Of a stretch of DNA of 64,000 bases, positions 1 through 64,000 are shown piece after piece. Numbering within the stretch: position 1 is the stretch's first letter; the number at the start of each line of letters is the position of its first letter. The stretch lies in assembly GCA_963714095.1 (NCBI GenBank), contig OY970230.1, positions 388,740 to 452,739 on the forward strand. Direction: 5' to 3'. The position numbers and the translations under genes are program-made. The notes beneath the pieces are model-generated. The model made no database searches. It was given only the letters and a program-made list of their open reading frames with translations, and was not told where the DNA came from. This stretch comes from Candidatus Gottesmanbacteria bacterium (lineage in GTDB: Bacteria > Patescibacteriota > Microgenomatia > UBA10105 > UBA927).

Positions 1-2
1 TA

Positions 3-245
3 CGCCGCGTTGAACGGCTTATCCGCCTTGCTAAAATAATTGAACCGACCCGCATAAAAATCTCTGACGGAACACAGGAATACGAATACGAAATAGTCGG
101 AGGGTTTGAATCGGACCCGGTCAAACATACAATTTCGCAGCAATCTCCGTTAGGCCGCGCAGTCGCAGGGAAAAAAACCGGTGATAGTATAGACGTGCAT
201 ACACCCAGCGGAATTAAAAAATATACAATTGTATCGATTTCTTAA
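3..245 (+). CDS. greA: Transcription elongation factor GreA, C-terminal fragment (5' end outside the window)
   Basis: Frame 3 translates to ...SQQSPLGRAVAGKKTGDSIDVHTPSGIKKYTIVSIS*, the typical GreA C-terminal FKBP-like domain. The stop is at 243-245. Confidence 0.8.
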   Translation, partial: RRVERLIRLAKIIEPTRIKISDGTQEYEYEIVGGFESDPVKHTISQQSPLGRAVAGKKTGDSIDVHTPSGIKKYTIVSIS

Positions 246-1054
246 TCCGGTAATCGAATCGTCCCTTTTTCCCGTTTAACCAAACCGTCTTTTACTAACC
301 CATCGATAATTGATGAAAGGAATTTTGATGGTTTATGAAACTTTTTCTGTAGATCAAGTTCACCTATATCTCCCACACGCAACATATCTATAATTCTCCC
401 GCGAAAATATCTATTGGTTTCTTTAAACGGAATTCCGTCGGATTTCCTTATTTTTTTTATTTTTAACTTCGGCATTTCGATAGCACCATAATCCATGAGT
501 GCCTGATGCCATTCCCAAGACATGCGCGCGGGCACTAGTTGATCTGCAACTTTCTGAATAACCGGGGGTTTTTGATCGATATCGTGAAAAAAGAAATGGA
601 TAATAATCTTCCGGATGTTTATATCGACTGCTGCAATATTTTGTTTAAATGCGAATACTAATAGTGCTCGAGCAGTATATGTACCCAAACCAGGTAGTTT
701 AACAAGCTCTTCTTCATTATCCGGAAATTCTGCGCCGAATTGCGTTGTAATTATTTCTGCAGTTTTTTTCAGATACAAAGCCCTGCGGTTATACCCCATC
801 CCCTTCCACATCCGAAGAATATCGGCGGTCGAAGCTTGAGCTAAATCTGAAACCGTTGGATACGCTTGAATGAACTCGGAATACTTAGGGATGACCCTAA
901 ATACCTGCGTCTGCTGGAGCATAACCTCGGAAACAAGAATCTTGTACGGATCGTGCGTGCGGCGCCACGACAAATCCCGTTTATTACGTTTCCACCAATC
1001 AAAAATCATATTTTGGAACGGAAGAATTTCTTTTTTCTCCATACTTCGGCTCAT
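242..1054 (-). CDS. HhH-GPD DNA glycosylase, MutY/EndoIII family (short form)
   Basis: VSEVMLQQTQV...LPGLGTYTA matches the MutY helix-hairpin-helix/GPD region. It lacks the 4-Cys Fe-S loop and the NUDIX domain. Confidence 0.75.
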   Translation of the reverse strand: MSRSMEKKEILPFQNMIFDWWKRNKRDLSWRRTHDPYKILVSEVMLQQTQVFRVIPKYSEFIQAYPTVSDLAQASTADILRMWKGMGYNRRALYLKKTAEIITTQFGAEFPDNEEELVKLPGLGTYTARALLVFAFKQNIAAVDINIRKIIIHFFFHDIDQKPPVIQKVADQLVPARMSWEWHQALMDYGAIEMPKLKIKKIRKSDGIPFKETNRYFRGRIIDMLRVGDIGELDLQKKFHKPSKFLSSIIDGLVKDGLVKREKGTIRLPD

Positions 1055-1071
1055 TATAGTACAATAGGTAC

Positions 1072-1932
1072 ATGAAATCCGGTGTTGTTGCTCTTATCGG
1101 CCGGCCGAATGTCGGTAAATCCACGCTCCTTAATACCCTACTGGGACACAAGGTGTCCATTACCTCGCCAAAGCCGCAAACCACGCGGTTTAATATCCAG
1201 GCGGTTTATGAGGATGACCGCGGACAAATTATTTTCGTGGACACACCAGGAATATTCGCAAGGACCCCGGATACGCTTTCCAAACGGATCAATGCCCGTG
1301 CGGAAGAGTCTCTTGTGAGCGGCATAGACGTCGTTGTCTACATGGTGGACCATACGCGTGAGCGGGATACCGAGGAAAACAAGGCTCTGGGAATTGTCCG
1401 AAAATTTGATGGGCCGAAGATTCTCGTTATCAATAAAACCGATATCCATACACCGACTCACATCGTGCAGTATAAATTTTTGGAAGACGAATTTACGACG
1501 GTTATCATGCTCTCTGCCCTTGCGCACAAAAACACCAATATCCTTTTAACCACTCTTTTTGACCTCCTCCCTGAGGGAAAACAATTGGTAGACAGGGGCA
1601 CGCTCGCCCAACCGGCACTCAATATGGACAGTAAATTATTTATCTCAGAAATCATCCGCGAAAAAGCGTTCTTGTTCCTGCGGGATGAAGTCCCTTACAC
1701 TCTCGCGTCAACAGTCGATGAAATTATCGAACGGGATAACGGCGTTGTATATATAAAAGCGAAAATAATTACGAGTGCTGACCGGTATAAAGCGATGATC
1801 ATAGGAAAAGCCGGCGTAATGATTAAGGAAATAAGCCAGGCGGCACGAAAAGAATTGGAAACTGCGTCGAGTAAAAAAGTATATCTGGAATTAACAGTCG
1901 TCACCGACCCGCACTGGATGGAATACGTGTAA
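1072..1932 (+). CDS. era: GTPase Era
   Basis: GRPNVGKSTLLN P-loop, DTPG motif and a C-terminal KH domain. 286 aa. Confidence 0.9.
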   Translation: MKSGVVALIGRPNVGKSTLLNTLLGHKVSITSPKPQTTRFNIQAVYEDDRGQIIFVDTPGIFARTPDTLSKRINARAEESLVSGIDVVVYMVDHTRERDTEENKALGIVRKFDGPKILVINKTDIHTPTHIVQYKFLEDEFTTVIMLSALAHKNTNILLTTLFDLLPEGKQLVDRGTLAQPALNMDSKLFISEIIREKAFLFLRDEVPYTLASTVDEIIERDNGVVYIKAKIITSADRYKAMIIGKAGVMIKEISQAARKELETASSKKVYLELTVVTDPHWMEYV

Positions 1933-3304
1933 GCGTTTCCTCTTTCCCTAAAATTGCCATAGATTCCAGAAGCGGCGGGCCGACGGTTTTACCGGTGACG
2001 GCGACACGAAGTTCCATAAATACGTCCCCTGCTTTTAACTTCGCTGCGTCGGCCCCGTCGCGGATCGACTTTTCCATCGCGTCGTGAGTCCATGCACTCT
2101 CCGTAAGCGCTTTTCTTCCGATTGCAAGAATATTTTTTTTGAGCGGCCGCTCATACGCTTTCGGCCGTGCGAAGAAAAATCCTGCAAGCGAATCAAACTC
2201 CGATAAGAGTTTCATCCGGTCTTTCACAAGAGGAATAATTTTAGCAAGTAATTCTCTATCAAACTTTTTATCGGGATAAAAATCATGGAGAAGGGTCTGA
2301 ATGTCTTTATCTGATTTTATCCGCATGTACTCTCCGTTCATCCAACGCAATTTTTCGGCATCAAAAATAGGTGCTGTCGTCTGAATATTTTCCAGTTTAA
2401 ATTCATGAGTCATCTCTTCTACTGAAAATATATCGCGCCCACCCGGGAACGCCCACGCCATCGTGGCCAAATAGTTTTTAATCGCGTCCGGCAGGAACCC
2501 TTTTGCCTTATAATCCGATATCCATACGGGATTTTTACGTTTACTTAATTTACTGCGGTCGGGATTCCGAAGTACCGAAACGTGAGCAAATTTGGGCAAC
2601 TCCCACTCAAAAAATTTATATAGTAATATGTGCTTTGGGGTCGAAGAAATCCATTCTTCCCCGCGGATAATATGAGAAATTTTCATGATGTGATCATCAA
2701 CAACAACACCTAGGTGATACGTCGGAAATCCATCGGATTTTAAAAGCACCTGGTCATCAATCAATTTATTTTCAAAAGATATATCGCCGCGGATAATATC
2801 GTGAAACGCCGTAATACCGTCATCGGGAACGTTGAGCCTGATAACGTACTTCTCTCCTGACTCCACACGTTTTTTTGCATCTTTGACGCTGATTGTTTTA
2901 CACAGACCGTCATACATCGGAGGAAGATGCTTCGCCTCCTGATCTTTGCGCATAGCCGCCAGCCGCTCGGAAGCACAAAAACAATAGTATGCATGTCCCT
3001 TGGTAACCAGTTCTTCCGCATATTTTTTATACAACTCCAGCCGCTGTGACTGCCGGTACGGCGCAAAAGGGCCTCCGATATCCGGCCCCTCGGCGTAGGG
3101 AATCCCGAGCCACTTGAGTGACGCCAGTATCCGGTTTTCTGACCCTTTAACAAGCCGCGTGCGATCCGTATCTTCCACCCGAATAATAAACTGGCCGTTA
3201 TGAGCGCGGGCGAAGACGTAGTTTATAAGGGCCGTATATGCGTTACCGATGTGGAGGTCGAGGCCAGTCGGGGACGGAGCAATACGGGTTCGTACAACAC
3301 TCAT
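1901..3304 (-). CDS. gltX: Glutamate--tRNA ligase
   Basis: RFAPSPTG...HIGN (HIGH motif) and KLSKR (KMSKS motif). The start is trimmed to the internal Met at 3304; the track ORF extends further upstream. Confidence 0.9.
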   Translation of the reverse strand: MSVVRTRIAPSPTGLDLHIGNAYTALINYVFARAHNGQFIIRVEDTDRTRLVKGSENRILASLKWLGIPYAEGPDIGGPFAPYRQSQRLELYKKYAEELVTKGHAYYCFCASERLAAMRKDQEAKHLPPMYDGLCKTISVKDAKKRVESGEKYVIRLNVPDDGITAFHDIIRGDISFENKLIDDQVLLKSDGFPTYHLGVVVDDHIMKISHIIRGEEWISSTPKHILLYKFFEWELPKFAHVSVLRNPDRSKLSKRKNPVWISDYKAKGFLPDAIKNYLATMAWAFPGGRDIFSVEEMTHEFKLENIQTTAPIFDAEKLRWMNGEYMRIKSDKDIQTLLHDFYPDKKFDRELLAKIIPLVKDRMKLLSEFDSLAGFFFARPKAYERPLKKNILAIGRKALTESAWTHDAMEKSIRDGADAAKLKAGDVFMELRVAVTGKTVGPPLLESMAILGKEETLTRIPSSAGR

Positions 3305-3350
3305 ACTGTTGATTCTACCACGTCCGAACCGTATACTTAAATATATATCC

Positions 3351-4403
3351 ATGGCTACACTCACTGAAACTGCCTATTATGCCAGACGTACCGTTAATTG
3401 GGCGATCTTAGCCGTCATCGCATATATACTGCTTCGCATTTTTTGGAGTATTTTTATTGCGGTATTTTTACTTATCTTTCCACCAAAAGCCCCGCCCCCC
3501 AATCACCTTTTCGGAAAATTACCGGCGCTGGTATTTCCCGCTGCTGCAACCCCGTCAGCAAGACTAACCTTTCAATTACAAACCATTGAAGGAACAGTCC
3601 CCGCCGCTTCCGTATCGGCAACCGTCTATTTCATGCCAAAAACCGCTCCGAATCTCCTCGGACTCAATACAGCTCAAAGTTTTGCATCAAGTTTCGAATT
3701 TGACCCCACTCCGGTTCAGGAAAGTAAGAATATTTACCGGTTTAATGATCCTGCACTCCCTTTGAGGACACTCAGATATGACATAGTATCCAATAATTTT
3801 ATTATCCGTTATGCATTCGAGCAGGATCCCTCAATTTTTAGCGAAAAAAACCTCCCGTCACAGGAAGACGGCACAAACGAAGCAGTTAATTTATTACGGA
3901 TGCACAATATATATCCCGATGACATTGCGGGGGGGACAAATGAGATAACGGCTTTAAAACTCAACGGAACGCAACTGGTCACCACAACGAGTCTTTCGCA
4001 GGCAGACGCGGAACGAATAGATTTTTTCCGGAAACCCATCGGGGACACATCTGTGTTCACCCCGGACCCGAATCAAGCCCCGATATCTATCATTTTCAGC
4101 GGATCGTCCGACACAAAGAAACAGGTTATCCAATTGGCATATACATTCTGGCCGATAGATTATGAAACAACGGCAACATATGGGCTTAAAACCAGCGAGC
4201 AGGCATGGGAGGAATTGCAAAATGGAGGCGGATATATCGCCAGATATCCGACGAGCGGAAACCTTGCGGTGGTACGGAACGTCTATCTTGGCTACTACGA
4301 TTCATTGGATGCGCAAACGTACCTGCAGCCGATCTTTGTTTTTGACGGAGATAACGGTTTCCGCGCGTATGTCCCAGCTGTTGCTCCACCGTGGACGGAA
4401 TAG
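3351..4403 (+). CDS. Hypothetical membrane-anchored extracytoplasmic protein
   Basis: ATG at 3351 is followed by one hydrophobic transmembrane helix and then a roughly 300-aa domain with no motif I recognise. The track ORF start at 3249 overlaps gltX. Confidence 0.5.
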   Translation: MATLTETAYYARRTVNWAILAVIAYILLRIFWSIFIAVFLLIFPPKAPPPNHLFGKLPALVFPAAATPSARLTFQLQTIEGTVPAASVSATVYFMPKTAPNLLGLNTAQSFASSFEFDPTPVQESKNIYRFNDPALPLRTLRYDIVSNNFIIRYAFEQDPSIFSEKNLPSQEDGTNEAVNLLRMHNIYPDDIAGGTNEITALKLNGTQLVTTTSLSQADAERIDFFRKPIGDTSVFTPDPNQAPISIIFSGSSDTKKQVIQLAYTFWPIDYETTATYGLKTSEQAWEELQNGGGYIARYPTSGNLAVVRNVYLGYYDSLDAQTYLQPIFVFDGDNGFRAYVPAVAPPWTE

Positions 4404-5369
4404 TTAATGCGAGGGTCCCAAAACATTCCACTGATAATTTCCAAAAACCCAGTCGATCAGCTTTGATGTATCGCCAAAACGGTCCTGGCTGTGAAGAACT
4501 ACGGTAATTACCCTATGACCATTTCGCTCCACCAGGGTTATCAGGTTCTCCCCAGCCTCTTCCGTCCATCCTGTTTTGATCCCGCCCACACCCGGTATTT
4601 TACCCAACAATTCATTCACATTAGTCAAATGATGAAAGTAAATATGTGTCACGTCAGAAATGGTAATCTCCGGTATGGCCACCATCTTTGCGATCGTTTT
4701 ATTGTTGAGAGCGGCTTCACCCAATAAGGCTAAATCCATCGGCGTCATTTTATGATTCGGGTCATCGTACCCCACGGGATTAGTAAATGTACTGTGTGTG
4801 AGATGTAATTCTTTCGCCTTCGCGTTCATCGCTTCGACAAATTTCGGTTCTCCGCCGGGATAATAGTCTGCAAGCGCCCATGCGGCATCGTTACCTGAAT
4901 AAATAAGCGCCCCGTAGAGTAAATTTTCAACCGTGATCTGTTCACCCGGCACCAACCCCATAGACTGACCATCAATATTCATTTGCTTAATCGTCACCAC
5001 ATCATCAAGATTATAATTATCCAGTGCTACCAACGCAGTCAGAAGTTTCGTCGTAGAGGCGGGAGACAGTTCTTCGTTCTCATTGCGTTTATAAAGGTAT
5101 ACACCGGAATCTATATCTAAAACAACCACGCCGGTTGCAGTAATTTCCGATCCGGGATACACACCTGTTATATTCACGGGATACGGCGCCGGGGTGGGAA
5201 TTGCAATTGACCAAGGGGGCAATACGTGCTCTTCGGAGCCTCCGGCCATCAGATATATATTCTGCCCCGGAGATAACACAATAAAGATTGCTAACAATAG
5301 AAGAAATAAAATTTTCCCCCATGAGACTCGCCACCATGGGGTATGTTTACCGGATTTTTGCTTTGCCAT
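4404..5369 (-). CDS. D-alanyl-D-alanine carboxypeptidase (serine-type, PBP5-like)
   Basis: SxxK (SPASTTKLL), SxN (YSGND) and KTG (KTGWTEEAG) motifs, plus an N-terminal signal anchor. Confidence 0.8.
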   Translation of the reverse strand: MAKQKSGKHTPWWRVSWGKILFLLLLAIFIVLSPGQNIYLMAGGSEEHVLPPWSIAIPTPAPYPVNITGVYPGSEITATGVVVLDIDSGVYLYKRNENEELSPASTTKLLTALVALDNYNLDDVVTIKQMNIDGQSMGLVPGEQITVENLLYGALIYSGNDAAWALADYYPGGEPKFVEAMNAKAKELHLTHSTFTNPVGYDDPNHKMTPMDLALLGEAALNNKTIAKMVAIPEITISDVTHIYFHHLTNVNELLGKIPGVGGIKTGWTEEAGENLITLVERNGHRVITVVLHSQDRFGDTSKLIDWVFGNYQWNVLGPSH

Positions 5370-7172
5370 TTATTTTTGTTTTGAAAATTTACCCACAGTC
5401 GGATGCGCCACCTTCTCAAAATCTTTTTCTTTCATGCGGACTGATTTGGTATGCAAACCAGCATTAAATGCTATTTCATCATTATCTCTCATCGCCTCGT
5501 CCACATAGAGCGGAATACTAAAAATGTTGCCGAAAGGAGGCACGGCCCCGATTGGCACCCCCGTAATATTTTTTACTTCATCCGGTGACGCCATCCTGAG
5601 GTCGCGGATATCGAAAGCATTTTTAAACATTTTTGTATCTACTTTGAGATCAGCAGGAAGTGTCAGCATAACCGGTTTTTCGTCTGCAAACATCACCAGG
5701 GCCTTTGCCCCTTCATGGAGCGGCGTGTTGCGGATTTTCGCCGCCTCTTCCGATGTCTTCACCGGCTCGTGTTCATACGATTCAAAAATACACGAATTCT
5801 TTTTCAATAGAGCAGTAATCTGAGCAAATACTTCATCTCCCGTTATAGATTTGGTAACCTGCGAAAGTCTTTCATCAATCCGTTCCATATCTCTTGGGAA
5901 TATGCAGGCTTCGCGGATGTTGGGAAGCTGTAAAATCTGCATGGTTATCCGTTCCGCGCCGAACGCAAATCCCCCTTCCGGCGGCACCCCGTATTTAAAC
6001 GCTTCGAGAAACATGCTGATTTTGGCCGGATCCATGTTCCATTCTCTCACGTGACCCATTAGTTGATCAAAATCATTGATTCTCCGCCCGCCGGATAACC
6101 ATTCGATACCGCGGCACAGTAAATCCATTCCTTCGTTATATTCCGGATTTTCAGGGTTGGGGTACACATAAAACGGTTTCTTTTTTGTCGGATATCCGTA
6201 TACAAAGACAAAATCGCTCCCCGTTTCCTCTTTTATAATTTCCGAAAGTTCCCGCTCGTCTTCCGGGTTAAGATCTTTCTGGCCGCGCACATCACGATTC
6301 TTTTTTTCAAATATTTTTTGTTGTGCCTCCTGGAGGCTTATCGTAGGCGTCTTCTCTGTCATTTTCGGAAGCATTGCCGCAAATAACGCTAACTCCTTTT
6401 TACAATCTTTTGCAACAGAACGAAGAATATGGCGTACGACTGACTCTGCCATATCGCGTACATCCTTCCAGGAATCAATAAAACACATTTCCGCGTCCAG
6501 CGACACGACTTCCGTAAGATGCCTGGTCGTCACGGACGGTTCTGCGCGGAAAATTTTATTCACCGAAAATACGCGTTCAAATGCGCTCATGACAATTTGC
6601 TTATACAGCTGAGGACTTTGGGATAAGTACGCTTTATGACCGAAATAGTCTACTTCAAACACGTCTGCTCCCCCTTCGGCGACTGCCGGAACAATTGACG
6701 GAGCCTGAAATTCTATAAAGTCCTGCGATTTCAAATACTGCCGGAACGCATCAATGACAACTGCCTGAATCCGGAAAATCGCCTGCACTTTCGGGTGCCG
6801 CAGTGTCAGCGCCCGGTGGTCAAGTAATGTCGGGAGTTCCAAATTAAGCTCCTCTCCCCCCATATCAAACGGAAGTGGCGCGGCGCGGGCCAGAATTCTC
6901 ACCTCTTTTGCTTCCACTTCAATTGTACCCGTGGCTATTTTAGGATTCACCATAGTCTCGGGCCGAAGTTTAACCAACCCCACAATTTCTATGGCATATT
7001 CCGGCCGGACATCAGCAAGGGCCTTTGTTGAGATTATTTGCACAATACCGGTTCTATCCCGCAGATCCAAAAACATAATCTTCCCGTGATCCCTTCTGCT
7101 ATTGACCCATCCTTGAAGTTTTATTTCTTTACCGATGTGGTTAACTGTATCGCTGCTTAATATCCTGTTCAT
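5370..7172 (-). CDS. aspS: Archaeal/eukaryotic-type aspartyl-tRNA synthetase fused to a C-terminal YbaK/ProX-like aminoacyl-tRNA deacylase domain
   Basis: OB-fold GWVNSRRDHGKIMFLDLRDRTG, QSPQLYKQ, motif 3 GFAFGAERITMQIL and the FPRD end. A linker follows, then a domain matching E. coli YbaK (IFESYEHEP, GAKALVMF, GVPIGAVPPFG). The start is set at the internal Met MNRIL. Confidence 0.85.
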   Translation of the reverse strand: MNRILSSDTVNHIGKEIKLQGWVNSRRDHGKIMFLDLRDRTGIVQIISTKALADVRPEYAIEIVGLVKLRPETMVNPKIATGTIEVEAKEVRILARAAPLPFDMGGEELNLELPTLLDHRALTLRHPKVQAIFRIQAVVIDAFRQYLKSQDFIEFQAPSIVPAVAEGGADVFEVDYFGHKAYLSQSPQLYKQIVMSAFERVFSVNKIFRAEPSVTTRHLTEVVSLDAEMCFIDSWKDVRDMAESVVRHILRSVAKDCKKELALFAAMLPKMTEKTPTISLQEAQQKIFEKKNRDVRGQKDLNPEDERELSEIIKEETGSDFVFVYGYPTKKKPFYVYPNPENPEYNEGMDLLCRGIEWLSGGRRINDFDQLMGHVREWNMDPAKISMFLEAFKYGVPPEGGFAFGAERITMQILQLPNIREACIFPRDMERIDERLSQVTKSITGDEVFAQITALLKKNSCIFESYEHEPVKTSEEAAKIRNTPLHEGAKALVMFADEKPVMLTLPADLKVDTKMFKNAFDIRDLRMASPDEVKNITGVPIGAVPPFGNIFSIPLYVDEAMRDNDEIAFNAGLHTKSVRMKEKDFEKVAHPTVGKFSKQK

Positions 7173-7178
7173 GCACTC

Positions 7179-7207
7179 ATTGTACTTGCCTAAACGCCTA
7201 TTGACAA
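7179..7207 (-). promoter_or_regulatory. Sigma70-like promoter (TTGTCA-17-TACAAT) ending 6 nt before the AspRS ATG (leaderless)
   Basis: On the minus strand the sequence reads cTTGTCAat aggcgtttaggcaag TACAAT gagtgc ATG. Confidence 0.5.
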
Positions 7208-7344
7208 GATGGAGTCTTATTGGTAAACTCTCTTTTGTATGTTTCAAACGCGCCAAATCAAATGTATTCGAGTTATTACCCTCCATCTTATTGGGGGAAG
7301 GTCGCGTGGTAGATAAATAAAAAGAAACTTTCAAAACCAAGCGA

Positions 7345-7369
7345 CCTCCCAAATATAGGGAGGTTTTTT
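7345..7369 (+). terminator. Rho-independent terminator-like hairpin (CCTCCC-aaatata-GGGAGG + T6). The 3' arm is a perfect SD for a 6-codon mini-ORF at 7370
   Basis: cctcccaaatatagggaggttttttATGagtaaatactatgtgTAA. Confidence 0.55.
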
Positions 7370-7382
7370 ATGAGTAAATACT

Positions 7383-7748
7383 ATGTGTAATGTAGAATCA
7401 GCATATAAAAGACTCACAGGATTGAATCCTCGAAAAGATATTGAACCTCCGTTGCAGGGTGCAGCGCTCGTAAAATCGCTAAAGCAATTACGAAATCCAA
7501 TACCATCAGACGGGGAAATCTTTACAAGGAATACAATAGCACAATATGAAATACTCGAAACTGGAAACGCTTCAGGTGAACAATTTATGCTGGTAGGACG
7601 CCGATTTGAAGACGGTAGATTAGAAGCAACTTTTGTTTTTGGACACAGACTGCAACCTAACACGGTACTTGAAAACATAGATCTAATAGAAAAAGATCGC
7701 TGGGTACCATATACAGAAGAAAACAATAATAGCTTTAGTAGCTTCTAA
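7383..7748 (+). CDS. Hypothetical protein (121 aa)
   Basis: Only ORF evidence; no recognisable motifs. Confidence 0.4.
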   Translation: MCNVESAYKRLTGLNPRKDIEPPLQGAALVKSLKQLRNPIPSDGEIFTRNTIAQYEILETGNASGEQFMLVGRRFEDGRLEATFVFGHRLQPNTVLENIDLIEKDRWVPYTEENNNSFSSF

Positions 7749-7749
7749 A

Positions 7750-9348
7750 TTATGGAATTTGAATATCTTTAATTTTTAATTGCAATTTTTTACTGCCATT
7801 CCAGACGTTCATGTCGATGGTATAGGCTATATCAATCACAGTGCCGTTCTTCAGTTTGGGAGACAAATTGCCCATCCCGAAAGCGATCGCGTCTATAGAA
7901 GACAGCCTCAATTTGAGGTGTTTGCCGTCTGCGCCGACCAACCTGGTCTCCGAAACGGTAACACCGTTTGATGCAAATACCGGCTCGGGGCTGCCGAAAC
8001 CAAAGGGTTCAAATTCCCGAAGTTTTTGCCACAATTCGCCCGTCACTGAAGTAATCGGAAGCTCCGTGTCAATTCTCAGTTCTCGGGTTAACAGTTCATC
8101 TGTCAGTTTTTTATCTGCAATTTTTTCCAATCGCATCTGTAACTCGGCGATATTTTTTGTTTCAACCGTAAAACCTGCCGCCATCGGGTGGCCGCCGACA
8201 TCAACCAGAAGGTCGCTGCAGCTTTTTATTGCCTCCACAATATTAAATCCCGTGATAGATCGCGCCGATCCTTTTGACACCGCTTCCCCGCGGGAAATGA
8301 CGATTGCCGGACGGTAGTATTCTTCGACTAACTTCCCGGCCACCAGACCGATAACCCCGGGATTATATGTTTCATGGGTTACGAATAATAATTTCGGCAA
8401 TCCCTCTTTTGAATGTTCTTTCACTATATTTTTCGCATGAAGTGATGTATCAATCGTCAACTGTTGGCGCTCTTTGTTGGTTAACCCGAGCGTCCGAGCC
8501 AAAACGACTGCCTTATCTTCCCTGTGTGTACACAACAGACGAAGTGCATCCATCGCATGAACGAGTCTGCCCATCGCGTTAAGTCTCGGGGCCAATACGT
8601 GAGAAATATCATACGGAGTAAGCTCACCCGCTACGACTCCGGCGTCACGCATCAAAGCCAGCAGCCCCACCCGCTTTGTTTTATTGAGCTCCAGCAGTCC
8701 GAATTTTACGATCGAACGGTTCGCGCCTGTAAGAGGCACGAGATCCGCAATGGTTCCGATTGCGGCAAGAGCAATATCGGGTGAACCAATCTCTTTTGAT
8801 ACAAACCAAGATACCCCTGCTCCGCAGAGCGCTGTCGTATGGACAATAGTACAATTCGGAAGTTTGTCAGGTTTTACATGGTGATCAGTGACAATAACGT
8901 CAATCCCCAATGATTTTGCATATTCAACGAATTTATACGCGGTAATTCCGTGGTCAACCGTAATAATGAGTGATGGATCATATTGCTGCCGCACCGCATC
9001 TATACCTTTAATAGATAACCCATACCCCTCCTCTACTCTATGGGGAATGTAGGGCATAACATTCCCCGCAATCGCGTGTATCGTCTCCCACATAATGGCC
9101 CCCGCAGTTATCCCGTCCGCGTCATAATCCGCATACACGACGATAGACTCTTTATTTTTTACGGCTTTACGAATTCTTGCAACGGCTTGTTTCAATGCGG
9201 TCTGATTTATACCCACGTCTTTTGACGTAAATTCCGAAGGGTCTTTTGGATGAAGAAAGTTCCCGCTATCCGTGATGTCTCTGTTTTTTAAAAGAACCGC
9301 AATAATATCGTCACTTGGTTTATGTAAAATTTTCCACTTCTTCCCCAT
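7750..9348 (-). CDS. recJ: Single-stranded-DNA-specific exonuclease RecJ
   Basis: DHH motifs (DVIVTDHH) and DHHA1 (GGHPMAAG). 532 aa. Confidence 0.9.
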   Translation of the reverse strand: MGKKWKILHKPSDDIIAVLLKNRDITDSGNFLHPKDPSEFTSKDVGINQTALKQAVARIRKAVKNKESIVVYADYDADGITAGAIMWETIHAIAGNVMPYIPHRVEEGYGLSIKGIDAVRQQYDPSLIITVDHGITAYKFVEYAKSLGIDVIVTDHHVKPDKLPNCTIVHTTALCGAGVSWFVSKEIGSPDIALAAIGTIADLVPLTGANRSIVKFGLLELNKTKRVGLLALMRDAGVVAGELTPYDISHVLAPRLNAMGRLVHAMDALRLLCTHREDKAVVLARTLGLTNKERQQLTIDTSLHAKNIVKEHSKEGLPKLLFVTHETYNPGVIGLVAGKLVEEYYRPAIVISRGEAVSKGSARSITGFNIVEAIKSCSDLLVDVGGHPMAAGFTVETKNIAELQMRLEKIADKKLTDELLTRELRIDTELPITSVTGELWQKLREFEPFGFGSPEPVFASNGVTVSETRLVGADGKHLKLRLSSIDAIAFGMGNLSPKLKNGTVIDIAYTIDMNVWNGSKKLQLKIKDIQIP

Positions 9349-9366
9349 ACACGCTATAATACCAGT

Positions 9367-10698
9367 ATGATTGCATTACCTCAATCAGCTCAAAACATTA
9401 TAGATACCTTTCACAAGGCCGGCTATGAAATTTATGCAGTCGGAGGGTCTGTGCGGGATATTCTTATGGACCGGCCGACACGCGGATGGGACTTTACGAC
9501 GAACGCCACACCGGAAGAAACTCTTACATTATTCCCGGATAGTTTTTATGATAACCAATTCGGTACGGTAGGAATAAAAATCTCGGACGATATTTATGAA
9601 GTGACAACGTACCGAAGCGAAAAAGAATACAAAGATCACCGCCATCCGGATAAAATTCAATGGGGCAAAACGCTTGAAGAGGATCTTTCGCGGCGGGATT
9701 TTACCATTAACGCAATCGCCTACGACGGGAAAACCTTCATGGATCCGTACCACGGGCACGCAGATCTCAAAAATAAAATCATCCGCACAGTCGGAGACGC
9801 GAACGAAAGAATTGAAGAAGACTCTCTACGGATGATGCGCGCAGTCCGTATTGCATCAGAGCTTGGGTTCATGATTGAACCCGAAACACTTGCGGCAATG
9901 AAAACAAACGCCCCTCTCATCAGCGATATTTCTGCAGAACGAATTCATGATGAATTACTCCGGATACTTGCTTCCCCGTTTGCCGCAGACGGAATTTTAC
10001 TTCTTAAACAAACAGGGTTACTGAAAATTATTATTCCGGAACTCGACAGTGCATTCGCTATCGGGCAAAAAAGCCCCAGCCGCCACCACATCTATGATGT
10101 GGGCACCCATAGCGTCATGGCACTGAAAAACTGCCCGACTAAAGATCCGGTCGTTCGATTGGCAACACTCCTTCATGATATCGGAAAAGTACCGACGTAT
10201 AAGGTGGATGAAAAAGGCATCATCACGTTTTATAACCATGAAATGGTCAGTACAAAACTAACAAAACATATTCTTGCGCGGCTTAAATTCTCACGGAAAG
10301 ACACGGAAAAAATACTCACGCTCATCCGCTGGCACCAGTTTACGGTTGACGAACGGCAGACTGACAGTGCGCTTCGTAGATTTATCCGGCATGTGGGAAA
10401 AGAAAATCTTTCGGATATGCTGGCACTTCGGACCGGCGACCGTTTAGGAGGTGGCGCCGCGGAAACCTCGTGGCGCATGGAACTCTTTAAAAAACGGCTT
10501 GATGAAGTCCAAAAACAACCCTTCACCATCGCGGATTTAAAAATCAACGGCTTTGACATCATGAAAGCCTTAAATTGTAAACCCGGCCCGATCATAGGCA
10601 AAGTGTTAAATGACCTCTTTTCCAAAGTCGAGTCCGGAAAACTCCAAAACGAACGGGAAATCCTGCTCAAAGAACTAGAAGAACTAAAAAGGAATTAA
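9367..10698 (+). CDS. cca: CCA-adding tRNA nucleotidyltransferase with HD domain
   Basis: GGSVRD nucleotidyltransferase head and an HD domain (HHIYDVGTH...LLHDIGK). Confidence 0.85.
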   Translation: MIALPQSAQNIIDTFHKAGYEIYAVGGSVRDILMDRPTRGWDFTTNATPEETLTLFPDSFYDNQFGTVGIKISDDIYEVTTYRSEKEYKDHRHPDKIQWGKTLEEDLSRRDFTINAIAYDGKTFMDPYHGHADLKNKIIRTVGDANERIEEDSLRMMRAVRIASELGFMIEPETLAAMKTNAPLISDISAERIHDELLRILASPFAADGILLLKQTGLLKIIIPELDSAFAIGQKSPSRHHIYDVGTHSVMALKNCPTKDPVVRLATLLHDIGKVPTYKVDEKGIITFYNHEMVSTKLTKHILARLKFSRKDTEKILTLIRWHQFTVDERQTDSALRRFIRHVGKENLSDMLALRTGDRLGGGAAETSWRMELFKKRLDEVQKQPFTIADLKINGFDIMKALNCKPGPIIGKVLNDLFSKVESGKLQNEREILLKELEELKRN

Positions 10699-10702
10699 AA
10701 AG

Positions 10703-11527
10703 TTATTTCTTTACACTTTTTCTCTTCTCCCATCTATCCCACAAAGTCAGTATCGGCGTAGCGACGAAGATGGAGGAATAGGCGCCTGATGTCGTGCCGA
10801 TTAAAAGCGCTATCACAAACCATTGGATTGTTTCTCCGCCTAAAAGCACCAATGCCAAAAGCATAAATATAATGGTAAATGAATTGGCGGTGGACCGCCC
10901 AACGGTTTCCGTCATGGCTTTATCGCAAAGCTCGTCAAACGGCAGGCGCTCCCCGCGCTTAAGTAGTTCCCGTATGCGGTCGAATACTACGATGGTATCG
11001 TGTACAGAAAAACTCATCGTGGTCAAAAATGCCGTGACAAACAAGGTATCCACTTCGATGTGATAGAAATGCCCGAAAAGCGAGAAACATCCGACGACAA
11101 CCAGAAGATCATGAATAAGCGCGATAATAGCCGACACCCCGAATTTGATATTTTTAAATGCGTACGCGACATACGCCAGTATTGCAACAATGGCAATAAT
11201 TGCTGCCGTAACGGTTTTTTGGAGTAGCTCCGCACCCAACACGGGACCGACGGTTTCATTGTGCACGACAGTCCCGGAGAGTGAAGCGGGAATCGCTGTA
11301 CTCTGCTGAAAACGCAATATATATGTTCCCGTAGAAGTCTTCTGATACGTTGTCACAGGGAAATATTTGTTCACGGTTTTCTCATCGGTTGCAAGCTCAA
11401 CGAGTGTCCCTCCTGTAAAATCGATGGACGGCCGCAGTCCCCAGCGGATCAATGAATATATTCCCGGCACAAGAACAAGACCGGAAATAATCATATAAAG
11501 CCAGATATATTTAGAAAACCGTATCAT
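10703..11527 (-). CDS. secF: Protein-export membrane protein SecF
   Basis: FTGGTLVEL motif and a 6-transmembrane C-terminal region. The start overlaps secD by 4 nt. Confidence 0.9.
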   Translation of the reverse strand: MIRFSKYIWLYMIISGLVLVPGIYSLIRWGLRPSIDFTGGTLVELATDEKTVNKYFPVTTYQKTSTGTYILRFQQSTAIPASLSGTVVHNETVGPVLGAELLQKTVTAAIIAIVAILAYVAYAFKNIKFGVSAIIALIHDLLVVVGCFSLFGHFYHIEVDTLFVTAFLTTMSFSVHDTIVVFDRIRELLKRGERLPFDELCDKAMTETVGRSTANSFTIIFMLLALVLLGGETIQWFVIALLIGTTSGAYSSIFVATPILTLWDRWEKRKSVKK

Positions 11528-12831
11528 GTTTTCTCCTTATACATCACGCGGATAAATGTTCTGGTGACAACTATGCCGGTAAACAAGCTTGCAAGAACTC
11601 CGATGAACAAAGTTACGGCAAATCCGCGTACTGTGCCGGCGCTCGGCAAAAAATTCCAGTTGCCGGGGTTATAGAGAATCGTACAGGTAATAAGCGTCGT
11701 AAAATTTGCATCCCGTATGCTGTCCCATGCTTTCCCGAATCCCAATTCCATTGCCACCTTCCATGGGCGTCCTGATCGTTTTTCCTCTTTAAACCGTTCA
11801 AAAATAAGAATATTGCTATCAACCGCCATTCCCATAGACAAAATAAACCCTGCGATACCCGGAAGCGTCAGAGTAATCGGAATCCAGCGGAATACGGCAA
11901 ACGTCAGCAAGCCGTAAACCATCAAAGCCATATCAGCAAAAAGCCCCAGCCACCCATACTGGGCAATCATAAAGATAGCGACGATCGTGAGCCCCACAAT
12001 GCCCGCTGTAATACTTTTGGTAACCGACGATGCACCGAGCGTTGCCCCTACCGTTTCTTTCTCAACCACCGTAACCGGCACGGGAAGGGCGCCTGCGTTG
12101 AGCTGCAGGGCAAGCGTTGTTGCCTGATCCTGGGTAAATTGCCCGTTGATAACCGCGGCCCCGTCCGTAATTTCCTGTTTCACAACCGGAGAAGTAATGG
12201 GGGTGTTATCCAGGAAAATGGCCAACGGCTTACCAACGAGACGCTGGGTGACATCGGCAAACTTTTTGGCGCCCGCGGCAGTAAAAGAAATCGCAACCTG
12301 AGGCGCGCCCGTCGTACTGTCAAAGGTCACCTGCGCACGCGTCAGATCCTTACCGGTAATACCTACAGACTTTGTCATGGCAAGAAGATCCGCATACGTG
12401 GTCGTGGCACTTATCGTTGCGTTAGTATTGGTATATTCACGGAAATCCAGTTGCGCGGTCTGCCCGATGAGGGTAATTGCCTGATTCACATCGGATATTC
12501 CGGGAAGCTCCACAATAATACGGTAACTGTTCTGACTGGTTGCGGTTTGCACAACGGGTTCCGTAACACCGAAAAAGTTCACTCGCCGTTCGATTATTTG
12601 TTTTGCTGAATCCAGCGCAGATACGCGGTCCGCCATAGCGATATCTTTCATGTTTGCATCAAGAACCAGCTGTGTACCGCCAGACAGATCCAGCCCGAAC
12701 TTCGTCGTAAAATCCTTGTTAATAGGCCCTATGTGAAACCCCGGGTGATAATTTTGGGGCAAATCGATATATACGGCAAGCACCGTGAGTAACAGAATGA
12801 TGATAAATACGCGGCGGGGATCTTTAAACAT
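11524..12831 (-). CDS. secD: Protein-export membrane protein SecD
   Basis: GLDLSGGTQLVL motif and a periplasmic P1 domain with a transmembrane bundle. Confidence 0.9.
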   Translation of the reverse strand: MFKDPRRVFIIILLLTVLAVYIDLPQNYHPGFHIGPINKDFTTKFGLDLSGGTQLVLDANMKDIAMADRVSALDSAKQIIERRVNFFGVTEPVVQTATSQNSYRIIVELPGISDVNQAITLIGQTAQLDFREYTNTNATISATTTYADLLAMTKSVGITGKDLTRAQVTFDSTTGAPQVAISFTAAGAKKFADVTQRLVGKPLAIFLDNTPITSPVVKQEITDGAAVINGQFTQDQATTLALQLNAGALPVPVTVVEKETVGATLGASSVTKSITAGIVGLTIVAIFMIAQYGWLGLFADMALMVYGLLTFAVFRWIPITLTLPGIAGFILSMGMAVDSNILIFERFKEEKRSGRPWKVAMELGFGKAWDSIRDANFTTLITCTILYNPGNWNFLPSAGTVRGFAVTLFIGVLASLFTGIVVTRTFIRVMYKEKT

Positions 12832-12839
12832 AATTGAAG

Positions 12840-13421
12840 TTAACCTACTAATTCTTCTTCATCTCCGATAATCATACTACGAGACCCTTCAAGTATAGAA
12901 AGGGCAAACGGGTCGCGGCGGCGTTTGCGGAAAATGAACTCTTCCTCCGTCATCACGGTATAATTAATCTCCCGCTCACGCCGTACTTCTTCTGCCTTCA
13001 CCAGTTGGGAAAGCTCCGGCAATACAACATTACCAACGACCAATAAATCTACATCAGTTGAGGATTTTTTTGGCAATCCCCGAAGATATCGGCCTGAAAG
13101 CATGGCAAACTTTATGCGTCCCAGTTTTGCGCGTTGCTTAATAAGATCGTATCCCAAGCCCGACGTTTTTGCTACAAGATCCAGGAGATCGTAGTACAAC
13201 GGATAATCTTTGCGGAAGGAATAAAAGAGCCGGTTTGCCCGCTGCTCTTTTGAAACCATGCCGGCTTTCTCCATGTGGGAAAGTTCCCGGCGTACCGCAT
13301 TTATCTCCTCACCGACCTTGCGAACAATATCACGGACATGAAAAATAGTCCCGGGGTGGGTAAAAAATAGCGTCAATATTTTTACGCGAACCCTGGAAAT
13401 AATAATGTCTTCTAGCGTCAT
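12840..13421 (-). CDS. Winged-HTH regulator fused to a minimal nucleotidyltransferase-like domain
   Basis: N-terminal wHTH (RVKILTLFF...IVRKVGEEINAVRRELSHMEKAGMV). The C-terminal GRYLRG-x8-DVDLLVVG resembles the G[SG]...DxD nucleotidyltransferase motif. A GGAGG SD precedes the ATG. Confidence 0.55.
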   Translation of the reverse strand: MTLEDIIISRVRVKILTLFFTHPGTIFHVRDIVRKVGEEINAVRRELSHMEKAGMVSKEQRANRLFYSFRKDYPLYYDLLDLVAKTSGLGYDLIKQRAKLGRIKFAMLSGRYLRGLPKKSSTDVDLLVVGNVVLPELSQLVKAEEVRREREINYTVMTEEEFIFRKRRRDPFALSILEGSRSMIIGDEEELVG

Positions 13422-13474
13422 AACGCTCCTCCATGGGGCAGAAAAGGCAGATTTTATGTTCTATTCACTATTTT

Positions 13475-14644
13475 CTAATATGTAATCGGCGTACCGGTCG
13501 GAAGCATTTCTATCCAAATCTGACCACGGTTAAAGCTTACCTCTTTACCGTTCGTATCAAAGAATTGGGTACGGGATGTTCTAACTGGTTTTTTCCAGGT
13601 AACTTTTATGATCTTTCCGTCTTGATAGAGAATGCCGTCGCCTGTACCGATATTGTCGTACAATAGATGACCGTGCTCATCAACCGGTCCTGTTTCATCG
13701 GCAAACAAAATGACCACGTCTTTAGCTGTGAGCTGTTCTTTTGTTTCTAAATCCGTTTGAACGACCCCGCCATTAAACCGTTTATAACTGTTCGAGGACT
13801 TATCATAGACCCATTGCACGGTATAATCCGAATATCCCTTCCATGCCGTGAAGGTTGCACTAAATGATGCGCCGCGATCCGACGCTTTTGCGTCGTCTTT
13901 AAACTTCCACGGTACGAAATTTTTATCCCAGGAAACGCCGCTTGCATCAACATTGGTCCATCCGCGTGTAGCAGCCAAAGATAGTAATTTATCCGACACA
14001 CACACCATGGTGTGTTCTGTAGCGACGGGATGATCCAAGCGATCGGGATTCCTGTAGCACGTCGGGAATGAAATACCGAACTGATCCATATCCTTAATGT
14101 TATATTCACCGATCTGACACAGTGCTTTGGCGCGATCATCAACGGTCGTATCGCTGCACACGCCGGCTCCGCCGACATGATTATATAAGGCATCGTATTC
14201 CAGTACCCAAGACAAAAAGTATGTCCGGGCACTCCGAACCGGAGCAAGATTTACTGACTGGGCTGCAATACCGCAGTAAAATACACCCATAAACCGCGTA
14301 ATACCGCCTTCCGCCACCGCCTCATACACGACATCGGCTGACGACAGACCGGATTGTGGTCGTGCGTCGACAGAATTTTCAATCATAACCGCAAGCGGAC
14401 GCCGTTTCTGCCAGATAGCTTCTTCCTGTTTCGTATACAGCTTCCCGTTCAACGGGCACGGCTCAGTACGGGGAATGGAAGGGTCTATAACAAAATGTTG
14501 TTGACTGCCAGTGGTTACCGCAGGAGAAACCGCCGTAATCGACTTGTTGCCGATATACGTAAACGTGGCATAAGATAAACCGCTCGCAATTAAATACACT
14601 GCAAGCCCGATAAACCCCGTCACGATAAAATGTTGTTTATCCAT
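13475..14644 (-). CDS. Membrane-anchored extracytoplasmic protein, DUF3048-like
   Basis: N-terminal transmembrane helix. AEGGITRFMGVFY resembles the DUF3048 (YerB-like) signature. This is a recollection, not a database search. Confidence 0.45.
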   Translation of the reverse strand: MDKQHFIVTGFIGLAVYLIASGLSYATFTYIGNKSITAVSPAVTTGSQQHFVIDPSIPRTEPCPLNGKLYTKQEEAIWQKRRPLAVMIENSVDARPQSGLSSADVVYEAVAEGGITRFMGVFYCGIAAQSVNLAPVRSARTYFLSWVLEYDALYNHVGGAGVCSDTTVDDRAKALCQIGEYNIKDMDQFGISFPTCYRNPDRLDHPVATEHTMVCVSDKLLSLAATRGWTNVDASGVSWDKNFVPWKFKDDAKASDRGASFSATFTAWKGYSDYTVQWVYDKSSNSYKRFNGGVVQTDLETKEQLTAKDVVILFADETGPVDEHGHLLYDNIGTGDGILYQDGKIIKVTWKKPVRTSRTQFFDTNGKEVSFNRGQIWIEMLPTGTPITY

Positions 14645-15125
14645 GTATTTTTTCTCCGAAAGGTTTTGCTTTTTCTACAACAGCCTGTTCTTCTTTCGAC
14701 AAAGCCAGCTCTTTCCCTTTCCCATTACTCACCTCTTTAATATACCACCGATGACCCGTCCTGGCATAGAGTGAAGTCATCACAAGTCCATTATCATGCC
14801 CGTCCAACAATGCTAACGTAAAACTCTGACTCCCTCCCGTATCCGAAAACGGATTAAAACGGACCAGCCCGACCCGCTGAATATGGAGCAGTCCATCTCC
14901 CCTGATTTCGTCTAGCGCTTTATATAAATCCTTGGTCTGACTTTGCAAACCTTTCTGCGTTTGCAATAATGTCTCCAGAACTTCCTTCAATCCTGCCTTA
15001 TTGGTTACTCTTGTAAGAGTATTATAATGCCGGACCATGCGGAATACTATAACCGACAATCCCGCCACCCACGCGATGACTACAAAAAAAATAATCCACC
15101 ATACCGTATCTGAAGTGAACACCAT
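14637..15125 (-). CDS. DUF4446-like membrane-anchored protein
   Basis: N-terminal transmembrane helix, then RFNPFSDTGGSQSF...LLDGHDNGLVMTSLYAR, as in DUF4446. Confidence 0.5.
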   Translation of the reverse strand: MVFTSDTVWWIIFFVVIAWVAGLSVIVFRMVRHYNTLTRVTNKAGLKEVLETLLQTQKGLQSQTKDLYKALDEIRGDGLLHIQRVGLVRFNPFSDTGGSQSFTLALLDGHDNGLVMTSLYARTGHRWYIKEVSNGKGKELALSKEEQAVVEKAKPFGEKIHG

Positions 15126-15208
15126 TGGTATTCATTATACTACGATTCTTATTACTTTTATGTCAATAAGATAGTCAGCAGACGTATGTAGAGTTGACAA
15201 GCGTGCCT

Positions 15209-15236
15209 GCCTCGTGCTACGCTCTCCGCACGAGGC
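15209..15236 (+). promoter_or_regulatory. 9-bp hairpin (GCCTCGTGC/GCACGAGGC) whose 3' arm contains the GAGG SD of the downstream small ORF
   Basis: Read directly from the sequence. A TTGACA at 15194-15199 lies upstream. Confidence 0.4.
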
Positions 15237-15241
15237 TAAGT

Positions 15242-15520
15242 ATGCCTAAAAAATCAAAAAAAGATAAAATCCTCGCTGATATCAGACGAAGAGCACACAC
15301 TGAGCAGTCTGTGACAACCCATCTTCCGACGCTCGTAAAGGAAGACGCTGCTCCAACGTTCCGGTTCCAACTGAAAAAAGAAGTTGCTCCACATGCTCCA
15401 CGGGAGACAGAACAAAATACTTCCGAGCTTGCAGCTGTCAAACGGGATTTATACAAAACATTTATTCTGGCAACTTTGGCAATAGCAGCTGAATTTTTCA
15501 TTTATTGGTTTAAACGATGA
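15242..15520 (+). CDS. Hypothetical small protein with a C-terminal transmembrane anchor (92 aa)
   Basis: The ATG at 15242 is 6 nt after GAGG. The protein has a basic N-terminus and a hydrophobic C-terminus (FILATLAIAAEFFIYWF). The track start at 15194 is a TTG inside the putative promoter. Confidence 0.5.
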   Translation: MPKKSKKDKILADIRRRAHTEQSVTTHLPTLVKEDAAPTFRFQLKKEVAPHAPRETEQNTSELAAVKRDLYKTFILATLAIAAEFFIYWFKR

Positions 15521-15539
15521 GAGGAGGTGAATAAAGAAT

Positions 15540-15683
15540 ATGGCATCAATGTATTGTGTCAAATGTCGCGCAAAGAGAGAAGATCCTAAAGCCGTAAAAG
15601 TGACTATGAAAAACGGCAAGCCCGCAATGAAAGGCAAGTGTCCAGTGTGCGGAACCGGTATGTATAAAATCGGTGCAGCGTAA
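15540..15683 (+). CDS. Small zinc-ribbon protein (47 aa, CxxC...CxxC), not in the ORF track
   Basis: A GGAGGTG SD sits 8 nt upstream. The protein is MASMYCVKCRAKRED...KGKCPVCGTGMYKIGAA, followed by a terminator. Confidence 0.65.
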   Translation: MASMYCVKCRAKREDPKAVKVTMKNGKPAMKGKCPVCGTGMYKIGAA

Positions 15684-15710
15684 GTTTTTTGCAAAGAATT
15701 TTCTGTCTAA

Positions 15711-15740
15711 AACCCCGTCACATGACGGGGTTTTACTTTT
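15711..15740. terminator. Bidirectional rho-independent terminator between convergent genes
   Basis: aaaaCCCCGTCAcatGACGGGGtttt, with U/A runs on both sides. Confidence 0.7.
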
Positions 15741-15743
15741 GCA

Positions 15744-17093
15744 TCAAATATTTATAAACTTCCGTACGTCCTTCCAAACAAATTTAACCCCGATTGATAT
15801 AACATATGTTTCTGCTAATGTAAGACAGCATACAAAGGGTAAATAATAACGGCCCCAATCATTCATAAGATAGTATGTTAGACTCCCAAATACCACAAAT
15901 GTCCATAAAGGTAATAGATATTTTGAATCTATTTTATGTGTAAGGGATATTGAATGAACGGCCTGCCTTATCATGAGGAATAATCCAACCATAAATAAAA
16001 AGAGATCAACGGGATACGTTCGGTTATAGAAATTGGTATAAATTCCGTCTGGAGCTAACGTGTGAGAAAAAATCGCGATTAATGCATTCTTACGATTATA
16101 AATTGCGCTCTCAGGGGATTCAAACCAATATTGTGTTTTTGCATTTTCCAGTCTGCTATGAAACATATACCAGGAATTATATATTGAATTCTGATGGATA
16201 AAAGGATGCAGTAAATAGAAAAACGTAATCATAGTGATTCCAATAGTTACTGCCCCATAGAGCACCTGTCGTAAATTTCGATGAAATGATCTTTCTATTA
16301 GCAAAACCAGAAATATAAAAATGCTTAAATATAATGGAAGCATCAAGGCGCTGGCTTTCGTACCTAATCCTAAGGCGGCATTAACCCCTATTAACAGACT
16401 ATAAATAATAATTTTTTTGGTATTTCTTGTATTTACCGATGATATCCAATAGATGCACAATACTAAGTTCACTAAAAAGAAAAAAAGTTGCATGGAGTCT
16501 GTCATAGCATTTTGACCTTCGATACTCATTAAATAATTAAAAGTAAAAAGCAATGCTCCTATAAATCCATATATCGTATTAAAAATTTTTGATCCAATAA
16601 TAAATATTAAGCCGATTGATCCAATCGTAAAAATTATTCCGGTTACTCTGCCGATCCAAATGATTTTCAAGCAACTACTTAAAGTAGCCGGAAAAGCTGA
16701 AGGTTTTTCGCCCGACAGAGACTGCCACCAAAATTCTCCGTTAACTTTAATACTATTAAAACCGGTTGTCTGAAAGGTTTTTTCAATATCTTTTATTCCG
16801 GCCAAATGAAGGGCCAGGCCGTAAATATAAAGGCCAACCTTTGGTTGGGCGGCCCCCGCCTCATATTCCTCGCTATACCAGCGTTTGTCTTTCAGATCGT
16901 GTTTAACGAAAAGTAAATCAAAATAATAGCTTTTTCTTAAAAACTCATGTTCGTCTACAAAAAAAATATGATTTTTATAATCGTTAAAATACCAGAAAGA
17001 AGCAATTAATATAATTATTAAAAAGAGAATTTTAGATTTGAAAATGCTAATTTTTTTTAAAAATTCACTCATTGTTTGATCGGAAACACTCAT
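15744..17093 (-). CDS. Polytopic membrane protein, probable GT-C family glycosyltransferase (ArnT/PMT-like)
   Basis: About 11 predicted transmembrane helices and a DE motif (FFVDEHEF) in the first loop. The gene is AT-rich. Confidence 0.5.
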   Translation of the reverse strand: MSVSDQTMSEFLKKISIFKSKILFLIIILIASFWYFNDYKNHIFFVDEHEFLRKSYYFDLLFVKHDLKDKRWYSEEYEAGAAQPKVGLYIYGLALHLAGIKDIEKTFQTTGFNSIKVNGEFWWQSLSGEKPSAFPATLSSCLKIIWIGRVTGIIFTIGSIGLIFIIGSKIFNTIYGFIGALLFTFNYLMSIEGQNAMTDSMQLFFFLVNLVLCIYWISSVNTRNTKKIIIYSLLIGVNAALGLGTKASALMLPLYLSIFIFLVLLIERSFHRNLRQVLYGAVTIGITMITFFYLLHPFIHQNSIYNSWYMFHSRLENAKTQYWFESPESAIYNRKNALIAIFSHTLAPDGIYTNFYNRTYPVDLFLFMVGLFLMIRQAVHSISLTHKIDSKYLLPLWTFVVFGSLTYYLMNDWGRYYLPFVCCLTLAETYVISIGVKFVWKDVRKFINI

Positions 17094-17152
17094 AAACGTA
17101 TATTAAGCGTTATCAGATCAAAAATGAAGAGTTTGGCGGAAACACGCAAAAA

Positions 17153-17161
17153 TGGTATACT
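17153..17161 (+). promoter_or_regulatory. Extended -10 element (TGgTATACT) for rnpB
   Basis: aaTGgTATACTtatagggtacc lies about 8 nt before the inferred RNA 5' end. Confidence 0.45.
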
Positions 17162-17169
17162 TATAGGGT

Positions 17170-17505
17170 ACCTTGGAATCCGAATTCTCGCTCCGATCAA
17201 ATCGGAGAGGAAAGTCCAGACAGCAGAATGTGAGGGGATCCGGTGTAAGCCGAAACGGGTAACCGCTGGTCTTTCTTTGCCGAAAGGCAAAGATTGCGAT
17301 TCCTGAACTGACAGGATGAGAGAGTCGCAGAGACGATCATTTCCCTGTAGCCTGACGGCTATGGGAGATGGGTGAAACGTGACAATCCCACCCGCTGCAA
17401 CCGACGACATGTCCGTTACTACGACACATTCCGGAGGACAAAAGTGTGCGGGCACAAGAGAAATGAGAGTTTAGAAACAGAATCTGGCTTATGAGATTCC
17501 CGGGT
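17170..17505 (+). ncRNA. rnpB: RNase P RNA (bacterial type A)
   Basis: Conserved GAGGAAAGTCCAGAC (P4 5' strand), GGGTGAAACGTG and ACAGAATCTGGCTTA (P4 3' strand). P1 pairs GGAATC with GATTCC. The track ORFs 17076..17306 and 17090..17455 are artefacts. Confidence 0.85.
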
Positions 17506-17510
17506 ACACA

Positions 17511-17537
17511 AAGATTCCCTCTTATGTAGAGGGATTT
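17511..17537 (+). terminator. Rho-independent terminator after rnpB
   Basis: agattCCCTCTtatgtAGAGGGatttttt. It overlaps the last codons of the convergent AI-2E transporter gene. Confidence 0.65.
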
Positions 17538-18499
17538 TTTGCACCCAAAATTGAAGTAAGAATTACTTGCAGGACTAAAACTGACGGCACGGCGATGACG
17601 GCTCCCCCAATTCCGCCCAATTGACCGCCGATCATAAGAGCAAGAATGGTCACTAAAGGTGAAAGTCCCACACTCCGTTTCATAACGATGGGAACAAAAA
17701 TATTACTTTCCACCTGCTGAACCACGACATAGAGAATAATAACGCTAATGGCAAGAACCGGGGAAACTGCAAGCGCCACGAGCACCGCCGGCACTGCAGA
17801 AATAACCGGCCCGATCATCGGAACAATTTCTAAAAGTGCTGCAATGATAGCAAGCGGCAGAGCAAAGTCTATATGGAGGATGATAAGTCCTATATAGGTC
17901 ATTACTCCGACGAACGTCATAAGAAGGAGTTCCCCGCGCACCCAGGCGCCCAAACGGCGTTCAGCAATCCTGATAATCTCTGCTACATTCCTGCCCGTGG
18001 TTTCTCCCAAAAAACCGGTAAGGGTCGTCTCTGCACGGCGACGTTCCACTATAAAATAAAACGTAATGATAAAGACCATAAACGTAGTAAAAATGTTAGA
18101 AAAAATTCCCAATGTCACAGAAAGAACGTTTGCCGAAAGCGGCGCAATTTGCCCTGATATGGTCTGAAAATCTATGTTCCAATACGGAAATACCCGCGCG
18201 GCAGTCTCTGGTAGTGTCGACGCGAGCTTTGTCGACTGAGAAACAATCGTTGGTACTGCTGACCCGACAATCACACCTAAAACTCCCAAAACCACGAAAT
18301 AAATAAGAAGCGTACCTATGGGCCGTGGAATTTTGAACCTACCAAGCCACATAACCATGGGGTAAATTGCCGTCATGAGAAGGAATGCAATGAAAACGAG
18401 AAATAAAATATCTTTTATCTGTAAAAGAAGCCATAATCCCGCGAGAATCGCGAGGGTCAATAGGACGGTTCGCAGTGATATTTCAATCTTCCGGAACAT
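17522..18499 (-). CDS. AI-2E family transporter (PerM/UPF0118)
   Basis: 8 transmembrane helices and a typical AI-2E N-terminus. 325 aa. Confidence 0.7.
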   Translation of the reverse strand: MFRKIEISLRTVLLTLAILAGLWLLLQIKDILFLVFIAFLLMTAIYPMVMWLGRFKIPRPIGTLLIYFVVLGVLGVIVGSAVPTIVSQSTKLASTLPETAARVFPYWNIDFQTISGQIAPLSANVLSVTLGIFSNIFTTFMVFIITFYFIVERRRAETTLTGFLGETTGRNVAEIIRIAERRLGAWVRGELLLMTFVGVMTYIGLIILHIDFALPLAIIAALLEIVPMIGPVISAVPAVLVALAVSPVLAISVIILYVVVQQVESNIFVPIVMKRSVGLSPLVTILALMIGGQLGGIGGAVIAVPSVLVLQVILTSILGAKNPST

Positions 18500-18500
18500 A

Positions 18501-19325
18501 CTACCTGCAAGTATACCACGCTGCTACGAGCTCAGCTATGTTGTCCGGAAACTTCTGGTCCGTCACATCAAACCAGTGAATATCCTTCTGCTTCTTAAAC
18601 CACGTCATCTGCCGGCGCACGTATGCGTGTTCATTTAAACCTATGGCGCTCATCGAAGGAAATTCCCGACCATATTTTTGGACTAATACTTCAACTTCTT
18701 TGTTCATTCCTTGACGTAAACGCTCCTTAAAACGCTTATCAATCCGCTTATCTAAAATCGGCAATGAAGCCGTAAGCCCGATGAGACAATAATCAAACGT
18801 CTGCAGTTTTTTTTGAAAAATTCGTTTAGATTTTTCTATTTCAATCTTGCGGATAAGACGGCGGGGATTATTCCAGTCTGACTGATTCATATCTCCGCGC
18901 GCAGTCTGTGCCTGAAGCTCGGCAACAGATAAAGTATAAAGTCTAGCGCGCAGTGCTGTGTTTGGAGGAATATCAATTGTGTCAAATGGATAAAGTAATG
19001 CTTTAATATATAATCCGCTTCCCCCTACAACAATTGGCAATTTGTGCCGTTCCAAAATATCTGCGATTTTCTGATTTGCAAGCTTCGTCCAATGGCTAAC
19101 ACTAAATTCTTCGTCAGGATTGACAATATCATAAAGCCAAATGGGCACATCAGGTCTATCTTTCCCCGTTACAAGATCCATTTCTTTATACACCTGTCGG
19201 GAATCTGCTGATATAAGTTCACCGTTAAATTTTTTGGCTAGTGTTGCGGCGAGCGCAGTCTTCCCTGTTGCCGTCGGGCCGCAGATAACCAGCAATCTAT
19301 TCATATGTTCATATGTACGTACCAT
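18501..19325 (-). CDS. miaA: tRNA dimethylallyltransferase
   Basis: ICGPTATGKTALA P-loop and SADSRQVYKEMDLVTGK. Confidence 0.85.
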   Translation of the reverse strand: MVRTYEHMNRLLVICGPTATGKTALAATLAKKFNGELISADSRQVYKEMDLVTGKDRPDVPIWLYDIVNPDEEFSVSHWTKLANQKIADILERHKLPIVVGGSGLYIKALLYPFDTIDIPPNTALRARLYTLSVAELQAQTARGDMNQSDWNNPRRLIRKIEIEKSKRIFQKKLQTFDYCLIGLTASLPILDKRIDKRFKERLRQGMNKEVEVLVQKYGREFPSMSAIGLNEHAYVRRQMTWFKKQKDIHWFDVTDQKFPDNIAELVAAWYTCR

Positions 19326-20430
19326 TTTTTAAATTTGTTTTATTGATGAGTTCCTCAAGGATCTTCCACCGCCGTTTCTTCTCACCGTGAGGAACATCGT
19401 CTTTAAACGATGTATGTGCCGCTGTCATCGGCCGGTCCGAGTACATGGCAACATATGCTTTGGAAAATTCAACCTTTTTTGCCAAACTCACGGTATTGTT
19501 AAATTGCGTTCTCGTCTCACCGCAAAAACCGACGATAATATCCGTGGAAATTGTAACGCCTGGAATTTTCTTTCTCAATTTTTTAACTAGTGCAAGATAT
19601 TCCTCCTTCGTATACCATCGGTTCATCCGTTTCAGCATTACGTTATCTCCCGACTGAACGGGCAAATGAATATGGCGGGAAATATTTATATTTCCTGCAA
19701 TTACCTCAATAAGTTCATCGGAAAAATCCCACGGATTACTGGAAATAAAATCGATAACCGTTAACCCTTTTATCTTACTGACCTCTTCCAGCAAATACGG
19801 AAATAAGGTAGGAATCCGAAGTCTGCCTAAATGCTTTACAAAAACAGGTTTAATATTTTTATATTTCAAATCCGAGCCATAGGAATTTACATTTTGTCCG
19901 ACAAGTGTAACCTGCGTATATCCTTGCTCTGCCAGCGCACGACATTCCGCCAAAATATCTTCGATCGGCCGGCTAATCTCTCTCCCACGGGTAAACGGCA
20001 CCACACAATAGGTACAGAAATTATTGCACCCGTTTGTAATGGGAACCAACACATGAGTTGCATTTGTCCGGACCGGCGCATAATCAAAACCGACTTCTTC
20101 AATCGGTAAAAATTCGTCAACCGTGGGCATCCGCCTCTGAAGACGTAGGAGCATTTTGCCGGTCTTTTCTCTGGCTGCCATGCCGACCATGCATCCCGTA
20201 ACAACAACCTTTATATTTCTACCTTGTTGTTTTTCTTTCGACAAATTATGAATAAGCCCGTATACCCGGTTTTCAGCTTTTTCGCGAATCATGCAGGTGT
20301 TGATAATAATATCGTCGGCATCTTTAACCGATTTTGCTGGCGTATATCCGCGGGCTTCATACTGAGCCGCTACGCGCTCGCTGTCCGCCTCATTAGCAGC
20401 GCAACCAAACGTCACAATGTGGTATTTCAT
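19309..20430 (-). CDS. miaB: Radical-SAM methylthiotransferase, MiaB-like, without a recognisable TRAM domain
   Basis: N-terminal 3-Cys domain (FGCAAN, NTCMI, VTGCMV), CNNFCTYC radical-SAM motif. 373 aa. It overlaps miaA by 17 nt. Confidence 0.75.
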   Translation of the reverse strand: MKYHIVTFGCAANEADSERVAAQYEARGYTPAKSVKDADDIIINTCMIREKAENRVYGLIHNLSKEKQQGRNIKVVVTGCMVGMAAREKTGKMLLRLQRRMPTVDEFLPIEEVGFDYAPVRTNATHVLVPITNGCNNFCTYCVVPFTRGREISRPIEDILAECRALAEQGYTQVTLVGQNVNSYGSDLKYKNIKPVFVKHLGRLRIPTLFPYLLEEVSKIKGLTVIDFISSNPWDFSDELIEVIAGNINISRHIHLPVQSGDNVMLKRMNRWYTKEEYLALVKKLRKKIPGVTISTDIIVGFCGETRTQFNNTVSLAKKVEFSKAYVAMYSDRPMTAAHTSFKDDVPHGEKKRRWKILEELINKTNLKNGTYI

Positions 20431-20450
20431 AGTGGTATTCTACCAGAAGA

Positions 20451-21203
20451 TTAGGTGTTGAGTATAAATTTCTCAATCACGGTTGCCACACCGTCGTCTT
20501 CCACTGAAGGCGCGATGAAATCCGCGATTGCTTTAAGCTCCGGCACTGCATTGCCCATAGCGATTTTTAATCCGCACGCCATAAGAAGGGGAAAGTCATT
20601 ATATCCATCCCCTACCCCAATCATTTCATGAGTCTGAATGCCAAGCAGGCCGGCAACCTCTGCGATGCCGTGCAATTTTGATGCTTCTTTAGAAACAACG
20701 TCCAGACACTCAAACTGTTCATCCCAGGCCTTCATCCGATGCAATGAAATATCAGGAATCCCTTCGAGTATTTTATGAATGTTATGATATGTTTCAATTG
20801 TTAATTGGGGAAAATACACTCCGACTACTTTTTTTGGGACATGCACCCCATCGAATGGAACCTCATTCACTCCGTTGAAAACTTTCAATTCTACATCATA
20901 CTTTTTTGCCGTATCAAAAACTATTTTCATTGCATGTTTCGGAAATAATTTTTCTATTACAATTTTATTCTTCTTAGGGTCATAAATTTGAGTACCGCTT
21001 GAAAGAACACAATACCCGCCTAAATCTAAATGTTCAATAATAGTATGTGTCACCCGTAAGGTCCGTGATGTCGCTAAACAAACGGATACTCCTGCTTGCT
21101 TACATTTATTAATAGCGTCCGTAACGCGGGGTGAAGGTAAATTATCAACGCCGTGAATCACCGTCGTTCCGTCTACATCCAAAAATAAGGCTTTATACTT
21201 CAT
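20451..21203 (-). CDS. HAD-IIB (Cof-type) phosphatase
   Basis: DVDGTT motif I and GDGYND motif IV. Start set at MKYKAL. Confidence 0.75.
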   Translation of the reverse strand: MKYKALFLDVDGTTVIHGVDNLPSPRVTDAINKCKQAGVSVCLATSRTLRVTHTIIEHLDLGGYCVLSSGTQIYDPKKNKIVIEKLFPKHAMKIVFDTAKKYDVELKVFNGVNEVPFDGVHVPKKVVGVYFPQLTIETYHNIHKILEGIPDISLHRMKAWDEQFECLDVVSKEASKLHGIAEVAGLLGIQTHEMIGVGDGYNDFPLLMACGLKIAMGNAVPELKAIADFIAPSVEDDGVATVIEKFILNT

Positions 21204-21210
21204 GAGGAAA

Positions 21211-21984
21211 TTATTTTCCGACAATAACCTGCACGTCAGCGGATGCGCTTGAAGATAAATCCGCGGCAACGGTGCTTAAAGTATACGTATCCTTCAAATC
21301 CGCCTGAAGATTTGCGATTGCATCTGTCATCGTGGCTTTCCCGTGAATTTCCGTTGTTGTATACGTATACTCGTCCGTATTGCCTGTCGCAGACACCTTA
21401 TACCCCTTACCCTCCAGAAAGGTCTTCATTTTCCCGGCTGCACCAGCGGTCCCGCCGCCGTTTAATACCTGTATTGAAAATGATGTTTTATCAACGGTCT
21501 TCGGTGCCGGCGTCGGGGTTGCAGTCGGCGCAGCTGTCGGCGTCGGGGTGGGACGCGCAAACAATTTCATTGGAGACGTTTTCTTTGCTACGGCAAATAA
21601 AATTCCTCCTGTCGCGAGAGCAACTATTATGGTAACTATTGCCCACACTAACAACGATGCGGGTCTCTTTTTATGTACGGAGATTTCCGGCATAACACCC
21701 GGTTGTTTCTCCGTCGTATACAGCTCCTCAACCATTGATTTCCGAGTTGGAACTTCCTGATGTTCCTGCTCTTCCGGCGGACTCACGGGCGGCTGATCCT
21801 CTGTCGGCGGTAAATCCTGTACCGGCTCGGCTGGCGGCGGCATCTCAGGATCCTCCTCGACGACTTCCACAACCTGTGTGACAGGAGGACGCTCGTCGTC
21901 TGCGGGTTTCTCTTCCGGCAAACCATCAGGAGCCGCTTGCGCAGTCATCTTGTGAACCGCTGTTTTACGTCTTCGTGATGGCAT
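21211..21984 (-). CDS. LytR_C domain membrane protein with a Pro/Glu-rich cytoplasmic N-terminus
   Basis: Transmembrane helix, P/T-rich linker, then IQVLNGGGTAGAAGK...GNTDEYTYTTTEI (LytR C-terminal domain). Confidence 0.6.
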   Translation of the reverse strand: MPSRRRKTAVHKMTAQAAPDGLPEEKPADDERPPVTQVVEVVEEDPEMPPPAEPVQDLPPTEDQPPVSPPEEQEHQEVPTRKSMVEELYTTEKQPGVMPEISVHKKRPASLLVWAIVTIIVALATGGILFAVAKKTSPMKLFARPTPTPTAAPTATPTPAPKTVDKTSFSIQVLNGGGTAGAAGKMKTFLEGKGYKVSATGNTDEYTYTTTEIHGKATMTDAIANLQADLKDTYTLSTVAADLSSSASADVQVIVGK

Positions 21985-22022
21985 ATTCTTAGTGTATCAC
22001 ATTCTTTTATTTTGTCACGTAA

Positions 22023-22814
22023 CTAGCTGGACGCGGAACTATATTTCGTCAGTGCAACATTCCAAAGCCGGAAACAGATGAGAAAAAATACGATTCCTAA
22101 AACAAGAGACCCGATAATGACCCACGGCGTCAGCAAACCCAAATAGGCTTTTGCGGGTATGGTCATCATAACGCCGACGGGTATAATAAATGTAAGTATT
22201 GTCCGCATGGGCTCGCGGTAAATATCGACCGGTACACGTCCCATGCTCGTGAGATCACGGTAAATCATCACCGCATGGTCTATTTCCGTAGTCACGACCG
22301 CCAGTGCCAAAACCAAAATATGGAATCCTGTTGCAATCAGCAGTCCGTTTGCAAGAAGCAGGATGTATAGCGCCACATGGGCAAGAGAAAGTGTTCCGAG
22401 TTTTCCGGCGATAAATATAAGAATCGCAATATACGGGATAAGCATAAGCAAATCCAGAGGATCAGCCCCTCCCGCCAGTGCGCGGAATAAGGGGTTCATG
22501 GGTTTTACCAATACCAAATCAAAATCGCCGCTCACGACCATCGGCCGGAAGCGGTACACCTCACGGAAAAATAACTGCGTGATTGTATCGATCATCGTGA
22601 ATGTCAGAAAGAAAAATGAAAATTGGATGACCCCGAAATTCGCGAGTTGCTTGGTTTGAGCAAAAAGGACAAAGATGAATCCGAGCATGAGCGCAAACCG
22701 TAAAACTTTGCCCAACAAAAATATGAACGCGTTAAATTTGCTCGTTAACGAAATAAGAAACGAATTCTCCGTTAATTTAAGCCAAAGACGCAGATATTTA
22801 CCAAACGTTTTCAT
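22023..22814 (-). CDS. ABC-2 type transporter permease
   Basis: 6 transmembrane helices, adjacent to the ATPase. Start set at MKTF. Confidence 0.65.
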   Translation of the reverse strand: MKTFGKYLRLWLKLTENSFLISLTSKFNAFIFLLGKVLRFALMLGFIFVLFAQTKQLANFGVIQFSFFFLTFTMIDTITQLFFREVYRFRPMVVSGDFDLVLVKPMNPLFRALAGGADPLDLLMLIPYIAILIFIAGKLGTLSLAHVALYILLLANGLLIATGFHILVLALAVVTTEIDHAVMIYRDLTSMGRVPVDIYREPMRTILTFIIPVGVMMTIPAKAYLGLLTPWVIIGSLVLGIVFFLICFRLWNVALTKYSSASS

Positions 22815-22815
22815 A

Positions 22816-23610
22816 CTACCGACCTTCCGCCGTATATACGCGCAGCCCCTTCTGCCACATAACCCGCACAGCCAGGGCAAAAAACCCGATCCAGAGGAAC
22901 GCCCCGGCAAACCCGGTAATAAGATCCCAACCGGTAACTTTTCCCAAATAGATACCCAGGGGGAAATACATAAAATAGTAGAACGGCAGAATTTTTGCGA
23001 TGAGAAAAAGCGTTTTCGGAAGTATATCCAAGGGAAATATGCTTCCTGCTAAAAACTCCATGATCACCATTGATAAAAACCGCGGCGCCCACACATCCTG
23101 CGTCCAGAACCCCATGAACCCGAAAATCATATTATAGAGAAAATATAACGCCATCCCCAAACCTGCAGCCGCAAGTGCCGTGAGAACGGCCATCGGATTC
23201 CCTTGGATAAATAATGGCGGCCGCAGAATTATAAGCAATACGCTCACCTCAACAATGGAGCAGAGTAAATTCAATAGTTTATCGCCGATATCCCGGGCGA
23301 TGTAATAGGAAAAAAATGAAAAAGGCCGCACTAAATGATTGGACAGGGTTCCTTCATCAATAATGTCCCCTATTTCCATGGTTGTGGTCCCCAAAACAAT
23401 TGTCTGCACGACGGAACTTAAAAGAACATACGTCAGCATCATGGATTCCGTATACCCGGCAAATATCTGCCGGTTGGTGAATATCGCCCACCAGAGAAAA
23501 TAGGTCACCAATATCTGCATCACCATCCGTACCCGCCACAGAAAAAAATTCAGGCGGTACACCATATACTCTTCCCACGTGTCCTTAATAATCTGGAAAT
23601 ATGTTTTCAC
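22816..23610 (-). CDS. ABC-2 type transporter permease
   Basis: 6 transmembrane helices. Overlaps the ATPase gene by 4 nt. Confidence 0.65.
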   Translation of the reverse strand: MKTYFQIIKDTWEEYMVYRLNFFLWRVRMVMQILVTYFLWWAIFTNRQIFAGYTESMMLTYVLLSSVVQTIVLGTTTMEIGDIIDEGTLSNHLVRPFSFFSYYIARDIGDKLLNLLCSIVEVSVLLIILRPPLFIQGNPMAVLTALAAAGLGMALYFLYNMIFGFMGFWTQDVWAPRFLSMVIMEFLAGSIFPLDILPKTLFLIAKILPFYYFMYFPLGIYLGKVTGWDLITGFAGAFLWIGFFALAVRVMWQKGLRVYTAEGR

Positions 23611-24578
23611 ATTCGGGTAAAGACATCGCGGATAATATCCTCAATATCCGGTTCCTCAATGTTGAGATCTTCAACGGGAAATTTCTGTAAAATCTGCGCT
23701 GCTGCCACATTGGATGCGCTTCGCGGCACACGGATGACCGCCTTGGGAAAATTGTAATCCACCAGCTGCCCGACTTCAGCAAGTTTATTAGGCGCGACGT
23801 ATGTCTCAAGGACCACGGATAACACTTTATACTTTGCAAACTTTTTTACCAGATTATCAAGTTTTCCGTCATACAGAATCGTCCCGTGATCAATGATAAT
23901 CACGCGTTTAGCCAGCTGTCTCACGTCCTCCATATAATGTGATGTCAGCAATATCGTTGATTTCCGCATTTGATTATATGCCTGGATAAAATCCCGCATT
24001 TTCTTCTGCATCACGACGTCAAGTCCGATTGTGGGCTCATCCAAAAATAATACTTTCGGCGAATGGATAAGTGCCGCGATAAGTTCCATCTTCATGCGCT
24101 CTCCTAAGGAGAGCTTGCGCACCTGAACCTTTAAAAGTTTTTCCACCTCAAGAAGCTCGACAAGTTCCGAAAGCGTTTTATGATATTCACCATCGGGAAT
24201 CTCATAAATTTCCTTATTCAGAAGAAACGTTTCCGCCGCCGGCAGATCCCACCATAACTGGTTTTTCTGTCCCATGACGAGCGCGATCTGTTTTAAAAAT
24301 TTATTTTTCCGCGCGCTCGGCGTATACCCTAATACGGAAACATTCCCGCTCGTCGGGTACAATAAACCGGAAAGACATTTGAGCGTTGTGGTTTTGCCGG
24401 CTCCGTTTGGCCCGATAAATCCGACAAGTTCCCCTTCGTCGATTTCAAAGGAAATATTATTTACTGCTTTTACCGTCTGATATTTCCTGGCGAATAATGA
24501 TTTGAGTGACCCGAAAAGTCCCGCGTCTTTCTGAAACGTCTGGTAGTTTTTGGAAAGATGGGAAACGGAGATAATCAT
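23607..24578 (-). CDS. ABC transporter ATP-binding protein
   Basis: Walker A GPNGAGKTT, signature LSLGERMK and Walker B LFLDEPT. Confidence 0.9.
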   Translation of the reverse strand: MIISVSHLSKNYQTFQKDAGLFGSLKSLFARKYQTVKAVNNISFEIDEGELVGFIGPNGAGKTTTLKCLSGLLYPTSGNVSVLGYTPSARKNKFLKQIALVMGQKNQLWWDLPAAETFLLNKEIYEIPDGEYHKTLSELVELLEVEKLLKVQVRKLSLGERMKMELIAALIHSPKVLFLDEPTIGLDVVMQKKMRDFIQAYNQMRKSTILLTSHYMEDVRQLAKRVIIIDHGTILYDGKLDNLVKKFAKYKVLSVVLETYVAPNKLAEVGQLVDYNFPKAVIRVPRSASNVAAAQILQKFPVEDLNIEEPDIEDIIRDVFTRM

Positions 24579-24595
24579 GATAGTATTATACCTTA

Positions 24596-24632
24596 CTCCA
24601 AAAAAGAACCCAGCTGCTCGTGAGCGGCTGGG
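24596..24632 (-). terminator. Rho-independent terminator downstream of hup
   Basis: Minus strand CCCAGCCGCtcacgaGCAGCTGGG followed by ttcttttttgg. Confidence 0.6.
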
Positions 24633-24660
24633 CCTTTCTGTTTAAGTTTTAGGTAACGGT

Positions 24661-24933
24661 TTACCGAACAACTTTTTTTAATGCCTTACCTGCTGTAAAC
24701 CCCGGAGTTTTTCGTGCCGGAATATTAATCGGCGCTCCCGTCTGTGGGTTTCTGCCTGTCCGTGATTTTCTCGAGCGGACCATAAATGTACCAAATCCCG
24801 TGACGACTACTTTGTCGCCTTTCTTAAGTGCATCAGTGATGCCTCCAAAAACGGCTGCGACTGACTCACGTGCTGCTTTTGCAGTAAGACTGGCTTTCTT
24901 GGCCACTACTTCTACCAAATCTGCTTTTGTCAT
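24661..24933 (-). CDS. hup: DNA-binding protein HU
   Basis: MTKADLVEVV...GFGTF...RNPQTG. 90 aa. GGAGGTG upstream. Confidence 0.9.
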   Translation of the reverse strand: MTKADLVEVVAKKASLTAKAARESVAAVFGGITDALKKGDKVVVTGFGTFMVRSRKSRTGRNPQTGAPINIPARKTPGFTAGKALKKVVR

Positions 24934-25017
24934 AGAATTATAATTCACCTCCTCTTGGGCAGAGGGATAGAACAAGAAATTTTTTTTAAGGGATTGCTGC
25001 AGCAATCTTTCAGAGGC

Positions 25018-25046
25018 AATGTAAAGAATTTAGCGTGCTCTGTCAA
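25018..25046 (-). promoter_or_regulatory. Sigma70-like promoter for hup (TTGACA-17-TACATT) inside an inverted repeat
   Basis: Minus strand TTGACAgagcacgctaaattcttTACATT. The flanking inverted repeat is CTGTCAAT..ATTGACAG. Confidence 0.45.
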
Positions 25047-25095
25047 TATATCAATTTTTTTAGATTGACAGTATGCGCTAAAAGTTAAATTATTT

Positions 25096-26592
25096 TTATT
25101 TAGCTATCTCTGTTGCTCTTAATTCCCGGATGACGGAAATTTTGATTTGGCCGGGATATGTCAGTTTTTCCTCAACCTCTTTTTTAATTTCCTGTGCCAT
25201 CAGCGTTGCTGCTGCATCGTCAACAGTGCCGGGATCAACAACGACACGGATCTCGCGTCCTGCCTGGAATGCGAATGCCTCGTTCACGCCTTTATGCGCT
25301 TTGGCGATTGCTTCCAAATCCGTCAAACGCTTGATATATTCTTCAACATTTTCGTTTCGTGCCCCAGGACGTGATCCGGAAATCGCATCCGCTATATACA
25401 CGAGCATCGATTCGCTGGATGTAAACGGCGTATCTTCATGGTGCTGTGCCACACAATCAATAACTTTTTGCGGCATGCCGTATTTTTTCAAAAGCTCAAC
25501 ACCCAGATCAACGTGGGATCCCTCGCGGTCCATAATGACCTTACCGATATCATGAAGTAAACATCCCAATCGAACTACGTTAACATCTGCTCCCACCTCA
25601 CGGGCGAGGGCGATACCGATCTTCGTTTCCTCCAGTGTGTGGGCGATCATATTTTGCCCGTAGGAGAAACGATATTTAAAACGGCCGAGATGTGCAACGA
25701 TTGGTGCGGGCAAATTGTAGACGCCAACGGCATGACAGAGTTTCTGCCCTTCCTCAAACATAATCCGTTCAACTTCTTTCCGTACCTGTTCAACAATTTC
25801 TTCAATACGCCCCGGCTGCACTCTGCCGTCGCGTAGTAACCGCTCCATGGTCACGCGGGCAATCTCGCGGCGGACGGGGTCAAAACACGATAAGCGGATG
25901 ACGCCTTCTTCATCCAAATCCACGTCCACCCCCGTTGCCGTTTCAAACGCACGGATATTCCGGCCTTCTTTTCCGATAATCCGGCCTTTCATCTCCTCAT
26001 CAGTTAGTTTAATCACCGAAACGGTGTATTCGGCAACATAATCAGTCGCGCCGTGGCGCATAGCATCAACAAGAATTTCTTTTGCTTTCTCATCTGCTTC
26101 TTCGCGGGCTCGGTCGGCTGACTCCCGAACCTCACGGGCCAGATTTTCTTTCAGCTGGTCCCGCATCGCATCCATAATAACCGCCCGCGCTTCGTCACGG
26201 GTTAAATGCGCGACATTCTCCAATTTATCGATATGCTCCTGCTTGAGTTTTTCTATTTCCGCAGCCTTCGTCTCCGATTGCAATTCCAAATTCTTCAGTC
26301 GCAGATCACGGTCTTCCAATGCGCCTTCTTTACGCTCGATATCAATTAATTTCCTGCGCGACTCTTCCTCTGCGTCACGACGGATTTTAAACGCTTCATC
26401 TTTTGCCTCCACAATAAGCTCCCGCGCCTTTGCTTCAGCAATTTTGACAACTGCCTGTGTGTCAATGGATATTGGAGGTGCCTTTTGTTTTACCGGTTGT
26501 GCTTTCTGCTGTGTACTGACTTGCGGAACAGGGGCGATACCCGATTTTTTATTTTTCACTAACCCGGAAAGGGTCTTTAGTACTTCAAACAT
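25096..26592 (-). CDS. rny: Ribonuclease Y
   Basis: N-terminal coiled coil, KH domain (GRIIGKEGRNIR) and HD domain (LLHDIGK). Confidence 0.9.
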   Translation of the reverse strand: MFEVLKTLSGLVKNKKSGIAPVPQVSTQQKAQPVKQKAPPISIDTQAVVKIAEAKARELIVEAKDEAFKIRRDAEEESRRKLIDIERKEGALEDRDLRLKNLELQSETKAAEIEKLKQEHIDKLENVAHLTRDEARAVIMDAMRDQLKENLAREVRESADRAREEADEKAKEILVDAMRHGATDYVAEYTVSVIKLTDEEMKGRIIGKEGRNIRAFETATGVDVDLDEEGVIRLSCFDPVRREIARVTMERLLRDGRVQPGRIEEIVEQVRKEVERIMFEEGQKLCHAVGVYNLPAPIVAHLGRFKYRFSYGQNMIAHTLEETKIGIALAREVGADVNVVRLGCLLHDIGKVIMDREGSHVDLGVELLKKYGMPQKVIDCVAQHHEDTPFTSSESMLVYIADAISGSRPGARNENVEEYIKRLTDLEAIAKAHKGVNEAFAFQAGREIRVVVDPGTVDDAAATLMAQEIKKEVEEKLTYPGQIKISVIRELRATEIAK

Positions 26593-26756
26593 AGTGTTAT
26601 GAAGATTTAAGGAAGAAGAAGTGCAGCAACAACGCCGTGATTACACGGCATAATGTGTAGGTGTGAATTCAAAAAATATCGAAGTGTTCATAATCCTACA
26701 AATTGCTGTTTCAATCTCCAAAAATCTACGTATTTACTCTCCATATTGTACGCCTC

Positions 26757-27233
26757 TCACTCTCTTCCGTCAATGAGCTTACGGATTGTTTCGAAGTCAA
26801 ATCCACGCCTGCCCAGGTAGTCATACAGCTTCTTCTTACGTGCCAATGTGGGCAGCTTCGTCCAAAGAGGCATCTTCTTCTCAACAGCCTGTTTAGCGGC
26901 CGCCAGAAGGCTCACAGAGCCCCGTGAGGCCAAAACTGAGTCAGTGACCGCTTCCGGCACTCCTTTAGCTCTCAATTCCATCTTAATAAACCTATTCCCC
27001 TTTGGCTTAAACTCTGTGCGCTGCGAAACCCACCATTCTGTAAACTTCACGTCGTCCGCGTATCCTAATTCTTCCATTCGACCTATAACTTTAGATACTA
27101 GCCCGGCGCCGGATATTTTATACCGGGTACATTTCTTATTCAGGAAATCCGTAAGCTCTTTAACGCTTCGCCGACGGAACGATACATACCGTATCGCGGC
27201 ATTCATGAGGAGTTCGTAATACGGATTATCCAT
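26757..27233 (-). CDS. recX: RecA regulator RecX
   Basis: YYELLMNAAIRYVSFRRRSVKEL... has the RecX three-helix repeat pattern. The start is trimmed to the Met at 27233 because the track's first 16 codons overlie the tRNA. Confidence 0.7.
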   Translation of the reverse strand: MDNPYYELLMNAAIRYVSFRRRSVKELTDFLNKKCTRYKISGAGLVSKVIGRMEELGYADDVKFTEWWVSQRTEFKPKGNRFIKMELRAKGVPEAVTDSVLASRGSVSLLAAAKQAVEKKMPLWTKLPTLARKKKLYDYLGRRGFDFETIRKLIDGRE

Positions 27234-27236
27234 GGC

Positions 27237-27313
27237 TGGTCGGGGTGGGCAGACTTGAACTGCCAACCGCTCGCACCCCATGCGAGTGCGCTAGCCAATT
27301 GCGCCACACCCCG
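27237..27313 (-). tRNA. tRNA-Pro (anticodon GGG), CCA encoded
   Basis: CGGGGTGTGGCGCAATTGGCTAGCGCACTCGCATGGGGTGCGAGCGGTTGGCAGTTCAAGTCTGCCCACCCCGACCA folds as a cloverleaf with the anticodon loop AUGGGGU. Confidence 0.85.
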
Positions 27314-27391
27314 ATTGATTGCTTGTATTCTATCATCTTTTATGTAAAAATGGGATAATTCTTCAGCTTGCCCGAGATAAGGAGATCTATT

Positions 27392-28426
27392 ATGCCAGTC
27401 GATGCAAAAGTTCAGGCAGTCAAACTTGCGATGGAACAAATCGAGAAACAATATGGCAAGGGTTCCATCATGAAGCTCGGCGAGAAAAGTGCGCACATGG
27501 CTATTGATGTTATTCCCACCGGCATATTACCGCTTGATTTAGCATTGGGTGTCGGCGGATTACCGCGCGGAAGAATCGTAGAAATCTACGGACCCGAAGC
27601 ATCAGGAAAAACAACCGTCTGTTTATCCACGATTGCGGAAGCGCAAAAAGCAGGAGGGACCGCCGCATTTATTGATGCCGAACACGCGCTTGACCCGCAA
27701 TGGGCGGAAATTTTGGGCGTCAAACTAGATGATCTTCTTATTTCCCAACCGGATACAGGCGAACAGGCCTTGGAAATTACCGAAACGCTCATAAGAAGCG
27801 GCGGCGTAGATATTATTGTCATCGATTCCGTTGCGGCATTGGTGCCGAGGGCGGAAATCGAGGGAGAAATGGGTGACAGCATGATGGGCGTCCATGCCCG
27901 GCTTATGTCGCAGGCGTTACGGAAACTGACCGCCGTTATCTCGCGATCAAAGGCGGTTGTCATATTCACGAATCAATTGCGTCAGAAAATCGGCGTGATG
28001 TTCGGAAACCCGGAAACCACGACCGGCGGCATGGCACTGAAGTTTTATACAAGCATCCGCATGGATTCACGGAAAATTGAATCACTCAAAGATGGTGACA
28101 AGGTGATCGGAAGCCGGCACCGCGTGCGCGTGGTTAAAAATAAAGTCTCTCCCCCATTCCGGTTTGCGGAATTTGACGTCATGCATGACGGTGTATCACA
28201 GGAAGGCGGACTTATTGATGTTGGACTGGAGTTTAATATCTTAACCAAATCCGGCGCGTTCCTCAAATACGGGGCTCAGATGCTCGGACAGGGACGCGAA
28301 GCTGCAAAACTCTACCTCAAAGAAAATCCGAAAGTAGTCAAGGAAATCACCGACGCAATTTGGAAAGTCGTCCGCGAAGGCCGCGCCGCCTCCAAAGTCG
28401 CCATGGGAGTGGAAGAGGAAGAATAA
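27392..28426 (+). CDS. recA: Recombinase RecA
   Basis: GPEASGKTT Walker A and overall RecA identity. AAGGAG SD and an extended -10 TGgGATAAT upstream. Confidence 0.95.
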
Positions 28427-28441
28427 AAACTTCTGTAAGAC

Positions 28442-28945
28442 TTACCGTTTCGGTGATTGCTTTCTCGCTCTCGCTTTTCCAGCGAAACCAGCTTTCCTTC
28501 GCTGCTTGGCTCTGGGGTCTCGCATCAAAAATCCGCGTTTCTTTAATATCGGACGGAATTTTTCCAGATCTACTTTAATGAGAGCTCTGGATAACGCATG
28601 AATGGTTGCTCCCAGTTGCCCAGTCAGTCCCCCACCGGTGGTCGTCACGGATACGGCAAACCTGCTCATGGTATTGGTCGTGCGGAACGGTTCCTGATAT
28701 CGTTTCTTAAATACTTCGCCGGGGAAAAATTTTTCAACGGGCAAACCGTTCACGATCATCGCGCCTTTTTCCACGGACTTGCCGCTAATTGTTATTGCCG
28801 CATCTTTGACAACGTAGAGACGCGCTCTCGCGCTTGCGGTTTTCCTGCGACCCACTGCTTCGTAATACGAAACCTTGTCTTCTTTCACCGCGTCTTTCGC
28901 CGTGTCTTTCTTAACCTCTTTTTCTTTAATCGGTTTGTCTGCCAT
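28442..28945 (-). CDS. rpsI: 30S ribosomal protein S9 (with a K/E-rich N-terminal extension)
   Basis: GGGLTGQLGA...KQRRKAGFAGKARARKQSPKR C-terminus. Confidence 0.9.
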   Translation of the reverse strand: MADKPIKEKEVKKDTAKDAVKEDKVSYYEAVGRRKTASARARLYVVKDAAITISGKSVEKGAMIVNGLPVEKFFPGEVFKKRYQEPFRTTNTMSRFAVSVTTTGGGLTGQLGATIHALSRALIKVDLEKFRPILKKRGFLMRDPRAKQRRKAGFAGKARARKQSPKR

Positions 28946-28947
28946 AA

Positions 28948-29367
28948 TTATTTTTTAATAAATTTATCTTTATACGGATGATCCGCTTCCGGGTATATAA
29001 AGAGTCGGGTTATGAGTCTATCACGGAGTTTATTTTTGGGCAACATACCCCATACTGCATGGCGGATGGGTTCCGTGGGCTTTTCCTGACGCACCTGCCA
29101 CAACGCTTTTTGTTTGAGCCCACCTGGGTAACCGGAAAAAGTACTATACAACTTTTCCTTATCTTTTTTTCCTGTAACGACAAAATGTGCGGCATTGATA
29201 ACAACGACATTATCACCGCAATCTAGAGAGCGGACGTAATTCTTTTTGCTTTTGCCGATGAGTTTCTGTGCAATCTCGGTTGCTACACGACCCAGCACTT
29301 TGCCTTTCACGTCAACAAGCTGCCAGTTGTGCTCAAGATCTGATATTTTGGTTGCCGGTGTGTTCAT
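28948..29367 (-). CDS. rplM: 50S ribosomal protein L13
   Basis: WQLVDVKGKVLGRVAT... Confidence 0.9.
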   Translation of the reverse strand: MNTPATKISDLEHNWQLVDVKGKVLGRVATEIAQKLIGKSKKNYVRSLDCGDNVVVINAAHFVVTGKKDKEKLYSTFSGYPGGLKQKALWQVRQEKPTEPIRHAVWGMLPKNKLRDRLITRLFIYPEADHPYKDKFIKK

Positions 29368-29368
29368 A

Positions 29369-29782
29369 TTACTTTTTTACTGTAACTTTTTTCACAACTT
29401 TTGGTTTCATGACTTCAACTTTTACTTTTTCGTCAACGAGTTGAAACAATACCTCTTCCGTCACATCTCCAATACGTTTGCCCAAATGGATAATTCTCGT
29501 AAATCCGCTCGTCCGATTCCCAAACCGGGTTTTCGCGTCAGCGAGTAACGCCTTCTCAATATCTTTACTCGCGAGCACTTTCTCAATTTGATTGACGCTT
29601 GCCTGTGATCCGTCCTTTGCCTTCGTAATAAGTTTCTCTATCATTGGCTGGGCAGCTTTCGCTTTTGGCAAGCTGGTTTTAATCACTCCGTGGATAAACA
29701 AATCCCGCGCAAGCCCCTGCAAAAGCCGTTTGCGTTCGTTTTTCGTCCTAGAAAATTTTCGACCGAATACAGAATGTCTCAT
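29369..29782 (-). CDS. rplQ: 50S ribosomal protein L17
   Basis: MRHSVFGRKFSRTKNERKRLL... Confidence 0.9.
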   Translation of the reverse strand: MRHSVFGRKFSRTKNERKRLLQGLARDLFIHGVIKTSLPKAKAAQPMIEKLITKAKDGSQASVNQIEKVLASKDIEKALLADAKTRFGNRTSGFTRIIHLGKRIGDVTEEVLFQLVDEKVKVEVMKPKVVKKVTVKK

Positions 29783-29791
29783 ATAGTACTA

Positions 29792-30712
29792 TTAAACAGC
29801 AAGAGCTACTCCCTTTTCCCGGAGCTTCTCTTCGACGACCGCCAAAGATTTCGTTCCGAGGTTCTTTATCTTCATAAGTTCAGTTTTTGGTGTCCCCAGA
29901 AGCTGACCAATCGTCTCAATACCGCCGTTTGCCAGGGCATTCACGATACGGGTTGGGATATCCAACTCTTCAATACGCATTTTTAAGACTTCATCGGATA
30001 CCGTCGGTGTCACTGCAACTACGTCTGTCGCCCCTACAACTTTCGGTTCATATACTTGTACAAAATACGAAACCAGAATTTTTGCTGCAGATTTTAATGC
30101 TTCAAGAGCGCTCACGGTTCCATCTGTCCACACTTCCATGACAAGCCGGTCTAAATTGGTCATGCGGCCGACACGGGTAGCTTCAACACGATAGTTCACC
30201 CTCGTCACCGGTGAATACAGTGCGTCCACAGACATCACGCCGACTTCATCATGATGTTTTTCATCAGCTGATATATATCCCATACCGCGTTCTGCCGTAC
30301 ATGTTACTTCAAGACTCGCCTTTTTATCAGCAAGGTGTGCAAGAACTAACTCTTTATTCACAATGGTTACCCCTGCCGGAACTTCAATATCTGCGGCTGT
30401 CACTTCTCCAGGTCCGGTTTTTGAAATAGTCAAATTCACCGAGGCATCTCCCTCAACCGTCAGACGGACTTTCTTAAGATTCATCAAAAACTCTACAACG
30501 TCTTCTTTCATGCCGGGAAGCGTGGAAAACTGATGTTTAACGCCTTCAATTTTTGCCGTCACGATGGCACTGCCCGGAAGCGAAGCCAAAAGAACACGTC
30601 GGAGACTGTTACCTAGCGTCTGACCATACCCCTGATCCAGAGGTTCCAGAATAAACTTTCCGTATCCGGGTTTATCAATTGACGTTTCTATTTGAAAATT
30701 AGGGTCTACCAT
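29792..30712 (-). CDS. rpoA: DNA-directed RNA polymerase subunit alpha
   Basis: N-terminal dimerisation domain and C-terminal domain (IEELDIPTRIVNAL). Confidence 0.95.
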   Translation of the reverse strand: MVDPNFQIETSIDKPGYGKFILEPLDQGYGQTLGNSLRRVLLASLPGSAIVTAKIEGVKHQFSTLPGMKEDVVEFLMNLKKVRLTVEGDASVNLTISKTGPGEVTAADIEVPAGVTIVNKELVLAHLADKKASLEVTCTAERGMGYISADEKHHDEVGVMSVDALYSPVTRVNYRVEATRVGRMTNLDRLVMEVWTDGTVSALEALKSAAKILVSYFVQVYEPKVVGATDVVAVTPTVSDEVLKMRIEELDIPTRIVNALANGGIETIGQLLGTPKTELMKIKNLGTKSLAVVEEKLREKGVALAV

Positions 30713-30785
30713 ATATTTTTATTAATTTAGTGGTGTGTGTTTATAGCTTCCGGATATAAACCCCCGCCGCCAAATTTATCCTTTC

Positions 30786-31406
30786 TTAACGTGAATAATG
30801 TTCTACAATTAACTGCTCACTGATGTCTTCACCAACGTCGGCACGCATTGGCAACCGGACAACCTTGACTACCGGGCCTTTGCGCTCCAACCATTCCGGC
30901 ACTTTTACCGTTTTATCTTCCAATAACCGCTTGACCGCCGGAATCTCCAATGATTTTGACTTCATTGTGATGACCTGATCCTTATCAACGAGAAATGACG
31001 GGATCGTTACTTTCGCGCCATCTACTGTCACATGGCCGTGGTTGACGAATTGCCGCGCGGATGCGCGGGTCGGAGCGATACTCGCCCGATACAATACATT
31101 GTCCAGGCGCCGTTCCATAAATTCCAATAATTTTTCTCCGGTATTGCCTTTCCATTGTTTAGCGCGTTCAAATGTTTTTCTGAATTGCCGCTCCAAAACG
31201 CCGTACATCCGTTTTACTTTTTGTTTCTCACGGAGTTGCTGGCCGAATCCTGATACTTTCCGTTTACCTTTGGCCCCGTGCTGCCCGGGAGGGATATTCG
31301 CACGCCTGAGGTATGCCGCATGGGATTTACTCCCTACGGTTTTGAGACCGAGGTCTATTCCCTCGCGTCGTGACAATCTGTTTTTCGGTCCTGTATATCG
31401 TGCCAT
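30786..31406 (-). CDS. rpsD: 30S ribosomal protein S4
   Basis: MARYTGPKNRLSRREG... Confidence 0.95.
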   Translation of the reverse strand: MARYTGPKNRLSRREGIDLGLKTVGSKSHAAYLRRANIPPGQHGAKGKRKVSGFGQQLREKQKVKRMYGVLERQFRKTFERAKQWKGNTGEKLLEFMERRLDNVLYRASIAPTRASARQFVNHGHVTVDGAKVTIPSFLVDKDQVITMKSKSLEIPAVKRLLEDKTVKVPEWLERKGPVVKVVRLPMRADVGEDISEQLIVEHYSR

Positions 31407-31412
31407 AATCTT

Positions 31413-31784
31413 TTACACCCTTCTTTTCTTCTTTGGCCGTACGCCGTTATGCGGCATCGGGGTAACATCTGCAATAAGCGAAATAATAAGCCCCACTGCT
31501 TTTAAACCCCGCAGCGCTGCATCCCGCCCCGCTCCCGGTCCTTTAATATATACTTCCACCTCTCTAAGTCCCTGATCCTGTGCCTTACGGGCGACCGCCT
31601 CTACCGCGGTTGTTGCGGCATACGGAGTGGATTTACGTGCTCCTTTAAACCCCGCCATACCGGATGATCCCCAGCACAACGTATTGCCCTGTTCGTCGGT
31701 AATAGTCACTAATGTGTTGTTAAAGGTCGCTGTGATAAACACTTTTCCTTTTTCAACAACACGATGTACTTTTTTTACTGCCAT
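31413..31784 (-). CDS. rpsK: 30S ribosomal protein S11
   Basis: ...[18 protein letters not shown]... Confidence 0.95.
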
Positions 31785-31787
31785 ATA

Positions 31788-32228
31788 TTATTTTTTCGCC
31801 TCAGCGGCTGACGCCGCAGGGGCTACCGCCGCAGTTGATGCGTCTGTCTTTATACGGTCATCCTTCTTCATAGCACCAATCGTCATACGCTTCCCGCGTT
31901 TCGTACGTGCATTACTCCTTGTCCGCTGCCCGCGAACCGGCAATTTTTTAACATGCCGACCTCCTCTATAGCTGCGGATTTCGATAAGCCGTTTAATATT
32001 ATCGGAAACTTCCTTGCGCAAGTCTCCCTCAACGCTATATCCTTTTTCCAGTATTTTTGCGATTTTATTGACTTCCTCGTCCGTCAATGTCTTCACCCGT
32101 CTTGCGCCGTCCATCTGGGCTTCTTTCAACACCTTCACGACATTACTCCTGCCCACCCCGTAGAGGTAGGTCAATGCAATATCCAGCCGTTTATCGTTTG
32201 GTAAGTCTACTCCTGCAATACGTGCCAT
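31788..32228 (-). CDS. rpsM: 30S ribosomal protein S13
   Basis: [14 protein letters not shown]... Confidence 0.95.
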
Positions 32229-32231
32229 AAA

Positions 32232-32345
32232 TTATCCCTGTCTTTGTTTATGTTTCGGGTTTTCGCAAATGATGTACACCTTTCCATTCCGGCGTACAAC
32301 TTTACATTTATCACAAATTGTTTTTACGCTTGCTCGTACTTTCAT
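32232..32345 (-). CDS. rpmJ: 50S ribosomal protein L36 (37 aa, below the track threshold)
   Basis: [37 protein letters not shown]. Confidence 0.9.
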
Positions 32346-32355
32346 ATGTTTTTTA

Positions 32356-32574
32356 TTATTTAACCCGATACGTAATTCTGCCCTTTGTTGAATCGTACGG
32401 TGTTACTTCTACTTTCACTTTGTCTCCGGGCATGATACGGATAAAATTCAACCGCATCTTCCCCGATAAATGACACAAAATAATATGCCCGTTTGCTAAC
32501 TTCACCCGAAACAATGTGTTGGGCAGACATTCCGCTACCACTCCTTCTACTTCAATATTTCCCTGATGGGCCAT
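32356..32574 (-). CDS. infA: Translation initiation factor IF-1
   Basis: S1-like OB fold, [21 protein letters not shown]... Confidence 0.95.
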
Positions 32575-32640
32575 AATTACAAAAACAACAAAAATATCCC
32601 TCTTTGAATCGAGGTTTCTGTCAATGCATGCAATTGTACC

Positions 32641-33414
32641 TCAAATACCTCCCGCGGTCAACACTACGGGGCCACCAGACGTAATTGCCAAAGAATGCTC
32701 GAAAACCGACGTTAGGGATCTATCCCTAGTCGCCAGCGTCCAACCATCAGTATTCTCATACACTATTTCACCCCGCCCCATGGCATAAATAGGCTCGATT
32801 GCTATAGTCATCCCTTCAGTAAGCGGCAATGTATTCTCAATGGCACCCCGCAGGTAATTGGGAATCTGCGGCTCTTCATGAAGATCACGGCCCACGCCGT
32901 GCCCGACCAAAGATTTCACGATACTGTACCCCGCGCCTTCAATCGTCTCCTGAACAACCTGTGAAATGTTACCCACGCGGTTGCCGATGATCGCGGCTTT
33001 AATCCCCCTGTCGAGAGCCAGCTTGCCAATCTCAAGAAATTTTTTCGTTGACTCTGGAATTTCGTATTTTTTCGATACAACGACTTTTGTTCCGGCCGTA
33101 TCCGTATGGAATCCTTTGTAAATAAGACCTATGTCAATCGTCAAAACATCTCCATCCTTTAATACGTACTGCGTCGGAATTCCGTGAACCACGACTTCAT
33201 TGACATTGAGACACGTGGCCCAGTGATATCCGGGGACAGTTGCAAATGACGCGGTTGCACCCGCTCTTTCGATTAATTCATTTGCACGCTTCTCTATATC
33301 CATAAGGACGACTCCAGGTTGAGAAAATGTAAGTAGATCGTTGAGAATTACCCCGAGTTTTTTGCCGCCCTCGCGCATAACGGCAATTTCTGTAGGAGTT
33401 TTAATGTGGATCAT
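32641..33414 (-). CDS. map: Methionine aminopeptidase (type I)
   Basis: Pita-bread fold metal ligands (D..D..H..E..E pattern) and typical MAP sequence. Confidence 0.9.
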   Translation of the reverse strand: MIHIKTPTEIAVMREGGKKLGVILNDLLTFSQPGVVLMDIEKRANELIERAGATASFATVPGYHWATCLNVNEVVVHGIPTQYVLKDGDVLTIDIGLIYKGFHTDTAGTKVVVSKKYEIPESTKKFLEIGKLALDRGIKAAIIGNRVGNISQVVQETIEGAGYSIVKSLVGHGVGRDLHEEPQIPNYLRGAIENTLPLTEGMTIAIEPIYAMGRGEIVYENTDGWTLATRDRSLTSVFEHSLAITSGGPVVLTAGGI

Positions 33415-33965
33415 ACAAGTTTTTTGTAAAGCAGCTCCAACTGAGCACGAAATGCTTTTTCATCACTGTCGTTCACTAAAAGATAATCTGCAATAGCAAT
33501 CGGGCCGCCCTTATTGAGATTTTCTAATTCCGCTATATCGCGGCTGCTAGCCTCAGCCTGTGTCAGCGGACGGACCTTCCGTTGACTCAAACGCTTATAC
33601 CGAATCCTCGGAGGAGCATAGATACATAACAGCTGAATCTCAGGAAACTTTCGTTTGAGGAAATTATATTCTTCCCAGGAATATAATCCGTCCAAAACGA
33701 TAACGTTGCTTGTTTTGGCTGCTTCCAGAATCCTGGGCTCTATTTTAATGGCCATCGCCGCCATTCCCAGATCTTTCCGTAAGGATTCACGGACAAACCG
33801 CTCGTTTTTTTCGTTACGCGGGAGGCCCAATTCCTTGAGGCTAATATCCGTCTGATCGCCAAAACGAAGAATTGGAATTCCTTTTTCCCGAAAAAAATCC
33901 GCGGCTACCGTCTTTCCGGCTCCGGGCATTCCGACAATAGCAATAAGTTTACGCTGTGGTTCCAT
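33411..33965 (-). CDS. P-loop nucleotide kinase, UPF0200-like (archaeal-type predicted nucleotide kinase)
   Basis: IAIVGMPGAGKT..ILRFGD...VIVLDGLYSWEEYNFLKRKFP..LLCIYAPPRIRYKRLSQR resembles the archaeal UPF0200 family. This is a recollection. Start set at MEPQRKL. Confidence 0.45.
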   Translation of the reverse strand: MEPQRKLIAIVGMPGAGKTVAADFFREKGIPILRFGDQTDISLKELGLPRNEKNERFVRESLRKDLGMAAMAIKIEPRILEAAKTSNVIVLDGLYSWEEYNFLKRKFPEIQLLCIYAPPRIRYKRLSQRKVRPLTQAEASSRDIAELENLNKGGPIAIADYLLVNDSDEKAFRAQLELLYKKLV

Positions 33966-34536
33966 TAATTTGTTGCATGATGGCCGCGTGTACTTCTTCA
34001 ATCGTCTGATTCGCATTAATTTCGACCAGCACGCCCTTGGCGCGGTAAAAGTCCAACACATCTTTTTCCCCTTCTTTGTACATCGCAAGCCGTGTCTTGA
34101 TACGCTCCGGCGTATCCGCTGTTTCTACACTCCCGGGATGTAATGGCCGAGCCCGTTTAGCCAACCGGCTAATAGACTCTTCTTCGCTTAAATTAAGATA
34201 TATGACTTTTTCTACTTTATAGCCGTATTTATCAATCTTGTCATCTAAAAATTTTGCCTGCTCCACATTTCTGGGGAACCCATCCATAATCCAACCGCCT
34301 TTTGCATCTTCCTCCTTGAGGCGCCACTTCCACAATACAAACATTTCACTGTCGGCAACATACTTCCCTTCTTCCAGTGCCTGACGGCAGACCTCGCCGA
34401 TAATTCCCTTGTCATTTGCCGCCGCGTCACGCACTAAATCGCCGGAGGTAAGAATAGGTAAATGCAACGTATCCGCCAGTAACTTTGCCTGCGTTCCTTT
34501 ACCTGATCCTTCCGGTCCGTAAAAAACAATATGCAT
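33949..34536 (-). CDS. adk: Adenylate kinase (short form)
   Basis: MHIVFYGPEGSGKGTQAKLLA... Confidence 0.9.
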   Translation of the reverse strand: MHIVFYGPEGSGKGTQAKLLADTLHLPILTSGDLVRDAAANDKGIIGEVCRQALEEGKYVADSEMFVLWKWRLKEEDAKGGWIMDGFPRNVEQAKFLDDKIDKYGYKVEKVIYLNLSEEESISRLAKRARPLHPGSVETADTPERIKTRLAMYKEGEKDVLDFYRAKGVLVEINANQTIEEVHAAIMQQINGTTA

Positions 34537-34544
34537 GATCCTCC

Positions 34545-35834
34545 TTATTCTTTTAAATACCCTTCGTAATTTCTCATGACAAGTTGAGCTTCCAATGCTT
34601 TAAATGTCTCCAAAACTACCGATACTACGATGAGGACGCCTGTGCCTCCAATAAGTAATGTCGAGACCCCCGAAATCTGCCGCGCAATAGACGGCAATAT
34701 TGCAATAATCCCCAAAAATAACGCACCTGCAAGCGTAATGCGGGTCAAAATATAATTGAGGTAACCGGCAGTTGCAGTCCCCGGCCGAATACCCGGAATA
34801 AAGCCGCCGTACTTCTGGATTTCTTCCGCAATCTTTTTTGGATTAAACGTAATGGCGGTATAAAAATAGGTAAATCCGATAACGAGGAGAAAATAGATAA
34901 CGTTATACCAGACGCCGTTCGGATTAAAAACATTCGTAAGAAAAACACCCAAACCGGCTAAGGCAGGGCTTTTCACCTGCTTTAAAAATCCGCCGAGTAG
35001 TGACGGCAAAAGTACCATGGAAACGGCAAATATGATAGGGATAACACCTGCCTGATTGACCCGAAGCGGCAAATACGATACATTGCCGCCGTACACTTTA
35101 TTGCCGCGGATTCGGCGGGCATAATGCACCGTAATACGCCTGACTGCTTCGTTCACAAATACGGTCGCCGCAATGACAAGTATCGCCAGTATCCCAAAAA
35201 GAATAATATTCGTAATCCCTTCCGCTGTTGCAGTAGTCGCGACCTGTCCGAATGCAACGGGCAGCCGGCCGACTATTCCGGCAAAAATAAGAAGTGATAT
35301 ACCATTTCCTATTCCATACTCTGTAATCATTTCACCGAACCACATGGCAAGAATTGTCCCCGCCGTCATCGTCACCACCATAGTAATAAGTGCCAAAGGG
35401 TCCAATGTCGCGATGATCCCCTGATTCCGAAGAAGAGCAATCATTCCGATTGATTGCACGGCAGCAAGCGGAACAGTGATAAGGCGCGTGTACTGATTAA
35501 TTTTCTCCCTGCCGTATTCCCCTTCTTTGGATAATTCTTCAAGCTTTGGAAATACAATCTGCAAAAGTTGCAAAATGATGGAGGCGTTGATGTATGGGTT
35601 GAGTCCTAATGCCATGACGGAAAAATTTACGAGCGTCCCGCCGGAAAAAATATCCAATAGTCCCAAAAATTGATTTGATGCAAACAGCGCGGCGAGTTTA
35701 CGAGTATCGACCGCAGGAATCGGGATATGGGCAAACAAACGGAAGACGACAAAAATAAACGCAGTAAGCAAAATTTTCCGTCTCAAGTCCGGTGCTTTCC
35801 AGCTATTGATAAGAGGCGACAAAAATTTATTCAT
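34545..35834 (-). CDS. secY: Preprotein translocase subunit SecY
   Basis: 10 transmembrane helices with typical SecY sequence. Start set at MNKFL. Confidence 0.95.
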
Positions 35835-36273
35835 GTGGCGAGAGAACTTCTCCCCCGGCTTTTTCGATTGCACTCGCTGCGCTCTTTGAACACGGTACCG
35901 CAACTTCAAGTTTTACTGTTACTTTTCCGTTTCCTAAAACTTTCACCCGGGCAGTTGCATTGTCTATCATATGATATTTTTTGAGCGTTTCCAATGTAAC
36001 AGATGTACCCGCAGGTATCGTATTCAATTTCTCAACAGACAGTGGATATGCTTTTCCTAACTGAGACCCGTTGCGACCCTTCCCGCGAAGAAGCGGTAAC
36101 CGTTTAATGAGCGGCAACTGTCCGCCTTCAAATCCTATGTGAATGCTGTCACGGGATTTTTGTCCTTTGGTTCCCCGTCCTGAAGTTTTAACTTTTCCGG
36201 ACCCATGACCGCGCCCAAGGCGCTTTTTCCCCCGCTGTACAATCGATATCGCGTTAAAAGATATATTTGTCAT
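35827..36273 (-). CDS. rplO: 50S ribosomal protein L15
   Basis: ...[22 protein letters not shown]... Confidence 0.9.
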
Positions 36274-36731
36274 ATGATTCTCTTTAATCTCAACAATTTA
36301 AGGGCTTCCATCGTGGCATAGACGTTCGATGCCTGATTTTTGCTTCCTAAAATTTTTGATACGATGTCACGGATACCAGCCGCCTCAACGACTGCGCGCA
36401 CCGCTCCCCCTGCTATAACACCAGTTCCTGGAGGCGCGGGTTTAAGCATAATTTTTGCCGCTCCCCGCTTGACACGGATTTCATGCGGTATTGTAGTTCC
36501 CTTCATAGCAACAGTGAACATATGCTTCTGGGCATAACTGACAGCCTTGCGGACTGCCGATGATACATCCGGCGCTCCGCCCAACCCTACACCAACTTTT
36601 CCTTTTTTGTCGCCGACGACGGCAAGCACGGAAAATCCGATTTTATTTCCACCTTTTGTCTTTTTTGAAACGCGGTTAACCTGGACTATTTTTTCTTCGA
36701 GTCCGCTGGTATTTCTTGGTTCACCTCTCAT
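36270..36731 (-). CDS. rpsE: 30S ribosomal protein S5
   Basis: ...[27 protein letters not shown]... No L30 gene follows; rplO overlaps the rpsE 5' end. Confidence 0.95.
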
Positions 36732-37057
36732 ATCTTTAATCCTCCTTCACGTGCGCCGTCTGCTACCTCTTTCACCGTACCGTGAAACCGGTACCCGCTC
36801 CTGTCAAATACGACCGTTTTAATACCTTTTGCGATTGCTAATTTCGCAATTTCCAATCCTAATGCCTTACCTGTTGCTTTATTTTTACCACCCATGCGCT
36901 TGGCAAGGAGTGTTACACCTTTCGTGTCATCAATTATCTGCACTAACACAGCTGTGTTCGAGCGGAATACTGACAACCTCGGCCGTGCTGCAGTCCCGGT
37001 AATTTTTGCACGAACCCGTGCTTTTCGTTTTTGTCTCAAATCAAAACTTTGTTTCAT
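36728..37057 (-). CDS. rplR: 50S ribosomal protein L18
   Basis: ...[10 protein letters not shown]... Confidence 0.9.
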
Positions 37058-37058
37058 A

Positions 37059-37619
37059 TTATTTCGCTCCTGGAGCTCCTCCTACAGCCTTTGCGGCCTT
37101 GCCTGCTTTTTTACGGATATGTTCTCCCTGATATTTTATTCCTTTACCTTTATATGGCTCAGGCTTTTTTATTTCACGAATTTTGGCTGCAACCTGCCCG
37201 ACTAATTGTTTGTCTGTTCCGGATACGATAATTTTTCCTTCCTGTGCCGCAAACTGAATGCCTGCAGGCGGAATAACAGTCACAGGATGTGAAAATCCTA
37301 AATTCAACGTTAAATTTACACCAGTAACCGCCGCCCGATATCCTACACCGGAAAGCTCCAAGACTCGGGTCCAGCCTTTGGTAACACCGGTAACAAGATT
37401 GTTCAGGTTTGCCCGAACGTATCCATGAAGCGCCCGGGTCGGCTTATCATCACCGCTACGCCTGACTTCGATTTTTCCGTCTGCCACCTTTACGCTCACA
37501 CGCGGGGGCACACGCATTCTGAGTTCACCATTCGGCCCTTTGACCACCACGAGATCATCCGACAGGGTAACCGTCGCTATACTCGGAATACTGATGATTG
37601 CATTGCCTATTCGTGACAT
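37059..37619 (-). CDS. rplF: 50S ribosomal protein L6
   Basis: [12 protein letters not shown]... Confidence 0.9.
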
Positions 37620-37623
37620 ATGT

Positions 37624-38016
37624 TTACCAAATTTTACATAACAATTCTCCGCCGATACCTTTCTTTTTCGCATCGCGGCCAGTCATAATTCCCAAAGGCG
37701 TCGAGAGTATTGCAATACCCATACCTCCCACCACCTGCGGAATAGTATTCTTATTCACGTACCACCGGAGACCCGGCTTGCTCACGCGTTTCACTCCTGT
37801 AATGACTGACTCGTTGTTCGCATATTTGATTCCGACACGCAGGTTTGCCTTCGGATCCGTTCCGACTTTAACGACGGACGATACGTATCCCTCATCCAAA
37901 AGGATTTTGCCGAGCGCCATCTTGAGTTTGGAATAGGGTAATTCGATCACCGAATTGTGCGCCGCAGCTGCGTTCTTTATTTGTATAAGCATGTCTCCGA
38001 TTGGATCATTTACCAT
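37624..38016 (-). CDS. rpsH: 30S ribosomal protein S8
   Basis: MVNDPIGDMLIQIKNA... Confidence 0.95.
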   Translation of the reverse strand: MVNDPIGDMLIQIKNAAAAHNSVIELPYSKLKMALGKILLDEGYVSSVVKVGTDPKANLRVGIKYANNESVITGVKRVSKPGLRWYVNKNTIPQVVGGMGIAILSTPLGIMTGRDAKKKGIGGELLCKIW

Positions 38017-38028
38017 ATATTCTCTCCT

Positions 38029-38214
38029 TTACCAGGACGCTTTTACTACGCCCGGCAACTCTCCTTTATGTGCTAATTTTCTAAAACAGAGCCTGCAGAT
38101 ACCGAACTTCCGCATGTATGCACGGGACCGGCCGCACATCGCGCAGCGGTTATGCTGCCGAACGCGATATTTTTGTTTATGTTCAAACTTAACGATATCT
38201 GATGTTTTAGCCAT
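38029..38214 (-). CDS. rpsN: 30S ribosomal protein S14, type Z (zinc-binding, 61 aa)
   Basis: [22 protein letters not shown]. Confidence 0.9.
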
Positions 38215-38758
38215 GTTGCTCCTTTTCAAACGGCATACCGAACAATGTCAAAAGTTTTTTGCTATCCGTGTCATTGCCCGCCGTTGTCACAAACGTCACT
38301 TCAAATCCCCGGGGCCGGTCAATCATGCTGTAATCAAGCTCAGGAAAAATACTCTGTTCGTGAACTCCCAACGTATAATTTCCTTTGCCGTCAAACCCCG
38401 TGGATGGGACGCCGTGAAAATCACGCACGCGCGGGAGTGCCAGCCGGATAAACTTTGTCAGAAAATCATACATTCTTGTGCCCCGCAGTGTTGCCCGCAG
38501 TCCCACCGCATCTCCGGCGCGCAGTTTAAAGGTTGAAATTGCGCGTTTTGCCCTGGTGATCTGGGGTTTTTGCCCAGCAATCACCGCAAGCTGCTTCACC
38601 ATACTATCCAATACTTTTTTATCCGCGAGCGCCTCACGGCCAACGCCGCAGTTTATAACGATTTTGACAAGCCGCGGAATTGCCATGCGGTTGACGATCC
38701 CCGCCTTTTGAAACTCAGGTACTATTTGTTTTATGTAGATATCGTGTAATTCGTGCAT
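38207..38758 (-). CDS. rplE: 50S ribosomal protein L5
   Basis: ...[15 protein letters not shown]... Confidence 0.9.
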
Positions 38759-38762
38759 ACAT

Positions 38763-39068
38763 TTAGATAACTTGATCGCATTTTCTGCAGATCCGTTCTT
38801 TATTATTTTTGACAATCCTGTATCCCAACCGCGTTTGTTTCCCGCATTTAGGACATAGAACGGCGATTTTCCCCATTGAAATAGGATTCACGACTTCTAT
38901 GATGCCTCCGGGGTGCTGCTCATCCCGTTTTTTTTCATGTTTCTTCACGATGTTAACGCCCGGCACGAGAACTTTGGATTCCTTGGGGAATACTTTTTCA
39001 ACCTTCCCCTTTTTTCCTTTGTCTTTTCCTGTCGTCACAATAATCTGATCACCTTTTTTAATTTTCAT
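38763..39068 (-). CDS. rplX: 50S ribosomal protein L24 with a C-terminal CxxC..CxxC zinc-ribbon extension
   Basis: KOW domain MKIKKGDQIIVTTGKDKGKKGKV... plus a C-terminal CPKCGK...CRKCD. Confidence 0.9.
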   Translation of the reverse strand: MKIKKGDQIIVTTGKDKGKKGKVEKVFPKESKVLVPGVNIVKKHEKKRDEQHPGGIIEVVNPISMGKIAVLCPKCGKQTRLGYRIVKNNKERICRKCDQVI

Positions 39069-39093
39069 ATAAATCTCCGATTTAACCTCCGGT

Positions 39094-39468
39094 TTAATAG
39101 ACCTCCGGCGCCATGCTGATAATTTTGTCAAATCCTTTTTCCTTCAGTTCCCGGGCAACCGGGCCAAAAACGCGTGTACCGCGCGGATTTTTGTCAACGT
39201 CGTTATCAATGAGTACTCCCGCATTATCATCGAAACGGATGTATGACCCGTCAGCCCGATGATATTCCTTGTGTGTACGGACGATAACCACTTTCACGAG
39301 TTCGTCATCTTTCACCATACCCTGCGGGTCGACCTTACGGACGACACACTGCACGATATCACCCAAGCGCGCGAAATTCTGTTTCGATGCGCCGTAAATA
39401 TGGATAATCGACATCAACTGAACTCCTGAATTATCCGCGGCATGTATTTTTGTTTTTCGTTGAACCAT
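39094..39468 (-). CDS. rplN: 50S ribosomal protein L14
   Basis: MVQRKTKIHAADNSGV... Confidence 0.95.
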   Translation of the reverse strand: MVQRKTKIHAADNSGVQLMSIIHIYGASKQNFARLGDIVQCVVRKVDPQGMVKDDELVKVVIVRTHKEYHRADGSYIRFDDNAGVLIDNDVDKNPRGTRVFGPVARELKEKGFDKIISMAPEVY

Positions 39469-39469
39469 A

Positions 39470-39703
39470 TTATCCTACCTTTGCAACTACAATAAAGTGT
39501 TTGCGTTTACTCATTGGCTTGGATTCCCTGATCTCTACCTTATCTCCAACCGCAATACCCGCAATTTCATTATGTACGGCGAATTTCCGGTGCCGTTTGA
39601 CTGCCTTTTTATAGAGCGGATGCCTGAATAAATGCACGACCTCAACCGTAATCGTCTTTTGCATGCCAACCGATGTCACAATGCCTGCCTGAGTGTTATT
39701 CAT
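39470..39703 (-). CDS. rpsQ: 30S ribosomal protein S17
   Basis: ...TGIVTSVGMQKTITVEV... Confidence 0.9.
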   Translation of the reverse strand: MNNTQAGIVTSVGMQKTITVEVVHLFRHPLYKKAVKRHRKFAVHNEIAGIAVGDKVEIRESKPMSKRKHFIVVAKVG

Positions 39704-39902
39704 GAATAAGCTCCTTTTGTCGCATGAGTGTTGAGACACGTGCAATTTTCCTGCGCAGCGCCTTTCCCTCACGTACATTTTTAGACTGTTTAGTGTACCG
39801 GTTCATAGTAAGAATGGCAAGAGCGGTTTTGGCATCAACCAGCACTTTACCCAATTCTGCTGCGTTCATCGACTGTAATGACGTTCTTTCTTTCTTTTTC
39901 AT
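39696..39902 (-). CDS. rpmC: 50S ribosomal protein L29
   Basis: ...[17 protein letters not shown]... Confidence 0.85.
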
Positions 39903-39903
39903 A

Positions 39904-40311
39904 CTATTCCTTTACGACGAATATTGTCCTGACCGGCAATTTGGCCGCGGCCAGCCGCAATGACTCGACAGCCTGCTCATGTGAAATCCCGGCCATTTCA
40001 AATAAAATCCGTCCGGGACGCACAACTGCAACATATTCAAATACATCCCCTTTTCCACTCCCCATACGGGTTTCGGGCGGTTTGTGCGTGACCGGCTTAT
40101 CCGGAAATATGCGTATCCAAATACGGCCGCCCCGTCTCGTTGAGTGAGTCAGTGCTCTGCGCGCGGCCTCTATCTGCCGGCTGGTTACCCATCCGTCGGT
40201 CACAGCCTTCAGGCCGTAGTCTCCGAAATCCACATGGGACCCGCGGATCGATACTCCTGTCCGTTTTCCTCTGAATGCTTTCCGATGTTTTGCCCGTCTT
40301 GGTGCTAACAT
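39904..40311 (-). CDS. rplP: 50S ribosomal protein L16
   Basis: [15 protein letters not shown]... Confidence 0.95.
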
Positions 40312-40320
40312 AATTTTTCC

Positions 40321-41007
40321 TTACGCCGTTTTCCGGCAAATCCATACTTTCACGCCGATATATCCTGATTTCGTAAGCGCCGGAACGATAGCATAATCAA
40401 TATCCTCCCGGATCGTCGAAAGCGGTACCGTCCCCGACTGAAATTTTTCCCGGCGATGAATTTCGGCACCGTTAATTCGTCCGGACAGGAGTATCTTTAC
40501 TCCTTTGGCGCCGGACGTCATTGCGCGCTCGATTGCCATATTGCAGATGCGTTTATATGGCATACGTTTAATGAGCTGATCACAAATATTGACAGCTACC
40601 AAATATGCATTCAGATTCGGTTCTTTTACCGGTTCAACCGAGACTTCCACCTTAGAACGGTTAGCTCCCTGCGATACTTTTTGTTTACGTTCATACGGAT
40701 CCGGATGACCTAAATCCGTCAGAATAAATTTTTCAATGTATTTTTTAAGATCTTCCATGCCTGCACCTCCGCGGCCGATAACGACACCAGGACGCGATAC
40801 GTGCAAAGTGACTTTTACCTTATTAATGGACCGCTCGATTTCCACATTGGCTAACCCCGCCGGCTTAAGCCTCGCAAATAACATATTGCGCAGGGTGTTA
40901 TCCTGCAACAAAAGCTGTTTATAATGTCTTGAATCGGCAAACCACCGTGACCCCCACGTAAATGTGCTGCCTATTCTGAACCCTTTCGGATTAATTTTTT
41001 GTCCCAT
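40321..41007 (-). CDS. rpsC: 30S ribosomal protein S3
   Basis: MGQKINPKGFRIG... Confidence 0.95.
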   Translation of the reverse strand: MGQKINPKGFRIGSTFTWGSRWFADSRHYKQLLLQDNTLRNMLFARLKPAGLANVEIERSINKVKVTLHVSRPGVVIGRGGAGMEDLKKYIEKFILTDLGHPDPYERKQKVSQGANRSKVEVSVEPVKEPNLNAYLVAVNICDQLIKRMPYKRICNMAIERAMTSGAKGVKILLSGRINGAEIHRREKFQSGTVPLSTIREDIDYAIVPALTKSGYIGVKVWICRKTA

Positions 41008-41015
41008 ATTTTTAA

Positions 41016-41402
41016 TTATTTAACGTTTTTCTTCTCTAATTTTTTAACAGTTTCATTTTTATTCTTAGTTATTTCCGTTTCCGTAAGAATAATTCGTATA
41101 TGTGTCATCCTCTTCTTAAACGGGTGTGCCTGTCCGCGTGACACGGCGTGCCATCGTTTCATCGCCGGCCCACCCATAATTTCAATCGTTTTAAAACGAA
41201 GCACATCCTCGGCTACATCCTTTTGTTTTGCGTTTGCTATCGCCGAGGCAATGGTTTTCCATAACGGCTTTGCTGCACTTTTTTGCATTTGTGACAATGC
41301 TGCCAGCGCTGCAACTGGTGTAAGCTTTCGCACCGAGTCCGCGACCAATCGCACTTTGCGGGTCGAAACTCTGACATATTTTGTTGTTGCTTCGTATTCC
41401 AT
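41016..41402 (-). CDS. rplV: 50S ribosomal protein L22
   Basis: ...KYVRVSTRKVRLVAD... Confidence 0.9.
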   Translation of the reverse strand: MEYEATTKYVRVSTRKVRLVADSVRKLTPVAALAALSQMQKSAAKPLWKTIASAIANAKQKDVAEDVLRFKTIEIMGGPAMKRWHAVSRGQAHPFKKRMTHIRIILTETEITKNKNETVKKLEKKNVK

Positions 41403-41406
41403 ATTT

Positions 41407-41691
41407 TTATGTTTTATCCATTGTTCTCTTCGTTACCTGTCCATGACCTCTGAATGTCCGGGTCGGGGCGAATTCGCCGAACCGGTGCCCTACCATTCCT
41501 TCAGTCACAAATACTTCTATATGTACCCTCCCGTTATGTACACCGAACCGGTGCCCCACAAATTCCGGCGCAATCTGACTAGCGCGTGACCATGTTTTAA
41601 TGGGCGACCTGTCACCGCTCCCCTTCTGTTTATTAATTTTTGCCAAGAGTCTCCGGTCTATATATGGTCCTTTTTTACTGCTTCGTGCCAT
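41407..41691 (-). CDS. rpsS: 30S ribosomal protein S19
   Basis: [12 protein letters not shown]... Confidence 0.95.
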
Positions 41692-41693
41692 AA

Positions 41694-42449
41694 TTACTTT
41701 CTCCTCAATAAAATAAATCTATTACTGTATTTTTTCTTTGACCTTGTTTTCTTACCAAGTGTATGCTTCCCCCACGGACTCTTGGGACTGCTCATACCGA
41801 TCCCTGATCGTCCTTCACCGCCGCCGTGCGGATGACTTCTCGGATCCTGGGCAACGCCACGGACGGTAGGCCGTATTCCCATATGCCGACTACGACCTGC
41901 TTTTCCTATAACTTCGTTTCTATGGTCTACATTGCCGATCTGCCCGACCGTTGCCCGGCACGTTGCAGAAAATACTCTGGTTTCCCCGGACGGAAGCTTC
42001 AATTGTACCGCATTTCCGTCTTTCGCCAAAACGACAGCGGCACCTCCCGCGCTGCGGATCATTTGTGCACCGTGTCCCGGTTTGATTTCGATGTTATGAA
42101 TAAGGGTTCCAACCGGAATAGCAGCGAGCGTCAATGAATTTCCCGGTTTAATATCTGCTGTGTCACTTGCTACCACTGTGGCGCCCACTTCCAGTCCTAG
42201 CGGCGCTACAATGTAGCGCTTCTCACCGTCAGTATAATTTAAAAGAGCAATCTGGCTCGTGCGGTTCGGATCATATTCAATCGCGACGACTTTTGCTTTC
42301 ACATCGAGTTTATCCCGTTTCCAGTCAATAATACGGTAATACCTCTTATGACGACCCCCTATGTGCCGCATGGACACATGACCGAACACGTCACGTCCGG
42401 AATTCTTCGGCAAAATAATCGTCAGACTTTTTGGTGTTGAAAATTCCAT
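41694..42449 (-). CDS. rplB: 50S ribosomal protein L2
   Basis: ...GRNxxGxIT.RHRGGGHKR-like region... Confidence 0.95.
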
Positions 42450-42451
42450 AT

Positions 42452-42802
42452 TTATTTCTTCTTCTCAGCAGATTTTATATCTTCAACTTTCTTTTTTTCT
42501 TCAACCGGTGTTTCCTGCTGTGTCACTTCAAATGCATCTATGTGTTGTCCCGATTTAAGAAGCAATATTGCTTTTTTCCAATCTTCTTTATGCTTTGTTA
42601 TCATTTTTTTACCGGTCCGGCGTACTTTCCCATGCATGGCAATAGTCCGCACGCTCAACACATTCACGCTGTACATGCGCTCGATAAGTTTCACTATTTC
42701 CTCTTTGCGGGCATGCTTATCAACGGCGAACGTATACCAACCGCGTGATGCAAGCCCCAATGATTTTTCAGAAATTAATGGTCGAAATACAAGTGGTTGC
42801 AT
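42452..42802 (-). CDS. rplW: 50S ribosomal protein L23 (with a K/E-rich C-terminal tail)
   Basis: ...[25 protein letters not shown]... Confidence 0.9.
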
Positions 42803-42803
42803 A

Positions 42804-43529
42804 TTATTTTCTTAACTCCCCGATAGCTTCTTTCATGAATACGACTTTTCCGTGCATCAAAACGCTATAGGTATTTACTTCCGAAACAGGTAGTATATCC
42901 ACGCCTTCGATGTTGCGGCCTGCCCGCACCAAGACTGCTGATTCTTTCGGGGTTATGAGCAGTGTTCTGCGTGTTGCTCCAACGGCAGTCAATGCGCCGG
43001 CCACTACTTTTGTTTTCGCAACAGCTGACAAACCGGAAACGACGATGATATTTTTATTACTGAGTTGCTGGGTCAGTGCACTGGCCAGTGCGACATGTTT
43101 CATTTTCCGAGGAAACGCCAGGGAGTAATCGCGTGGTTTTGGACCAAATACGATGCCTCCGCCGACAAAAATAGGAGCGCGGATCCCACCATGCCGTGCT
43201 TTTCCCGTCCCTTTCTGTTTATAGATTTTTCGTGTTGATCCTTCTACTTCACCGCGAGTTTTGGTACTGGCATGTCCCACACGCTGGTTGGCAAGATAAA
43301 CCCGAACCGCCTGCGCCATGAGCTGCTTGTTAATTTTCGCTGCAAATAAATCCGCCGGAAGTGTCATAGATCCCGCTGCTTTCCCGTCCAAACCAACCAC
43401 AGAAATCCGGACTCCTTTTGTAGAATCCAGCTCTTCTTTAACGGCAGTCTTCGTTGATTCCACAACTTTTTTTGCTTTTATCACCTTCACTGCCTTCACT
43501 TTTTTTACTGGTTTTTTTTTGACTGCCAT
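42804..43529 (-). CDS. rplD: 50S ribosomal protein L4 (with a K-rich N-terminal extension)
   Basis: Typical L4 core. Confidence 0.9.
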   Translation of the reverse strand: MAVKKKPVKKVKAVKVIKAKKVVESTKTAVKEELDSTKGVRISVVGLDGKAAGSMTLPADLFAAKINKQLMAQAVRVYLANQRVGHASTKTRGEVEGSTRKIYKQKGTGKARHGGIRAPIFVGGGIVFGPKPRDYSLAFPRKMKHVALASALTQQLSNKNIIVVSGLSAVAKTKVVAGALTAVGATRRTLLITPKESAVLVRAGRNIEGVDILPVSEVNTYSVLMHGKVVFMKEAIGELRK

Positions 43530-43531
43530 AG

Positions 43532-44149
43532 TTATGCTTTCTGAATAACAAGGAGGCTGTTTTTCGCCCCGGGAACCAATCCTTTTACGGTTAATATATT
43601 TTTTTCTGCATTAACGCTGACAACTTTGAGTCCTTTCACAGTTACCTGATCGCTGCCCATCCGTCCTGCCATGCGTTTACCCTTAAACACGCGTCCCGGA
43701 GTTGTAGTCATGCCAATAGAACCCGGGGCCCGTTCGCGGTCTGACTGACCGTGAGTTTTGGGTCCGCCTTGAAAATGATGCCTTTTCACCCCACCGGCAA
43801 ATCCTTTACCTTTGGAGATTCCCATGACAGTGATAGCATCACCAACAGCAAATACATCACTTACATTAACTTGTACCCCCGGTTTTTCTGTTTCTGCAAC
43901 CTCGGAAACCACGAAACTTCGCAAAAAACGGAGCTTTTTGTCGAGCCCCGCTTTTTTTATGTGTCCGATTTCGGCTTTAGATAAATTTTTTGTTTCACTG
44001 AATCCGAGCTGGATACTTTTATACGTCGGCGTTTGTTCGATATGAGTAATCCAGCACGGGCCAGCCTCAATTTCCGTGACCGGCAACCGCTTGCCCTCAG
44101 CGGTAAAGGTCTGTGTCGGTCCTATTTTTCTTCCCAATAATGCCTGCAT
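43532..44149 (-). CDS. rplC: 50S ribosomal protein L3
   Basis: MQALLGRKIGPTQTF... The track ORF extends 45 codons upstream through the leader. Confidence 0.9.
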   Translation of the reverse strand: MQALLGRKIGPTQTFTAEGKRLPVTEIEAGPCWITHIEQTPTYKSIQLGFSETKNLSKAEIGHIKKAGLDKKLRFLRSFVVSEVAETEKPGVQVNVSDVFAVGDAITVMGISKGKGFAGGVKRHHFQGGPKTHGQSDRERAPGSIGMTTTPGRVFKGKRMAGRMGSDQVTVKGLKVVSVNAEKNILTVKGLVPGAKNSLLVIQKA

Positions 44150-44160
44150 AGTTTTTAGCC

Positions 44161-44185
44161 AAAAAAAATGACCTCGGTTGAGGTC
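44161..44185 (-). terminator. Terminator-like hairpin in the 136-nt rpsJ-rplC spacer, 12 nt before the rplC ATG
   Basis: Minus strand GACCTCaaccGAGGTC followed by aTTTTTTTT. Confidence 0.55.
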
Positions 44186-44285
44186 GTTTAGACTCATCCG
44201 AGACTTTTGGTATAGTTCAGAAATGAAAGGTTTTTCCCTCCATATCGGTCTAAATAGTATACCAGAGTATCTACGAGAACACAAT

Positions 44286-44594
44286 TTACATTTTAATTTC
44301 TACATCCACGCCGGCCGGCAAGTCCAAATGCATAAGCTGATCAATCGTTTTGTCGGTCGGTTCAAGAATATCAACCAGGCGCTTATGCGTCTTGATCATA
44401 AAATCCTCGCGGCTATTGCGATCAATGAAAGGACTCCTCGCGACATTAAAGTGCTCCCTGTCGGTTGGCAGTGGGATTGGTCCCACGACACGAGCGCCGG
44501 TGCGAACGGCTGTGTCTAAAATCTTCTGGCAGCAGTCATCAATAATCCTGCTGTCATAGGCTTTTAGCCTAACTCGTATTCGTCCTTTCGGCAT
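44286..44594 (-). CDS. rpsJ: 30S ribosomal protein S10
   Basis: ...[10 protein letters not shown]... Confidence 0.95.
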
Positions 44595-44618
44595 ATTATC
44601 TCTTAAAGAGCCTGAATT

Positions 44619-45806
44619 TTACGCGATGATCTTCGTTACTGCTCCCGCTCCTACCGTGTGTCCGCCCTCGCGGATAGCAAACCGTTGTCCCTCTTCAAGG
44701 GCAACCGGCACGATGAGCTTTGCGACCATCTTTGTATTGTCTCCCGGCATCACCATTTCCACACCATCCGGCAATTTAATTTCACCGGTGATATCCGTAG
44801 TCTTAATATAAAATTGCGGCCGGTATCCGGTAAAGAACGGTGTATGACGCCCACCCTCTTCTTTTGCAAGCACATAAATCTGTGCCTCAAACTCCGTATG
44901 CGGCTTGACTGATCCCGGTTTTGCAAGCACTTGGCCCCGCTCAACCTGATCTTTTTCTATACCACGGAGAAGTATTCCGACGTTATCGCCGGCCTGTCCT
45001 TCATCCAGGAGTTTCCGAAACATTTCAACTCCTGTAACGACGCTTGTTTGAGTGGGCCGAATACCCACAATTTCAACCGTGTCGTTAACCTTCACGCGGC
45101 CACGTTCGATGCGACCCGTAACAACCGTTCCGCGACCTTTAATCGAGAAAATATCCTCGATCGGCATAAGGAACGGCTTCTCAAGATCCCGGACCGGTGT
45201 GGGTATGTATTCATCAATCGTGTCCATGAGTTTCATGATCTGCTTCTCAGCCTCCGGATCACCCTGAAGTGCTTTCAAAGCGCTCCCTCTGATAACCGGG
45301 ATTTTGTCGCCGGGAAATCCGTTTTTCGTCAGAAGTTCACGGACTTCCATCTCGACCAGATCCAGAAGTTCCGCGTCCTGCACCATGTCGCATTTATTCA
45401 TGAATACGACGATTGCCGGCACGTTTACCTGTTTTGCAAGCAAAATGTGCTCGCGGGTTTGCGGCATCGGACCGTCCGGAGCTGATACCACCAAAATGGC
45501 GCCATCCATTTGTGCGGCGCCGGTGATCATATTTTTCACGTAGTCAGCATGACCGGGAGCATCAATGTGCGCATAGTGTCGTTTCTTCGTCTCGTATTCC
45601 GAGTGATGAATGTTGATGGTGACACCCCGGGCTTTTTCCTCCGGAGCGCTGTCAATTTCTTCGTATTTGAGAGCTTTGGCGAGTCCCTGTTTGGCCAATA
45701 CGTGCGTAATGGCGCTGGTTAACGTGGTCTTTCCATGGTCAACGTGACCAATGGTCCCGATATTTAAATGCGGTTTTGTGCGTTCATATTTTTTCTGGTC
45801 TGCCAT
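44619..45806 (-). CDS. tuf: Elongation factor Tu
   Basis: [25 protein letters not shown]. Confidence 0.97.
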
Positions 45807-45862
45807 AGATCCTCCTTACGACAATAAATTAATACAGCTAATTGCTTAGCTTTGTAGTTGGT

Positions 45863-45892
45863 ATTGTACCACAGGCTGGGTAAGCTTGACAA
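45863..45892 (-). promoter_or_regulatory. Sigma70-like promoter for tuf (TTGTCA-18-TACAAT)
   Basis: Minus strand TTGTCAagcttacccagcctgtggTACAAT, followed by a 56-nt leader and SD. Confidence 0.5.
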
Positions 45893-45896
45893 TAGC

Positions 45897-48029
45897 TTAT
45901 CTATTTACTTCCCCCGGAGAGCGGGCGCGGCCGGATGTTTCGATGATTTTTTCCTGGATATTTCGGGGCACTTCTTCGTAGTGGGACGGCTCCATGTAAT
46001 ACGTGGCGCGGCCTTTGGACATACTGCGCAGTGTTGTTGCGTAGCCGGAAAGCTCCGCGAGAGGCACCATAGCCAAAATAACCGTTACAAAGCCCCGTTT
46101 TGTGGTTCCGAGAATTTGGGAACGTTTGGCGCCGAGGTCTCCGATCACATCTCCCATAAATTCGTCGGGAGTCGTCACCTCAACCTTCATGATCGGCTCT
46201 AAGATAGTGGCCTGCGCTTGCTTAACTGCATTTTGCAACGCCATGGAACCTGCGATTTTGAATGCCATTTCATTTGAGTCAACTTCATGATAGGTTCCGT
46301 CATAGAGGTTTACCTGCATGTCAACCAAGGGATACCCTGCAATGACGCCGTTTTCCATAGCTTCGTGAATACCCTTTTCAATAGGTGCAATAAATTCTTT
46401 CGGAATTGCTCCGCCTTTAATATCATTCACGAATTCATACCCTTCGCCGCGACCCTTGGGCTCAATGGTAATAAAACAGTGCCCGTATTGTCCGCGGCCA
46501 CCTGATTGACGGATATATTTCCCCTCTCCCTCGGCTTTAACTTTGATCGTCTCTTTGTACGCAACCTGCGGCGCCCCAACATTACACTCCACTTTGAACT
46601 CGCGCTTCATACGGTCAACCAAAATCTCAAGATGGAGCTCTCCCATACCCCAGATAATGGTCTGATTGGTTTCGAGATTGCTTTTAATTTTAAACGTCGG
46701 GTCTTCCTCAGAGAGCCGCTGAAGCGCATAGCCCATTTTTTCCTGGTCATTTTTCGTCTTGGGCTCGATGGCAAGCGAAATGACCGGTTCAGGGAACGTA
46801 ATTTTCTCAAGAATAATCGGGCTGTCTTTGTCACAAATCGTATCGCCGGTAATGGTATCTTTAAATCCCACGACTGCAACGATTTCTCCGGCATAGGCTT
46901 CTTTGATTTCCTCACGCTGGTTTGCATGCATCAGAAGCAGCCGCCCAACGCGCTCGGCAACACCTTTGGTTGAATTATATGCGTAGGAGCCGGACTGCAG
47001 GCGCCCGGAATAAATACGCACATAGGTAAGCTTTCCCACATGCGGATCAATCTGGATTTTGAATGCCAGGCCGCAGAATTTTTCTTCCTTCGTGCGTTTA
47101 CGCGTAATCTTTGCTTCTGTTTTCGGATCCGTACCGGCGACTGCAGGAAGATCAAGAGGGCTTGGTAAATAATCCACAACCGCATCAAGAAGCGGCTGGA
47201 CACCTTTATTCCGGAGGCTTGATCCCGCATAAATCGGAACGAGCTTATACCCGATGACGGCGCGCCGGAGTGCTGCTTTGAGCTCGTCAACACTTGGTAC
47301 TTCACCGTTCAAAAATTTTTCAAGCAACGCATCGTCGGTTTCACTGATCCGTTCGATAAGATCTGCACGCGACTTCTCGACGTCGTCTTTGAGTTCTGCC
47401 GGAACTTCAACTTCATCGGGGTGTGCTCCCAAATCGTCAGTTTTCCAGACATACGCTTTACGTGTTAAAAGTTCTACGATTCCTTTAAACGTATTTTCCC
47501 TACCAATCGGCACAACCATAACGGCACACCGGGCGCCCAACCGCTCTTCAATGGATTTAATTGTGGCGCGAAAATCCGCTCCCAATTTGTCCATTTTATT
47601 GATAAAACAAAGTCGCGGTACGGCGTATTTGTCTGCCTGATGCCACACAGTCTCCGACTGTGACTGCACGCCCTCTTCTGCGTCCAGTACGGTAATTCCT
47701 CCGTCGAGTACACGAAGCGACCGTTCGACTTCTGCAGTGAAATCAACATGTCCGGGGGTATCAATGATATTAAAGCGGAATCCTTTCCAAAAAGTGGTCG
47801 TAGCTGCGGAAACGATCGTAATGCCGCGTTCGCGCTCCTGTTCCATCCAGTCCATTTGCGTGGTGCCTTCATCGATATCGCCGATTTTGTAGCTGCGGCC
47901 GGTGTAATAGAGGATGCGCTCTGTGGTGGTAGTTTTGCCCGCGTCAATGTGCGCGATAATCCCGATGTTCCGGACTTTATCAAGCGGTACATCTCTCTGT
48001 TCTGTCGTAATAGTAGTAGGAGCTGCCAT
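45897..48029 (-). CDS. fusA: Elongation factor G
   Basis: [18 protein letters not shown]. 710 aa. Confidence 0.97.
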
Positions 48030-48040
48030 AGTGTGAAATC

Positions 48041-48068
48041 AAAAAAAACTGTTCCGCCTGTGGAACAG
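48041..48068 (-). terminator. Rho-independent terminator 12 nt upstream of the fusA ATG (CTGTTCC-acaggc-GGAACAG + T8)
   Basis: Read directly from the sequence. Confidence 0.7.
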
Positions 48069-48087
48069 CCGTGTTTCATACGAGGAT

Positions 48088-48116
48088 ATTGTACTAAAAA
48101 ATCCCTCGGGTGTCTA
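48088..48116 (-). promoter_or_regulatory. Sigma70-like promoter (TAGACA-17-TACAAT) upstream of the terminator. The -35 overlaps the stop codon of the preceding gene
   Basis: Minus strand gTAGACAcccgagggattttttagTACAATatcctcg. Confidence 0.45.
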
Positions 48117-48842
48117 CTGATGTCCCAATGCCTGACTGAGAATAGCATTGGCTTGAATAACGGGTTGAAGAATACTTTCCCTTTGTTCTTGATTCGGTAC
48201 TTTCACACCTTCCCGTAACTTTTGCTGTAAATTCTGAAAGATAGATTTTGTTCTATCAACAAAAACGGTGAACAAATCATGGTTCTTCCATAAAACATCC
48301 GCCGAAAAATTCCTCATGGCTAAATAATAATGCAGATAATGGCTACCCATATCCCCATATAATCGATCGGCATATATAAATCTGAATGGGTTCCCTGACT
48401 CATTGCTGTATAGGTCATACGTGCGCATCTTAAATTCTTCCATTTTGTTGGGCCCTGTATGTGCTGAAGCAACGAATAACAACTTCGGACGTTCACTATC
48501 CCCCATCCCCAGGAAAATATGTTCTTGAGAATCTTCAGGTCTAAAATTTGTGATATCAATGAGGTCTTGGTGTTCCGGGAGATAATAATATTGGCTAATC
48601 AATCGTGCTATCGCGGGAGTTTCATATATTTTCTGGCTATATCCACCATATAGCATAACAGCTTCTTTATATTTTTCTGGAACCTGAATATTCAAAATCT
48701 CATGAAGCGGTTTCTCTCCATAACCGCTAACTGCAAGCATTGCCTGCGCTGCTCCTACGATATCTGATGGATTTTCGTGAATACTGGACATACAAATTTC
48801 GGCAAGACGCAGTATTATAACAATCAATTCTTGGATTTGCAA
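48114..48842 (-). CDS. Hypothetical protein (242 aa)
   Basis: ORF only; no recognised motifs. Confidence 0.45.
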   Translation of the reverse strand: MQIQELIVIILRLAEICMSSIHENPSDIVGAAQAMLAVSGYGEKPLHEILNIQVPEKYKEAVMLYGGYSQKIYETPAIARLISQYYYLPEHQDLIDITNFRPEDSQEHIFLGMGDSERPKLLFVASAHTGPNKMEEFKMRTYDLYSNESGNPFRFIYADRLYGDMGSHYLHYYLAMRNFSADVLWKNHDLFTVFVDRTKSIFQNLQQKLREGVKVPNQEQRESILQPVIQANAILSQALGHQ

Positions 48843-48845
48843 AAA

Positions 48846-49298
48846 TTAGCTTATTGTGACGCTCTTTGTTGCATGATACAGAAACAAAAAGCCATATGAT
48901 AGAGCCACGACGAAACCAACAGCCGTAAGCGGGCCCCATAAATAACCAAGGTGATGGAAGCCGAGGAGAAAGAGTAAATTCAGCGAGGAATTGGCGATCG
49001 GCCAGAAGATGACGATTGCGGTTAGGATAATCCGTTCGATAACGGCTTTATCATGAAATTTCCAGTGCCGCATAACGAATGCCGTTGCCTCCCGAAAAAG
49101 TAAAACAATCAGGTATATCCCGATTATTTCTGCCGGAATGCAGAGAAAATACAGAAGCGGATAGGTTTCCACCCACGGCGCAATCACCAAATTTGCTTCC
49201 CTTCCCCCCATCCACTTAATCGCCCAATAGGAAACGACATTATCGAAAACGAAGTAAAAACTAAGTAGGATCCACGAAACTTTTTTGGAAAGAAACAT
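48846..49298 (-). CDS. Small 4-transmembrane membrane protein, DUF5658-like (E-A-N motif)
   Basis: FDNVVSYWAIKWMGGREANLVIAPW. The family assignment is a recollection. Confidence 0.4.
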   Translation of the reverse strand: MFLSKKVSWILLSFYFVFDNVVSYWAIKWMGGREANLVIAPWVETYPLLYFLCIPAEIIGIYLIVLLFREATAFVMRHWKFHDKAVIERIILTAIVIFWPIANSSLNLLFLLGFHHLGYLWGPLTAVGFVVALSYGFLFLYHATKSVTIS

Positions 49299-49324
49299 AG
49301 TATTTATTGTACATCCCGAGATTC

Positions 49325-49564
49325 TTAGTCGCTCAAACGGACTTCATGTGTTTCACCTGTTAACTCATCATCTGGGGGAAAAACAGTGACGGTAACTTTT
49401 TCGTGGCGTTGTAATCTCTCCACTACCCGTCCCAATAATGAAGCCACATCAAAAAATCTCGGATGGGAAACCCGTGCGTCCGGTGGCAACATACCACCGC
49501 CATCGTGTTGCTCTACCAATACTCCGGTAACTCGTTTTTGTGCCGGACGATCTTCTGCATTCAT
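49325..49564 (-). CDS. Hypothetical small protein (79 aa), uncertain
   Basis: ORF with TATAAT 6 nt upstream of the ATG and no SD. Confidence 0.3.
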   Translation of the reverse strand: MNAEDRPAQKRVTGVLVEQHDGGGMLPPDARVSHPRFFDVASLLGRVVERLQRHEKVTVTVFPPDDELTGETHEVRLSD

Positions 49565-49635
49565 TGCGTTATTATAGCCATCCAGGCGCTTTTGTCGAGA
49601 GGAAAACGTGTGTCTACCGATTATATTTGTTTAGG

Positions 49636-50610
49636 TTAATTTGCAAAATCCTGGGTAATCATGAGTCCCCACGTATCGGTCGAGATAATACCTATCCCAA
49701 CGCGATGGAAGGCGGGATCAAGAATATTTGCACGGTGACCGGGACTGTTCATGAGACCCTGGTGGGCCGTGGCAAGATCCGGCGCGTAAGCGATATTTTC
49801 CCCGGCAACCGTAAAGGCTATCCCTGCATTTTGGAGCCGGTCCCCCGGCGACTGTCCCTCCGGATTTATGTGGGAAAAATAGCGGCGCTCAAACATATCC
49901 TTGCTGTGAGCGCGGGCAACGGCAGTCATCGCATCATCAACTATCAGCTTTCCGACTCCGACTTTGGCCCGTTCCGCATTCACCAGGTCTAGCATTTTCT
50001 CTTCGTCAGCTGAATCCGTTTTTAACTCACTCTCCGTGGGATAGACGGGAAGGGAAATCCGCTCAGTGGAATCCGGCTCCACCGTAATAAACTTGACTAC
50101 CTGCTGGCCGGCATCACTGATCGTCGAATCAACGGGGCCGCCGTACTTCACGGCTTCGGTTGCCAAAAAATTTCCGATCACGGAATTCTGCACGTCTATC
50201 TTAATCGTGCCACGCAGCGGTAATGCTAAAATAACCAGAAGAAAAAACGTGACGATAACGATGCCGTTAAAAAGCGATACAACCAAACCCAACCATTTAT
50301 TGAGTTTTGAGGATATGACTCTCTTTGGGATGCGGACGAGAATCAGCAGCACCAATTCCGAAAGCAATGCCTGCGCTATAAAGGCAACGATGATGTATCC
50401 CAACACCTCCGTCCAGATTGCGGGTATGCCGAATTTCAGCGAGAGGAAGTCGCCAACCGGCCCATGAAATTTAATGGAAAGCCAGAGGGAAATAAGAAAC
50501 GTCACAAGGCTCAAACCCAAATCCGCGAACCCCGCGCTCCATCCCTGAAGCGCGTAATAGACGACAACAACAATGACAGTCCAGTCAATCCAGTTGAAGT
50601 TGTGAAGCAT
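49636..50610 (-). CDS. CvpA-family membrane domain fused to a C-terminal CAP/SCP (YkwD-like) domain
   Basis: 4-transmembrane CvpA-like N-terminus. C-terminal LDLVNAER...GENIAY...HQGLMNSPGHRANIL...GIGI matches CAP domain motifs. Confidence 0.65.
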   Translation of the reverse strand: MLHNFNWIDWTVIVVVVYYALQGWSAGFADLGLSLVTFLISLWLSIKFHGPVGDFLSLKFGIPAIWTEVLGYIIVAFIAQALLSELVLLILVRIPKRVISSKLNKWLGLVVSLFNGIVIVTFFLLVILALPLRGTIKIDVQNSVIGNFLATEAVKYGGPVDSTISDAGQQVVKFITVEPDSTERISLPVYPTESELKTDSADEEKMLDLVNAERAKVGVGKLIVDDAMTAVARAHSKDMFERRYFSHINPEGQSPGDRLQNAGIAFTVAGENIAYAPDLATAHQGLMNSPGHRANILDPAFHRVGIGIISTDTWGLMITQDFAN

Positions 50611-50636
50611 AAAATATAGTATAGGTATTGTAGCAC

Positions 50637-52181
50637 ATGATCATTCTTCTCTTATTTGCGTTCCTCGCCGGTATTATTACCATTCTCTCCCCATGCATCC
50701 TGCCGGTATTGCCGATTGTGTTAAGCGGAACGCTTACCGGAGGAAAACGCCGGCCGCTGAGCATAGTCATCGGATTTATTTTCAGCTTTACATTTTTTAC
50801 ATTATTTCTCTCAATCATTGTCCGTGCAACGGGACTTCCGGCTGACACGTTGCGGTTTATTGCAATCCTCATTATCGGCGTCTTCGGCGTAAGCTTCCTT
50901 ATTCCGAAATTCCAACTATGGACGGAGAAAATATTTTCAAAAATTGCAATCGCCCCGCGCACGTCAAACGGATTTCTTATAGGGATGAGTCTTGGACTCG
51001 TCTGGGCACCTTGCGTCGGTCCGATTTTAGCTTCTGTCATCGCCCTTGCAGCTTCAGGCACGGTAACAAGTACCACATTTTTTATCACGCTTGCGTATTC
51101 CGTTGGCACCGCGATTCCGATGCTTATTATCCTGTACTCCGGCCGGCGTCTGGTACAAAAAATTCCCAATCCGCTGCGGCTGCAGCAACTATTCGGCGTT
51201 CTTATGATCGGTATTGCCATTGCCATGTATCTTAACCTGGACCGGAAATTCCAAACATATATTCTTACGGTATTCCCAAACTACGGAACGGGGCTCACGA
51301 AAATCGAAACCATTCCGGTTGTCATAAATGCATTACAAAGCATACAAAAGAAACAGGCGGCAATTGGAAACGCGCCCGATTTTACAGGAGGGCAGCAATG
51401 GTTTAATACACCTGCTGGCAAACCATTAACAATGTCTGAACTTCGGGGCAAAGTGATCATGGTCGACTTCTGGACGTATACCTGTATCAACTGCATCCGC
51501 ACGTTGCCGTATACGAAAGCCTGGTGGAATAAATACAAGGATAAAGGATTTGTACTCATCGGCGTCCATACGCCGGAGTTTGAATTTGAAAAAGATGCAA
51601 CAAATGTTGGGATTGCCATTAAAGATTTCGGTATCACCTATCCCGTGGTGCAGGACAATAATTATGCAATTTGGAATGCATACGGCAACCAATATTGGCC
51701 GGCGGATTATCTCATCGATAAAACCGGAAAAATTGTTGATACCCATTTCGGCGAAGGCGACTATGATGTAACGGAAAAGAAGATTCAAACTTTATTGAAA
51801 ATTTCAATGCCAATAAATAATCCTGCGTATACGGTGAACACCAACACGCCGGAAACATATCTGGGAACCAACCGCGGAGATTACTCTCAAATTTCTACAA
51901 CCGGCTCCTGGAATAAATCACCTGAGTATGCCGCGCCTTCCCAGGGAGCGACGCTTACTTTTCCGTTTGACGCAACAGACGTATATCTCGTCATGCGGCC
52001 GAAAATAGAGGGTACACCCGGAAATGTCGGTGTATATCTTGACGGGAAATTAACCACTACCGTGACTGTTGATTCGGACAAACTGTATCAACTTATCCAA
52101 CTTCCGAGTGAAGGTCAACACGTCTTACAATTAAAATTTTTGGATTCCAATCTCGAACTCTACGCGTTTACATTTGGATGA
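50637..52181 (+). CDS. Thiol:disulfide interchange protein. CcdA/DsbD-like transmembrane domain fused to a TlpA/ResA-like thioredoxin domain and an unknown C-terminal beta-rich domain
   Basis: Transmembrane Cys motifs SPCILP and APCVGP. Thioredoxin motif FWTYTCINC. Confidence 0.75.
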   Translation: MIILLLFAFLAGIITILSPCILPVLPIVLSGTLTGGKRRPLSIVIGFIFSFTFFTLFLSIIVRATGLPADTLRFIAILIIGVFGVSFLIPKFQLWTEKIFSKIAIAPRTSNGFLIGMSLGLVWAPCVGPILASVIALAASGTVTSTTFFITLAYSVGTAIPMLIILYSGRRLVQKIPNPLRLQQLFGVLMIGIAIAMYLNLDRKFQTYILTVFPNYGTGLTKIETIPVVINALQSIQKKQAAIGNAPDFTGGQQWFNTPAGKPLTMSELRGKVIMVDFWTYTCINCIRTLPYTKAWWNKYKDKGFVLIGVHTPEFEFEKDATNVGIAIKDFGITYPVVQDNNYAIWNAYGNQYWPADYLIDKTGKIVDTHFGEGDYDVTEKKIQTLLKISMPINNPAYTVNTNTPETYLGTNRGDYSQISTTGSWNKSPEYAAPSQGATLTFPFDATDVYLVMRPKIEGTPGNVGVYLDGKLTTTVTVDSDKLYQLIQLPSEGQHVLQLKFLDSNLELYAFTFG

Positions 52182-52187
52182 GGAGTT

Positions 52188-52661
52188 TTACCACTTAAAA
52201 TGGGCGAAGGCGCGGTTGGCGTCGGCCATACGCTGAATGGTATCACGTTTCTTAATCGCTTCTCCCTGGCCCTTGGACGCTTCCATCAGTTCTACCGCTA
52301 ACTTTTCGGCAAACGTATGGAATTCGCGGTTACTTCGTTTATTGGCAAACTGCACGATCCATCGCATGGCCAGTGCCATCCTACGGTCTCCTCGAACTTC
52401 AGTTGGTACCTGATAGGATGCACCACCAACGCGGCGGGCCTTGACTTCCATCTTGGGACCTACCGTATTCATAGCAAGCTCAAATACCTTAATCGGATCC
52501 TCGCCTTTTTCTTTGATAATATCGAGTGCTTTATAGACTTCCGTCTGCGCTGCGTGTTTTTTGCCGCTGCGCATCACCCGGTTAATAAATCGGGTCAGCA
52601 ATCTGTTCCCGTAGACGGGATCAGCTTCAGGAATAATTCTTACAACTCTTCCGCTTCTCAT
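52188..52661 (-). CDS. rpsG: 30S ribosomal protein S7
   Basis: Typical S7 sequence. Confidence 0.95.
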   Translation of the reverse strand: MRSGRVVRIIPEADPVYGNRLLTRFINRVMRSGKKHAAQTEVYKALDIIKEKGEDPIKVFELAMNTVGPKMEVKARRVGGASYQVPTEVRGDRRMALAMRWIVQFANKRSNREFHTFAEKLAVELMEASKGQGEAIKKRDTIQRMADANRAFAHFKW

Positions 52662-52670
52662 AATTATTTT

Positions 52671-53108
52671 TTAACTCGCGGCTGCCGTTGACGGCCCAGG
52701 TCCGCCCGATTTGGCGCCGTACCGTGACCGTCCTTTTTTACGATTTACAACACCGCTGGAATCATATTTTCCGCGCACAATGTGATATTTTACACCGGGC
52801 AGATCGGGCACTCTCCCCCCACGGACCAACACAATTGCATGTTCTGTTAATTCATGTCCGATACCCGGAATATACGCGGTGACTTCCTGCTTATTTGACA
52901 ATCTCACGCGGGCAACTTTCCGCAGTGCCGAGTTCGGCTTTTTCGGCGTCATGGTTTTCACAAGAGTAACCACTCCCCGCTTAAACGGCGCCGGCACCTG
53001 ACTCGTAATCCGGTCTTTTGCATTAAAAAACTTACGGAGTGCCGTCGCTTTGATTTTTTTCGACTTATGGTGACGCCCGTATTTAACTAATTGGTTTATT
53101 GTTGGCAT
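52671..53108 (-). CDS. rpsL: 30S ribosomal protein S12 (extended C-terminus)
   Basis: MPTINQLV...[11 protein letters not shown]...[13 protein letters not shown]. Confidence 0.95.
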
Positions 53109-53109
53109 A

Positions 53110-56100
53110 TTAAACAGTTTTCATCTGTGCCCGATCGGCAGATACGGGTATGAGACGTCCGATTATAACGTTTTCTTTAAGCCCAAGCAATTTGTCCTCT
53201 TTTGCTGCAAGCGCGGCATCGGTGAGGACATTCGTCGTCTCCTGGAATGATGCGGCAGAGAGCCATGATTCAGTAAACAAACTGGCCCGTGTTATTCCCA
53301 GCACCACAATCTGCGCTGTCGCCGGTTCTCCGCCTGCGGCCAGCACCCGCGCATTCTCTTCCTGAAAACGCATGCGGTCAACCAGTTCCCCAGGAAGTAA
53401 CATTGTATCGCCCGATGTATCGACGCGGACTTTATCGCTCATTTTTCGCACAATTACTTCAAAATGTTTATCATGAATCATAATTCCCTGGGACTCATAC
53501 ACACGCTGAATCTCCGTGATCAAATATTTCTGCGCGCCGCGAAGTCCGCGAACGGAGAGTACCTCTTTGAGGTCGAGGTATCCGCTTGCCAGTTGATCCC
53601 CGGCGGCAACTAAATCGCCTTCTTTTACTTTCAATTCGCTGGTTAACGGAATCACATATTCACGCTCTTCCGGCGGCTTAATCGTAGTATTCCTTACCCG
53701 GACTTTGTATCCATCTTCACTTTCCACGACTTCAACCTTTCCGGCAATTTCGGAAATCGGTGACAGGATTCGCGGCATACGGGATTCAAACAATTCCTCC
53801 ACACGGGGTAAGCCCTGGGTCACATCCAAACCGACGATACCTCCGGCGTGCCGCACGCGCATAGTCAGCTGCGTACCCGGCTCACCGATGGACTGGGCCG
53901 CAATAACGCCGACGGGAGTACCCAATTCCACCTGCGCATCTGTTGAAAAATCGCGGCCGTAACATTTTGCACACATACCGAACGGCGCCTGACAGGAAAT
54001 TGCGCTCCGCAGTAGAACCGATTCCACATTGTGCTCATCCAGTAACTTTGCATTTTCCTCTGTAATTTCTTCCCCTTTTGCAATTAGTACTTTTTTACTA
54101 TTCGGAGCGACAATATCCGCCGCAGCATATCTGCCAAGCGTACGGATGGCAAACGATGCCTGACGGTCTTCGCGGCGCGCGACTTCCCAACCCTCACTCG
54201 TTCCACAATCATCCATGCGGACGATCATGTCATGGGATACATCAACAAGCCGTCGGGTCAAATATCCGGCGTCAGCGGTCTTCAGAGCTGAATCGGTAAG
54301 GCCTTTGCGTGAACCACGAGTGCTTGTCACGTATTCAAAAATGGAAAGTCCTTCACGATAGTTACTCTTGGTCGGAAGTTCTACAATTTTCCCTAAGGGG
54401 TCCACAACTAATCCTTTGATGGCGGACAGTTGCTTGAGTTGATCCTTGGATGCACGGGCACTCCCTGAATCAATAATCATCTTCACGGGGTTATTTGCAG
54501 GCATAGCCGCCCATGTCATATCAGCAAGCTTTTCTGTGACTTCAATCCAGATTTCGTTGCTCAGCCGCCGCTTTTCTTCAAGTGTTATAAGCCCTTGTTG
54601 ATAGTTACCATCAATCTCTGCGACCTTCTTTTCTGACTGTGCAATAATCGTAGCCTTTTCAGGAATCATGATGCAGTCAAAAACAGAGACTGACAGTCCG
54701 CCACAAATAGTTGCTCCCATAAAGCCAATATTTTTAATGGCATCAATAAGGGTAACTACTTCTTCTTTGGTATAGAGTTTAAGTGCTTTCGTAATAATTG
54801 TCTTAATCGTTGCTGACTTTACCGGTGCGTTCATATAGCGAAGACCAGCGGGAAGTATTTCATTAAAGAGCACCTTGCCTACTGTAGTAACTATGACTTC
54901 ACCGTTAATGCGGACCTTGATGGGGGCGCGGAGTGTAATCTTGTCGGTCTGATTTGCAAATATCGCTTCTGCTTCTGAGCCGAAAATCGGAATTTTTGTC
55001 TCATCAGACACTGCTGACTGGTCAATGGTCGTCAGGTAATAACACCCTAATACCATTTCTTTATTCGGTACTGTGATCGGGGAGCCATCAGCGGGCTTCA
55101 GAAGATTATGCGTCGGTAACATCAAATGGATCGCTTCGTGCTGTGCTTCGCCGGAAAGCGGGATATGAACGGCCATCTGGTCACCGTCAAAATCAGCGTT
55201 ATAGCCGGCGCACACACACGGGTGAATCCGGATGGCGGACCCTTCAATAAGGATGGGATAAAACGCCTGAATACCAAGTTTATGCAATGTTGGCGCACGG
55301 TTAAGAAGAACCGGATGGTTCTTGGTAATTTCCTCAAGAATATCGAATACTTCGGGGGTTCTGCGCTCTAAGACATTCTTTGCATTTTTGACGTTTGGCG
55401 CAATTCCGCGGACGATAAGTTCCCGCAGTACAAACGGTTTGAACATTTCAAGTGCCATTTCCTTCGGAATACCGCACTGGGTCAAATTAAGTTCCGGTCC
55501 CACGATAATGACGGATCTGCCGGAATAATCCACGCGTTTCCCCAAAAGATTCTGTCGGAACCGTCCCTGTTTCCCGCGGAGCATATCGGATAGCGACCGC
55601 AAGGGGGCAATGACCGCTCTGGAACTGGGGCGCTGCGTGACGTCGATAAGCGAGTCAACTGCTTCCTGAAGCATGCGTTTTTCGTTCCGCAGGATAATTT
55701 CCGGCGCGCCCAAATCCATAAGATGCTTGAGTCTGTTATTGCGGTTGATGACGCGGCGGTATAAATCGTTCAGGTCGCTTGTAGCAAACCGTCCACCGGT
55801 CAATTGAACCATCGGCCGCAAATCCGGAGGAATAACGGGAAGGGTATTCAAAATCATCCAGGTTGGATTAACAGAAGCTTTGCGCATGCCGTCTACCAGC
55901 CTCAAACGTTTCGTTGCTTTAATATGTCGCTGTCCGCTCGTATTCTGAATTTCTTCACGCAGATCCGCTGCAAGTTTATCCAAATCGGTTTTCTTCACGA
56001 CTTCCAGAATAGCCTCCGCTCCCATGCCCACGTCGAAACACGACGTGGCATCGTATTCGAACAGGCGGAGGTATTCATCTTCCGTAAGGGTGTTGAGAGG

Positions 56101-56832
56101 CCGGATGGATTTAACGATTGAAATTACCTGATCGATAATCGTTTTAATCTTGTCTTTTTCTTCCGTACCCTGATCTTCCAATTTGGATGTTTCCTGCCTC
56201 TCTTTCAGTGTCAATTCTGAAACCGCCATGTCGCGGGCTTCCGATCCTGTCACCCGTTCTTTCGTCGCCTCTTTTTCCTGTACGTATTTTTTATGAATAA
56301 CGTCCGCCTCTTCACGGATGCGTTTTTCGGTTACCTCCATGCGCTCTTTTCCGAGATTATTGAGACGCGCAAGAACATCTTTGCGTTTTTCCTCGTCTAC
56401 TTTGGTAACCAAATACTGGGCAAAATAAATAACTTCCTCAAGCGCACGGGGACTGATATCCAAAAGGAGAGAAAGTTTGCTCGGCGCGCCTTTGAAATAC
56501 CATACGTGAGCAACCGGCGCGACAAGCGCAATGTGACCCATCCGCTCACGGCGGACTTTACTCTGCGTCACTTCGACACCGCACTTATCGCAGATAATGC
56601 CGCGGTACCGGATCCGCTTATATTTGCCGCAGTAACATTCCCAATCTTTGGTAGGACCGAAAATCCGTTCATCAAATAATCCGTCTTTTTCGGGCTTCAG
56701 CGTCCGGTAATTAATCGTTTCAGGTTTGGTGACTTCGCCGTAGGACCATGCTTTAATTTCCTCAGGAGAGGCAATGGTAATTTTAAGTCCTGCAAAATCT
56801 ACGATATTGGCAAATGTTGCTTTTTTATCCAT
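53110..56832 (-). CDS. rpoC: DNA-directed RNA polymerase subunit beta'
   Basis: NADFDGDQM catalytic motif and zinc-binding Cys at the N-terminus. 1240 aa. Confidence 0.97.
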
Positions 56833-56846
56833 ATATGATGAAACGC

Positions 56847-59800
56847 TTACGCTTCTTCCCCTTCTTTAACTTCTTTTGCCGGCTCAGGAGTTACCGGTTT
56901 AACTTCCGGAACTAATTCTTCTCCGCTGGCTTTCGCGATCTCGACCGCTTCTTTTTTTACTACATCATCTGTTACTGTCGTGGTTGTTGGCGCTGCTGCG
57001 ACCGGTGTTGGTCTCACGGTTACAACCCCTGTCGGGTTAACGTTCAGGCCCAACGCCTGCAGCTCTTTCACCAATACTTTGAATGATTCGGGAATTGTGG
57101 ATTCCGGTATATCCGTGCCTTTGACGATGGCCTCAAACGCCTTTGCACGGCCGACCACGTCATCGGATTTGATCGTGAGCATTTCCTGCAAAATGTGTGC
57201 TGCACGGTGAGACTCCAGTGCCCAGACTTCCATTTCTCCCAACCGTTGTCCGCCCATCTGCGCTTTACCGCCAAGGGGCTGTTGGGTGACGAGAGAATAC
57301 GGACCGGTACTGCGTGCATGCGTCTTGTCTTCAACCATATGGATAAGTTTCATGATATAGCCCACGCCAACTACAATCGGTTCGCCAAATGCCTGACCTG
57401 TTCGTCCGTCAAAAAGAATGCTTTTTCCGGAAACCGGGACTCCTGCTTCTTTTAGTTTTTCGATAATTTTGTCTTCGCCGATGTGTTCAAATACCGGAAG
57501 GGCAACTTTGATATTCAATTTTTTAGCTGCAAGTCCCAGATGAGCCTCAAGAAGCTGACCCAAATTCATACGAGAAAGAACGGATAATGTGGAAATGATG
57601 ACATCCACGACCGTTCCGTCAGATAAATACGGCATATCCGACTGCGGGACAACTTTGGAAATGACACCTTTGTTTCCGTGACGTCCTGCAAGTTTGTCTC
57701 CGACGACGACTTTACGCATCTGGGCAACCTCAACGATAATTTTTCTGTTGGTTCCAGGCTCCAGTTCATCGCCCTTTTCTTTATCCAGAATTTTGACTTC
57801 AATAACCGTGCCGCGTTCGCCGTGCGGAACTCGAAGGGAGGTATCACGGACTTCACGGGCCTTTTCACCGAAAATTGCACGAAGCAGCCGTTCCTCAGCG
57901 GTAAGTTCCGTCTCACCTTTGGGAGCAATTTTGCCGACGAGAATATCATTGGGTCCAACCTCGGCTCCCACAACGACAATTCCGTTTTCATCGAGATTCC
58001 GCAGTGCTTCTTCTCCGACATTGGGAATATCGCGGGTCGTTTCCTCCGGACCTAATTTCGTATCAACAACACTCGCGTCATATTCTTCGATATGAACCGA
58101 CGTCAGAACGTCGTCCCGAACCAAACGGTCGGAAATGACGATAGCATCCTCATATCCCAAACCGTCAAAACTCATATAGGCAATTGTCACATTGGCACCA
58201 AGCGCCAGTTCTCCATCTTCACTTGCGGGTCCTTCAATAAGAACCTGCCCTTTTTTCACTTTTTCACCCGACTGTACCATAACCCGTTGGTTATAACAGG
58301 TAGACTGCGCGGAGCGCGTAAATTTTTGAATCGTATACGTGGTCGTCTCCCCGTCTTTCGTTTCGAATACTACGGAAGATCCGTCTGCAAACGTGACCGT
58401 GCCGTCGTCTTTTGCCCTCACAACCCGTCCCATGGTTGAGGAAATAGCACCTTCCATACCGGTTCCTACAATAGGTGTTTGCGGAATAACCAACGGAACT
58501 GCCTGACACTGCATATGAGTGCCCATGAGCGCCCGGTTAGCCTCATCGTGTGCCAAAAACGGAATCAAGGATGCCGGTGCCCCAACAACCTGCCGAGGGA
58601 CAACATCGATATATTCAACAACCACGGCATCCGCTTCCAAAAATTCACCTTTGTACCGTACAGGAATACGGTCAGAAACGATAAACCCGTCTTCCGTAAC
58701 CGCGATACCCGCGTGCGTGATGTAATGATATTGCTCATCACTGGCATCCAAATACACGGTCTCATTGGTCACGCGCATACGCACCTTGTCTCCATGAGTG
58801 ACCTTTTCAATTTTAAGATAGGGTGTTTCCAAAAATCCATATTCGTTTGCGCGGGCATACAATGACATATACGTTACCAAGCCGATGTTCGGTCCTTCCG
58901 GGCTGCGTACAGGACAAATGCGGCCGTATTGTGATGCGTTAATGTCGCGGATAGAAAATGATGCGCGCTCCCTAGAAATTCCCCCTACACCCATGACAGT
59001 AAGGCGGCGAAGGTTATCCACTTCCGCTAACGGATTGGTTTGATCCAGAATAGTAGATAGTTGGCTGGTACGGAAAAAATCATTAATGGATGCAATAATC
59101 GGACGGGCATTGACCAGCTGCATCGGGGTCAAGTCTTCGGCTGCCGGGCCTGCCAGGCTCATTTTTTCACGGACAGAACGTTCTAAGCGCAACAGTCCCA
59201 CCCGGAATGCATTGGTCGCAACCAATTCCCCCACGCGCCGGACCCTGCGGTTACCCAAATGGTCAATATCATCCACATCTCCTTTGCCGTTCGTGAGATT
59301 CACAAGATACCGAATCGCACCAATAATATCTTCGCGCGTTAGTACCCAGTGATCTTTATCATTTACTACATCGATTTTTAATTTTTTATTCATCTTATAG
59401 CGTCCTACCCGCTCCAATGAATACCGGCGGTAATCAAAAAACATCGTACGCAGGAGTTCCTGCGCATTATCCAAAACAATCGGTTCGCCGGGTCGGAGTT
59501 TCCGGTACAGTTCCAATACCGCTTCCGTCTGGCTCTTGGTCGGATCTTTGGCGATAGTCGCTTCCATATATTTATGCTCGGGGTTAGCGTCCACATCTTT
59601 AAATGTGTTCATGATTTCTTCATTCGTCGCCATTCCGATGGCGCGAAGAAACGTCGTTGCAACAAACTTACGACGGCGGTCAATACGCACCATAATGACG
59701 TCATTTCGTGTCACGATAAACTCGAGCCAGCTGCCGTGCATCGGGCGGATTTCCGCGCTGTAAAGGGTTTTTCCGGTTCCAGCGTCGACGGTACCGGTGA

Positions 59801-60221
59801 AATATATGCCCGGGCTGCGGACAAGCTGGTTGACGACACAACGCTCAATTCCGTTAATAATAAAGGTGCCATTCTCCGTCATGGCGGGAATATCACCCAA
59901 AAACACTTCCTGCATCACGCGGTGTCCCGTTTGTTTATTGATGAGCGTGGCCATGACTTTCAGGGGCATGTCGAACGTCAACCCTTTTTCAAGCGCTACC
60001 GGGGGTGTGAGTCTCGGCCGGCCGAAAAAGTAATCGCCGAACGACAATTCCCAGTTTTTACCGGTAAAATCACTGATTGGAGAAACTTCAGAGAGGAGAT
60101 CTTTAATGCCTGTTTCCAAAAACCACTGGTACGATTCCCGTTGTACCAAGGTTAAATCCAGTTGGGGAAGGTTGGTGTGCTCCGTATCCCACAATCGTTT
60201 GCCAGTTGTATCTTTTGCCAT
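56847..60221 (-). CDS. rpoB: DNA-directed RNA polymerase subunit beta
   Basis: Typical RpoB sequence. Start set at MAKDTTG. Confidence 0.97.
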
Positions 60222-60370
60222 TTGTATAAATAAATGCGAAATCGGTACTCTAGTGAACGACGAAAAGAAGCGAACAATGAACGTTCGCCTCGTAAAGGCT
60301 ATTCGACTAAAGAGTATTATAGCGCGTTTCCGCAACCTGTCAAGCTAGGAAAATTTTGGGTACCAATTGA

Positions 60371-60901
60371 TTATTCCTGAGGAAATTTCTCGCCGCCGTA
60401 ACTAGAAGGATCACTGCTAAATTTCCAGTATTGCGTGCCTTCAAATAACATACTTGGATATGAATCATTTTTTAATGTACCAAAAAATAGATAATAGCGA
60501 GTCCTAACCCATGGTTGTTTAAGAATATTATTTTTCCGACCAACCTCTTTTGTGAATCCATTCTGATCACATTTGTTTGAGATTACTATTTCAGACGTCG
60601 TTGTCAGTGTTAAATTATCATCTTTGATTTCCCAAGTTCCTAACTCCTCTTTTTCTTCAATTTGGCAACTCATTTGATTAGGATAAAAATGAAATTTACC
60701 ATCTGAGTAAAAGTTATACCTGTCAGCCCATCCTGAAGCCATACCTCCGCTTGCTTGCCAAATACCAACTAACGTAGCTTTATCAGCTTTTGAAAAAATT
60801 CCAGATATACTCGCATTACGGACTCCAATACAATATCCCAATAGTCCTCCGAGAACAAATAATGCAATAGATAATAAATATTTATTTGTGTTTTTCTTCA
60901 T
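60371..60901 (-). CDS. Hypothetical membrane-anchored secreted protein (AT-rich gene)
   Basis: N-terminal transmembrane/signal anchor. No recognised domain. Confidence 0.45.
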   Translation of the reverse strand: MKKNTNKYLLSIALFVLGGLLGYCIGVRNASISGIFSKADKATLVGIWQASGGMASGWADRYNFYSDGKFHFYPNQMSCQIEEKEELGTWEIKDDNLTLTTTSEIVISNKCDQNGFTKEVGRKNNILKQPWVRTRYYLFFGTLKNDSYPSMLFEGTQYWKFSSDPSSYGGEKFPQE

Positions 60902-60905
60902 TTTG

Positions 60906-61427
60906 TTAATTCGTTGGAAAAAGAATCTTCCCTGTTGTTCTCATTATCAGTTTATTTCCATCAGAACAAGAATTCAAGATCTCCTCACCAAATATTCCTG
61001 GTGGAAAATTAACAAGTTCACTACAACCCGGTATTCCTCCACCTCCAGTCCAAAAATCTGTCCAGCTGCCATTTATTTTGACTGCAGCAAACTGAAAACC
61101 CGTCTGGCTATTGCCAAAACCACCGTATGCATAATTTTTGTTAATGACTTGGATGACAGCATAGTTTTTAGTTTTGTCACATTTATTCTCATTAAAATAC
61201 TCAACACAAGCATCTACTTTGTTCTTTAAATAATTTTCTAATGAAACGTCTTTGAGTTCTGCTGGAAATGGTGTTGGAGTCAGAGTCGAAGTGGATACTA
61301 CGGGTTTCACTGAAGATATAATGTTTGTTGAATAATTTCTGTATGCACGATACCCAACAGCTCCCAAAATAATAATTACTAAAACTAAGATTGGTGAAAA
61401 ACTAGTTTTTTTTGTTTTCTGTTTCAT
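60906..61427 (-). CDS. Hypothetical membrane-anchored secreted protein (AT-rich gene, 4 Cys)
   Basis: N-terminal transmembrane/signal anchor. No recognised domain. Confidence 0.45.
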   Translation of the reverse strand: MKQKTKKTSFSPILVLVIIILGAVGYRAYRNYSTNIISSVKPVVSTSTLTPTPFPAELKDVSLENYLKNKVDACVEYFNENKCDKTKNYAVIQVINKNYAYGGFGNSQTGFQFAAVKINGSWTDFWTGGGGIPGCSELVNFPPGIFGEEILNSCSDGNKLIMRTTGKILFPTN

Positions 61428-61466
61428 TATATTAATAATGGCTGGGGATCAATTGAAAGTCAATTA

Positions 61467-62501
61467 TTATTCTAGCTCCAAATTTTTTATCGGTGGGAGC
61501 GCCGGGCCGGCGGCACCCTGGATTTGGCCGTAGATTCCGGAAACGCCGGAAAGTAACCGGTGTACCTGCGCTTCACGGAGTTTCCATGATTTTTCAAACG
61601 CCACACGCTCACGGGTTATTTGTTCTAGCATCGACGTGTACACTTCAACCATGGATTCAACCTGCTGTGCAAATTCGTGGCTAGTGACGTATCCATAAAT
61701 CTGTTCTGCTTTTGTCTGCCGGTTATCGGATACAAACTTCTGATATGCCGCATCAATCAAGCTTTTGCGCAGAAGCATCGCAAGCGGGATAAATAATTTC
61801 GGCGAACATACCCACACGCCATCTTTTAACCCCATACCAGTTTTTGCTTCTTCCGGCAGCGTCTCGGAAACTATCGCTGGAATATTAGCTTTATCATTTC
61901 GCATATCTTCTTTTAATTTTGCAATCCACGAGTCGCTCCATGCTTTGGTTCGCTTGGATTCCCAAAGAATAGACCCACAGGTTTTTCCGCCCGGACTTTT
62001 TACCACTTGCCGGATATCCGCGCCCAATACCCCTTTTCCAATCGGCTCGACGGAATCACTGGAAAATGTAACACGAAGTGTTTGTTCCAAATCCAGTTCC
62101 TGCACTTCCCCTTGCAACTGCTGTGAACCTTGCGTCGCTTTCCGCTGCGCATCCTCAAGAGATTTTTTTAAATCATCAATCATTTTGTCTTTTTCTTTTT
62201 CTTTCAACCGCTGCTGCTCAAGGATGGTTTCTTCCGCGGACTTACGGATTTTTTCCCGTTCCGAATCCAACTGTCGCTGTTTATCTAATTCAAATGTACG
62301 CTTCTCTTCATCTAACAAATTTTTTTGTTTCCGGATTGTGAGTTCTGCTTCTTCAGCTTTTTCCAACCGTTGTTTCATTTCCACCAATTCTTTTTCATAT
62401 TTCTTCTTTTCACCCGCAAGTAAATCTTCCTCAATTTGATGCGTTAAGGCATCCGTCAGTTCAAATGATTTATGACAATGCGGACACGTGATGGTGTTCA
62501 T
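61467..62501 (-). CDS. DUF2130-like protein (N-terminal CxxC zinc ribbon, long K/E coiled coil, C-terminal globular domain)
   Basis: MNTITCPHCHKSFELTDAL... The architecture resembles DUF2130 by recollection. Confidence 0.55.
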   Translation of the reverse strand: MNTITCPHCHKSFELTDALTHQIEEDLLAGEKKKYEKELVEMKQRLEKAEEAELTIRKQKNLLDEEKRTFELDKQRQLDSEREKIRKSAEETILEQQRLKEKEKDKMIDDLKKSLEDAQRKATQGSQQLQGEVQELDLEQTLRVTFSSDSVEPIGKGVLGADIRQVVKSPGGKTCGSILWESKRTKAWSDSWIAKLKEDMRNDKANIPAIVSETLPEEAKTGMGLKDGVWVCSPKLFIPLAMLLRKSLIDAAYQKFVSDNRQTKAEQIYGYVTSHEFAQQVESMVEVYTSMLEQITRERVAFEKSWKLREAQVHRLLSGVSGIYGQIQGAAGPALPPIKNLELE

Positions 62502-63325
62502 ATATTTATATAGATATCCTGATTATATCCCCCGACGCCGACAAATTTTGCTTTTCCATTCACAATATTTTCCAAAGGCCTGCACACGCGGCATCCGTCT
62601 TTTTGCTTGCAGACGAAACGATCAAGTTTCCGGGCCAAGACAATCATTTTTGCAAGTTCCATCACGCGGCGGGTTGCATCTTCTCCGGTCGGAAGTGATA
62701 CGGCCGTAGGAACGTCATCGCGGTCGAGATACCAGTAGCTTGCGCCGGCGATTGCTTTTGTCTGACAATGCGCGGCAAGCAGTAAATAAATGGGCAATTG
62801 TAATGAGTCTTCATCCTCATCAAACTTGCCGGTTTTAAAATCTACAATGCGCACCGAATCGGAGTCCGGCACATACTCAAGCCAGTCAATTTTGCCGCAT
62901 AAAATAATGTTGTCATCCTCCGAAAGCCAGTAATACGGAAGTTCCTGACGGATTTTGATGGCCTTGGCGGCAAGCGGCCCGGGATTTATCATAACCCGTG
63001 CAATCATTTTTGCTCCGCGGTCTTTAAACTTCTTTTCCTCTTCCTTATCATGAAATCCACCGCGTTCTCCTTCCACCCTTTTCCATTTTTCCTCATATAG
63101 ATCTAAGAGTTTATCTAAATGACGATCCTCCACCGGCACAGTGGAGAGAGTTTCCAGTACTTCATGCACCACCTGCCCCAGTGCCAGCGGCGGCTCCATG
63201 AGCATCACTTTATGATTTGTTTTCGGGTCGCGGTAAATATTTTTTATAAAGTACGCACGCGGGCATTTGAGGTAATCCCCGATCGAACTATGTGACACCC
63301 ACACGGCCGAATATTTATCTTTCAT
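62498..63325 (-). CDS. PD-(D/E)xK nuclease, Cas4/RecB-like, with 4 Cys (probable Fe-S cluster)
   Basis: IDWLEY...VDFKTGK...QLPIYLL motifs. N-terminal Cys (YLKCPRAYF) and C-terminal CKQKDGCRVC. Overlaps the upstream gene by 4 nt. Confidence 0.6.
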   Translation of the reverse strand: MKDKYSAVWVSHSSIGDYLKCPRAYFIKNIYRDPKTNHKVMLMEPPLALGQVVHEVLETLSTVPVEDRHLDKLLDLYEEKWKRVEGERGGFHDKEEEKKFKDRGAKMIARVMINPGPLAAKAIKIRQELPYYWLSEDDNIILCGKIDWLEYVPDSDSVRIVDFKTGKFDEDEDSLQLPIYLLLAAHCQTKAIAGASYWYLDRDDVPTAVSLPTGEDATRRVMELAKMIVLARKLDRFVCKQKDGCRVCRPLENIVNGKAKFVGVGGYNQDIYINI

Positions 63326-63349
63326 AAACGTACCCAGTATAATACAACC

Positions 63350-64000
63350 ATGGTCCGAAAAGTTCCATCATACGAAATAAAAACGCCGGCAAACCCGTTT
63401 TGTACGTACGGATGGGTGGGTATTTGGCATAAAACGATTGGCAGAGATTGGGATCCATATATATTAAACGTCAATGATGAAGTGATCGCACCATTTGCTC
63501 GAAAAAATAATGAACTAATATTTGCCGGGGGGGGTGAGGTGGCGGACTATCTGGATATTATCGGCACTGATGAGGCGAAAATACGTGTGTGGCCGGAAAT
63601 AATTGAATATCTAAAAACTGATGGCGTTACCTCTGTTCACTTAAATAATATTCCGCAGAATTCTTCTACTCTTTCTTTTTTTAAATCGTATGAAAAAGAA
63701 GATACTACGCCGATGATGACTCTCCCCAACACATGGGATGAATATTTGAAAACTCTCAATAAAAAATCCCGCCACGAAATGGAACGGAAAATCCGTAAAT
63801 TTGAGCGGGAGCAAGAAAATATAAAGATCTATGACAGTGCCGATCCTGTCGCAGATACAGAATTATTTTTGAGGCTTATGAAACTCGACGAACGCAAAAA
63901 ACGTTTTTTAACACTTGATATGGAATCGTTTTTTGAAAAAATAATTGTGGCGTTTCAAAAAACTATTGTATTAACTATATTAACCATCTCCGGTAAACCC
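63350..64000 (+). CDS. GNAT/FemAB-like (Acetyltransf_6, CelD-like) protein, 5' partial (continues past the window end)
   Basis: ATG at 63350 with the reading frame open to the window end (217 codons). ...TWDEYLKTLNKKSRHEMERKIRKF is the typical Acetyltransf_6 pattern. TATAAT 6 nt upstream. Confidence 0.5.
   Translation, partial: MVRKVPSYEIKTPANPFCTYGWVGIWHKTIGRDWDPYILNVNDEVIAPFARKNNELIFAGGGEVADYLDIIGTDEAKIRVWPEIIEYLKTDGVTSVHLNNIPQNSSTLSFFKSYEKEDTTPMMTLPNTWDEYLKTLNKKSRHEMERKIRKFEREQENIKIYDSADPVADTELFLRLMKLDERKKRFLTLDMESFFEKIIVAFQKTIVLTILTISGKP

Follow-up and report, generated by a model that had tools for sequence, protein, structure and literature searches.

Predicted leaderless transcription and a probable 18-bp bidirectional recJ/cca promoter in a genome segment of a Patescibacteria (CPR) bacterium

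We analyzed a 64-kb stretch of DNA (the window) from a small-genome Patescibacteria (CPR) bacterium of moderate GC content (~45%), and found that a -10-like hexamer, TAnnnT, stands 5–8 nt before the ATG of 16/35 transcription-unit heads, compared with 1/36 operon-internal genes (Fisher p = 1.5e-5), where the sole case is secD (TAACTT). Its confinement to the first genes of transcription units indicates a promoter and not a ribosome binding site. From this geometry we infer the start sites and the mode of translation: the source organism very probably uses leaderless transcription of the type seen in Actinobacteria and Deinococcus (GeneMarkS-2 group C), and about half of its transcription units would probably yield an mRNA that is leaderless or nearly so, with just a few leader nucleotides. 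At such units, a -10 TAnnnT would be positioned 6–7 bp upstream of the ATG, often together with TGn or with a TTGaca-like -35 located 16–18 bp upstream. RNA polymerase would start on or beside the A of the start codon, producing a transcript without a 5′ UTR or a Shine-Dalgarno (SD) sequence, and ribosomes would recognize the 5′-terminal AUG with initiator tRNA, as is established in other bacteria.

The hexamer is position-specific, and its spacer length peaks at 6 nt in the window. A 6-nt spacer is the canonical distance from the -10 element to +1 for sigma-70 RNA polymerase. The start codon is ATG in 16/16 cases, and the base at the canonical +1 is the A of that ATG in 11/16. The first-pass annotation had made its claim of widespread leaderless mRNAs depend on an enrichment of such hexamers at this offset, and the enrichment is present within the 64-kb window: across 2000 shuffles of the upstream regions, 4.4 ± 1.9 heads carried TAnnnT at 5–8 nt (maximum 12), compared with the 16 observed, in a sample of ~35 transcription units. 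A second, ATG-centered test does not depend on gene calls and is still highly significant. Each of the seven TAnAAT-N6-ATG occurrences in the window begins an ORF of 70 codons or more, and in six of them the ATG is the first of its ORF; as background, 7% of all 2074 ATGs in the window are the first ATG of such an ORF. Of the 16 hexamers, seven have a TGn extension or a -35 that matches at 4/6 positions or better, against a rate of 17% among the rest of the TAnnnT hexamers (p = 0.01); neither element is recognizable at the other nine. An independent promoter scan found full promoters ending at the hexamers of cca, recJ, aspS, the LytR_C gene and a 79-aa ORF. The organism's use of the canonical sigma-70 consensus follows from a perfect promoter at rpoB (TTGACA-16-TATAAT, 60316..60343, minus strand), a contrast case with a leader of ~88 nt.

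The most compact arrangement is the 18-bp spacer ACACGCTATAATACCAGT (9349..9366), which separates recJ (7750..9348, minus strand; 532 aa; TIGR00644, residues 13–529 versus model positions 2–546) from cca, encoding the CCA-adding tRNA nucleotidyltransferase (9367..10698, plus strand; 443 aa; NF009814, residues 6–228 versus model positions 7–230). On the plus strand, the cca -10 TATAAT (9355..9360) has a 6-nt spacer that puts the predicted +1 at the A of ATG 9367, and its -35-like TTTCCA (9331..9336; TTTCCA-18-TATAAT in the scan, 10/12) falls within recJ codons 5–6, which read K-W on the other strand. On the minus strand, the extended recJ -10 TGgTATTAT (9356..9364) ends 7 nt before ATG 9348, and its -35-like TTGAGG (9379..9384; TTGAGG-17-TATTAT with TG in the scan) falls within cca codons 5–6. 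The two hexamers, TATAAT at 9355-9360 and TATTAT at 9361-9356, overlap by 5 bp, and A2 of each pairs with T6 of the opposite one; this pairing defines membership of the '18-bp class' of bidirectional promoters. The A-to-A distance between the start codons is 19 bp. Judged by this geometry, the feature at 9346-9369 is most likely a bidirectional promoter of that class, in which the whole spacer reads as a bidirectional core promoter. Polymerase would bind in either orientation, never in both together. Each -35 lies among the opening codons of the other gene. Because both predicted start sites are the recJ and cca start codons, the entire intergenic region measures only 18 bp. An earlier suggestion that a palindromic -10 serves both strands here was right, and the overlapping TATAAT/TATTAT matches the described promoter class; 'extreme compaction' is likewise a fair description, of an arrangement that is a known promoter type and not a new one.

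Three other spacers between divergent genes carry -10 elements on both strands. The 17-bp mutY/era spacer (1055..1071) is built like that of recJ/cca, with a -10 on each strand at 6 nt from its own ATG: TACAAT (1060-1065, plus strand) before era ATG 1072, and TATTGT (1066-1061, minus strand) before mutY ATG 1054. Position 2 of each hexamer pairs with position 6 of the opposite strand's, and the A-to-A distance is 18 bp; by predicted geometry, both spacers fit the '18-bp class'. The 26-bp spacer between the cvpA-CAP and dsbD-like genes (50611..50636) also has a -10 on each strand, TATACT (50623-50618, minus strand) at 7 nt before ATG 50610 and TATTGT (50626-50631, plus strand) at 5 nt before ATG 50637. 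The 24-bp spacer between a PD-(D/E)XK gene and a putative GNAT gene (63326..63349) carries -10 elements on both strands as well. The plus-strand TATAAT (63338-63343) is located 6 nt before ATG 63350, as first described, and the only match behind the name GNAT is a sub-threshold one to FemAB_like. The ORF extends past the window end. On the minus strand of the same spacer, TATTAT/TATACT is located 10–12 nt before ATG 63325 of the PD-(D/E)XK gene, with a predicted leader of ~5–7 nt.

The remaining sites precede single genes, all on the minus strand. Extended -10 elements TGgTAGAAT occur 7 nt before gltX ATG 3304 (3312..3320) and 6 nt before miaB ATG 20430 (20437..20445). At aspS, TTGTCA-17-TACAAT (7179..7207; 10/12) ends 6 nt before ATG 7172; at the LytR_C gene, GTGACA-16-(TGa)TACACT (21991..22018, TACACT at 21991-21996) ends 6 nt before ATG 21984; and at the 79-aa ORF, TCGACA-16-TATAAT (49571..49598, TATAAT at 49571-49576; 11/12) ends 6 nt before ATG 49564. 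The ABC ATPase gene has its TATAAT (24590-24585) 6 nt before ATG 24578 and directly downstream of the intrinsic terminator of hup, a hairpin with T-run at 24632-24598 (together 24585..24632; one case). A 150-aa ORF has TACAAT (49306..49311) 7 nt before ATG 49298. The DUF4446 gene has TATAAT (15134..15139) 8 nt before ATG 15125; an alternative from the promoter scan, TTGACA-18-TAGTAT (15166-15137), would leave a leader of at most 5 nt. A 449-aa ORF has TAATAT (17100..17105) 6 nt before ATG 17093, and its place at the head of a transcription unit is uncertain, with an unannotated 121-aa ORF upstream. Where the spacer is 7–8 nt (recJ, gltX, DUF4446, 49298 and cvpA-CAP), the leaders may be 1–2 nt long and not strictly zero. 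A sequence check located every site of the first-pass annotation where it had been placed; the TACACT at the LytR_C gene does not fit the TAnAAT form that it gave. Eight cases are added here: mutY 1054, DUF4446 15125, 17093, miaB 20430, 49298, cvpA-CAP 50610, dsbD-like 50637, and a CATTAT at a 7-nt spacer at 61427.

The arrangement is conserved in relatives. Across 34 related metagenomic contigs (328 kb), TAnAAT preceded the first ATG of a long ORF in 17/28 cases at a spacer of 6 nt and in 16/36 at a spacer of 7 nt, over a background of 4.9%. Between recJ and cca, the window and four related MAGs (L001, L002, L005 and L007) share an unvarying TATTATA core; TG-TATTATA between the two start codons is unchanged in these five lineages, whose RecJ proteins share 58–73% identity, while the bases between hexamer and ATG vary. 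The cca TATAAT-N6-ATG is kept in L001, L002, L005 and L006, and the recJ -35 persists as TTGAGG or TTGAGC at an unchanged 17-bp spacing in L001, L002 and L005. The gltX TGnTAGAATCAA is kept in L001, L004, L005 and L006, with spacers there of 9–10 nt, and most miaB relatives (L009-L040) have a -10 placed 5–9 nt from the start codon. Down to 47% identity, both the miaB -10 and the gltX TGnTAGAAT stay near the ATG, and in some miaB and cca orthologues the -10 is up to 16–19 nt from the ATG. With distances of 9–10 nt at gltX and up to 16–19 nt elsewhere, 'leaderless' grades into 'very short leader'.

Transcription might instead start further upstream, inside the neighboring genes, so that the ATG-adjoining hexamers are incidental AT-rich sequence and the mRNAs have normal leaders that lack an SD and are translated independently of it. 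SD-independent initiation does exist here: most of the remaining operon-internal genes have neither an SD nor a -10, are A-rich upstream, and have a stop codon adjoining the next start. At the 79-aa ORF, another promoter-like site occurs ~50 nt upstream (49647-49620), and the consensus promoter scan is weakly specific, with 51 sites versus 37.8 ± 6.3 in shuffles. However, upstream starts leave unexplained the sharp spacer peak at 6 nt, the strong preference for heads over internal genes, the invariance of the hexamer amid varying spacer bases, and the terminator directly before the ABC ATPase -10. We consider this explanation unlikely. Position, restriction to first genes, exclusivity with SD sequences, the excess of -35 or TGn elements, the terminator placement in one case and conservation, the in-silico tests on which leaderless transcription could have failed, all came out in its favor.

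Exclusivity with SD sequences is seen in the predicted duplexes with the 16S rRNA. A duplex with the anti-SD sequence at -6 kcal/mol or below forms at 0/16 hexamer genes versus 21/55 other genes (p = 0.002), taking that sequence as canonical, since the 16S rRNA 3′ end lies outside the window. At none of the 16 does a purine-rich complement to the 16S rRNA 3′ end stand 5–10 nt before the start codon, as SD-led initiation would require. SD use is low overall (~30% of genes in the window). The mixture of leaderless and SD-led initiation that had been proposed holds, with GGAGG or AAGGAG at tuf, hup, recA, adk, the 13421 gene and the 47-aa zinc-ribbon ORF at 15540; SD sequences also occur at several ribosomal protein genes. 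RecA was correctly called SD-led, with the sequence AAGGAG in place of the GGAGG assigned to it. At tuf, a second contrast case, the promoter TTGTCA-18-(TGg)TACAAT (45863..45892, minus strand) is followed by a leader of ~50 nt with AAGGAGG 4 nt before ATG 45806.

Low SD use, an AU-rich motif near the start codon, and the loss of the anti-SD motif in some CPR lineages (PMC9297842) would also suit an element acting in the RNA, that is, a non-SD ribosome-binding or translation-enhancing TAnnnT in leadered mRNAs, as in group B. But a translation signal should precede internal genes too, where TAnnnT is nearly absent; the -35 and TGn elements co-occur with the hexamer at RNA polymerase spacing; the motif is symmetric on both strands in divergent pairs, as recognition of DNA predicts; and tuf, adk and hup carry strong GGAGG sequences, which argues for an intact anti-SD sequence. 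An RNA-level role is very improbable.

Leaderless transcription also depends on the start codons being correct. Full-length NCBIfam family models confirm six starts (era, gltX, aspS, recJ, cca and miaB). Era aligns from model position 1 (positions 1–284 versus 1–281), TIGR00464 position 2 aligns 3 residues past the Met of ATG 3304 in GltX, NF003483 position 3 aligns to the Met of ATG 7172 in AspRS, and TIGR00089 position 1 aligns to residue 2 of MiaB. RecJ offers no other start within 44 codons, and its N-terminus aligns from residue 1 in relatives. The public aspS call is 656 aa long and begins at a TTG behind a GGAGG. We rejected this start: the GGAGG is one arm of a terminator-like hairpin, and the 56 extra residues are missing from the family model. 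The alignments of aspS orthologues in relatives start at or within 2 residues of the 7172 Met, and homology favors 600 aa. It is highly unlikely that the true starts are elsewhere and that AT-rich intergenic DNA matched the hexamer by chance: several among the 16 are indeed hypothetical genes, with no model fixing the N-terminus (17093, 49298 and 49564), and public calls do pick the other aspS start, but the six model-fixed starts, the significance of the ATG-centered test, a count never reached in shuffles and the weakness of the 656-aa call all speak against it.

Nearly all that is known of CPR genomes comes from metagenomes with automatic annotation. Gene callers driven by SD sequences would misplace starts there if leaderless genes are common, and aspS (656 versus 600 aa) is an example. 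The pattern described here supplies a simple rule to predict where promoters and transcription units lie in a phylum that is uncultivated. It would also add the CPR, with their reduced ribosome, to Actinobacteria and Deinococcus-Thermus as groups rich in leaderless expression. Each 17–18-bp pair would be a small natural system with a single bidirectional promoter for two leaderless mRNAs, useful for studies of polymerase competition and for minimal synthetic designs. More tentatively, this Patescibacteria lineage might have leaderless initiation as its default at heads and SD-independent initiation as its default internally, leaving initiation largely uncoupled from the SD/anti-SD interaction, perhaps linked to the reduced ribosome of the CPR (short bS1, missing uL30). 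In this speculative picture, compaction would have driven divergent pairs to a physical minimum of 17–18 bp with a single symmetrical -10, and the -35 elements in the partner's first codons would constrain protein N-termini; candidates for such a constraint are K-K-W, conserved in RecJ and lying opposite the cca -35, and L-P-Q in CCA, opposite the recJ -35.

Leaderless transcription and shared two-way promoters are both known mechanisms outside Patescibacteria/CPR, and their occurrence here does not overturn current understanding; our literature search found no report of either within the phylum. The only CPR transcription start-site set that we found cited is that of Nanosynbacter lyticus (PMID 35975994), as an entry listed in PMC12641261. 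Among known systems, archaeal leaderless mRNAs (Haloferax volcanii, Sulfolobus solfataricus; group D) also start at or a few nucleotides from the start codon, with the promoter at a fixed distance. In contrast to the TATA box/BRE at about -26 of group D, the element here is a bacterial -10 at -12..-7, with a sigma-70-type -35 and TGn. Group B genomes (Bacteroidota, some cyanobacteria) share the low use of GGAGG-type SD sequences and the A-rich sequence before many starts, but there one motif stands before first and internal genes equally, which excludes a promoter role, whereas TAnnnT here is confined to first genes.

The bidirectional promoters described by Warman, Grainger and colleagues have -10 elements that overlap with pairing between positions 2 and 6, and their start sites are 18–19 bp apart (bioRxiv 10.1101/2020.01.31.928960; PMC12825309). 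Like the '18-bp class' example of E. coli pfs/dgt, the -10 elements on opposite strands are offset by 1 bp, and binding of one polymerase would exclude the other. Unlike those examples, both predicted start sites here are protein start codons, both -35 elements are within coding sequence, and activity is predicted. The closest parallel for the window as a whole is with group C genomes (Mycobacterium tuberculosis, Streptomyces coelicolor, Corynebacterium glutamicum and Deinococcus deserti), where an estimated 25–50% of operons are leaderless (PMC6028130). They too have a Pribnow TAnnnT 6–8 nt before first-gene starts, and leaderless genes without an SD alongside SD-led genes, as at the 16/35 heads here. 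Typical group C genomes have ribosome binding sites before internal genes, whereas most operon-internal genes here lack an SD; and in place of Actinobacteria or Deinococcus-Thermus, the present case is a reduced genome of ~45% GC in the phylum Patescibacteria/CPR, with start sites predicted from the position of the -10 hexamer.

The first-pass annotation had proposed that -10 boxes abut the start codons of many genes that lack a Shine-Dalgarno (SD) sequence. We quantified this pattern independently of gene calls by taking all 2074 ATGs on both strands of the window and scoring the hexamer TAnAAT at every spacer length, where the spacer is the number of nucleotides between hexamer and ATG. With a spacer of exactly 6 nt, TAnAAT precedes seven ATGs, each of which begins an ORF of 70 codons or more; six of them are also the first ATG in that ORF. 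Across the 2074 ATGs the corresponding baselines are 25% and 7%. No other spacer length gave a comparable TAnAAT signal in the window. A second test used 71 curated genes, a gene being considered the head of a transcription unit when it has a divergent neighbour or follows a gap of at least 20 nt. Of the 35 heads, 16 have the motif TAnnnT 5-8 nt from the start codon; of the 36 operon-internal genes, one does (Fisher p = 1.5e-5). The shuffled control envisaged earlier, run here on the window by permuting the 40 nt that precede each head, gave 4.4 ± 1.9 (highest value 12 in 2000 trials). None of the 16 has an SD sequence, and the proposed pattern is both confirmed and extended.

The 16 starts are mutY (1054), era (1072), gltX (3304), aspS (7172), recJ (9348), cca (9367), a DUF4446 gene (15125), a gene at 17093, miaB (20430), a LytR_C gene (21984), an ABC ATPase (24578), two genes at 49298 and 49564, cvpA-CAP (50610), a dsbD-like gene (50637) and a gene labeled 'GNAT' (63350). 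The gene at 17093 may not be a transcription-unit head, and a seventeenth start, at 61427, has CATTAT at 7 nt. Full-length NCBIfam models were used to fix N-termini. Era residues 1-284 correspond to model positions 1-281, three residues separate the gltX ATG at 3304 from model position 2, and the AspRS methionine at 7172 is model position 3. Model position 7 matches residue 6 of CCA, and model position 1 matches residue 2 of MiaB. For RecJ, model position 2 matches residue 13, and there are no other in-frame starts for 44 codons. The 'GNAT' gene, which adjoins a PD-(D/E)XK nuclease gene on the - strand, is a + strand ORF from 63350 that continues past the window end; its TATAAT-type start stands, and behind the GNAT identity there is a single sub-threshold match, to FemAB_like.

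Several observations point to the motif being a promoter rather than a translation signal, beginning with its confinement to first genes. Supporting elements, either a TGn extension or a -35 element 16-18 bp away that matches in at least 4/6 positions, accompany 7 of the 16 hexamers versus 17% of the window's other TAnnnT sequences (p = 0.01), an excess that also indicates a promoter; a clear -35 or TGn element is missing at the remaining nine. The A of the ATG falls on the canonical +1, the seventh base past the hexamer, in 11 of 16 cases, as a promoter would place it. The ABC ATPase hexamer comes immediately after the hairpin and T-run that terminate the preceding hup gene; the roughly 20 bp that remain can hold a promoter but no leader, which argues for the same function. 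So does the missing anti-SD duplex: pairing of -6 kcal/mol or stronger, with the anti-SD taken as canonical, occurs in 0/16 of these genes versus 21 of the 55 others (p = 0.002). The leaderless reading is supported as far as sequence analysis reaches.

The canonical sigma-70 consensus is clearly in use in this organism; a perfect TTGACA-16-TATAAT precedes rpoB, whose leader is about 88 nt long, and TTGTCA-18-TGgTACAAT precedes tuf, whose leader of about 50 nt contains AAGGAGG. The earlier list of SD-led genes stands and includes the 47-aa zinc-ribbon ORF at 15540. Transcription start sites are here predicted from geometry, and spacers of 7-8 nt may correspond to leaders of 1-2 nt. A whole-window Rfam scan at gathering thresholds gave no matches, leaving no known leader or riboswitch RNA to contradict or explain the starts; the tRNA family also went unmatched, despite a tRNA-Pro (GGG anticodon) that ARAGORN places at 27237-27313 (-). 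The consensus promoter and terminator scan, by itself barely beyond shuffled sequence (51 vs 37.8, 45 vs 31.1 and 40 vs 30.3), served solely for co-location with start codons. One candidate, a 224-codon ORF that begins near a TACAAT-8-ATG and covers the fusA start in an alternative frame (47474-48148), was rejected as a gene because its translation is low-complexity and the fusA N-terminal G domain is intact.

The recJ start codon (CAT at 9346-9348, - strand) and the cca ATG (9367-9369, + strand) are separated by 18 bp, ACACGCTATAATACCAGT. The palindromic -10 element said to serve both strands holds up as two hexamers with a 5-bp overlap: the cca TATAAT at 9355-9360 (+), 6 nt from its ATG, and the recJ extended -10 TGgTATTAT at 9364-9356 (-), 7 nt from its ATG. 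The A2 of each hexamer lies opposite the T6 of the other. The cca -35-like TTTCCA-18 (9331-9336, +) lies inside the first codons of recJ, the recJ -35-like TTGAGG-17 (9384-9379, -) lies inside the first codons of cca, and the consensus scan called each promoter independently. Tight spacing is common to the window's five divergent pairs, whose spacers measure 17, 18, 24, 26 and 46 bp.

Scanning reference genomes with RecJ identified eight syntenic loci, all in MAGs. The recJ/cca spacer is 18 bp in three of these relatives (L001, L002 and L005) and 22 bp in L007, and a five-sequence alignment retains CAT-A...TG-TATTATA-C..GTATG invariantly, while the bases between hexamer and start codon vary and the proteins are just 58-73% identical. 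Two further relatives, L003 and L004, have another palindrome, TATGATATCATA, and TATCAT is still 7 nt from the recJ ATG; L003 also has TCAAAAC repeats at the recJ N-terminus (~5990-6020), not found in the window. At gltX, TGnTAGAATCAA is kept, and the spacer is 9-10 nt in relatives. Short tandem repeats of GGATATT and GCAACCC occupy intergenic DNA of L006, near gltX and downstream of hyp5369, and are also not in the window; in both relatives such repeats sit within or beside start regions. The spacer reaches 9-19 nt in some relatives, and the leaderless class thus merges gradually into very short leaders.

Scanning metagenomes with MiaB collected 80 loci. Where identity is at least 47%, the miaB ATG usually has a -10 element 5-9 nt away, often with a TGn extension. 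In the 34 contigs of this group (328 kb), 17 of 28 TAnAAT occurrences at spacer 6 and 16 of 36 at spacer 7 lead into the first ATG of a long ORF, over a background of 4.9%; the 46 more distant MiaB loci show a weak peak (7/43 at spacer 6). The peak in related contigs, together with the kept miaB -10 element, therefore marks a lineage trait that extends beyond the window; the sample comprises about 35 transcription units and about 330 kb of relatives, the latter without curated gene calls. Divergent spacers of 17-19 bp were found in none of the 24 divergent ORF pairs in the 34 contigs, which restricts spacers this short to the close relatives of the window (L001, L002 and L005). Other relatives have separate back-to-back -10 elements, for example with a 30-bp spacer in L026.

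The aspS gene shows how initiation signals differ among orthologues. In the window, L005 and L006 it is of the leaderless type, its -10 element lying 6 nt before the ATG; L003 and L007 carry GGAGGT between hexamer and ATG, 3-5 nt from the ATG. Orthologues therefore switch initiation mode. The public aspS call, noted for window 7173-7365 (-) and L089 4009-5599, is 656 aa long and takes TTG 7340 as its start, preceded by a GGAGG that forms one arm of a terminator-like hairpin (7343-7365), readable on both strands. Homology supports ATG 7172, giving 600 aa; the public call is 56 codons too long because the stem of the terminator resembles an SD, and it illustrates over-extension of a leaderless gene by an SD-driven gene caller. 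AspRS itself (5370-7172, -), which matches the non-discriminating/archaeal-type model NF003483, ends in a YbaK/EbsC-like Cys-tRNA(Pro) deacylase domain (TIGR00011, residues 514-655 of the long ORF) and is a fusion of a synthetase with a trans-editing domain. Alignments of L001-L007 reach the AspRS C-terminus, so the fusion appears conserved. Between recJ and aspS, about 400 bp (7331-7748) are unannotated and hold overlapping ORFs of 131 aa (-) and 121 aa (+), neither with a Pfam match; public calls chose the + strand ORF.

Elsewhere in the window, the start regions of rpoB (60221-60343, -) and fusA (48029-48116, -) have no SD before the ATG. The strong rpoB promoter is followed by an in-leader hairpin and T-run (60291-60267), and a strong fusA promoter, TAGACA-17-TACAAT, by an in-leader hairpin with T8 (48070-48047). 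These may be attenuator-type regulatory leaders; neither has an Rfam match. Many internal genes of the ribosomal protein operons (28442-44594, -) have neither an SD nor a -10 element (rpsI, rplM, rplQ, rpsC, rplV, rplB, rplD, rpsG, rpsL and rpoC). Their upstream sequences are A-rich, such as AAAAATAATT, and the previous stop codon is 1-9 nt from the ATG. This arrangement suggests that about half of all genes use coupling or SD-independent initiation. Between adk and map, a second P-loop kinase-like ORF (AAA_18/AAA_17; 33411-34088, -) covers, in its longest reading, about 140 nt of the adk 3' end.

Overall, the analysis supports a well-understood mechanism, in which leaderless transcription would be combined with symmetrical bidirectional promoters. 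Its practical weight lies in the gene-start annotation of CPR genomes. The mechanism is already known; the phylum is new, as our literature search found no published report of leaderless genes in CPR/Patescibacteria, including Saccharibacteria, TM7x and Parcubacteria. A study of CPR ribosomes, which does not discuss leaderless genes, describes part of the Parcubacteria as having lost the anti-SD motif (PMC9297842). The window's general pattern is that of GeneMarkS-2 group C; genomes of this group, typically Actinobacteria and Deinococcus-Thermus, carry a Pribnow box 6-8 nt before the first genes of operons, with 25-50% of operons leaderless (PMC6028130). The spacers of recJ/cca and mutY/era match the bidirectional promoters of Warman, Grainger and colleagues, in which opposite-strand -10 elements overlap, nucleotides 2 and 6 pair, and divergent start sites are mostly 18 bp apart, or 18-19 bp in actinobacteria (bioRxiv 10.1101/2020.01.31.928960; PMC12825309). 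From the A of one start codon to the A of the other, the distance is 18 bp at mutY/era and 19 bp at recJ/cca. At such promoters one polymerase binding event excludes the other, and the competition matters only if one direction is strongly activated (bioRxiv 10.1101/2020.01.31.928960; PMC12825309). What is particular to recJ/cca and mutY/era is that both predicted start sites are the start codons, so that the promoter core is the entire intergenic region.

Follow-up and report, generated by a model that had tools for sequence, protein, structure and literature searches.

In this Gottesmanbacteria genome, the str operon is likely to be split by an old and permissive zone in which genes have been gained, lost and replaced one by one. 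Three of the five genes that lie between rpsG and fusA stand at the same spot in distant relatives, which argues that the separation reflects old gene-order drift and not a newly inserted redox module. The five appear to be ordinary genes: those for a DipZ-type protein, a CvpA–CAP fusion and a small membrane protein (TM150) are recurrent, and the remainder (orf79 and orf225) are variable.

The rpsG–fusA junction

Within the window (the whole 64,000-nucleotide stretch of DNA analysed), the gene map places a minus-strand run rpoB–rpoC–rpsL–rpsG, with rpsL at 52671–53108 and rpsG as its final gene (ribosomal protein S7; 52188–52661; Pfam Ribosomal_S7, E = 7e-54), the latter being 91–93% identical to rpsG of Gottesmanbacteria MAGs. 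On the same strand, fusA (EF-G; 45897–48029; Pfam) is the first gene of a second run, fusA–tuf–rpsJ–rplC and onward, such that fusA–tuf continues directly into the S10 genes. In a canonical str operon rpsG and fusA are adjacent, tens to ~200 bp apart, whereas here the interval from the stop of rpsG to the start of fusA is 4,158 bp long and holds five ORFs, so that the separation described in an earlier note on this DNA is real. An ENA contig and two Logan runs, assembled independently of one another, all show the same arrangement, so an assembly artefact is excluded.

Nearest to rpsG is the 514-aa DipZ-type ORF on the plus strand (50637–52181), its stop codon converging on that of rpsG across a 6-bp spacer (52182–52187) in which a terminator scan found no terminator-like hairpin, i.e. 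none after rpsG. The other four ORFs lie on the minus strand: the CvpA–CAP fusion (324 aa; 49636–50610), orf79 (79 aa; 49325–49564), TM150 (150 aa; 48846–49298) and orf225 (225 aa; 48114–48791), the last of which was listed as an ORF of 242 aa (48114–48842). The claim that most of the products are membrane or secreted proteins holds in that three of the five are membrane proteins, but it does not extend to orf225, which lacks a transmembrane segment.

Proteins encoded at the junction

The earlier description of a CcdA/thioredoxin fusion was borne out by Pfam, which detects DsbD_TM (PF02683; E = 5e-11, residues 3–198), a thioredoxin fold (Redoxin, 1e-13; Thioredoxin_8, 9.5e-8) and a C-terminal Thioredoxin_10 (PF17991; E = 6e-20, residues 400–514). 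Cys20 and Cys126 sit in hydrophobic segments of the CcdA/DsbD membrane domain, to which the CcdA structure 5VKV is matched in the PDB comparison of the protein (E = 4e-14), and the CxxC active site is C283-I-N-C286. DipZ of Mycobacterium tuberculosis (PDB 2HYX/5CYY) matches over the thioredoxin domain with E = 1e-53, its CINC motif aligned. The protein thus carries all three architectural marks of DipZ, namely a two-cysteine membrane domain, a CxxC thioredoxin fold and Thioredoxin_10. By this architecture we infer a putative carrier that would supply targets outside the cytoplasm with reducing equivalents: electrons would pass from cytoplasmic thioredoxin to the two membrane cysteines and on to the protein's own extracytoplasmic CINC thioredoxin domain, which would maintain proteins of the envelope in a reduced state or repair them, a role that has been proposed for proteins of the CcdA/DipZ type. 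The classical role of CcdA/DipZ is cytochrome c maturation (PMC3781833), which may not necessarily be valid for the protein here.

The CvpA–CAP fusion was likewise correctly called, as both of its domains score over their Pfam thresholds: Colicin_V (PF02674) at the N-terminus (8e-14, 52.3 bits versus a cut-off of 29.3, residues 8–150) and a YkwD-like CAP domain (PF00188) at the C-terminus (2e-16, 61.1 bits versus 21.1). Hydropathy indicates several hydrophobic segments and a multi-pass N-terminal CvpA domain. The match to TIGR02909 (YkwD; 8e-36, 122.7 bits) falls below the NCBIfam cut-off of 171, and there is no cysteine among the 324 residues. The CAP domain would lie outside the membrane, where it would bind the cell wall or act on it, as analogies with the topology of MarP and with DalA suggest. 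Neither of these two is the protein's own family: membership of the MarP proteases was rejected (NF033740, 24 bits versus 250, over the membrane part only, the C-terminus being CAP), as was identity with DalA (NF052539, 61 bits versus 200, E = 1e-16; no lipoprotein signal and a CvpA N-terminus). More than 120 clusters have the identical CvpA and CAP architecture, and the named ones are from Gottesmanbacteria or the Patescibacteria group. Between the divergent DipZ and CvpA–CAP start codons the sequence confirms a bidirectional spacer of only 26 bp (50611–50636), which holds two -10-like boxes, TATACT 7 nt upstream of the CvpA–CAP start codon and TATTGT 5 nt upstream of that of DipZ.

By hydropathy, TM150 is a multi-pass membrane protein, and its family, with 61 homologous clusters, is restricted to Patescibacteria. 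It had been called DUF5658-like, a call that falls short in that DUF5658 (PF18902) scores 19 bits, below the Pfam gathering cut-off of 25.2; weak matches in 15 of 32 family members (best 8e-5) suggest a distant relationship only. The 242-aa protein of unknown function indeed belongs to an orphan family (five proteins), but it is more likely to be a 225-aa protein, the gene callers on identical public contigs placing the start at Met18. Hydropathy finds no transmembrane or hydrophobic segment in orf225 outside the discarded N-terminal extension, and on this ground the protein is probably cytoplasmic. For orf79, no homologues were found, and gene callers did not annotate it on identical public contigs. 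It is preceded by a promoter-like site, TCGACA-16-TATAAT (49571–49598, minus strand), that matches at 11 of 12 positions and ends 6 nt before the ATG, a leaderless-type spacing. The status of orf79 as a gene is uncertain.

The junction in relatives

A census of species representatives yielded 47 evaluable Microgenomates-like loci and 21 evaluable non-CPR loci. Only nine of the 47 keep rpsG and fusA adjacent; a gap of 0.2–1 kb is found in six, a gap of >1 kb in 22, and in the other ten at least 5 kb pass without a fusA. The non-CPR loci are nearly all canonical, with fusA within 200 bp in 16 of 21 and a divergent EF-G-like gene directly downstream in four more. A broken rpsG–fusA junction is the rule within this CPR class, and the str operon around the intervening genes cannot be called otherwise canonical, as the earlier note had it.

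Among the 12 informative Gottesmanbacteria representatives, DipZ is at the junction in eight and CvpA–CAP in five. DipZ homologues of 51–67% identity occupy the same junction in seven species representatives, the divergent DipZ/CvpA–CAP pair also follows rpsG in relatives whose CvpA–CAP is 59% and 52% identical, and TM150 homologues lie between CvpA–CAP and fusA in three loci (L004, L084 and L086), such that all three genes recur here at protein identities down to 52–67%. This core is therefore ancestral to the Gottesmanbacteria lineage and not to the phylum; the earlier note had named a block shared by the whole phylum at this position as the finding that would speak against an insertion, and for the core genes this was partly borne out, at the level of the lineage. 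With presence and absence ordered by rpsG identity rather than by a reconciled species tree, we infer ancestral presence followed by losses.

The two larger genes also occur at the junction separately, DipZ without CvpA–CAP in L007, L010, L011, L013 and L014, and CvpA–CAP without DipZ in L001, L002, L004 and L084. The closest CvpA–CAP outside this species (80% identity) is in a different context without DipZ. Genes for an HhH-GPD glycosylase, a GSDH-like protein, a small thioredoxin and MerR/TipAS recur at the junction and are missing from the window, where the set of genes typical of the lineage would be present in reduced form. In relatives, the usual companion of DipZ is a small thioredoxin anchored in the membrane; in one distant relative the zone additionally contains genes for DsbA, VKOR and a rhodanese, as well as a second DsbD_TM gene. 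Where the window has orf79 and orf225, relatives have unrelated genes. It is likely that non-ribosomal genes come, go and are replaced singly between rpsG and fusA, in which case the DipZ-type reductant transporter, the divergent CvpA–CAP membrane protein and the small DUF5658-like membrane protein would be long-term residents, and orf79 and the orphan orf225 strain-specific newcomers.

Promoter-like sites and the fusA leader

The promoters and the leader hairpin considered here are predictions from consensus and conservation. Upstream of fusA, a scan and alignments identify a promoter-like motif, TAGACA-17-TACAAT, after a T-run (48088–48116, minus strand), followed by a leader hairpin (48037–48070, minus strand) with a 9-bp stem (GGCTGTTCC...GGAACAGTT) and then T8, ending ~10 nt before the fusA ATG. 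The motif is kept in all 12 Gottesmanbacteria loci, whatever the upstream gene, and a hairpin with a U-run likewise precedes fusA in 12/12, the stem sequence taking at least five forms; in L010 both are present although the upstream gene is divergent. No Rfam family was matched by the leader. Given this conserved motif and hairpin of its own before fusA, the junction is probably the boundary of two transcription units and tolerant of gene turnover. The Gottesmanbacteria str operon would then exist in two parts, rpoB–rpoC–rpsL–rpsG and fusA–tuf–S10, the latter transcribed from its own promoter, which would remove the selective pressure for rpsG–fusA adjacency. Against this reading, a hairpin with U8 that follows the predicted fusA promoter would itself be expected to stop transcription.

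Leaderless-type -10 boxes precede CvpA–CAP, orf79 and TM150 (TACAAT, 7 nt upstream of the TM150 ATG) and, across the window, 10 of its 67 genes; a TACAAT/TAAAAT box recurs 6–9 nt upstream of the CvpA–CAP ATG in L003, L005, L086 and L088. The intervening genes may for the most part be expressed independently of one another, with promoters of the short-leader or leaderless type.

Origin and coherence of the intervening genes

The earlier note had described a single 4-kb envelope thiol-redox/secretion module inserted into a canonical str operon, and its recent horizontal acquisition is, in our judgement, highly improbable. The distance between rpsG and fusA and the majority of membrane proteins among the products fit such an insertion, as does the atypically low GC3 of orf79 and orf225 (0.36 in each, ~2 SD below the window mean), but the GC3 of DipZ and TM150 is typical, as expected of native genes. 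Domain searches found no integrase or transposase genes around the block, and neither flanking repeats nor a nearby tRNA gene was found; a genomic island or mobile insertion was rejected on these grounds, orf79 and orf225 alone being atypical. Furthermore, the core genes stand between rpsG and fusA even in relatives with identities as low as 52%, the content changes gene by gene and not as a unit, and rpsG and fusA are not contiguous in most of the class, such that synteny appears largely to refute a recent insertion of a discrete module. Nor is a single functional module supported, since DipZ and CvpA–CAP each occur alone at the junction and the CAP protein is cysteine-free; several of the genes moreover have promoter-like sites of their own. 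The redox flavour of the zone is partly backed by relatives, through the pairing of DipZ with the small thioredoxin and the thiol-redox genes found there.

A narrower coupling, in which DipZ, CvpA–CAP and possibly TM150 would form an envelope unit co-regulated from the shared 26-bp divergent region (for example, linking thiol-redox maintenance to a CvpA-anchored cell-wall factor), seems to us unlikely, though several observations speak for it. Wherever the two genes co-occur, they are neighbours in divergent orientation (5/5 arrangements: the window, L003, L005, L086/87 and L088/89), with a spacer of 26–66 bp and, in two of the five, the small thioredoxin gene between them, and thiol-redox genes are gathered in the same zone of L088. 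MarP (Rv3671c) of M. tuberculosis, a protease with a CvpA domain, adjoins the thioredoxin-like CcsX (Rv3673c) and nth (Rv3674c), a neighbourhood that the HhH-GPD, thioredoxin and CvpA genes here would echo. Yet each gene is at the junction without its partner in about five lineages, the nearest CvpA–CAP outside the species stands apart from DipZ, the CAP fusion cannot be a disulfide substrate because it has no cysteine, and inherited synteny alone could explain the adjacency. That a CvpA-family membrane domain truly works with a transmembrane thiol-reductant pathway is doubtful, even for a divergent pair retained after rpsG over deep divergence within Gottesmanbacteria; if it did, the couple would be the first mechanistic context for the poorly understood CvpA family. 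We also consider it quite improbable that the ribosomal operon carries the four minus-strand genes along as passengers, which would be transcribed together with rpsG and/or fusA and would thereby bring envelope functions under growth-rate control. All but one of the five genes are on the rpsG/fusA strand, the terminator scan found nothing after rpsG, and inserted genes in L084, L001 and L004 follow rpsG co-directionally with 2-bp spacings (in L084 everything from rpsG through fusA runs in one direction and looks co-transcribed); here, however, DipZ on the opposite strand separates rpsG from the rest, near-consensus promoter-like sites precede CvpA–CAP, orf79, TM150 and fusA, and orf225 is separated from fusA by a strong terminator-like hairpin. 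Some transcription from rpsG may nonetheless continue through antisense DipZ into CvpA–CAP and fusA.

Comparison with known systems

The DipZ-type protein has the three-part architecture and the CINC motif in common with M. tuberculosis DipZ (Rv2874), one of the CcdA/DsbD/ScsB transmembrane reductant transporters, and differs in that its host is a CPR bacterium and that in relatives the gene shares an operon with one for a small membrane-anchored thioredoxin, which is missing from the window. The CvpA–CAP fusion resembles M. tuberculosis MarP in bearing a C-terminal soluble domain on an N-terminal multi-pass CvpA domain, but this soluble domain is a YkwD-like CAP and that of MarP a serine protease. 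With bacterial CAP/YkwD proteins, including DalA, it has the CAP domain in common, all NCBIfam scores being below cut-off; its membrane anchor consists of CvpA helices, whereas that of DalA is a lipid, and its host, in contrast to that of DalA, is not known to possess an outer membrane. For DalA, a divisome-associated CAP lipoprotein of Rhodobacter sphaeroides, a role in cell division was reported and the purified protein was assayed for non-covalent peptidoglycan binding (PMC10470522).

The order and strand of rpsL, rpsG, fusA and tuf are identical to those of the canonical str operon, from which the locus differs in the 4.2 kb between rpsG and fusA and in their apparently separate transcription units. 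The hairpin and U-run that follow a promoter-like site in the fusA leader resemble the attenuator of the E. coli S10 leader, and one possibility is that this leader acts as a lineage-wide attenuator controlling the fused fusA–tuf–S10 unit.

Gene order between rpsG and fusA

Between rpsG and fusA this genome has an old zone that varies at the level of the lineage and probably separates two transcription units; apart from two unassigned strain-specific ORFs, its genes come from known protein families, and no protein of a new kind is among them. On the minus strand of the window, rpoB and rpoC precede rpsL (52671-53108) and rpsG (52188-52661) in the gene map, and fusA (45897-48029) is followed by tuf, rpsJ and the S10 genes; Pfam concurs on both rpsG and fusA. 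The 4,158 bp from the rpsG stop to the fusA start contain five ORFs, as the earlier note had described, and its coordinates, strands and 26-bp divergent spacer (50611-50636) all match the gene map: a plus-strand 514-aa ORF (DipZ, 50637-52181) and four minus-strand ORFs of 324 aa (CvpA-CAP, 49636-50610), 79 aa (orf79, 49325-49564), 150 aa (TM150, 48846-49298) and 242 aa (48114-48842). Three independent assemblies contain this 4.9-kb region, an ENA contig and a Logan assembly at 100% identity and a further Logan assembly at 99.98% with a single indel, so it is not an assembly artefact. The window's rpsG is 91-93% identical to that of Candidatus Gottesmanbacteria MAGs. In one otherwise identical Logan assembly (L083, 802-1253, equivalent to window 48846-49298), a single-base indel splits the TM150 frame, called there as 122 aa; it reflects strain variation or else an error in sequencing. 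The rpoB and rpoC calls of the 516-kb ENA contig (L081, 12460-19623) are broken into many short ORFs and intact in the window, which suggests indel errors in that contig outside the block.

For the comparison of gene order, rpsG with 10 kb on either side was taken from 80 species representatives, and rpoC, rpsL, rpsG, fusA, tuf, rpsJ and the five block proteins were placed by tblastn. Almost all non-CPR loci have fusA directly next to rpsG. Among 47 evaluable Microgenomates-like loci only nine have them adjacent (200 bp or less), while six have 0.2-1 kb between them, 22 have more than 1 kb, and ten lack fusA within at least 5 kb. A broken junction is thus the norm of the class and not a quirk of this genome, and a discrete insertion into an otherwise canonical str operon is very unlikely. 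We found no literature description of a split rpsG-fusA junction or of str operon disruption in CPR. Fourteen Levybacteria-type loci (L016, L018, L019, L021, L022, L027, L028, L034, L035, L041, L044, L047, L049, L052) carry a cyclophilin-type peptidyl-prolyl isomerase of ~200 aa just after rpsG on the opposite strand, which appears to be another lineage-specific resident of the junction.

In Gottesmanbacteria, taken as loci with an rpsG identity of 70% or more, the gap measures 2.0-7.1 kb or larger, and its contents differ from species to species. Its residents include an HhH-GPD glycosylase (11 loci), a 119-140-aa protein (nine), a GSDH-like protein (six), DipZ (seven species loci plus the window), a small membrane-anchored thioredoxin beside DipZ (six), CvpA-CAP (five plus the window) and, at some loci, a MerR/TipAS regulator. 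Where CvpA-CAP is 78% identical, the order runs rpsG, 119-aa gene, CvpA-CAP, four genes including a TM150 homologue, DUF3800 gene, fusA, and DipZ is absent; at 59% identity it runs rpsG, GSDH, 126-aa gene, DipZ (opposite strand), CvpA-CAP, MGMT, TM150 homologue, 152-aa gene, fusA. The 52%-identity context (loci L088/L089) has rpsG, several genes, HhH-GPD, GSDH, several genes, DipZ and thioredoxin on the opposite strand, CvpA-CAP and MGMT, then DsbA, VKOR, rhodanese and a second DsbD_TM gene; fusA was not found there within 8 kb. This last zone (5745-16523) also has a Crp-type regulator, its DsbA matches Thioredoxin_4/DSBA, and its extracytoplasmic thiol-redox set is fuller than that of the window.

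The separation of rpsG from fusA is real; its supposed origin by insertion fares less well, as the core order of DipZ (opposite strand), CvpA-CAP, TM150 and fusA, with other genes interspersed, recurs wholly or in part in relatives down to 52% CvpA-CAP identity and so is inherited in the window. Searches elsewhere in the 64-kb window for the HhH-GPD, GSDH, small thioredoxin and 119-140-aa families found none; by this comparison, the left-hand junction genes are judged lost from the window. Around the block we found no marks of a mobile element, that is, no flanking repeats, tRNA gene or integrase.

Residents of the zone

The 514-aa product is, on homology, a DipZ-type protein: Pfam detects DsbD_TM (5e-11), Redoxin (1e-13), Thioredoxin_8 (9.5e-8) and Thioredoxin_10 (6e-20), the solved soluble region of Mycobacterium tuberculosis DipZ (2HYX, 5CYY) is matched at E = 1e-53, down to the same CINC active site, and the CcdA structure 5VKV at 4e-14. 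Its only four cysteines, two in membrane segments (Cys20, Cys126) and two in the thioredoxin fold (Cys283, Cys286), make up the set predicted for a relay of thiol-disulfide exchange across the membrane. If it works like the homologous CcdA/DipZ-type proteins, whose role in reducing exported cysteines has been summarised (PMC3781833), electrons would pass from cytoplasmic thioredoxin through Cys20/Cys126 to the protein's own exported CINC domain and on to envelope proteins; this predicted relay is the best-supported mechanistic statement for the block. The stops of rpsG and DipZ converge 6 bp apart (52179-52190), and no terminator-like hairpin was found after rpsG between the two stops. In relatives, DipZ and the gene converging on it from upstream are at most 12 bp apart and in the extreme case overlap by 14 bp. 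Antisense read-through from rpsG into DipZ may occur, and mutual read-through between the convergent genes looks likely.

The CvpA-CAP fusion matches Colicin_V (8e-14) and CAP (2e-16) in Pfam, resembles YkwD/DalA below NCBIfam cut-offs and contains no cysteine. More than 120 clusters of ~322 aa share the two-domain architecture and are annotated 'CvpA family protein', those named by organism belonging to Gottesmanbacteria or the Patescibacteria group; we found no literature description of such fusions. By analogy with MarP topology the CAP domain is probably extracytoplasmic and may have the wall as its ligand or target; DalA, a CAP lipoprotein, has been assayed for peptidoglycan binding (PMC10470522). 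The closest homologues outside this species (80% identity; L091 2068-3045 and L092 1566-2543) lie away from rpsG and fusA, flanked by a gene of >685 aa without a Pfam match and a GT2 glycosyltransferase, so that either the gene moved or paralogues exist.

TM150 has several hydrophobic segments; its family comprises 61 clusters, with named members from Gottesmanbacteria or the Patescibacteria group. Pfam supports the DsbD_TM, Thioredoxin_8, Colicin_V and CAP calls that had been made from the sequence; DUF5658 reaches only 19 bits against a threshold of 25.2, and similarly weak matches occur in 15 of 32 TM150 family members, so that 'DUF5658-like' is acceptable as a distant resemblance only. A distant TM150 homologue (42% identity; L094, 7001-8761) lies in an unrelated context, with an HhH-GPD glycosylase gene, of the family recurrent at the Gottesmanbacteria junction, ~0.7 kb away across a single 239-aa gene.

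The remaining two are strain-specific ORFs. For orf79, at most a candidate gene, no homologue was found, the closest loci included, and public contigs carry it without a gene call; a near-consensus TCGACA-16-TATAAT lies upstream, its -10 box ending 6 nt before the ATG. Gene callers start the 242-aa ORF at Met18, giving orf225, whose sole full-length homologue (P0123) sits on a 958-bp contig too short for gene context. Third-position GC is 0.36 in both orf79 and orf225, against 0.475 +/- 0.054 for the window, of which DipZ (0.476) and TM150 (0.51) are typical. Relatives fill the matching slots with unrelated genes. We also considered whether the two ORFs are remnants of the genes in the same position in relatives (MGMT, the 152-aa and 256-aa genes and others), and comparison gave no similarity.

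Transcription across the junction

The 84-bp gap between orf225 and fusA contains a T-run, TAGACA-17-TACAAT, a 9-bp GC-rich hairpin and T8 (48037-48116, minus strand), the T8 ending ~10 nt before the fusA ATG. In all 12 Gottesmanbacteria leaders compared (the window and loci L001-L005, L009, L010, L013, L014, L084 and L086), the promoter-like motif is kept despite unrelated upstream genes, and each leader has a hairpin and U-run in the corresponding position, the stems showing five or more distinct sequences and the U-run ending 10-25 nt before the ATG. At L010 the element is present though the gene before it runs in the opposite direction to fusA, which argues that it is part of the fusA leader and not simply the upstream gene's terminator. 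We infer that in this lineage fusA-tuf-S10 would be transcribed on its own; such independence would remove the need for rpsG-fusA adjacency. Attenuation, 5' stabilisation or a ribosome-loading U-tract are possible roles for the hairpin and U8, and the conserved leader may control the fused fusA-tuf-S10 unit by attenuation. Rfam gave no match at gathering thresholds across the window, and relaxing the limit to E = 1 for 47900-52300 added none. A hairpin and T-run upstream of fusA can also be seen by eye in other Microgenomates (L026, L029, L038, L042). Matches to the promoter motif in the window number four, not clearly above chance; a near copy (ATTTTTTGGTACATTA, two mismatches; 60473-60488, minus strand) inside a 176-aa ORF upstream of rpoB could be an internal promoter for rpoB.

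Within the zone, a -10-like box lies 6-7 nt in front of the ATG of CvpA-CAP, of orf79 and of TM150, which suggests largely independent expression and not one operon; leaderless-type spacing also precedes CvpA-CAP in four relatives. Across the window a TAnnAT box stands 5-8 nt before the start codon in ten of 67 ORFs (for example at starts 1072, 9348, 9367, 15125, 20430, 24578, 49298 and 50610), ~4-5 times commoner than at other upstream positions. The pattern points to leaderless or near-leaderless mRNAs as the probable beginning of many of this organism's transcription units.

Module or gene-order drift

The split junction is gene-order drift of the kind expected in CPR genomes. The earlier note had read the block as a single thiol-redox/secretion module, a reading left without support by the occurrence of DipZ and CvpA-CAP each without the other at the junction in about five lineages; the 80%-identity CvpA-CAP in another context also counts against it. 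A narrower functional coupling of DipZ with CvpA-CAP would fit their adjacent, divergent placement in all five arrangements where both are present, as well as the clustering of thiol-redox genes in the junction zone of some relatives. CvpA-CAP, having no cysteine, cannot be a disulfide substrate, and we regard such coupling as improbable.

For CPR and Microgenomates genomes the result is mostly a caution: rpsG-fusA contiguity is not to be assumed, and reading the genes found at this junction as a module or a recent insertion is unwarranted. Beyond gene-order drift, two modest leads emerge. The conserved motif and hairpin of the fusA leader could reveal how elongation-factor and S10 genes are controlled in reduced genomes. 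The recurrent DipZ, small thioredoxin and CvpA-CAP neighbourhood points to extracytoplasmic thiol maintenance as a conserved Gottesmanbacteria trait and might aid the functional placing of the CvpA family; a comparable grouping is the marP/ccsX/nth neighbourhood of M. tuberculosis.

What the first reader, a model, noticed from the sequence alone, without database searches (positions are those of the whole stretch)
61467..64000. Overlapping DUF2130-like zinc-ribbon/coiled-coil protein and a Cas4-like Fe-S PD-(D/E)xK nuclease, flanked by AT-rich genes: candidate defence or DNA-processing module
The two genes overlap by 4 nt (translationally coupled). The first has CPHCH, about 150 aa of K/E-rich coiled coil, and a C-terminal globular domain. 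The second has RecB/Cas4 motifs (IDWL, VDFKTGK, QLPIY) plus 1+3 cysteines in Cas4/AddB Fe-S spacing. Divergently beyond the pair sits a FemAB/CelD-like GNAT gene, and upstream toward rpoB are two AT-rich genes for small secreted proteins. No CRISPR or cas genes are nearby, so this is not a CRISPR adaptation module. The pairing is consistent with a stand-alone nuclease system (defence or repair) of unknown mechanism.
Basis: partly seen in the sequence, partly recalled or inferred. Interest (0 to 1): 0.55.

Follow-up and report, generated by a model that had tools for sequence, protein, structure and literature searches.

The report
Two nuclease genes sharing one operon
Two DNA-cutting enzyme genes from known families overlap by four bases in this candidate-phylum bacterium, but they sit together only in a narrow group of relatives, so this looks like a local operon of two independent nucleases, not a new conserved two-part system.

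The parts
62498..63325 (-). Solo Cas4-family (AddB/AdnA/ACE1-like) PD-(D/E)xK nuclease, 275 aa; first gene of the pair
   Evidence: PF12705 at 1.7e-24. AF2 model pLDDT 90. Foldseek best matches: ACE1 9iab/9iac E 2e-7, AdnA 9np6, AddB 4cej_B, Dna2, RecE.
63263..63265 (-). Cys21, the N-terminal ligand of the predicted [4Fe-4S] 'iron staple'
   Evidence: Invariant in 57 homologues. Some database gene calls start 40 aa later and lose this residue (233-237 aa forms; L002).
62834..62887 (-). Catalytic D147 (IDWL) and D162-x-K164 (VDFKTGK) of the Cas4-like nuclease
   Evidence: Invariant columns; this is the D-DxK motif described for ACE1/AddB/AdnA (PMC12094033).
62786..62800 (-). QxxxY motif (Q176-Y180, QLPIY)
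   Evidence: Invariant columns.
62582..62611 (-). C239-x5-C245-x2-C248, the three C-terminal cluster cysteines
   Evidence: Invariant columns. They lie in a loop region of the AF2 model.
62498..62501 (-). ATGA stop/start overlap between the two genes
   Evidence: Read directly. The same 4-nt overlap occurs in L003, L091, L103, L104 and L108.
61467..62501 (-). DUF2130 protein, 344 aa: CxxC knuckle, long helix, PD-(D/E)xK nuclease domain, C-terminal helical hairpin
   Evidence: PF09903 at 1.5e-59. AF2 pLDDT 82. Listed in the PD-(D/E)XK superfamily with function unknown (PMC3424549).
62475..62486 (-). Lone CxxC knuckle (C6-P-H-C9) in an N-terminal beta-hairpin
   Evidence: C6 and C9 invariant in A1 and present in 59 of 61 sequences in A3. 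No other conserved Cys or His nearby.
62127..62459 (-). Long single alpha-helix (residues 15-125), predicted coiled coil of variable length in the family
   Evidence: AF2 secondary structure. Insertions of about 26 aa and long forms of 420-690 aa differ in this region.
61806..62108 (-). PD-(D/E)xK nuclease core of DUF2130 (residues 132-232): E135, D149, D162, E181-x-K183
61500..61802 (-). Two long C-terminal helices (234-272, 275-334) of DUF2130
   Evidence: AF2 model.

Best explanation
The locus is a lineage-restricted two-gene operon. It encodes two nucleases that are distributed independently of each other. It is not an obligate two-component system.

Gene 1 is a stand-alone Cas4-family nuclease with a D-DxK active site and a predicted [4Fe-4S] 'iron staple'. 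It is widely conserved in Microgenomates among housekeeping genes. By analogy with its closest structural relatives (ACE1, and the AdnA and AddB nuclease domains), it most likely cuts single-stranded DNA tails of unwound or broken DNA, that is, end processing for repair or recombination.

Gene 2 is a DUF2130 protein: a lone CxxC knuckle, a helix of about 110 aa, and a PD-(D/E)xK endonuclease domain. This layout resembles RmuC. It most likely works as a coiled-coil dimer, with the two CxxC knuckles possibly sharing one zinc ion, and cuts DNA.

In Gottesmanbacteria and a few other Microgenomates, DUF2130 sits directly downstream of the Cas4-like gene and is probably co-translated with it. The two may then act on the same DNA substrates, but neither requires the other.

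Shown here: the family memberships, the folds, the intact catalytic residues, the overlap, and the narrow distribution of the pairing. Inferred: the substrates, the oligomeric state, zinc and Fe-S binding, and any cooperation between the two proteins.
For: - Family and fold.
- Invariant catalytic and cysteine residues.
- ATGA overlap.
- From the DUF2130 side (80 GTDB-species loci): the Cas4-like gene is adjacent only in two Gottesmanbacteria (L003, L009), 2 kb upstream in three Collierbacteria-type loci, 5 kb away in L067, and absent within 8 kb in the remaining loci. Those include Levyibacteria, Paceibacterota, Saccharibacteria and Moraniibacteria.
- From the Cas4-like side (80 metagenome loci): DUF2130 is immediately downstream in 7, lies 1.3-2.2 kb downstream in 3, and is absent in 44 loci that have at least 1.5 kb of downstream sequence.
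- The Cas4-like gene runs straight into rpoB in L084 (80% identity) and in L093, L097 and L100.
- One intervening TspO gene separates the pair in L083.
- Where both genes are present, their identities to the window proteins co-vary (r = 0.81, n = 14), which fits vertical co-inheritance with losses.
- The setting is housekeeping and the GC content matches the genome.
- rpoB has its own perfect consensus promoter, so the pair is a separate transcription unit.
- ACE1, AdnA and AddB biochemistry: PMC12094033.
Against: - The 4-nt overlap persists down to about 62% identity of the Cas4-like protein (L104, L108). DUF2130 is also the single most frequent neighbour of the Cas4-like gene (9 of 80 loci). 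Some functional coupling within this clade therefore cannot be excluded.
- No biochemical data exist for any DUF2130 protein.
- Outside CPR, DUF2130 sits among defence genes. Its role here could therefore be defence and not repair.
- Whether genomes that lack the adjacent DUF2130 carry a copy elsewhere was not determined.
Confidence: 0.55

Rival explanations
1. DUF2130 is an accessory, stand-alone defence-type nuclease that degrades foreign DNA. It landed by chance downstream of a housekeeping Cas4-like gene in this lineage, and the pairing has no functional meaning.
For: - In non-CPR phyla, DUF2130 lies in defence-island settings. A DrmD-like SNF2 helicase, an HATPase_c_3 protein, SIR2-HerA and type III Mod/Res surround it in L040, L044, L049 and L053.
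- An AAA_13 (PDC-S06) ATPase lies immediately downstream in four loci (L034, L052, L056, L058) and immediately upstream in L070.
- AAA_21, AAA_15, TIR, PemK and RhuM proteins occur among the immediate neighbours. At least 13 of about 66 non-CPR loci carry one of the three recurrent defence families within three genes.
- DUF2130 is present or absent at the same Cas4-to-rpoB site among close relatives.
- It lies next to an IS1595 transposase in L048.
- It occurs on 45 plasmids, in accessory regions with Fic, ImmA/IrrE and restriction genes.
- The family is sporadic: 4262 clusters at 50% identity.
Against: - In CPR the gene sits among housekeeping genes, with host-like GC and no flanking repeats.
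- CPR copies are strongly conserved (60-94% identity across many Microgenomates), and their divergence tracks that of the Cas4-like gene.
- No PADLOC or PHROGs model matches it.
- The defence-island association was counted without a matched control.
Confidence: 0.25
2. The two proteins form a real two-nuclease machine specific to some Microgenomates. The coiled-coil DUF2130 dimer binds or bridges DNA and makes the first cut. The Fe-S Cas4-like nuclease then trims the single-stranded ends. This would be a minimal substitute for SbcCD or AddAB-type end processing, or a defence effector pair.
For: - Translational coupling through ATGA is conserved in five independent loci down to 62% identity.
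- The gene order is always Cas4-like then DUF2130, on the same strand, even when 1-3 genes intervene (L004-L006, L083, L094-L098).
- The two proteins co-vary in divergence.
Against: - Each gene occurs without the other nearby in most relatives, including other CPR classes.
- Intervening unrelated genes (TspO, opposite-strand ORFs) break the operon in several lineages.
- No interaction data exist, and no multimer model could be run.
Confidence: 0.15
3. Both nucleases serve nucleotide salvage. They would degrade imported or damaged DNA to feed a CPR cell that cannot make nucleotides de novo.
For: This is inference only. Two genes upstream on the other side of the GNAT gene lies a pyrimidine-nucleoside-phosphorylase-type gene (PF02885/PF00591/PF07831), and that synteny recurs in L084. 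That CPR bacteria depend on salvage is general knowledge and was not tested here.
Against: - Neither protein has a signal peptide or membrane segment.
- The closest relatives of both are repair, recombination or defence nucleases.
- The association with the phosphorylase gene is ordinary synteny between close relatives.
Confidence: 0.05

Closest known systems
[quoted passage not shown]
   Same: These are the best structural matches to the 275-aa protein: Foldseek E 2e-7 to 2e-5, TM 0.56-0.62 for ACE1. They share similar size (about 270 aa for ACE1), the D-DxK active site, and the pattern of one N-terminal plus three C-terminal cysteines that hold a [4Fe-4S] cluster (PMC12094033).
   Different: No Argonaute gene is nearby. 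There is no fused helicase or inactivated-helicase body as in AddB or AdnA. Sequence similarity to ACE1 is marginal (profile E 0.003-0.005). The cysteine spacing is C-x5-C-x2-C.
CRISPR-associated Cas4 (TIGR00372 / PF01930)
   Same: It belongs to the same PD-(D/E)xK Cas4/RecB-like family, with a QxxxY motif and 1+3 cysteines. There are weak hits to Cas4 models (3e-8; 8e-9 in PADLOC).
   Different: Scores fall below the curated cutoffs (33.7 bits against 65; 17.8 against 22.7). True Cas4 structures match only at E about 1e-2. There is no CRISPR array or cas gene.
RmuC (PF02646; E. coli YigN), and the RmuC-domain defence protein ShdA of the Shield system
   Same: The overall layout is the same: an N-terminal long coiled coil followed by a PD-(D/E)xK nuclease domain. 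In a profile-profile alignment the motifs line up in register: QGE helix with GxWGE, GAD with PD, ILWESK with VIDAK, and VWVxSP with VxLVSP. An RmuC domain was reported as co-opted for phage defence (title of PMC10270631; the paper was not read).
   Different: There is no Pfam RmuC hit at E up to 0.1. The hhalign score is weak (P 0.045, probability 1%), and the test against E. coli RmuC alone was negative. DUF2130 has a CxxC knuckle at its N terminus. From my own knowledge, E. coli RmuC has a hydrophobic N terminus there; this was not tested. Homology closer than superfamily level is not established.
Rad50/SbcC zinc hook
   Same: A single CxxC motif sits at the end of a long coiled coil. That motif alone cannot bind zinc with four ligands, which suggests zinc coordination between subunits.
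   Different: This resemblance is recalled from memory and was not tested. DUF2130 has no ABC ATPase head, the CxxC is at the N terminus and not at a coiled-coil apex, and no multimer model or metal analysis was possible.

Membership tests
DUF2130 (PF09903 / COG4487) | Pfam HMM score above the gathering threshold over the full domain | tested here: met
   201.8 bits against 26.7; residues 98-343 cover profile positions 2-252 of 255.
DUF2130 (PF09903 / COG4487) | PD-(D/E)xK catalytic residues and restriction-endonuclease fold | tested here: met
   Only C6 and C9 are conserved; 56 of 61 family members have exactly two N-terminal cysteines, and the histidines are not conserved. The Zn_ribbon_4 hit scores 16.5 bits against a cutoff of 30.3.
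PDDEXK_1 / Cas4 family in the broad sense (PF12705) | Pfam HMM above threshold; D-DxK and QxxxY motifs | tested here: met
   87.6 bits against 22. D147, D162, K164, Q176 and Y180 are invariant.
PDDEXK_1 / Cas4 family in the broad sense (PF12705) | One N-terminal plus three C-terminal cysteines binding a [4Fe-4S] cluster | tested here: inconclusive
   The four cysteines are present and invariant (C21, C239, C245, C248), but the spacing is C-x5-C-x2-C. Cluster binding cannot be tested with these tools.
CRISPR-associated Cas4 proper (TIGR00372, PF01930) | Score above the curated equivalog or gathering cutoff | tested here: not met
   33.7 bits against 65; 17.8 against 22.7.
CRISPR-associated Cas4 proper (TIGR00372, PF01930) | Location next to cas1/cas2 and a CRISPR array | tested here: not met
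   No arrays in the 64 kb. No cas genes in the annotated flanks.
AddB / AdnA helicase-nuclease subunits | Nuclease domain fused to a (pseudo)helicase body of about 800-1100 aa, encoded next to AddA/AdnB | tested here: not met
   The protein is 275 aa and consists of the nuclease domain only. No UvrD-type gene lies within about 10 kb on either side.
APACE1 (pAgo + ACE1) | Co-encoded long-A Argonaute | tested here: not met
   The neighbours are GNAT, DUF2130, small ORFs and rpoB.
RmuC (PF02646) | Sequence-profile membership | tested here: not met
   No PF02646 hit at E up to 0.1. hhalign against 13 RmuC sequences gives P 0.045 and probability 1%.
RmuC (PF02646) | Architecture: coiled coil followed by a PD-(D/E)xK domain, with motifs in the same order | tested here: met
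   AF2 helix 15-125 followed by the nuclease core. The motif register matches in the hhalign alignment.
Known anti-phage defence system (PADLOC-DB v2.0) | Significant match of the components to the system's models, with the system's other genes present | tested here: not met
   DUF2130 gives only coiled-coil noise (LmuB 0.0067). The Cas4-like protein gives weak hits to Cas4, Aga nuclease and DruK models, with no partner genes present.
   Adjacent in 2 of 80 DUF2130 loci and 7 of 80 Cas4-like loci, all within Gottesmanbacteria-like Microgenomates.

The most novel reading that the evidence does not exclude
DUF2130 is an unrecognised family of coiled-coil defence nucleases whose lone CxxC forms a Rad50-like zinc hook between subunits. 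In Gottesmanbacteria it has been captured into a translationally coupled operon with a solo Cas4-family Fe-S nuclease. Together they would form a helicase-free two-nuclease system that cuts and then trims invading or broken DNA.
Probability: 0.12. Interest if true: 0.6.

Novelty: new member of a known kind. Interest (0 to 1): 0.3.

Why it matters
If the ordinary reading is right, the locus adds little. Both genes belong to catalogued families, and their adjacency is a clade-specific operon.

The useful by-products concern DUF2130:
- It is a completely uncharacterised but fairly widespread nuclease family (4262 clusters at 50% identity).
- Its architecture is now defined: a lone CxxC knuckle, a coiled coil of variable length, a PD-(D/E)xK core with five invariant acidic or basic residues, and a helical hairpin.
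- In non-CPR bacteria it tends to sit among defence genes.
- It is absent from PADLOC v2.0.

That makes DUF2130 a reasonable candidate for experimental phage-defence or recombination assays. The solo Cas4-like nuclease, widely conserved among housekeeping genes in Microgenomates, is a candidate for the DNA end-processing nuclease of these reduced genomes.

Tried and rejected
- CRISPR adaptation module: rejected. There are no arrays or cas genes, and scores fall below the Cas4 cutoffs.
- Complete zinc ribbon in DUF2130: rejected. Only one CxxC is conserved.
- Known defence system: PADLOC gave nothing meaningful for DUF2130 and only weak generic Cas4-type hits for the other protein. PHROGs gave nothing for DUF2130 and a generic phage exonuclease family for the Cas4-like protein.
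- Mobile element or recent insertion of the pair: no flanking direct or inverted repeats of note, and the GC content matches the genome. The Cas4-like protein has no tblastn match in phages. DUF2130 matches only seven near-identical Helicobacter heilmannii prophage records and 45 plasmids, mostly from Bradyrhizobium.
- Solved structures by sequence: none for DUF2130. Only marginal ACE1 hits for the Cas4-like protein.
- RmuC homology: the single-sequence hhalign test was negative. A 13-sequence RmuC profile gave a weak alignment with the motifs in register (P 0.045). This is reported as an architectural resemblance only.
- An alternative conserved partner for DUF2130 in other CPR lineages: none was found. 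The neighbours are PGA_cap, MetK, DUF5671, IS1595 and GT2 proteins.
- One call failed on a coordinate error and was repeated.
Full report
**Observation**

The region holds two overlapping ORFs on the minus strand. The first is a 275-aa ORF at 63325..62498 and the second a 344-aa ORF at 62501..61467. The stop codon of the first and the start codon of the second share the tetranucleotide ATGA, read directly.

Pfam assigns the first ORF to PDDEXK_1 (PF12705, 1.7e-24) and the second to DUF2130 (PF09903, 1.5e-59). Both scores are far above the curated cutoffs.

Exact-sequence look-up and close homologues place the window in a Candidatus Gottesmanbacteria (Microgenomates, CPR) chromosome.

The gene order in the direction of transcription is:
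- Cas4-like gene;
- DUF2130;
- two AT-rich small ORFs with N-terminal hydrophobic segments (GC 0.34 against about 0.47);
- rpoB, rpoC, rpsL, rpsG.

A divergent Acetyltransf_6/FemAB-like gene starts 24 nt beyond the Cas4-like start codon. No tandem array, no Rfam family and no cas gene is present.

rpoB has its own perfect consensus promoter (TTGACA-16-TATAAT, 60343-60316). The pair is therefore not simply part of the rpoBC transcript.

**The Cas4-like protein**

In an alignment of 57 homologues (65-91% identity), the following residues are invariant:
- D147;
- D162-x-K164;
- Q176-xxx-Y180;
- H54;
- four cysteines: C21, C239, C245 and C248.

The AF2 model is confident (pLDDT 90, pTM 0.85). Its best Foldseek matches in the PDB are, in order:
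- ACE1, the Argonaute-associated Cas4-family enzyme (E 2e-7);
- the AdnA nuclease domain;
- AddB;
- Dna2;
- RecE.

Bona fide CRISPR Cas4 structures match only at E about 1e-2. The curated Cas4 models are missed: 33.7 bits against a cutoff of 65, and 17.8 against 22.7.

ACE1, AdnA and AddB all use the D-DxK site to cut single-stranded DNA of unwound duplex ends. All hold a [4Fe-4S] cluster with one N-terminal and three C-terminal cysteines (PMC12094033).

The protein is therefore a stand-alone ("solo") Cas4-family nuclease with intact catalytic residues.

Two caveats apply. First, the spacing of the three C-terminal cysteines is C-x5-C-x2-C, whereas from my own knowledge AddB and Cas4 have C-x2-C-x5-C. 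Second, cluster binding is inferred, not shown.

Several database gene calls start about 40 residues too late and lose C21. The long start is supported by conservation of residues 1-40.

**The DUF2130 protein**

The globular domain is in fact a second PD-(D/E)xK nuclease.
- E135, D149, D162 and E181-x-K183 are invariant in 61 diverse family members with 37-58% identity to the window protein.
- The AF2 model (pLDDT 82) places D162 at the start of a beta-strand and E181-x-K183 at the end of the following strand.
- This agrees with the 2012 catalogue of the superfamily, which lists DUF2130 (COG4487) with function "unknown" (PMC3424549).

The N terminus is a beta-hairpin carrying a single CxxC. 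Family-wide there are exactly two cysteines there (56 of 61 sequences) and no conserved histidine. A mononuclear four-ligand zinc site within one chain is therefore not possible. Zinc coordination between two subunits at the end of the coiled coil is an attractive but untested inference.

A single helix of about 110 residues follows. Its length varies across the family, with 26-aa insertions and long forms of 420-690 aa.

No paper in the searchable library reports any function for the family.

The closest known architecture is RmuC: a coiled coil followed by a PD-(D/E)xK domain.
- A profile-profile comparison with 13 diverse RmuC sequences gave only P 0.045.
- The alignment nevertheless put the QGE helix, the GAD motif, the ExK motif and a VWVxSP motif in register with their RmuC counterparts.
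- A single-sequence test was negative, and Pfam gives no RmuC hit.
- I therefore report a resemblance in layout, not membership.

**Is the pair conserved?**

From the DUF2130 side, a scan of one genome per GTDB species returned 80 loci with 8-kb flanks from many phyla. A profile of the Cas4-like protein found a partner as follows:
- directly upstream only in two Gottesmanbacteria: L003 with the same 4-nt overlap, and L009 with a 17-nt gap;
- about 2 kb upstream, with three intervening genes, in three Collierbacteria-type loci (L004-L006);
- 5 kb upstream in L067;
- nowhere within 8 kb in the remaining loci, which include Levyibacteria, Paceibacterota, Saccharibacteria and Moraniibacteria, apart from one weak hit (2.5e-05) to a 1193-aa ORF downstream of DUF2130 in L025, which is not a Cas4-like homologue of this size.

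From the Cas4-like side, 80 metagenome loci with 53-89% identity gave these counts:
- DUF2130 immediately downstream in 7, four of them with the ATGA overlap, all at 61% identity or more;
- DUF2130 1.3-2.2 kb downstream in 3;
- no DUF2130 in 44 loci that have at least 1.5 kb of downstream sequence.

In a Gottesmanbacteria genome with an 80%-identical Cas4-like protein and otherwise identical synteny, the gene runs straight into rpoB (L084). The same holds in L093, L097 and L100. In another Microgenomates genome, a TspO gene separates the two (L083).

Where both genes are present, their identities to the window proteins co-vary (r = 0.81, n = 14; the points are not phylogenetically independent). 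This fits vertical co-inheritance with repeated loss or rearrangement.

Other neighbours of the Cas4-like gene are housekeeping genes: rpoB, YceG, a small GIY-YIG protein, PPIase, a MiaB-like enzyme, DinB and FtsEX. Other CPR neighbours of DUF2130 are PGA_cap, MetK, DUF5671, an IS1595 transposase and GT2 enzymes.

The pairing is thus real but confined to a subclade, and it is easily broken.

**DUF2130 outside CPR**

Among about 66 non-CPR loci, the immediate neighbourhood is variable but repeatedly of the defence-island type.
- A DrmD-like SNF2 helicase (PADLOC 7e-211), an HATPase_c_3 protein, SIR2-HerA and a type III methyltransferase and restriction enzyme surround DUF2130 in several Nitrospira and other loci.
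- An AAA_13 ATPase (PADLOC candidate PDC-S06) lies next to DUF2130 in five loci: immediately downstream in four and immediately upstream in one.
- AAA_21, AAA_15, TIR, PemK and RhuM proteins also occur among the 123 immediate neighbours scanned.
- At least 13 loci carry one of the three recurrent families within three genes.
- No PDDEXK_1 partner occurs there.

DUF2130 is rare on sequenced mobile elements. It matches seven near-identical Helicobacter heilmannii prophage records and 45 of 72,556 plasmids, mostly Bradyrhizobium megaplasmids in accessory regions.

This association was counted without a matched control. It is a lead, not a finding.

**Explanation**

The best-supported reading (confidence about 0.55) is a lineage-restricted operon of two independently distributed nucleases.
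- The Cas4-family enzyme probably trims single-stranded tails or flaps at DNA ends, by analogy with ACE1, AdnA and AddB.
- DUF2130 is probably a dimeric coiled-coil endonuclease with an RmuC-like layout.
- Co-translation may let them act on the same substrates in this clade, but neither depends on the other.

The rivals are:
- DUF2130 is an accessory defence nuclease that landed beside a housekeeping gene (0.25);
- the two form a real two-nuclease complex specific to these Microgenomates (0.15);
- both serve nucleotide salvage (0.05).

What is shown: family membership, folds, conserved catalytic residues, the overlap, and the distribution of the pairing. What is inferred: substrates, metal sites, oligomeric state and any cooperation.

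**Novelty and score**

Both genes are members of catalogued families, and the pairing is clade-specific. I rate this "new member of a known kind" with interest 0.3.

The most novel reading not excluded is a zinc-hook coiled-coil defence nuclease coupled to a solo Cas4 nuclease. I give it a probability of about 0.12; it would merit an interest of about 0.6 if true.

Noticed in passing
window 60194-60343 (minus strand, upstream of rpoB): A perfect sigma-70 consensus promoter (TTGACA-16-TATAAT, 60343-60316) is followed by a terminator-like hairpin with a T-run (60291-60267). A 16-nt tandem repeat of 2.1 copies lies at 60194-60227. All of this sits in the apparent rpoB leader; the listed TTG start at 60335 is probably too far upstream and the real start near 'MAKDTT'. 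It looks like a dedicated rpoB promoter with a possible attenuator.
   Followed up: no
window 60371-61427 (minus strand): Two small ORFs (173 and 176 aa) have N-terminal hydrophobic anchors and GC of only 0.34, against about 0.47 for their neighbours. They have no Pfam, NCBIfam or PHROGs family; the second gives only a sub-threshold lipocalin-like hit. They are absent from the same position in related Gottesmanbacteria, where DUF2130 (L003) or the Cas4-like gene (L084) abuts rpoB directly. This looks like a lineage-specific insertion.
   Followed up: partly
L040, L044, L049, L053 (Nitrospira-type loci), about 3000-16000 in each: A gene string recurs here: a DrmD-like SNF2 helicase, an HATPase_c_3 or other gene, long-form DUF2130, a variable insert (SIR2-HerA or an LmuB-like ATPase), a type III methyltransferase and a type III restriction enzyme. 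DUF2130 is embedded in a composite defence island.
   Followed up: partly
L034, L052, L056, L058, L070: An AAA_13 ATPase of about 750-790 aa (PADLOC candidate PDC-S06, up to 1e-286) lies next to DUF2130 on the same strand, immediately downstream in four loci and immediately upstream in L070. It may be a second, different recurrent partner of DUF2130 in Proteobacteria and Acidobacteria.
   Followed up: no
L009 (9234-10370), L010 (1333-2328), L083 (8591-9562): A PGA_cap (CapA-like) gene lies within one to three genes of DUF2130 in three different CPR lineages. This could be shared synteny or a weak association.
   Followed up: no
L002 and the 233-237 aa entries: Many database gene calls for the Cas4-like protein start about 40 codons late. 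They omit the conserved N terminus, including Cys21, the first predicted Fe-S ligand.
   Followed up: yes
L111, L114, L115, L130, L142, L159: A small GIY-YIG-type protein of about 81 aa lies within three genes of the Cas4-like gene in six more distant CPR metagenome loci, immediately adjacent in five of them and often on the opposite strand.
   Followed up: no
window 1-64000: No Rfam family reaches its gathering score anywhere in the 64 kb. The window covers the rpoBC region, ribosomal protein S12 and S7 genes and many further ORFs.
   Followed up: no
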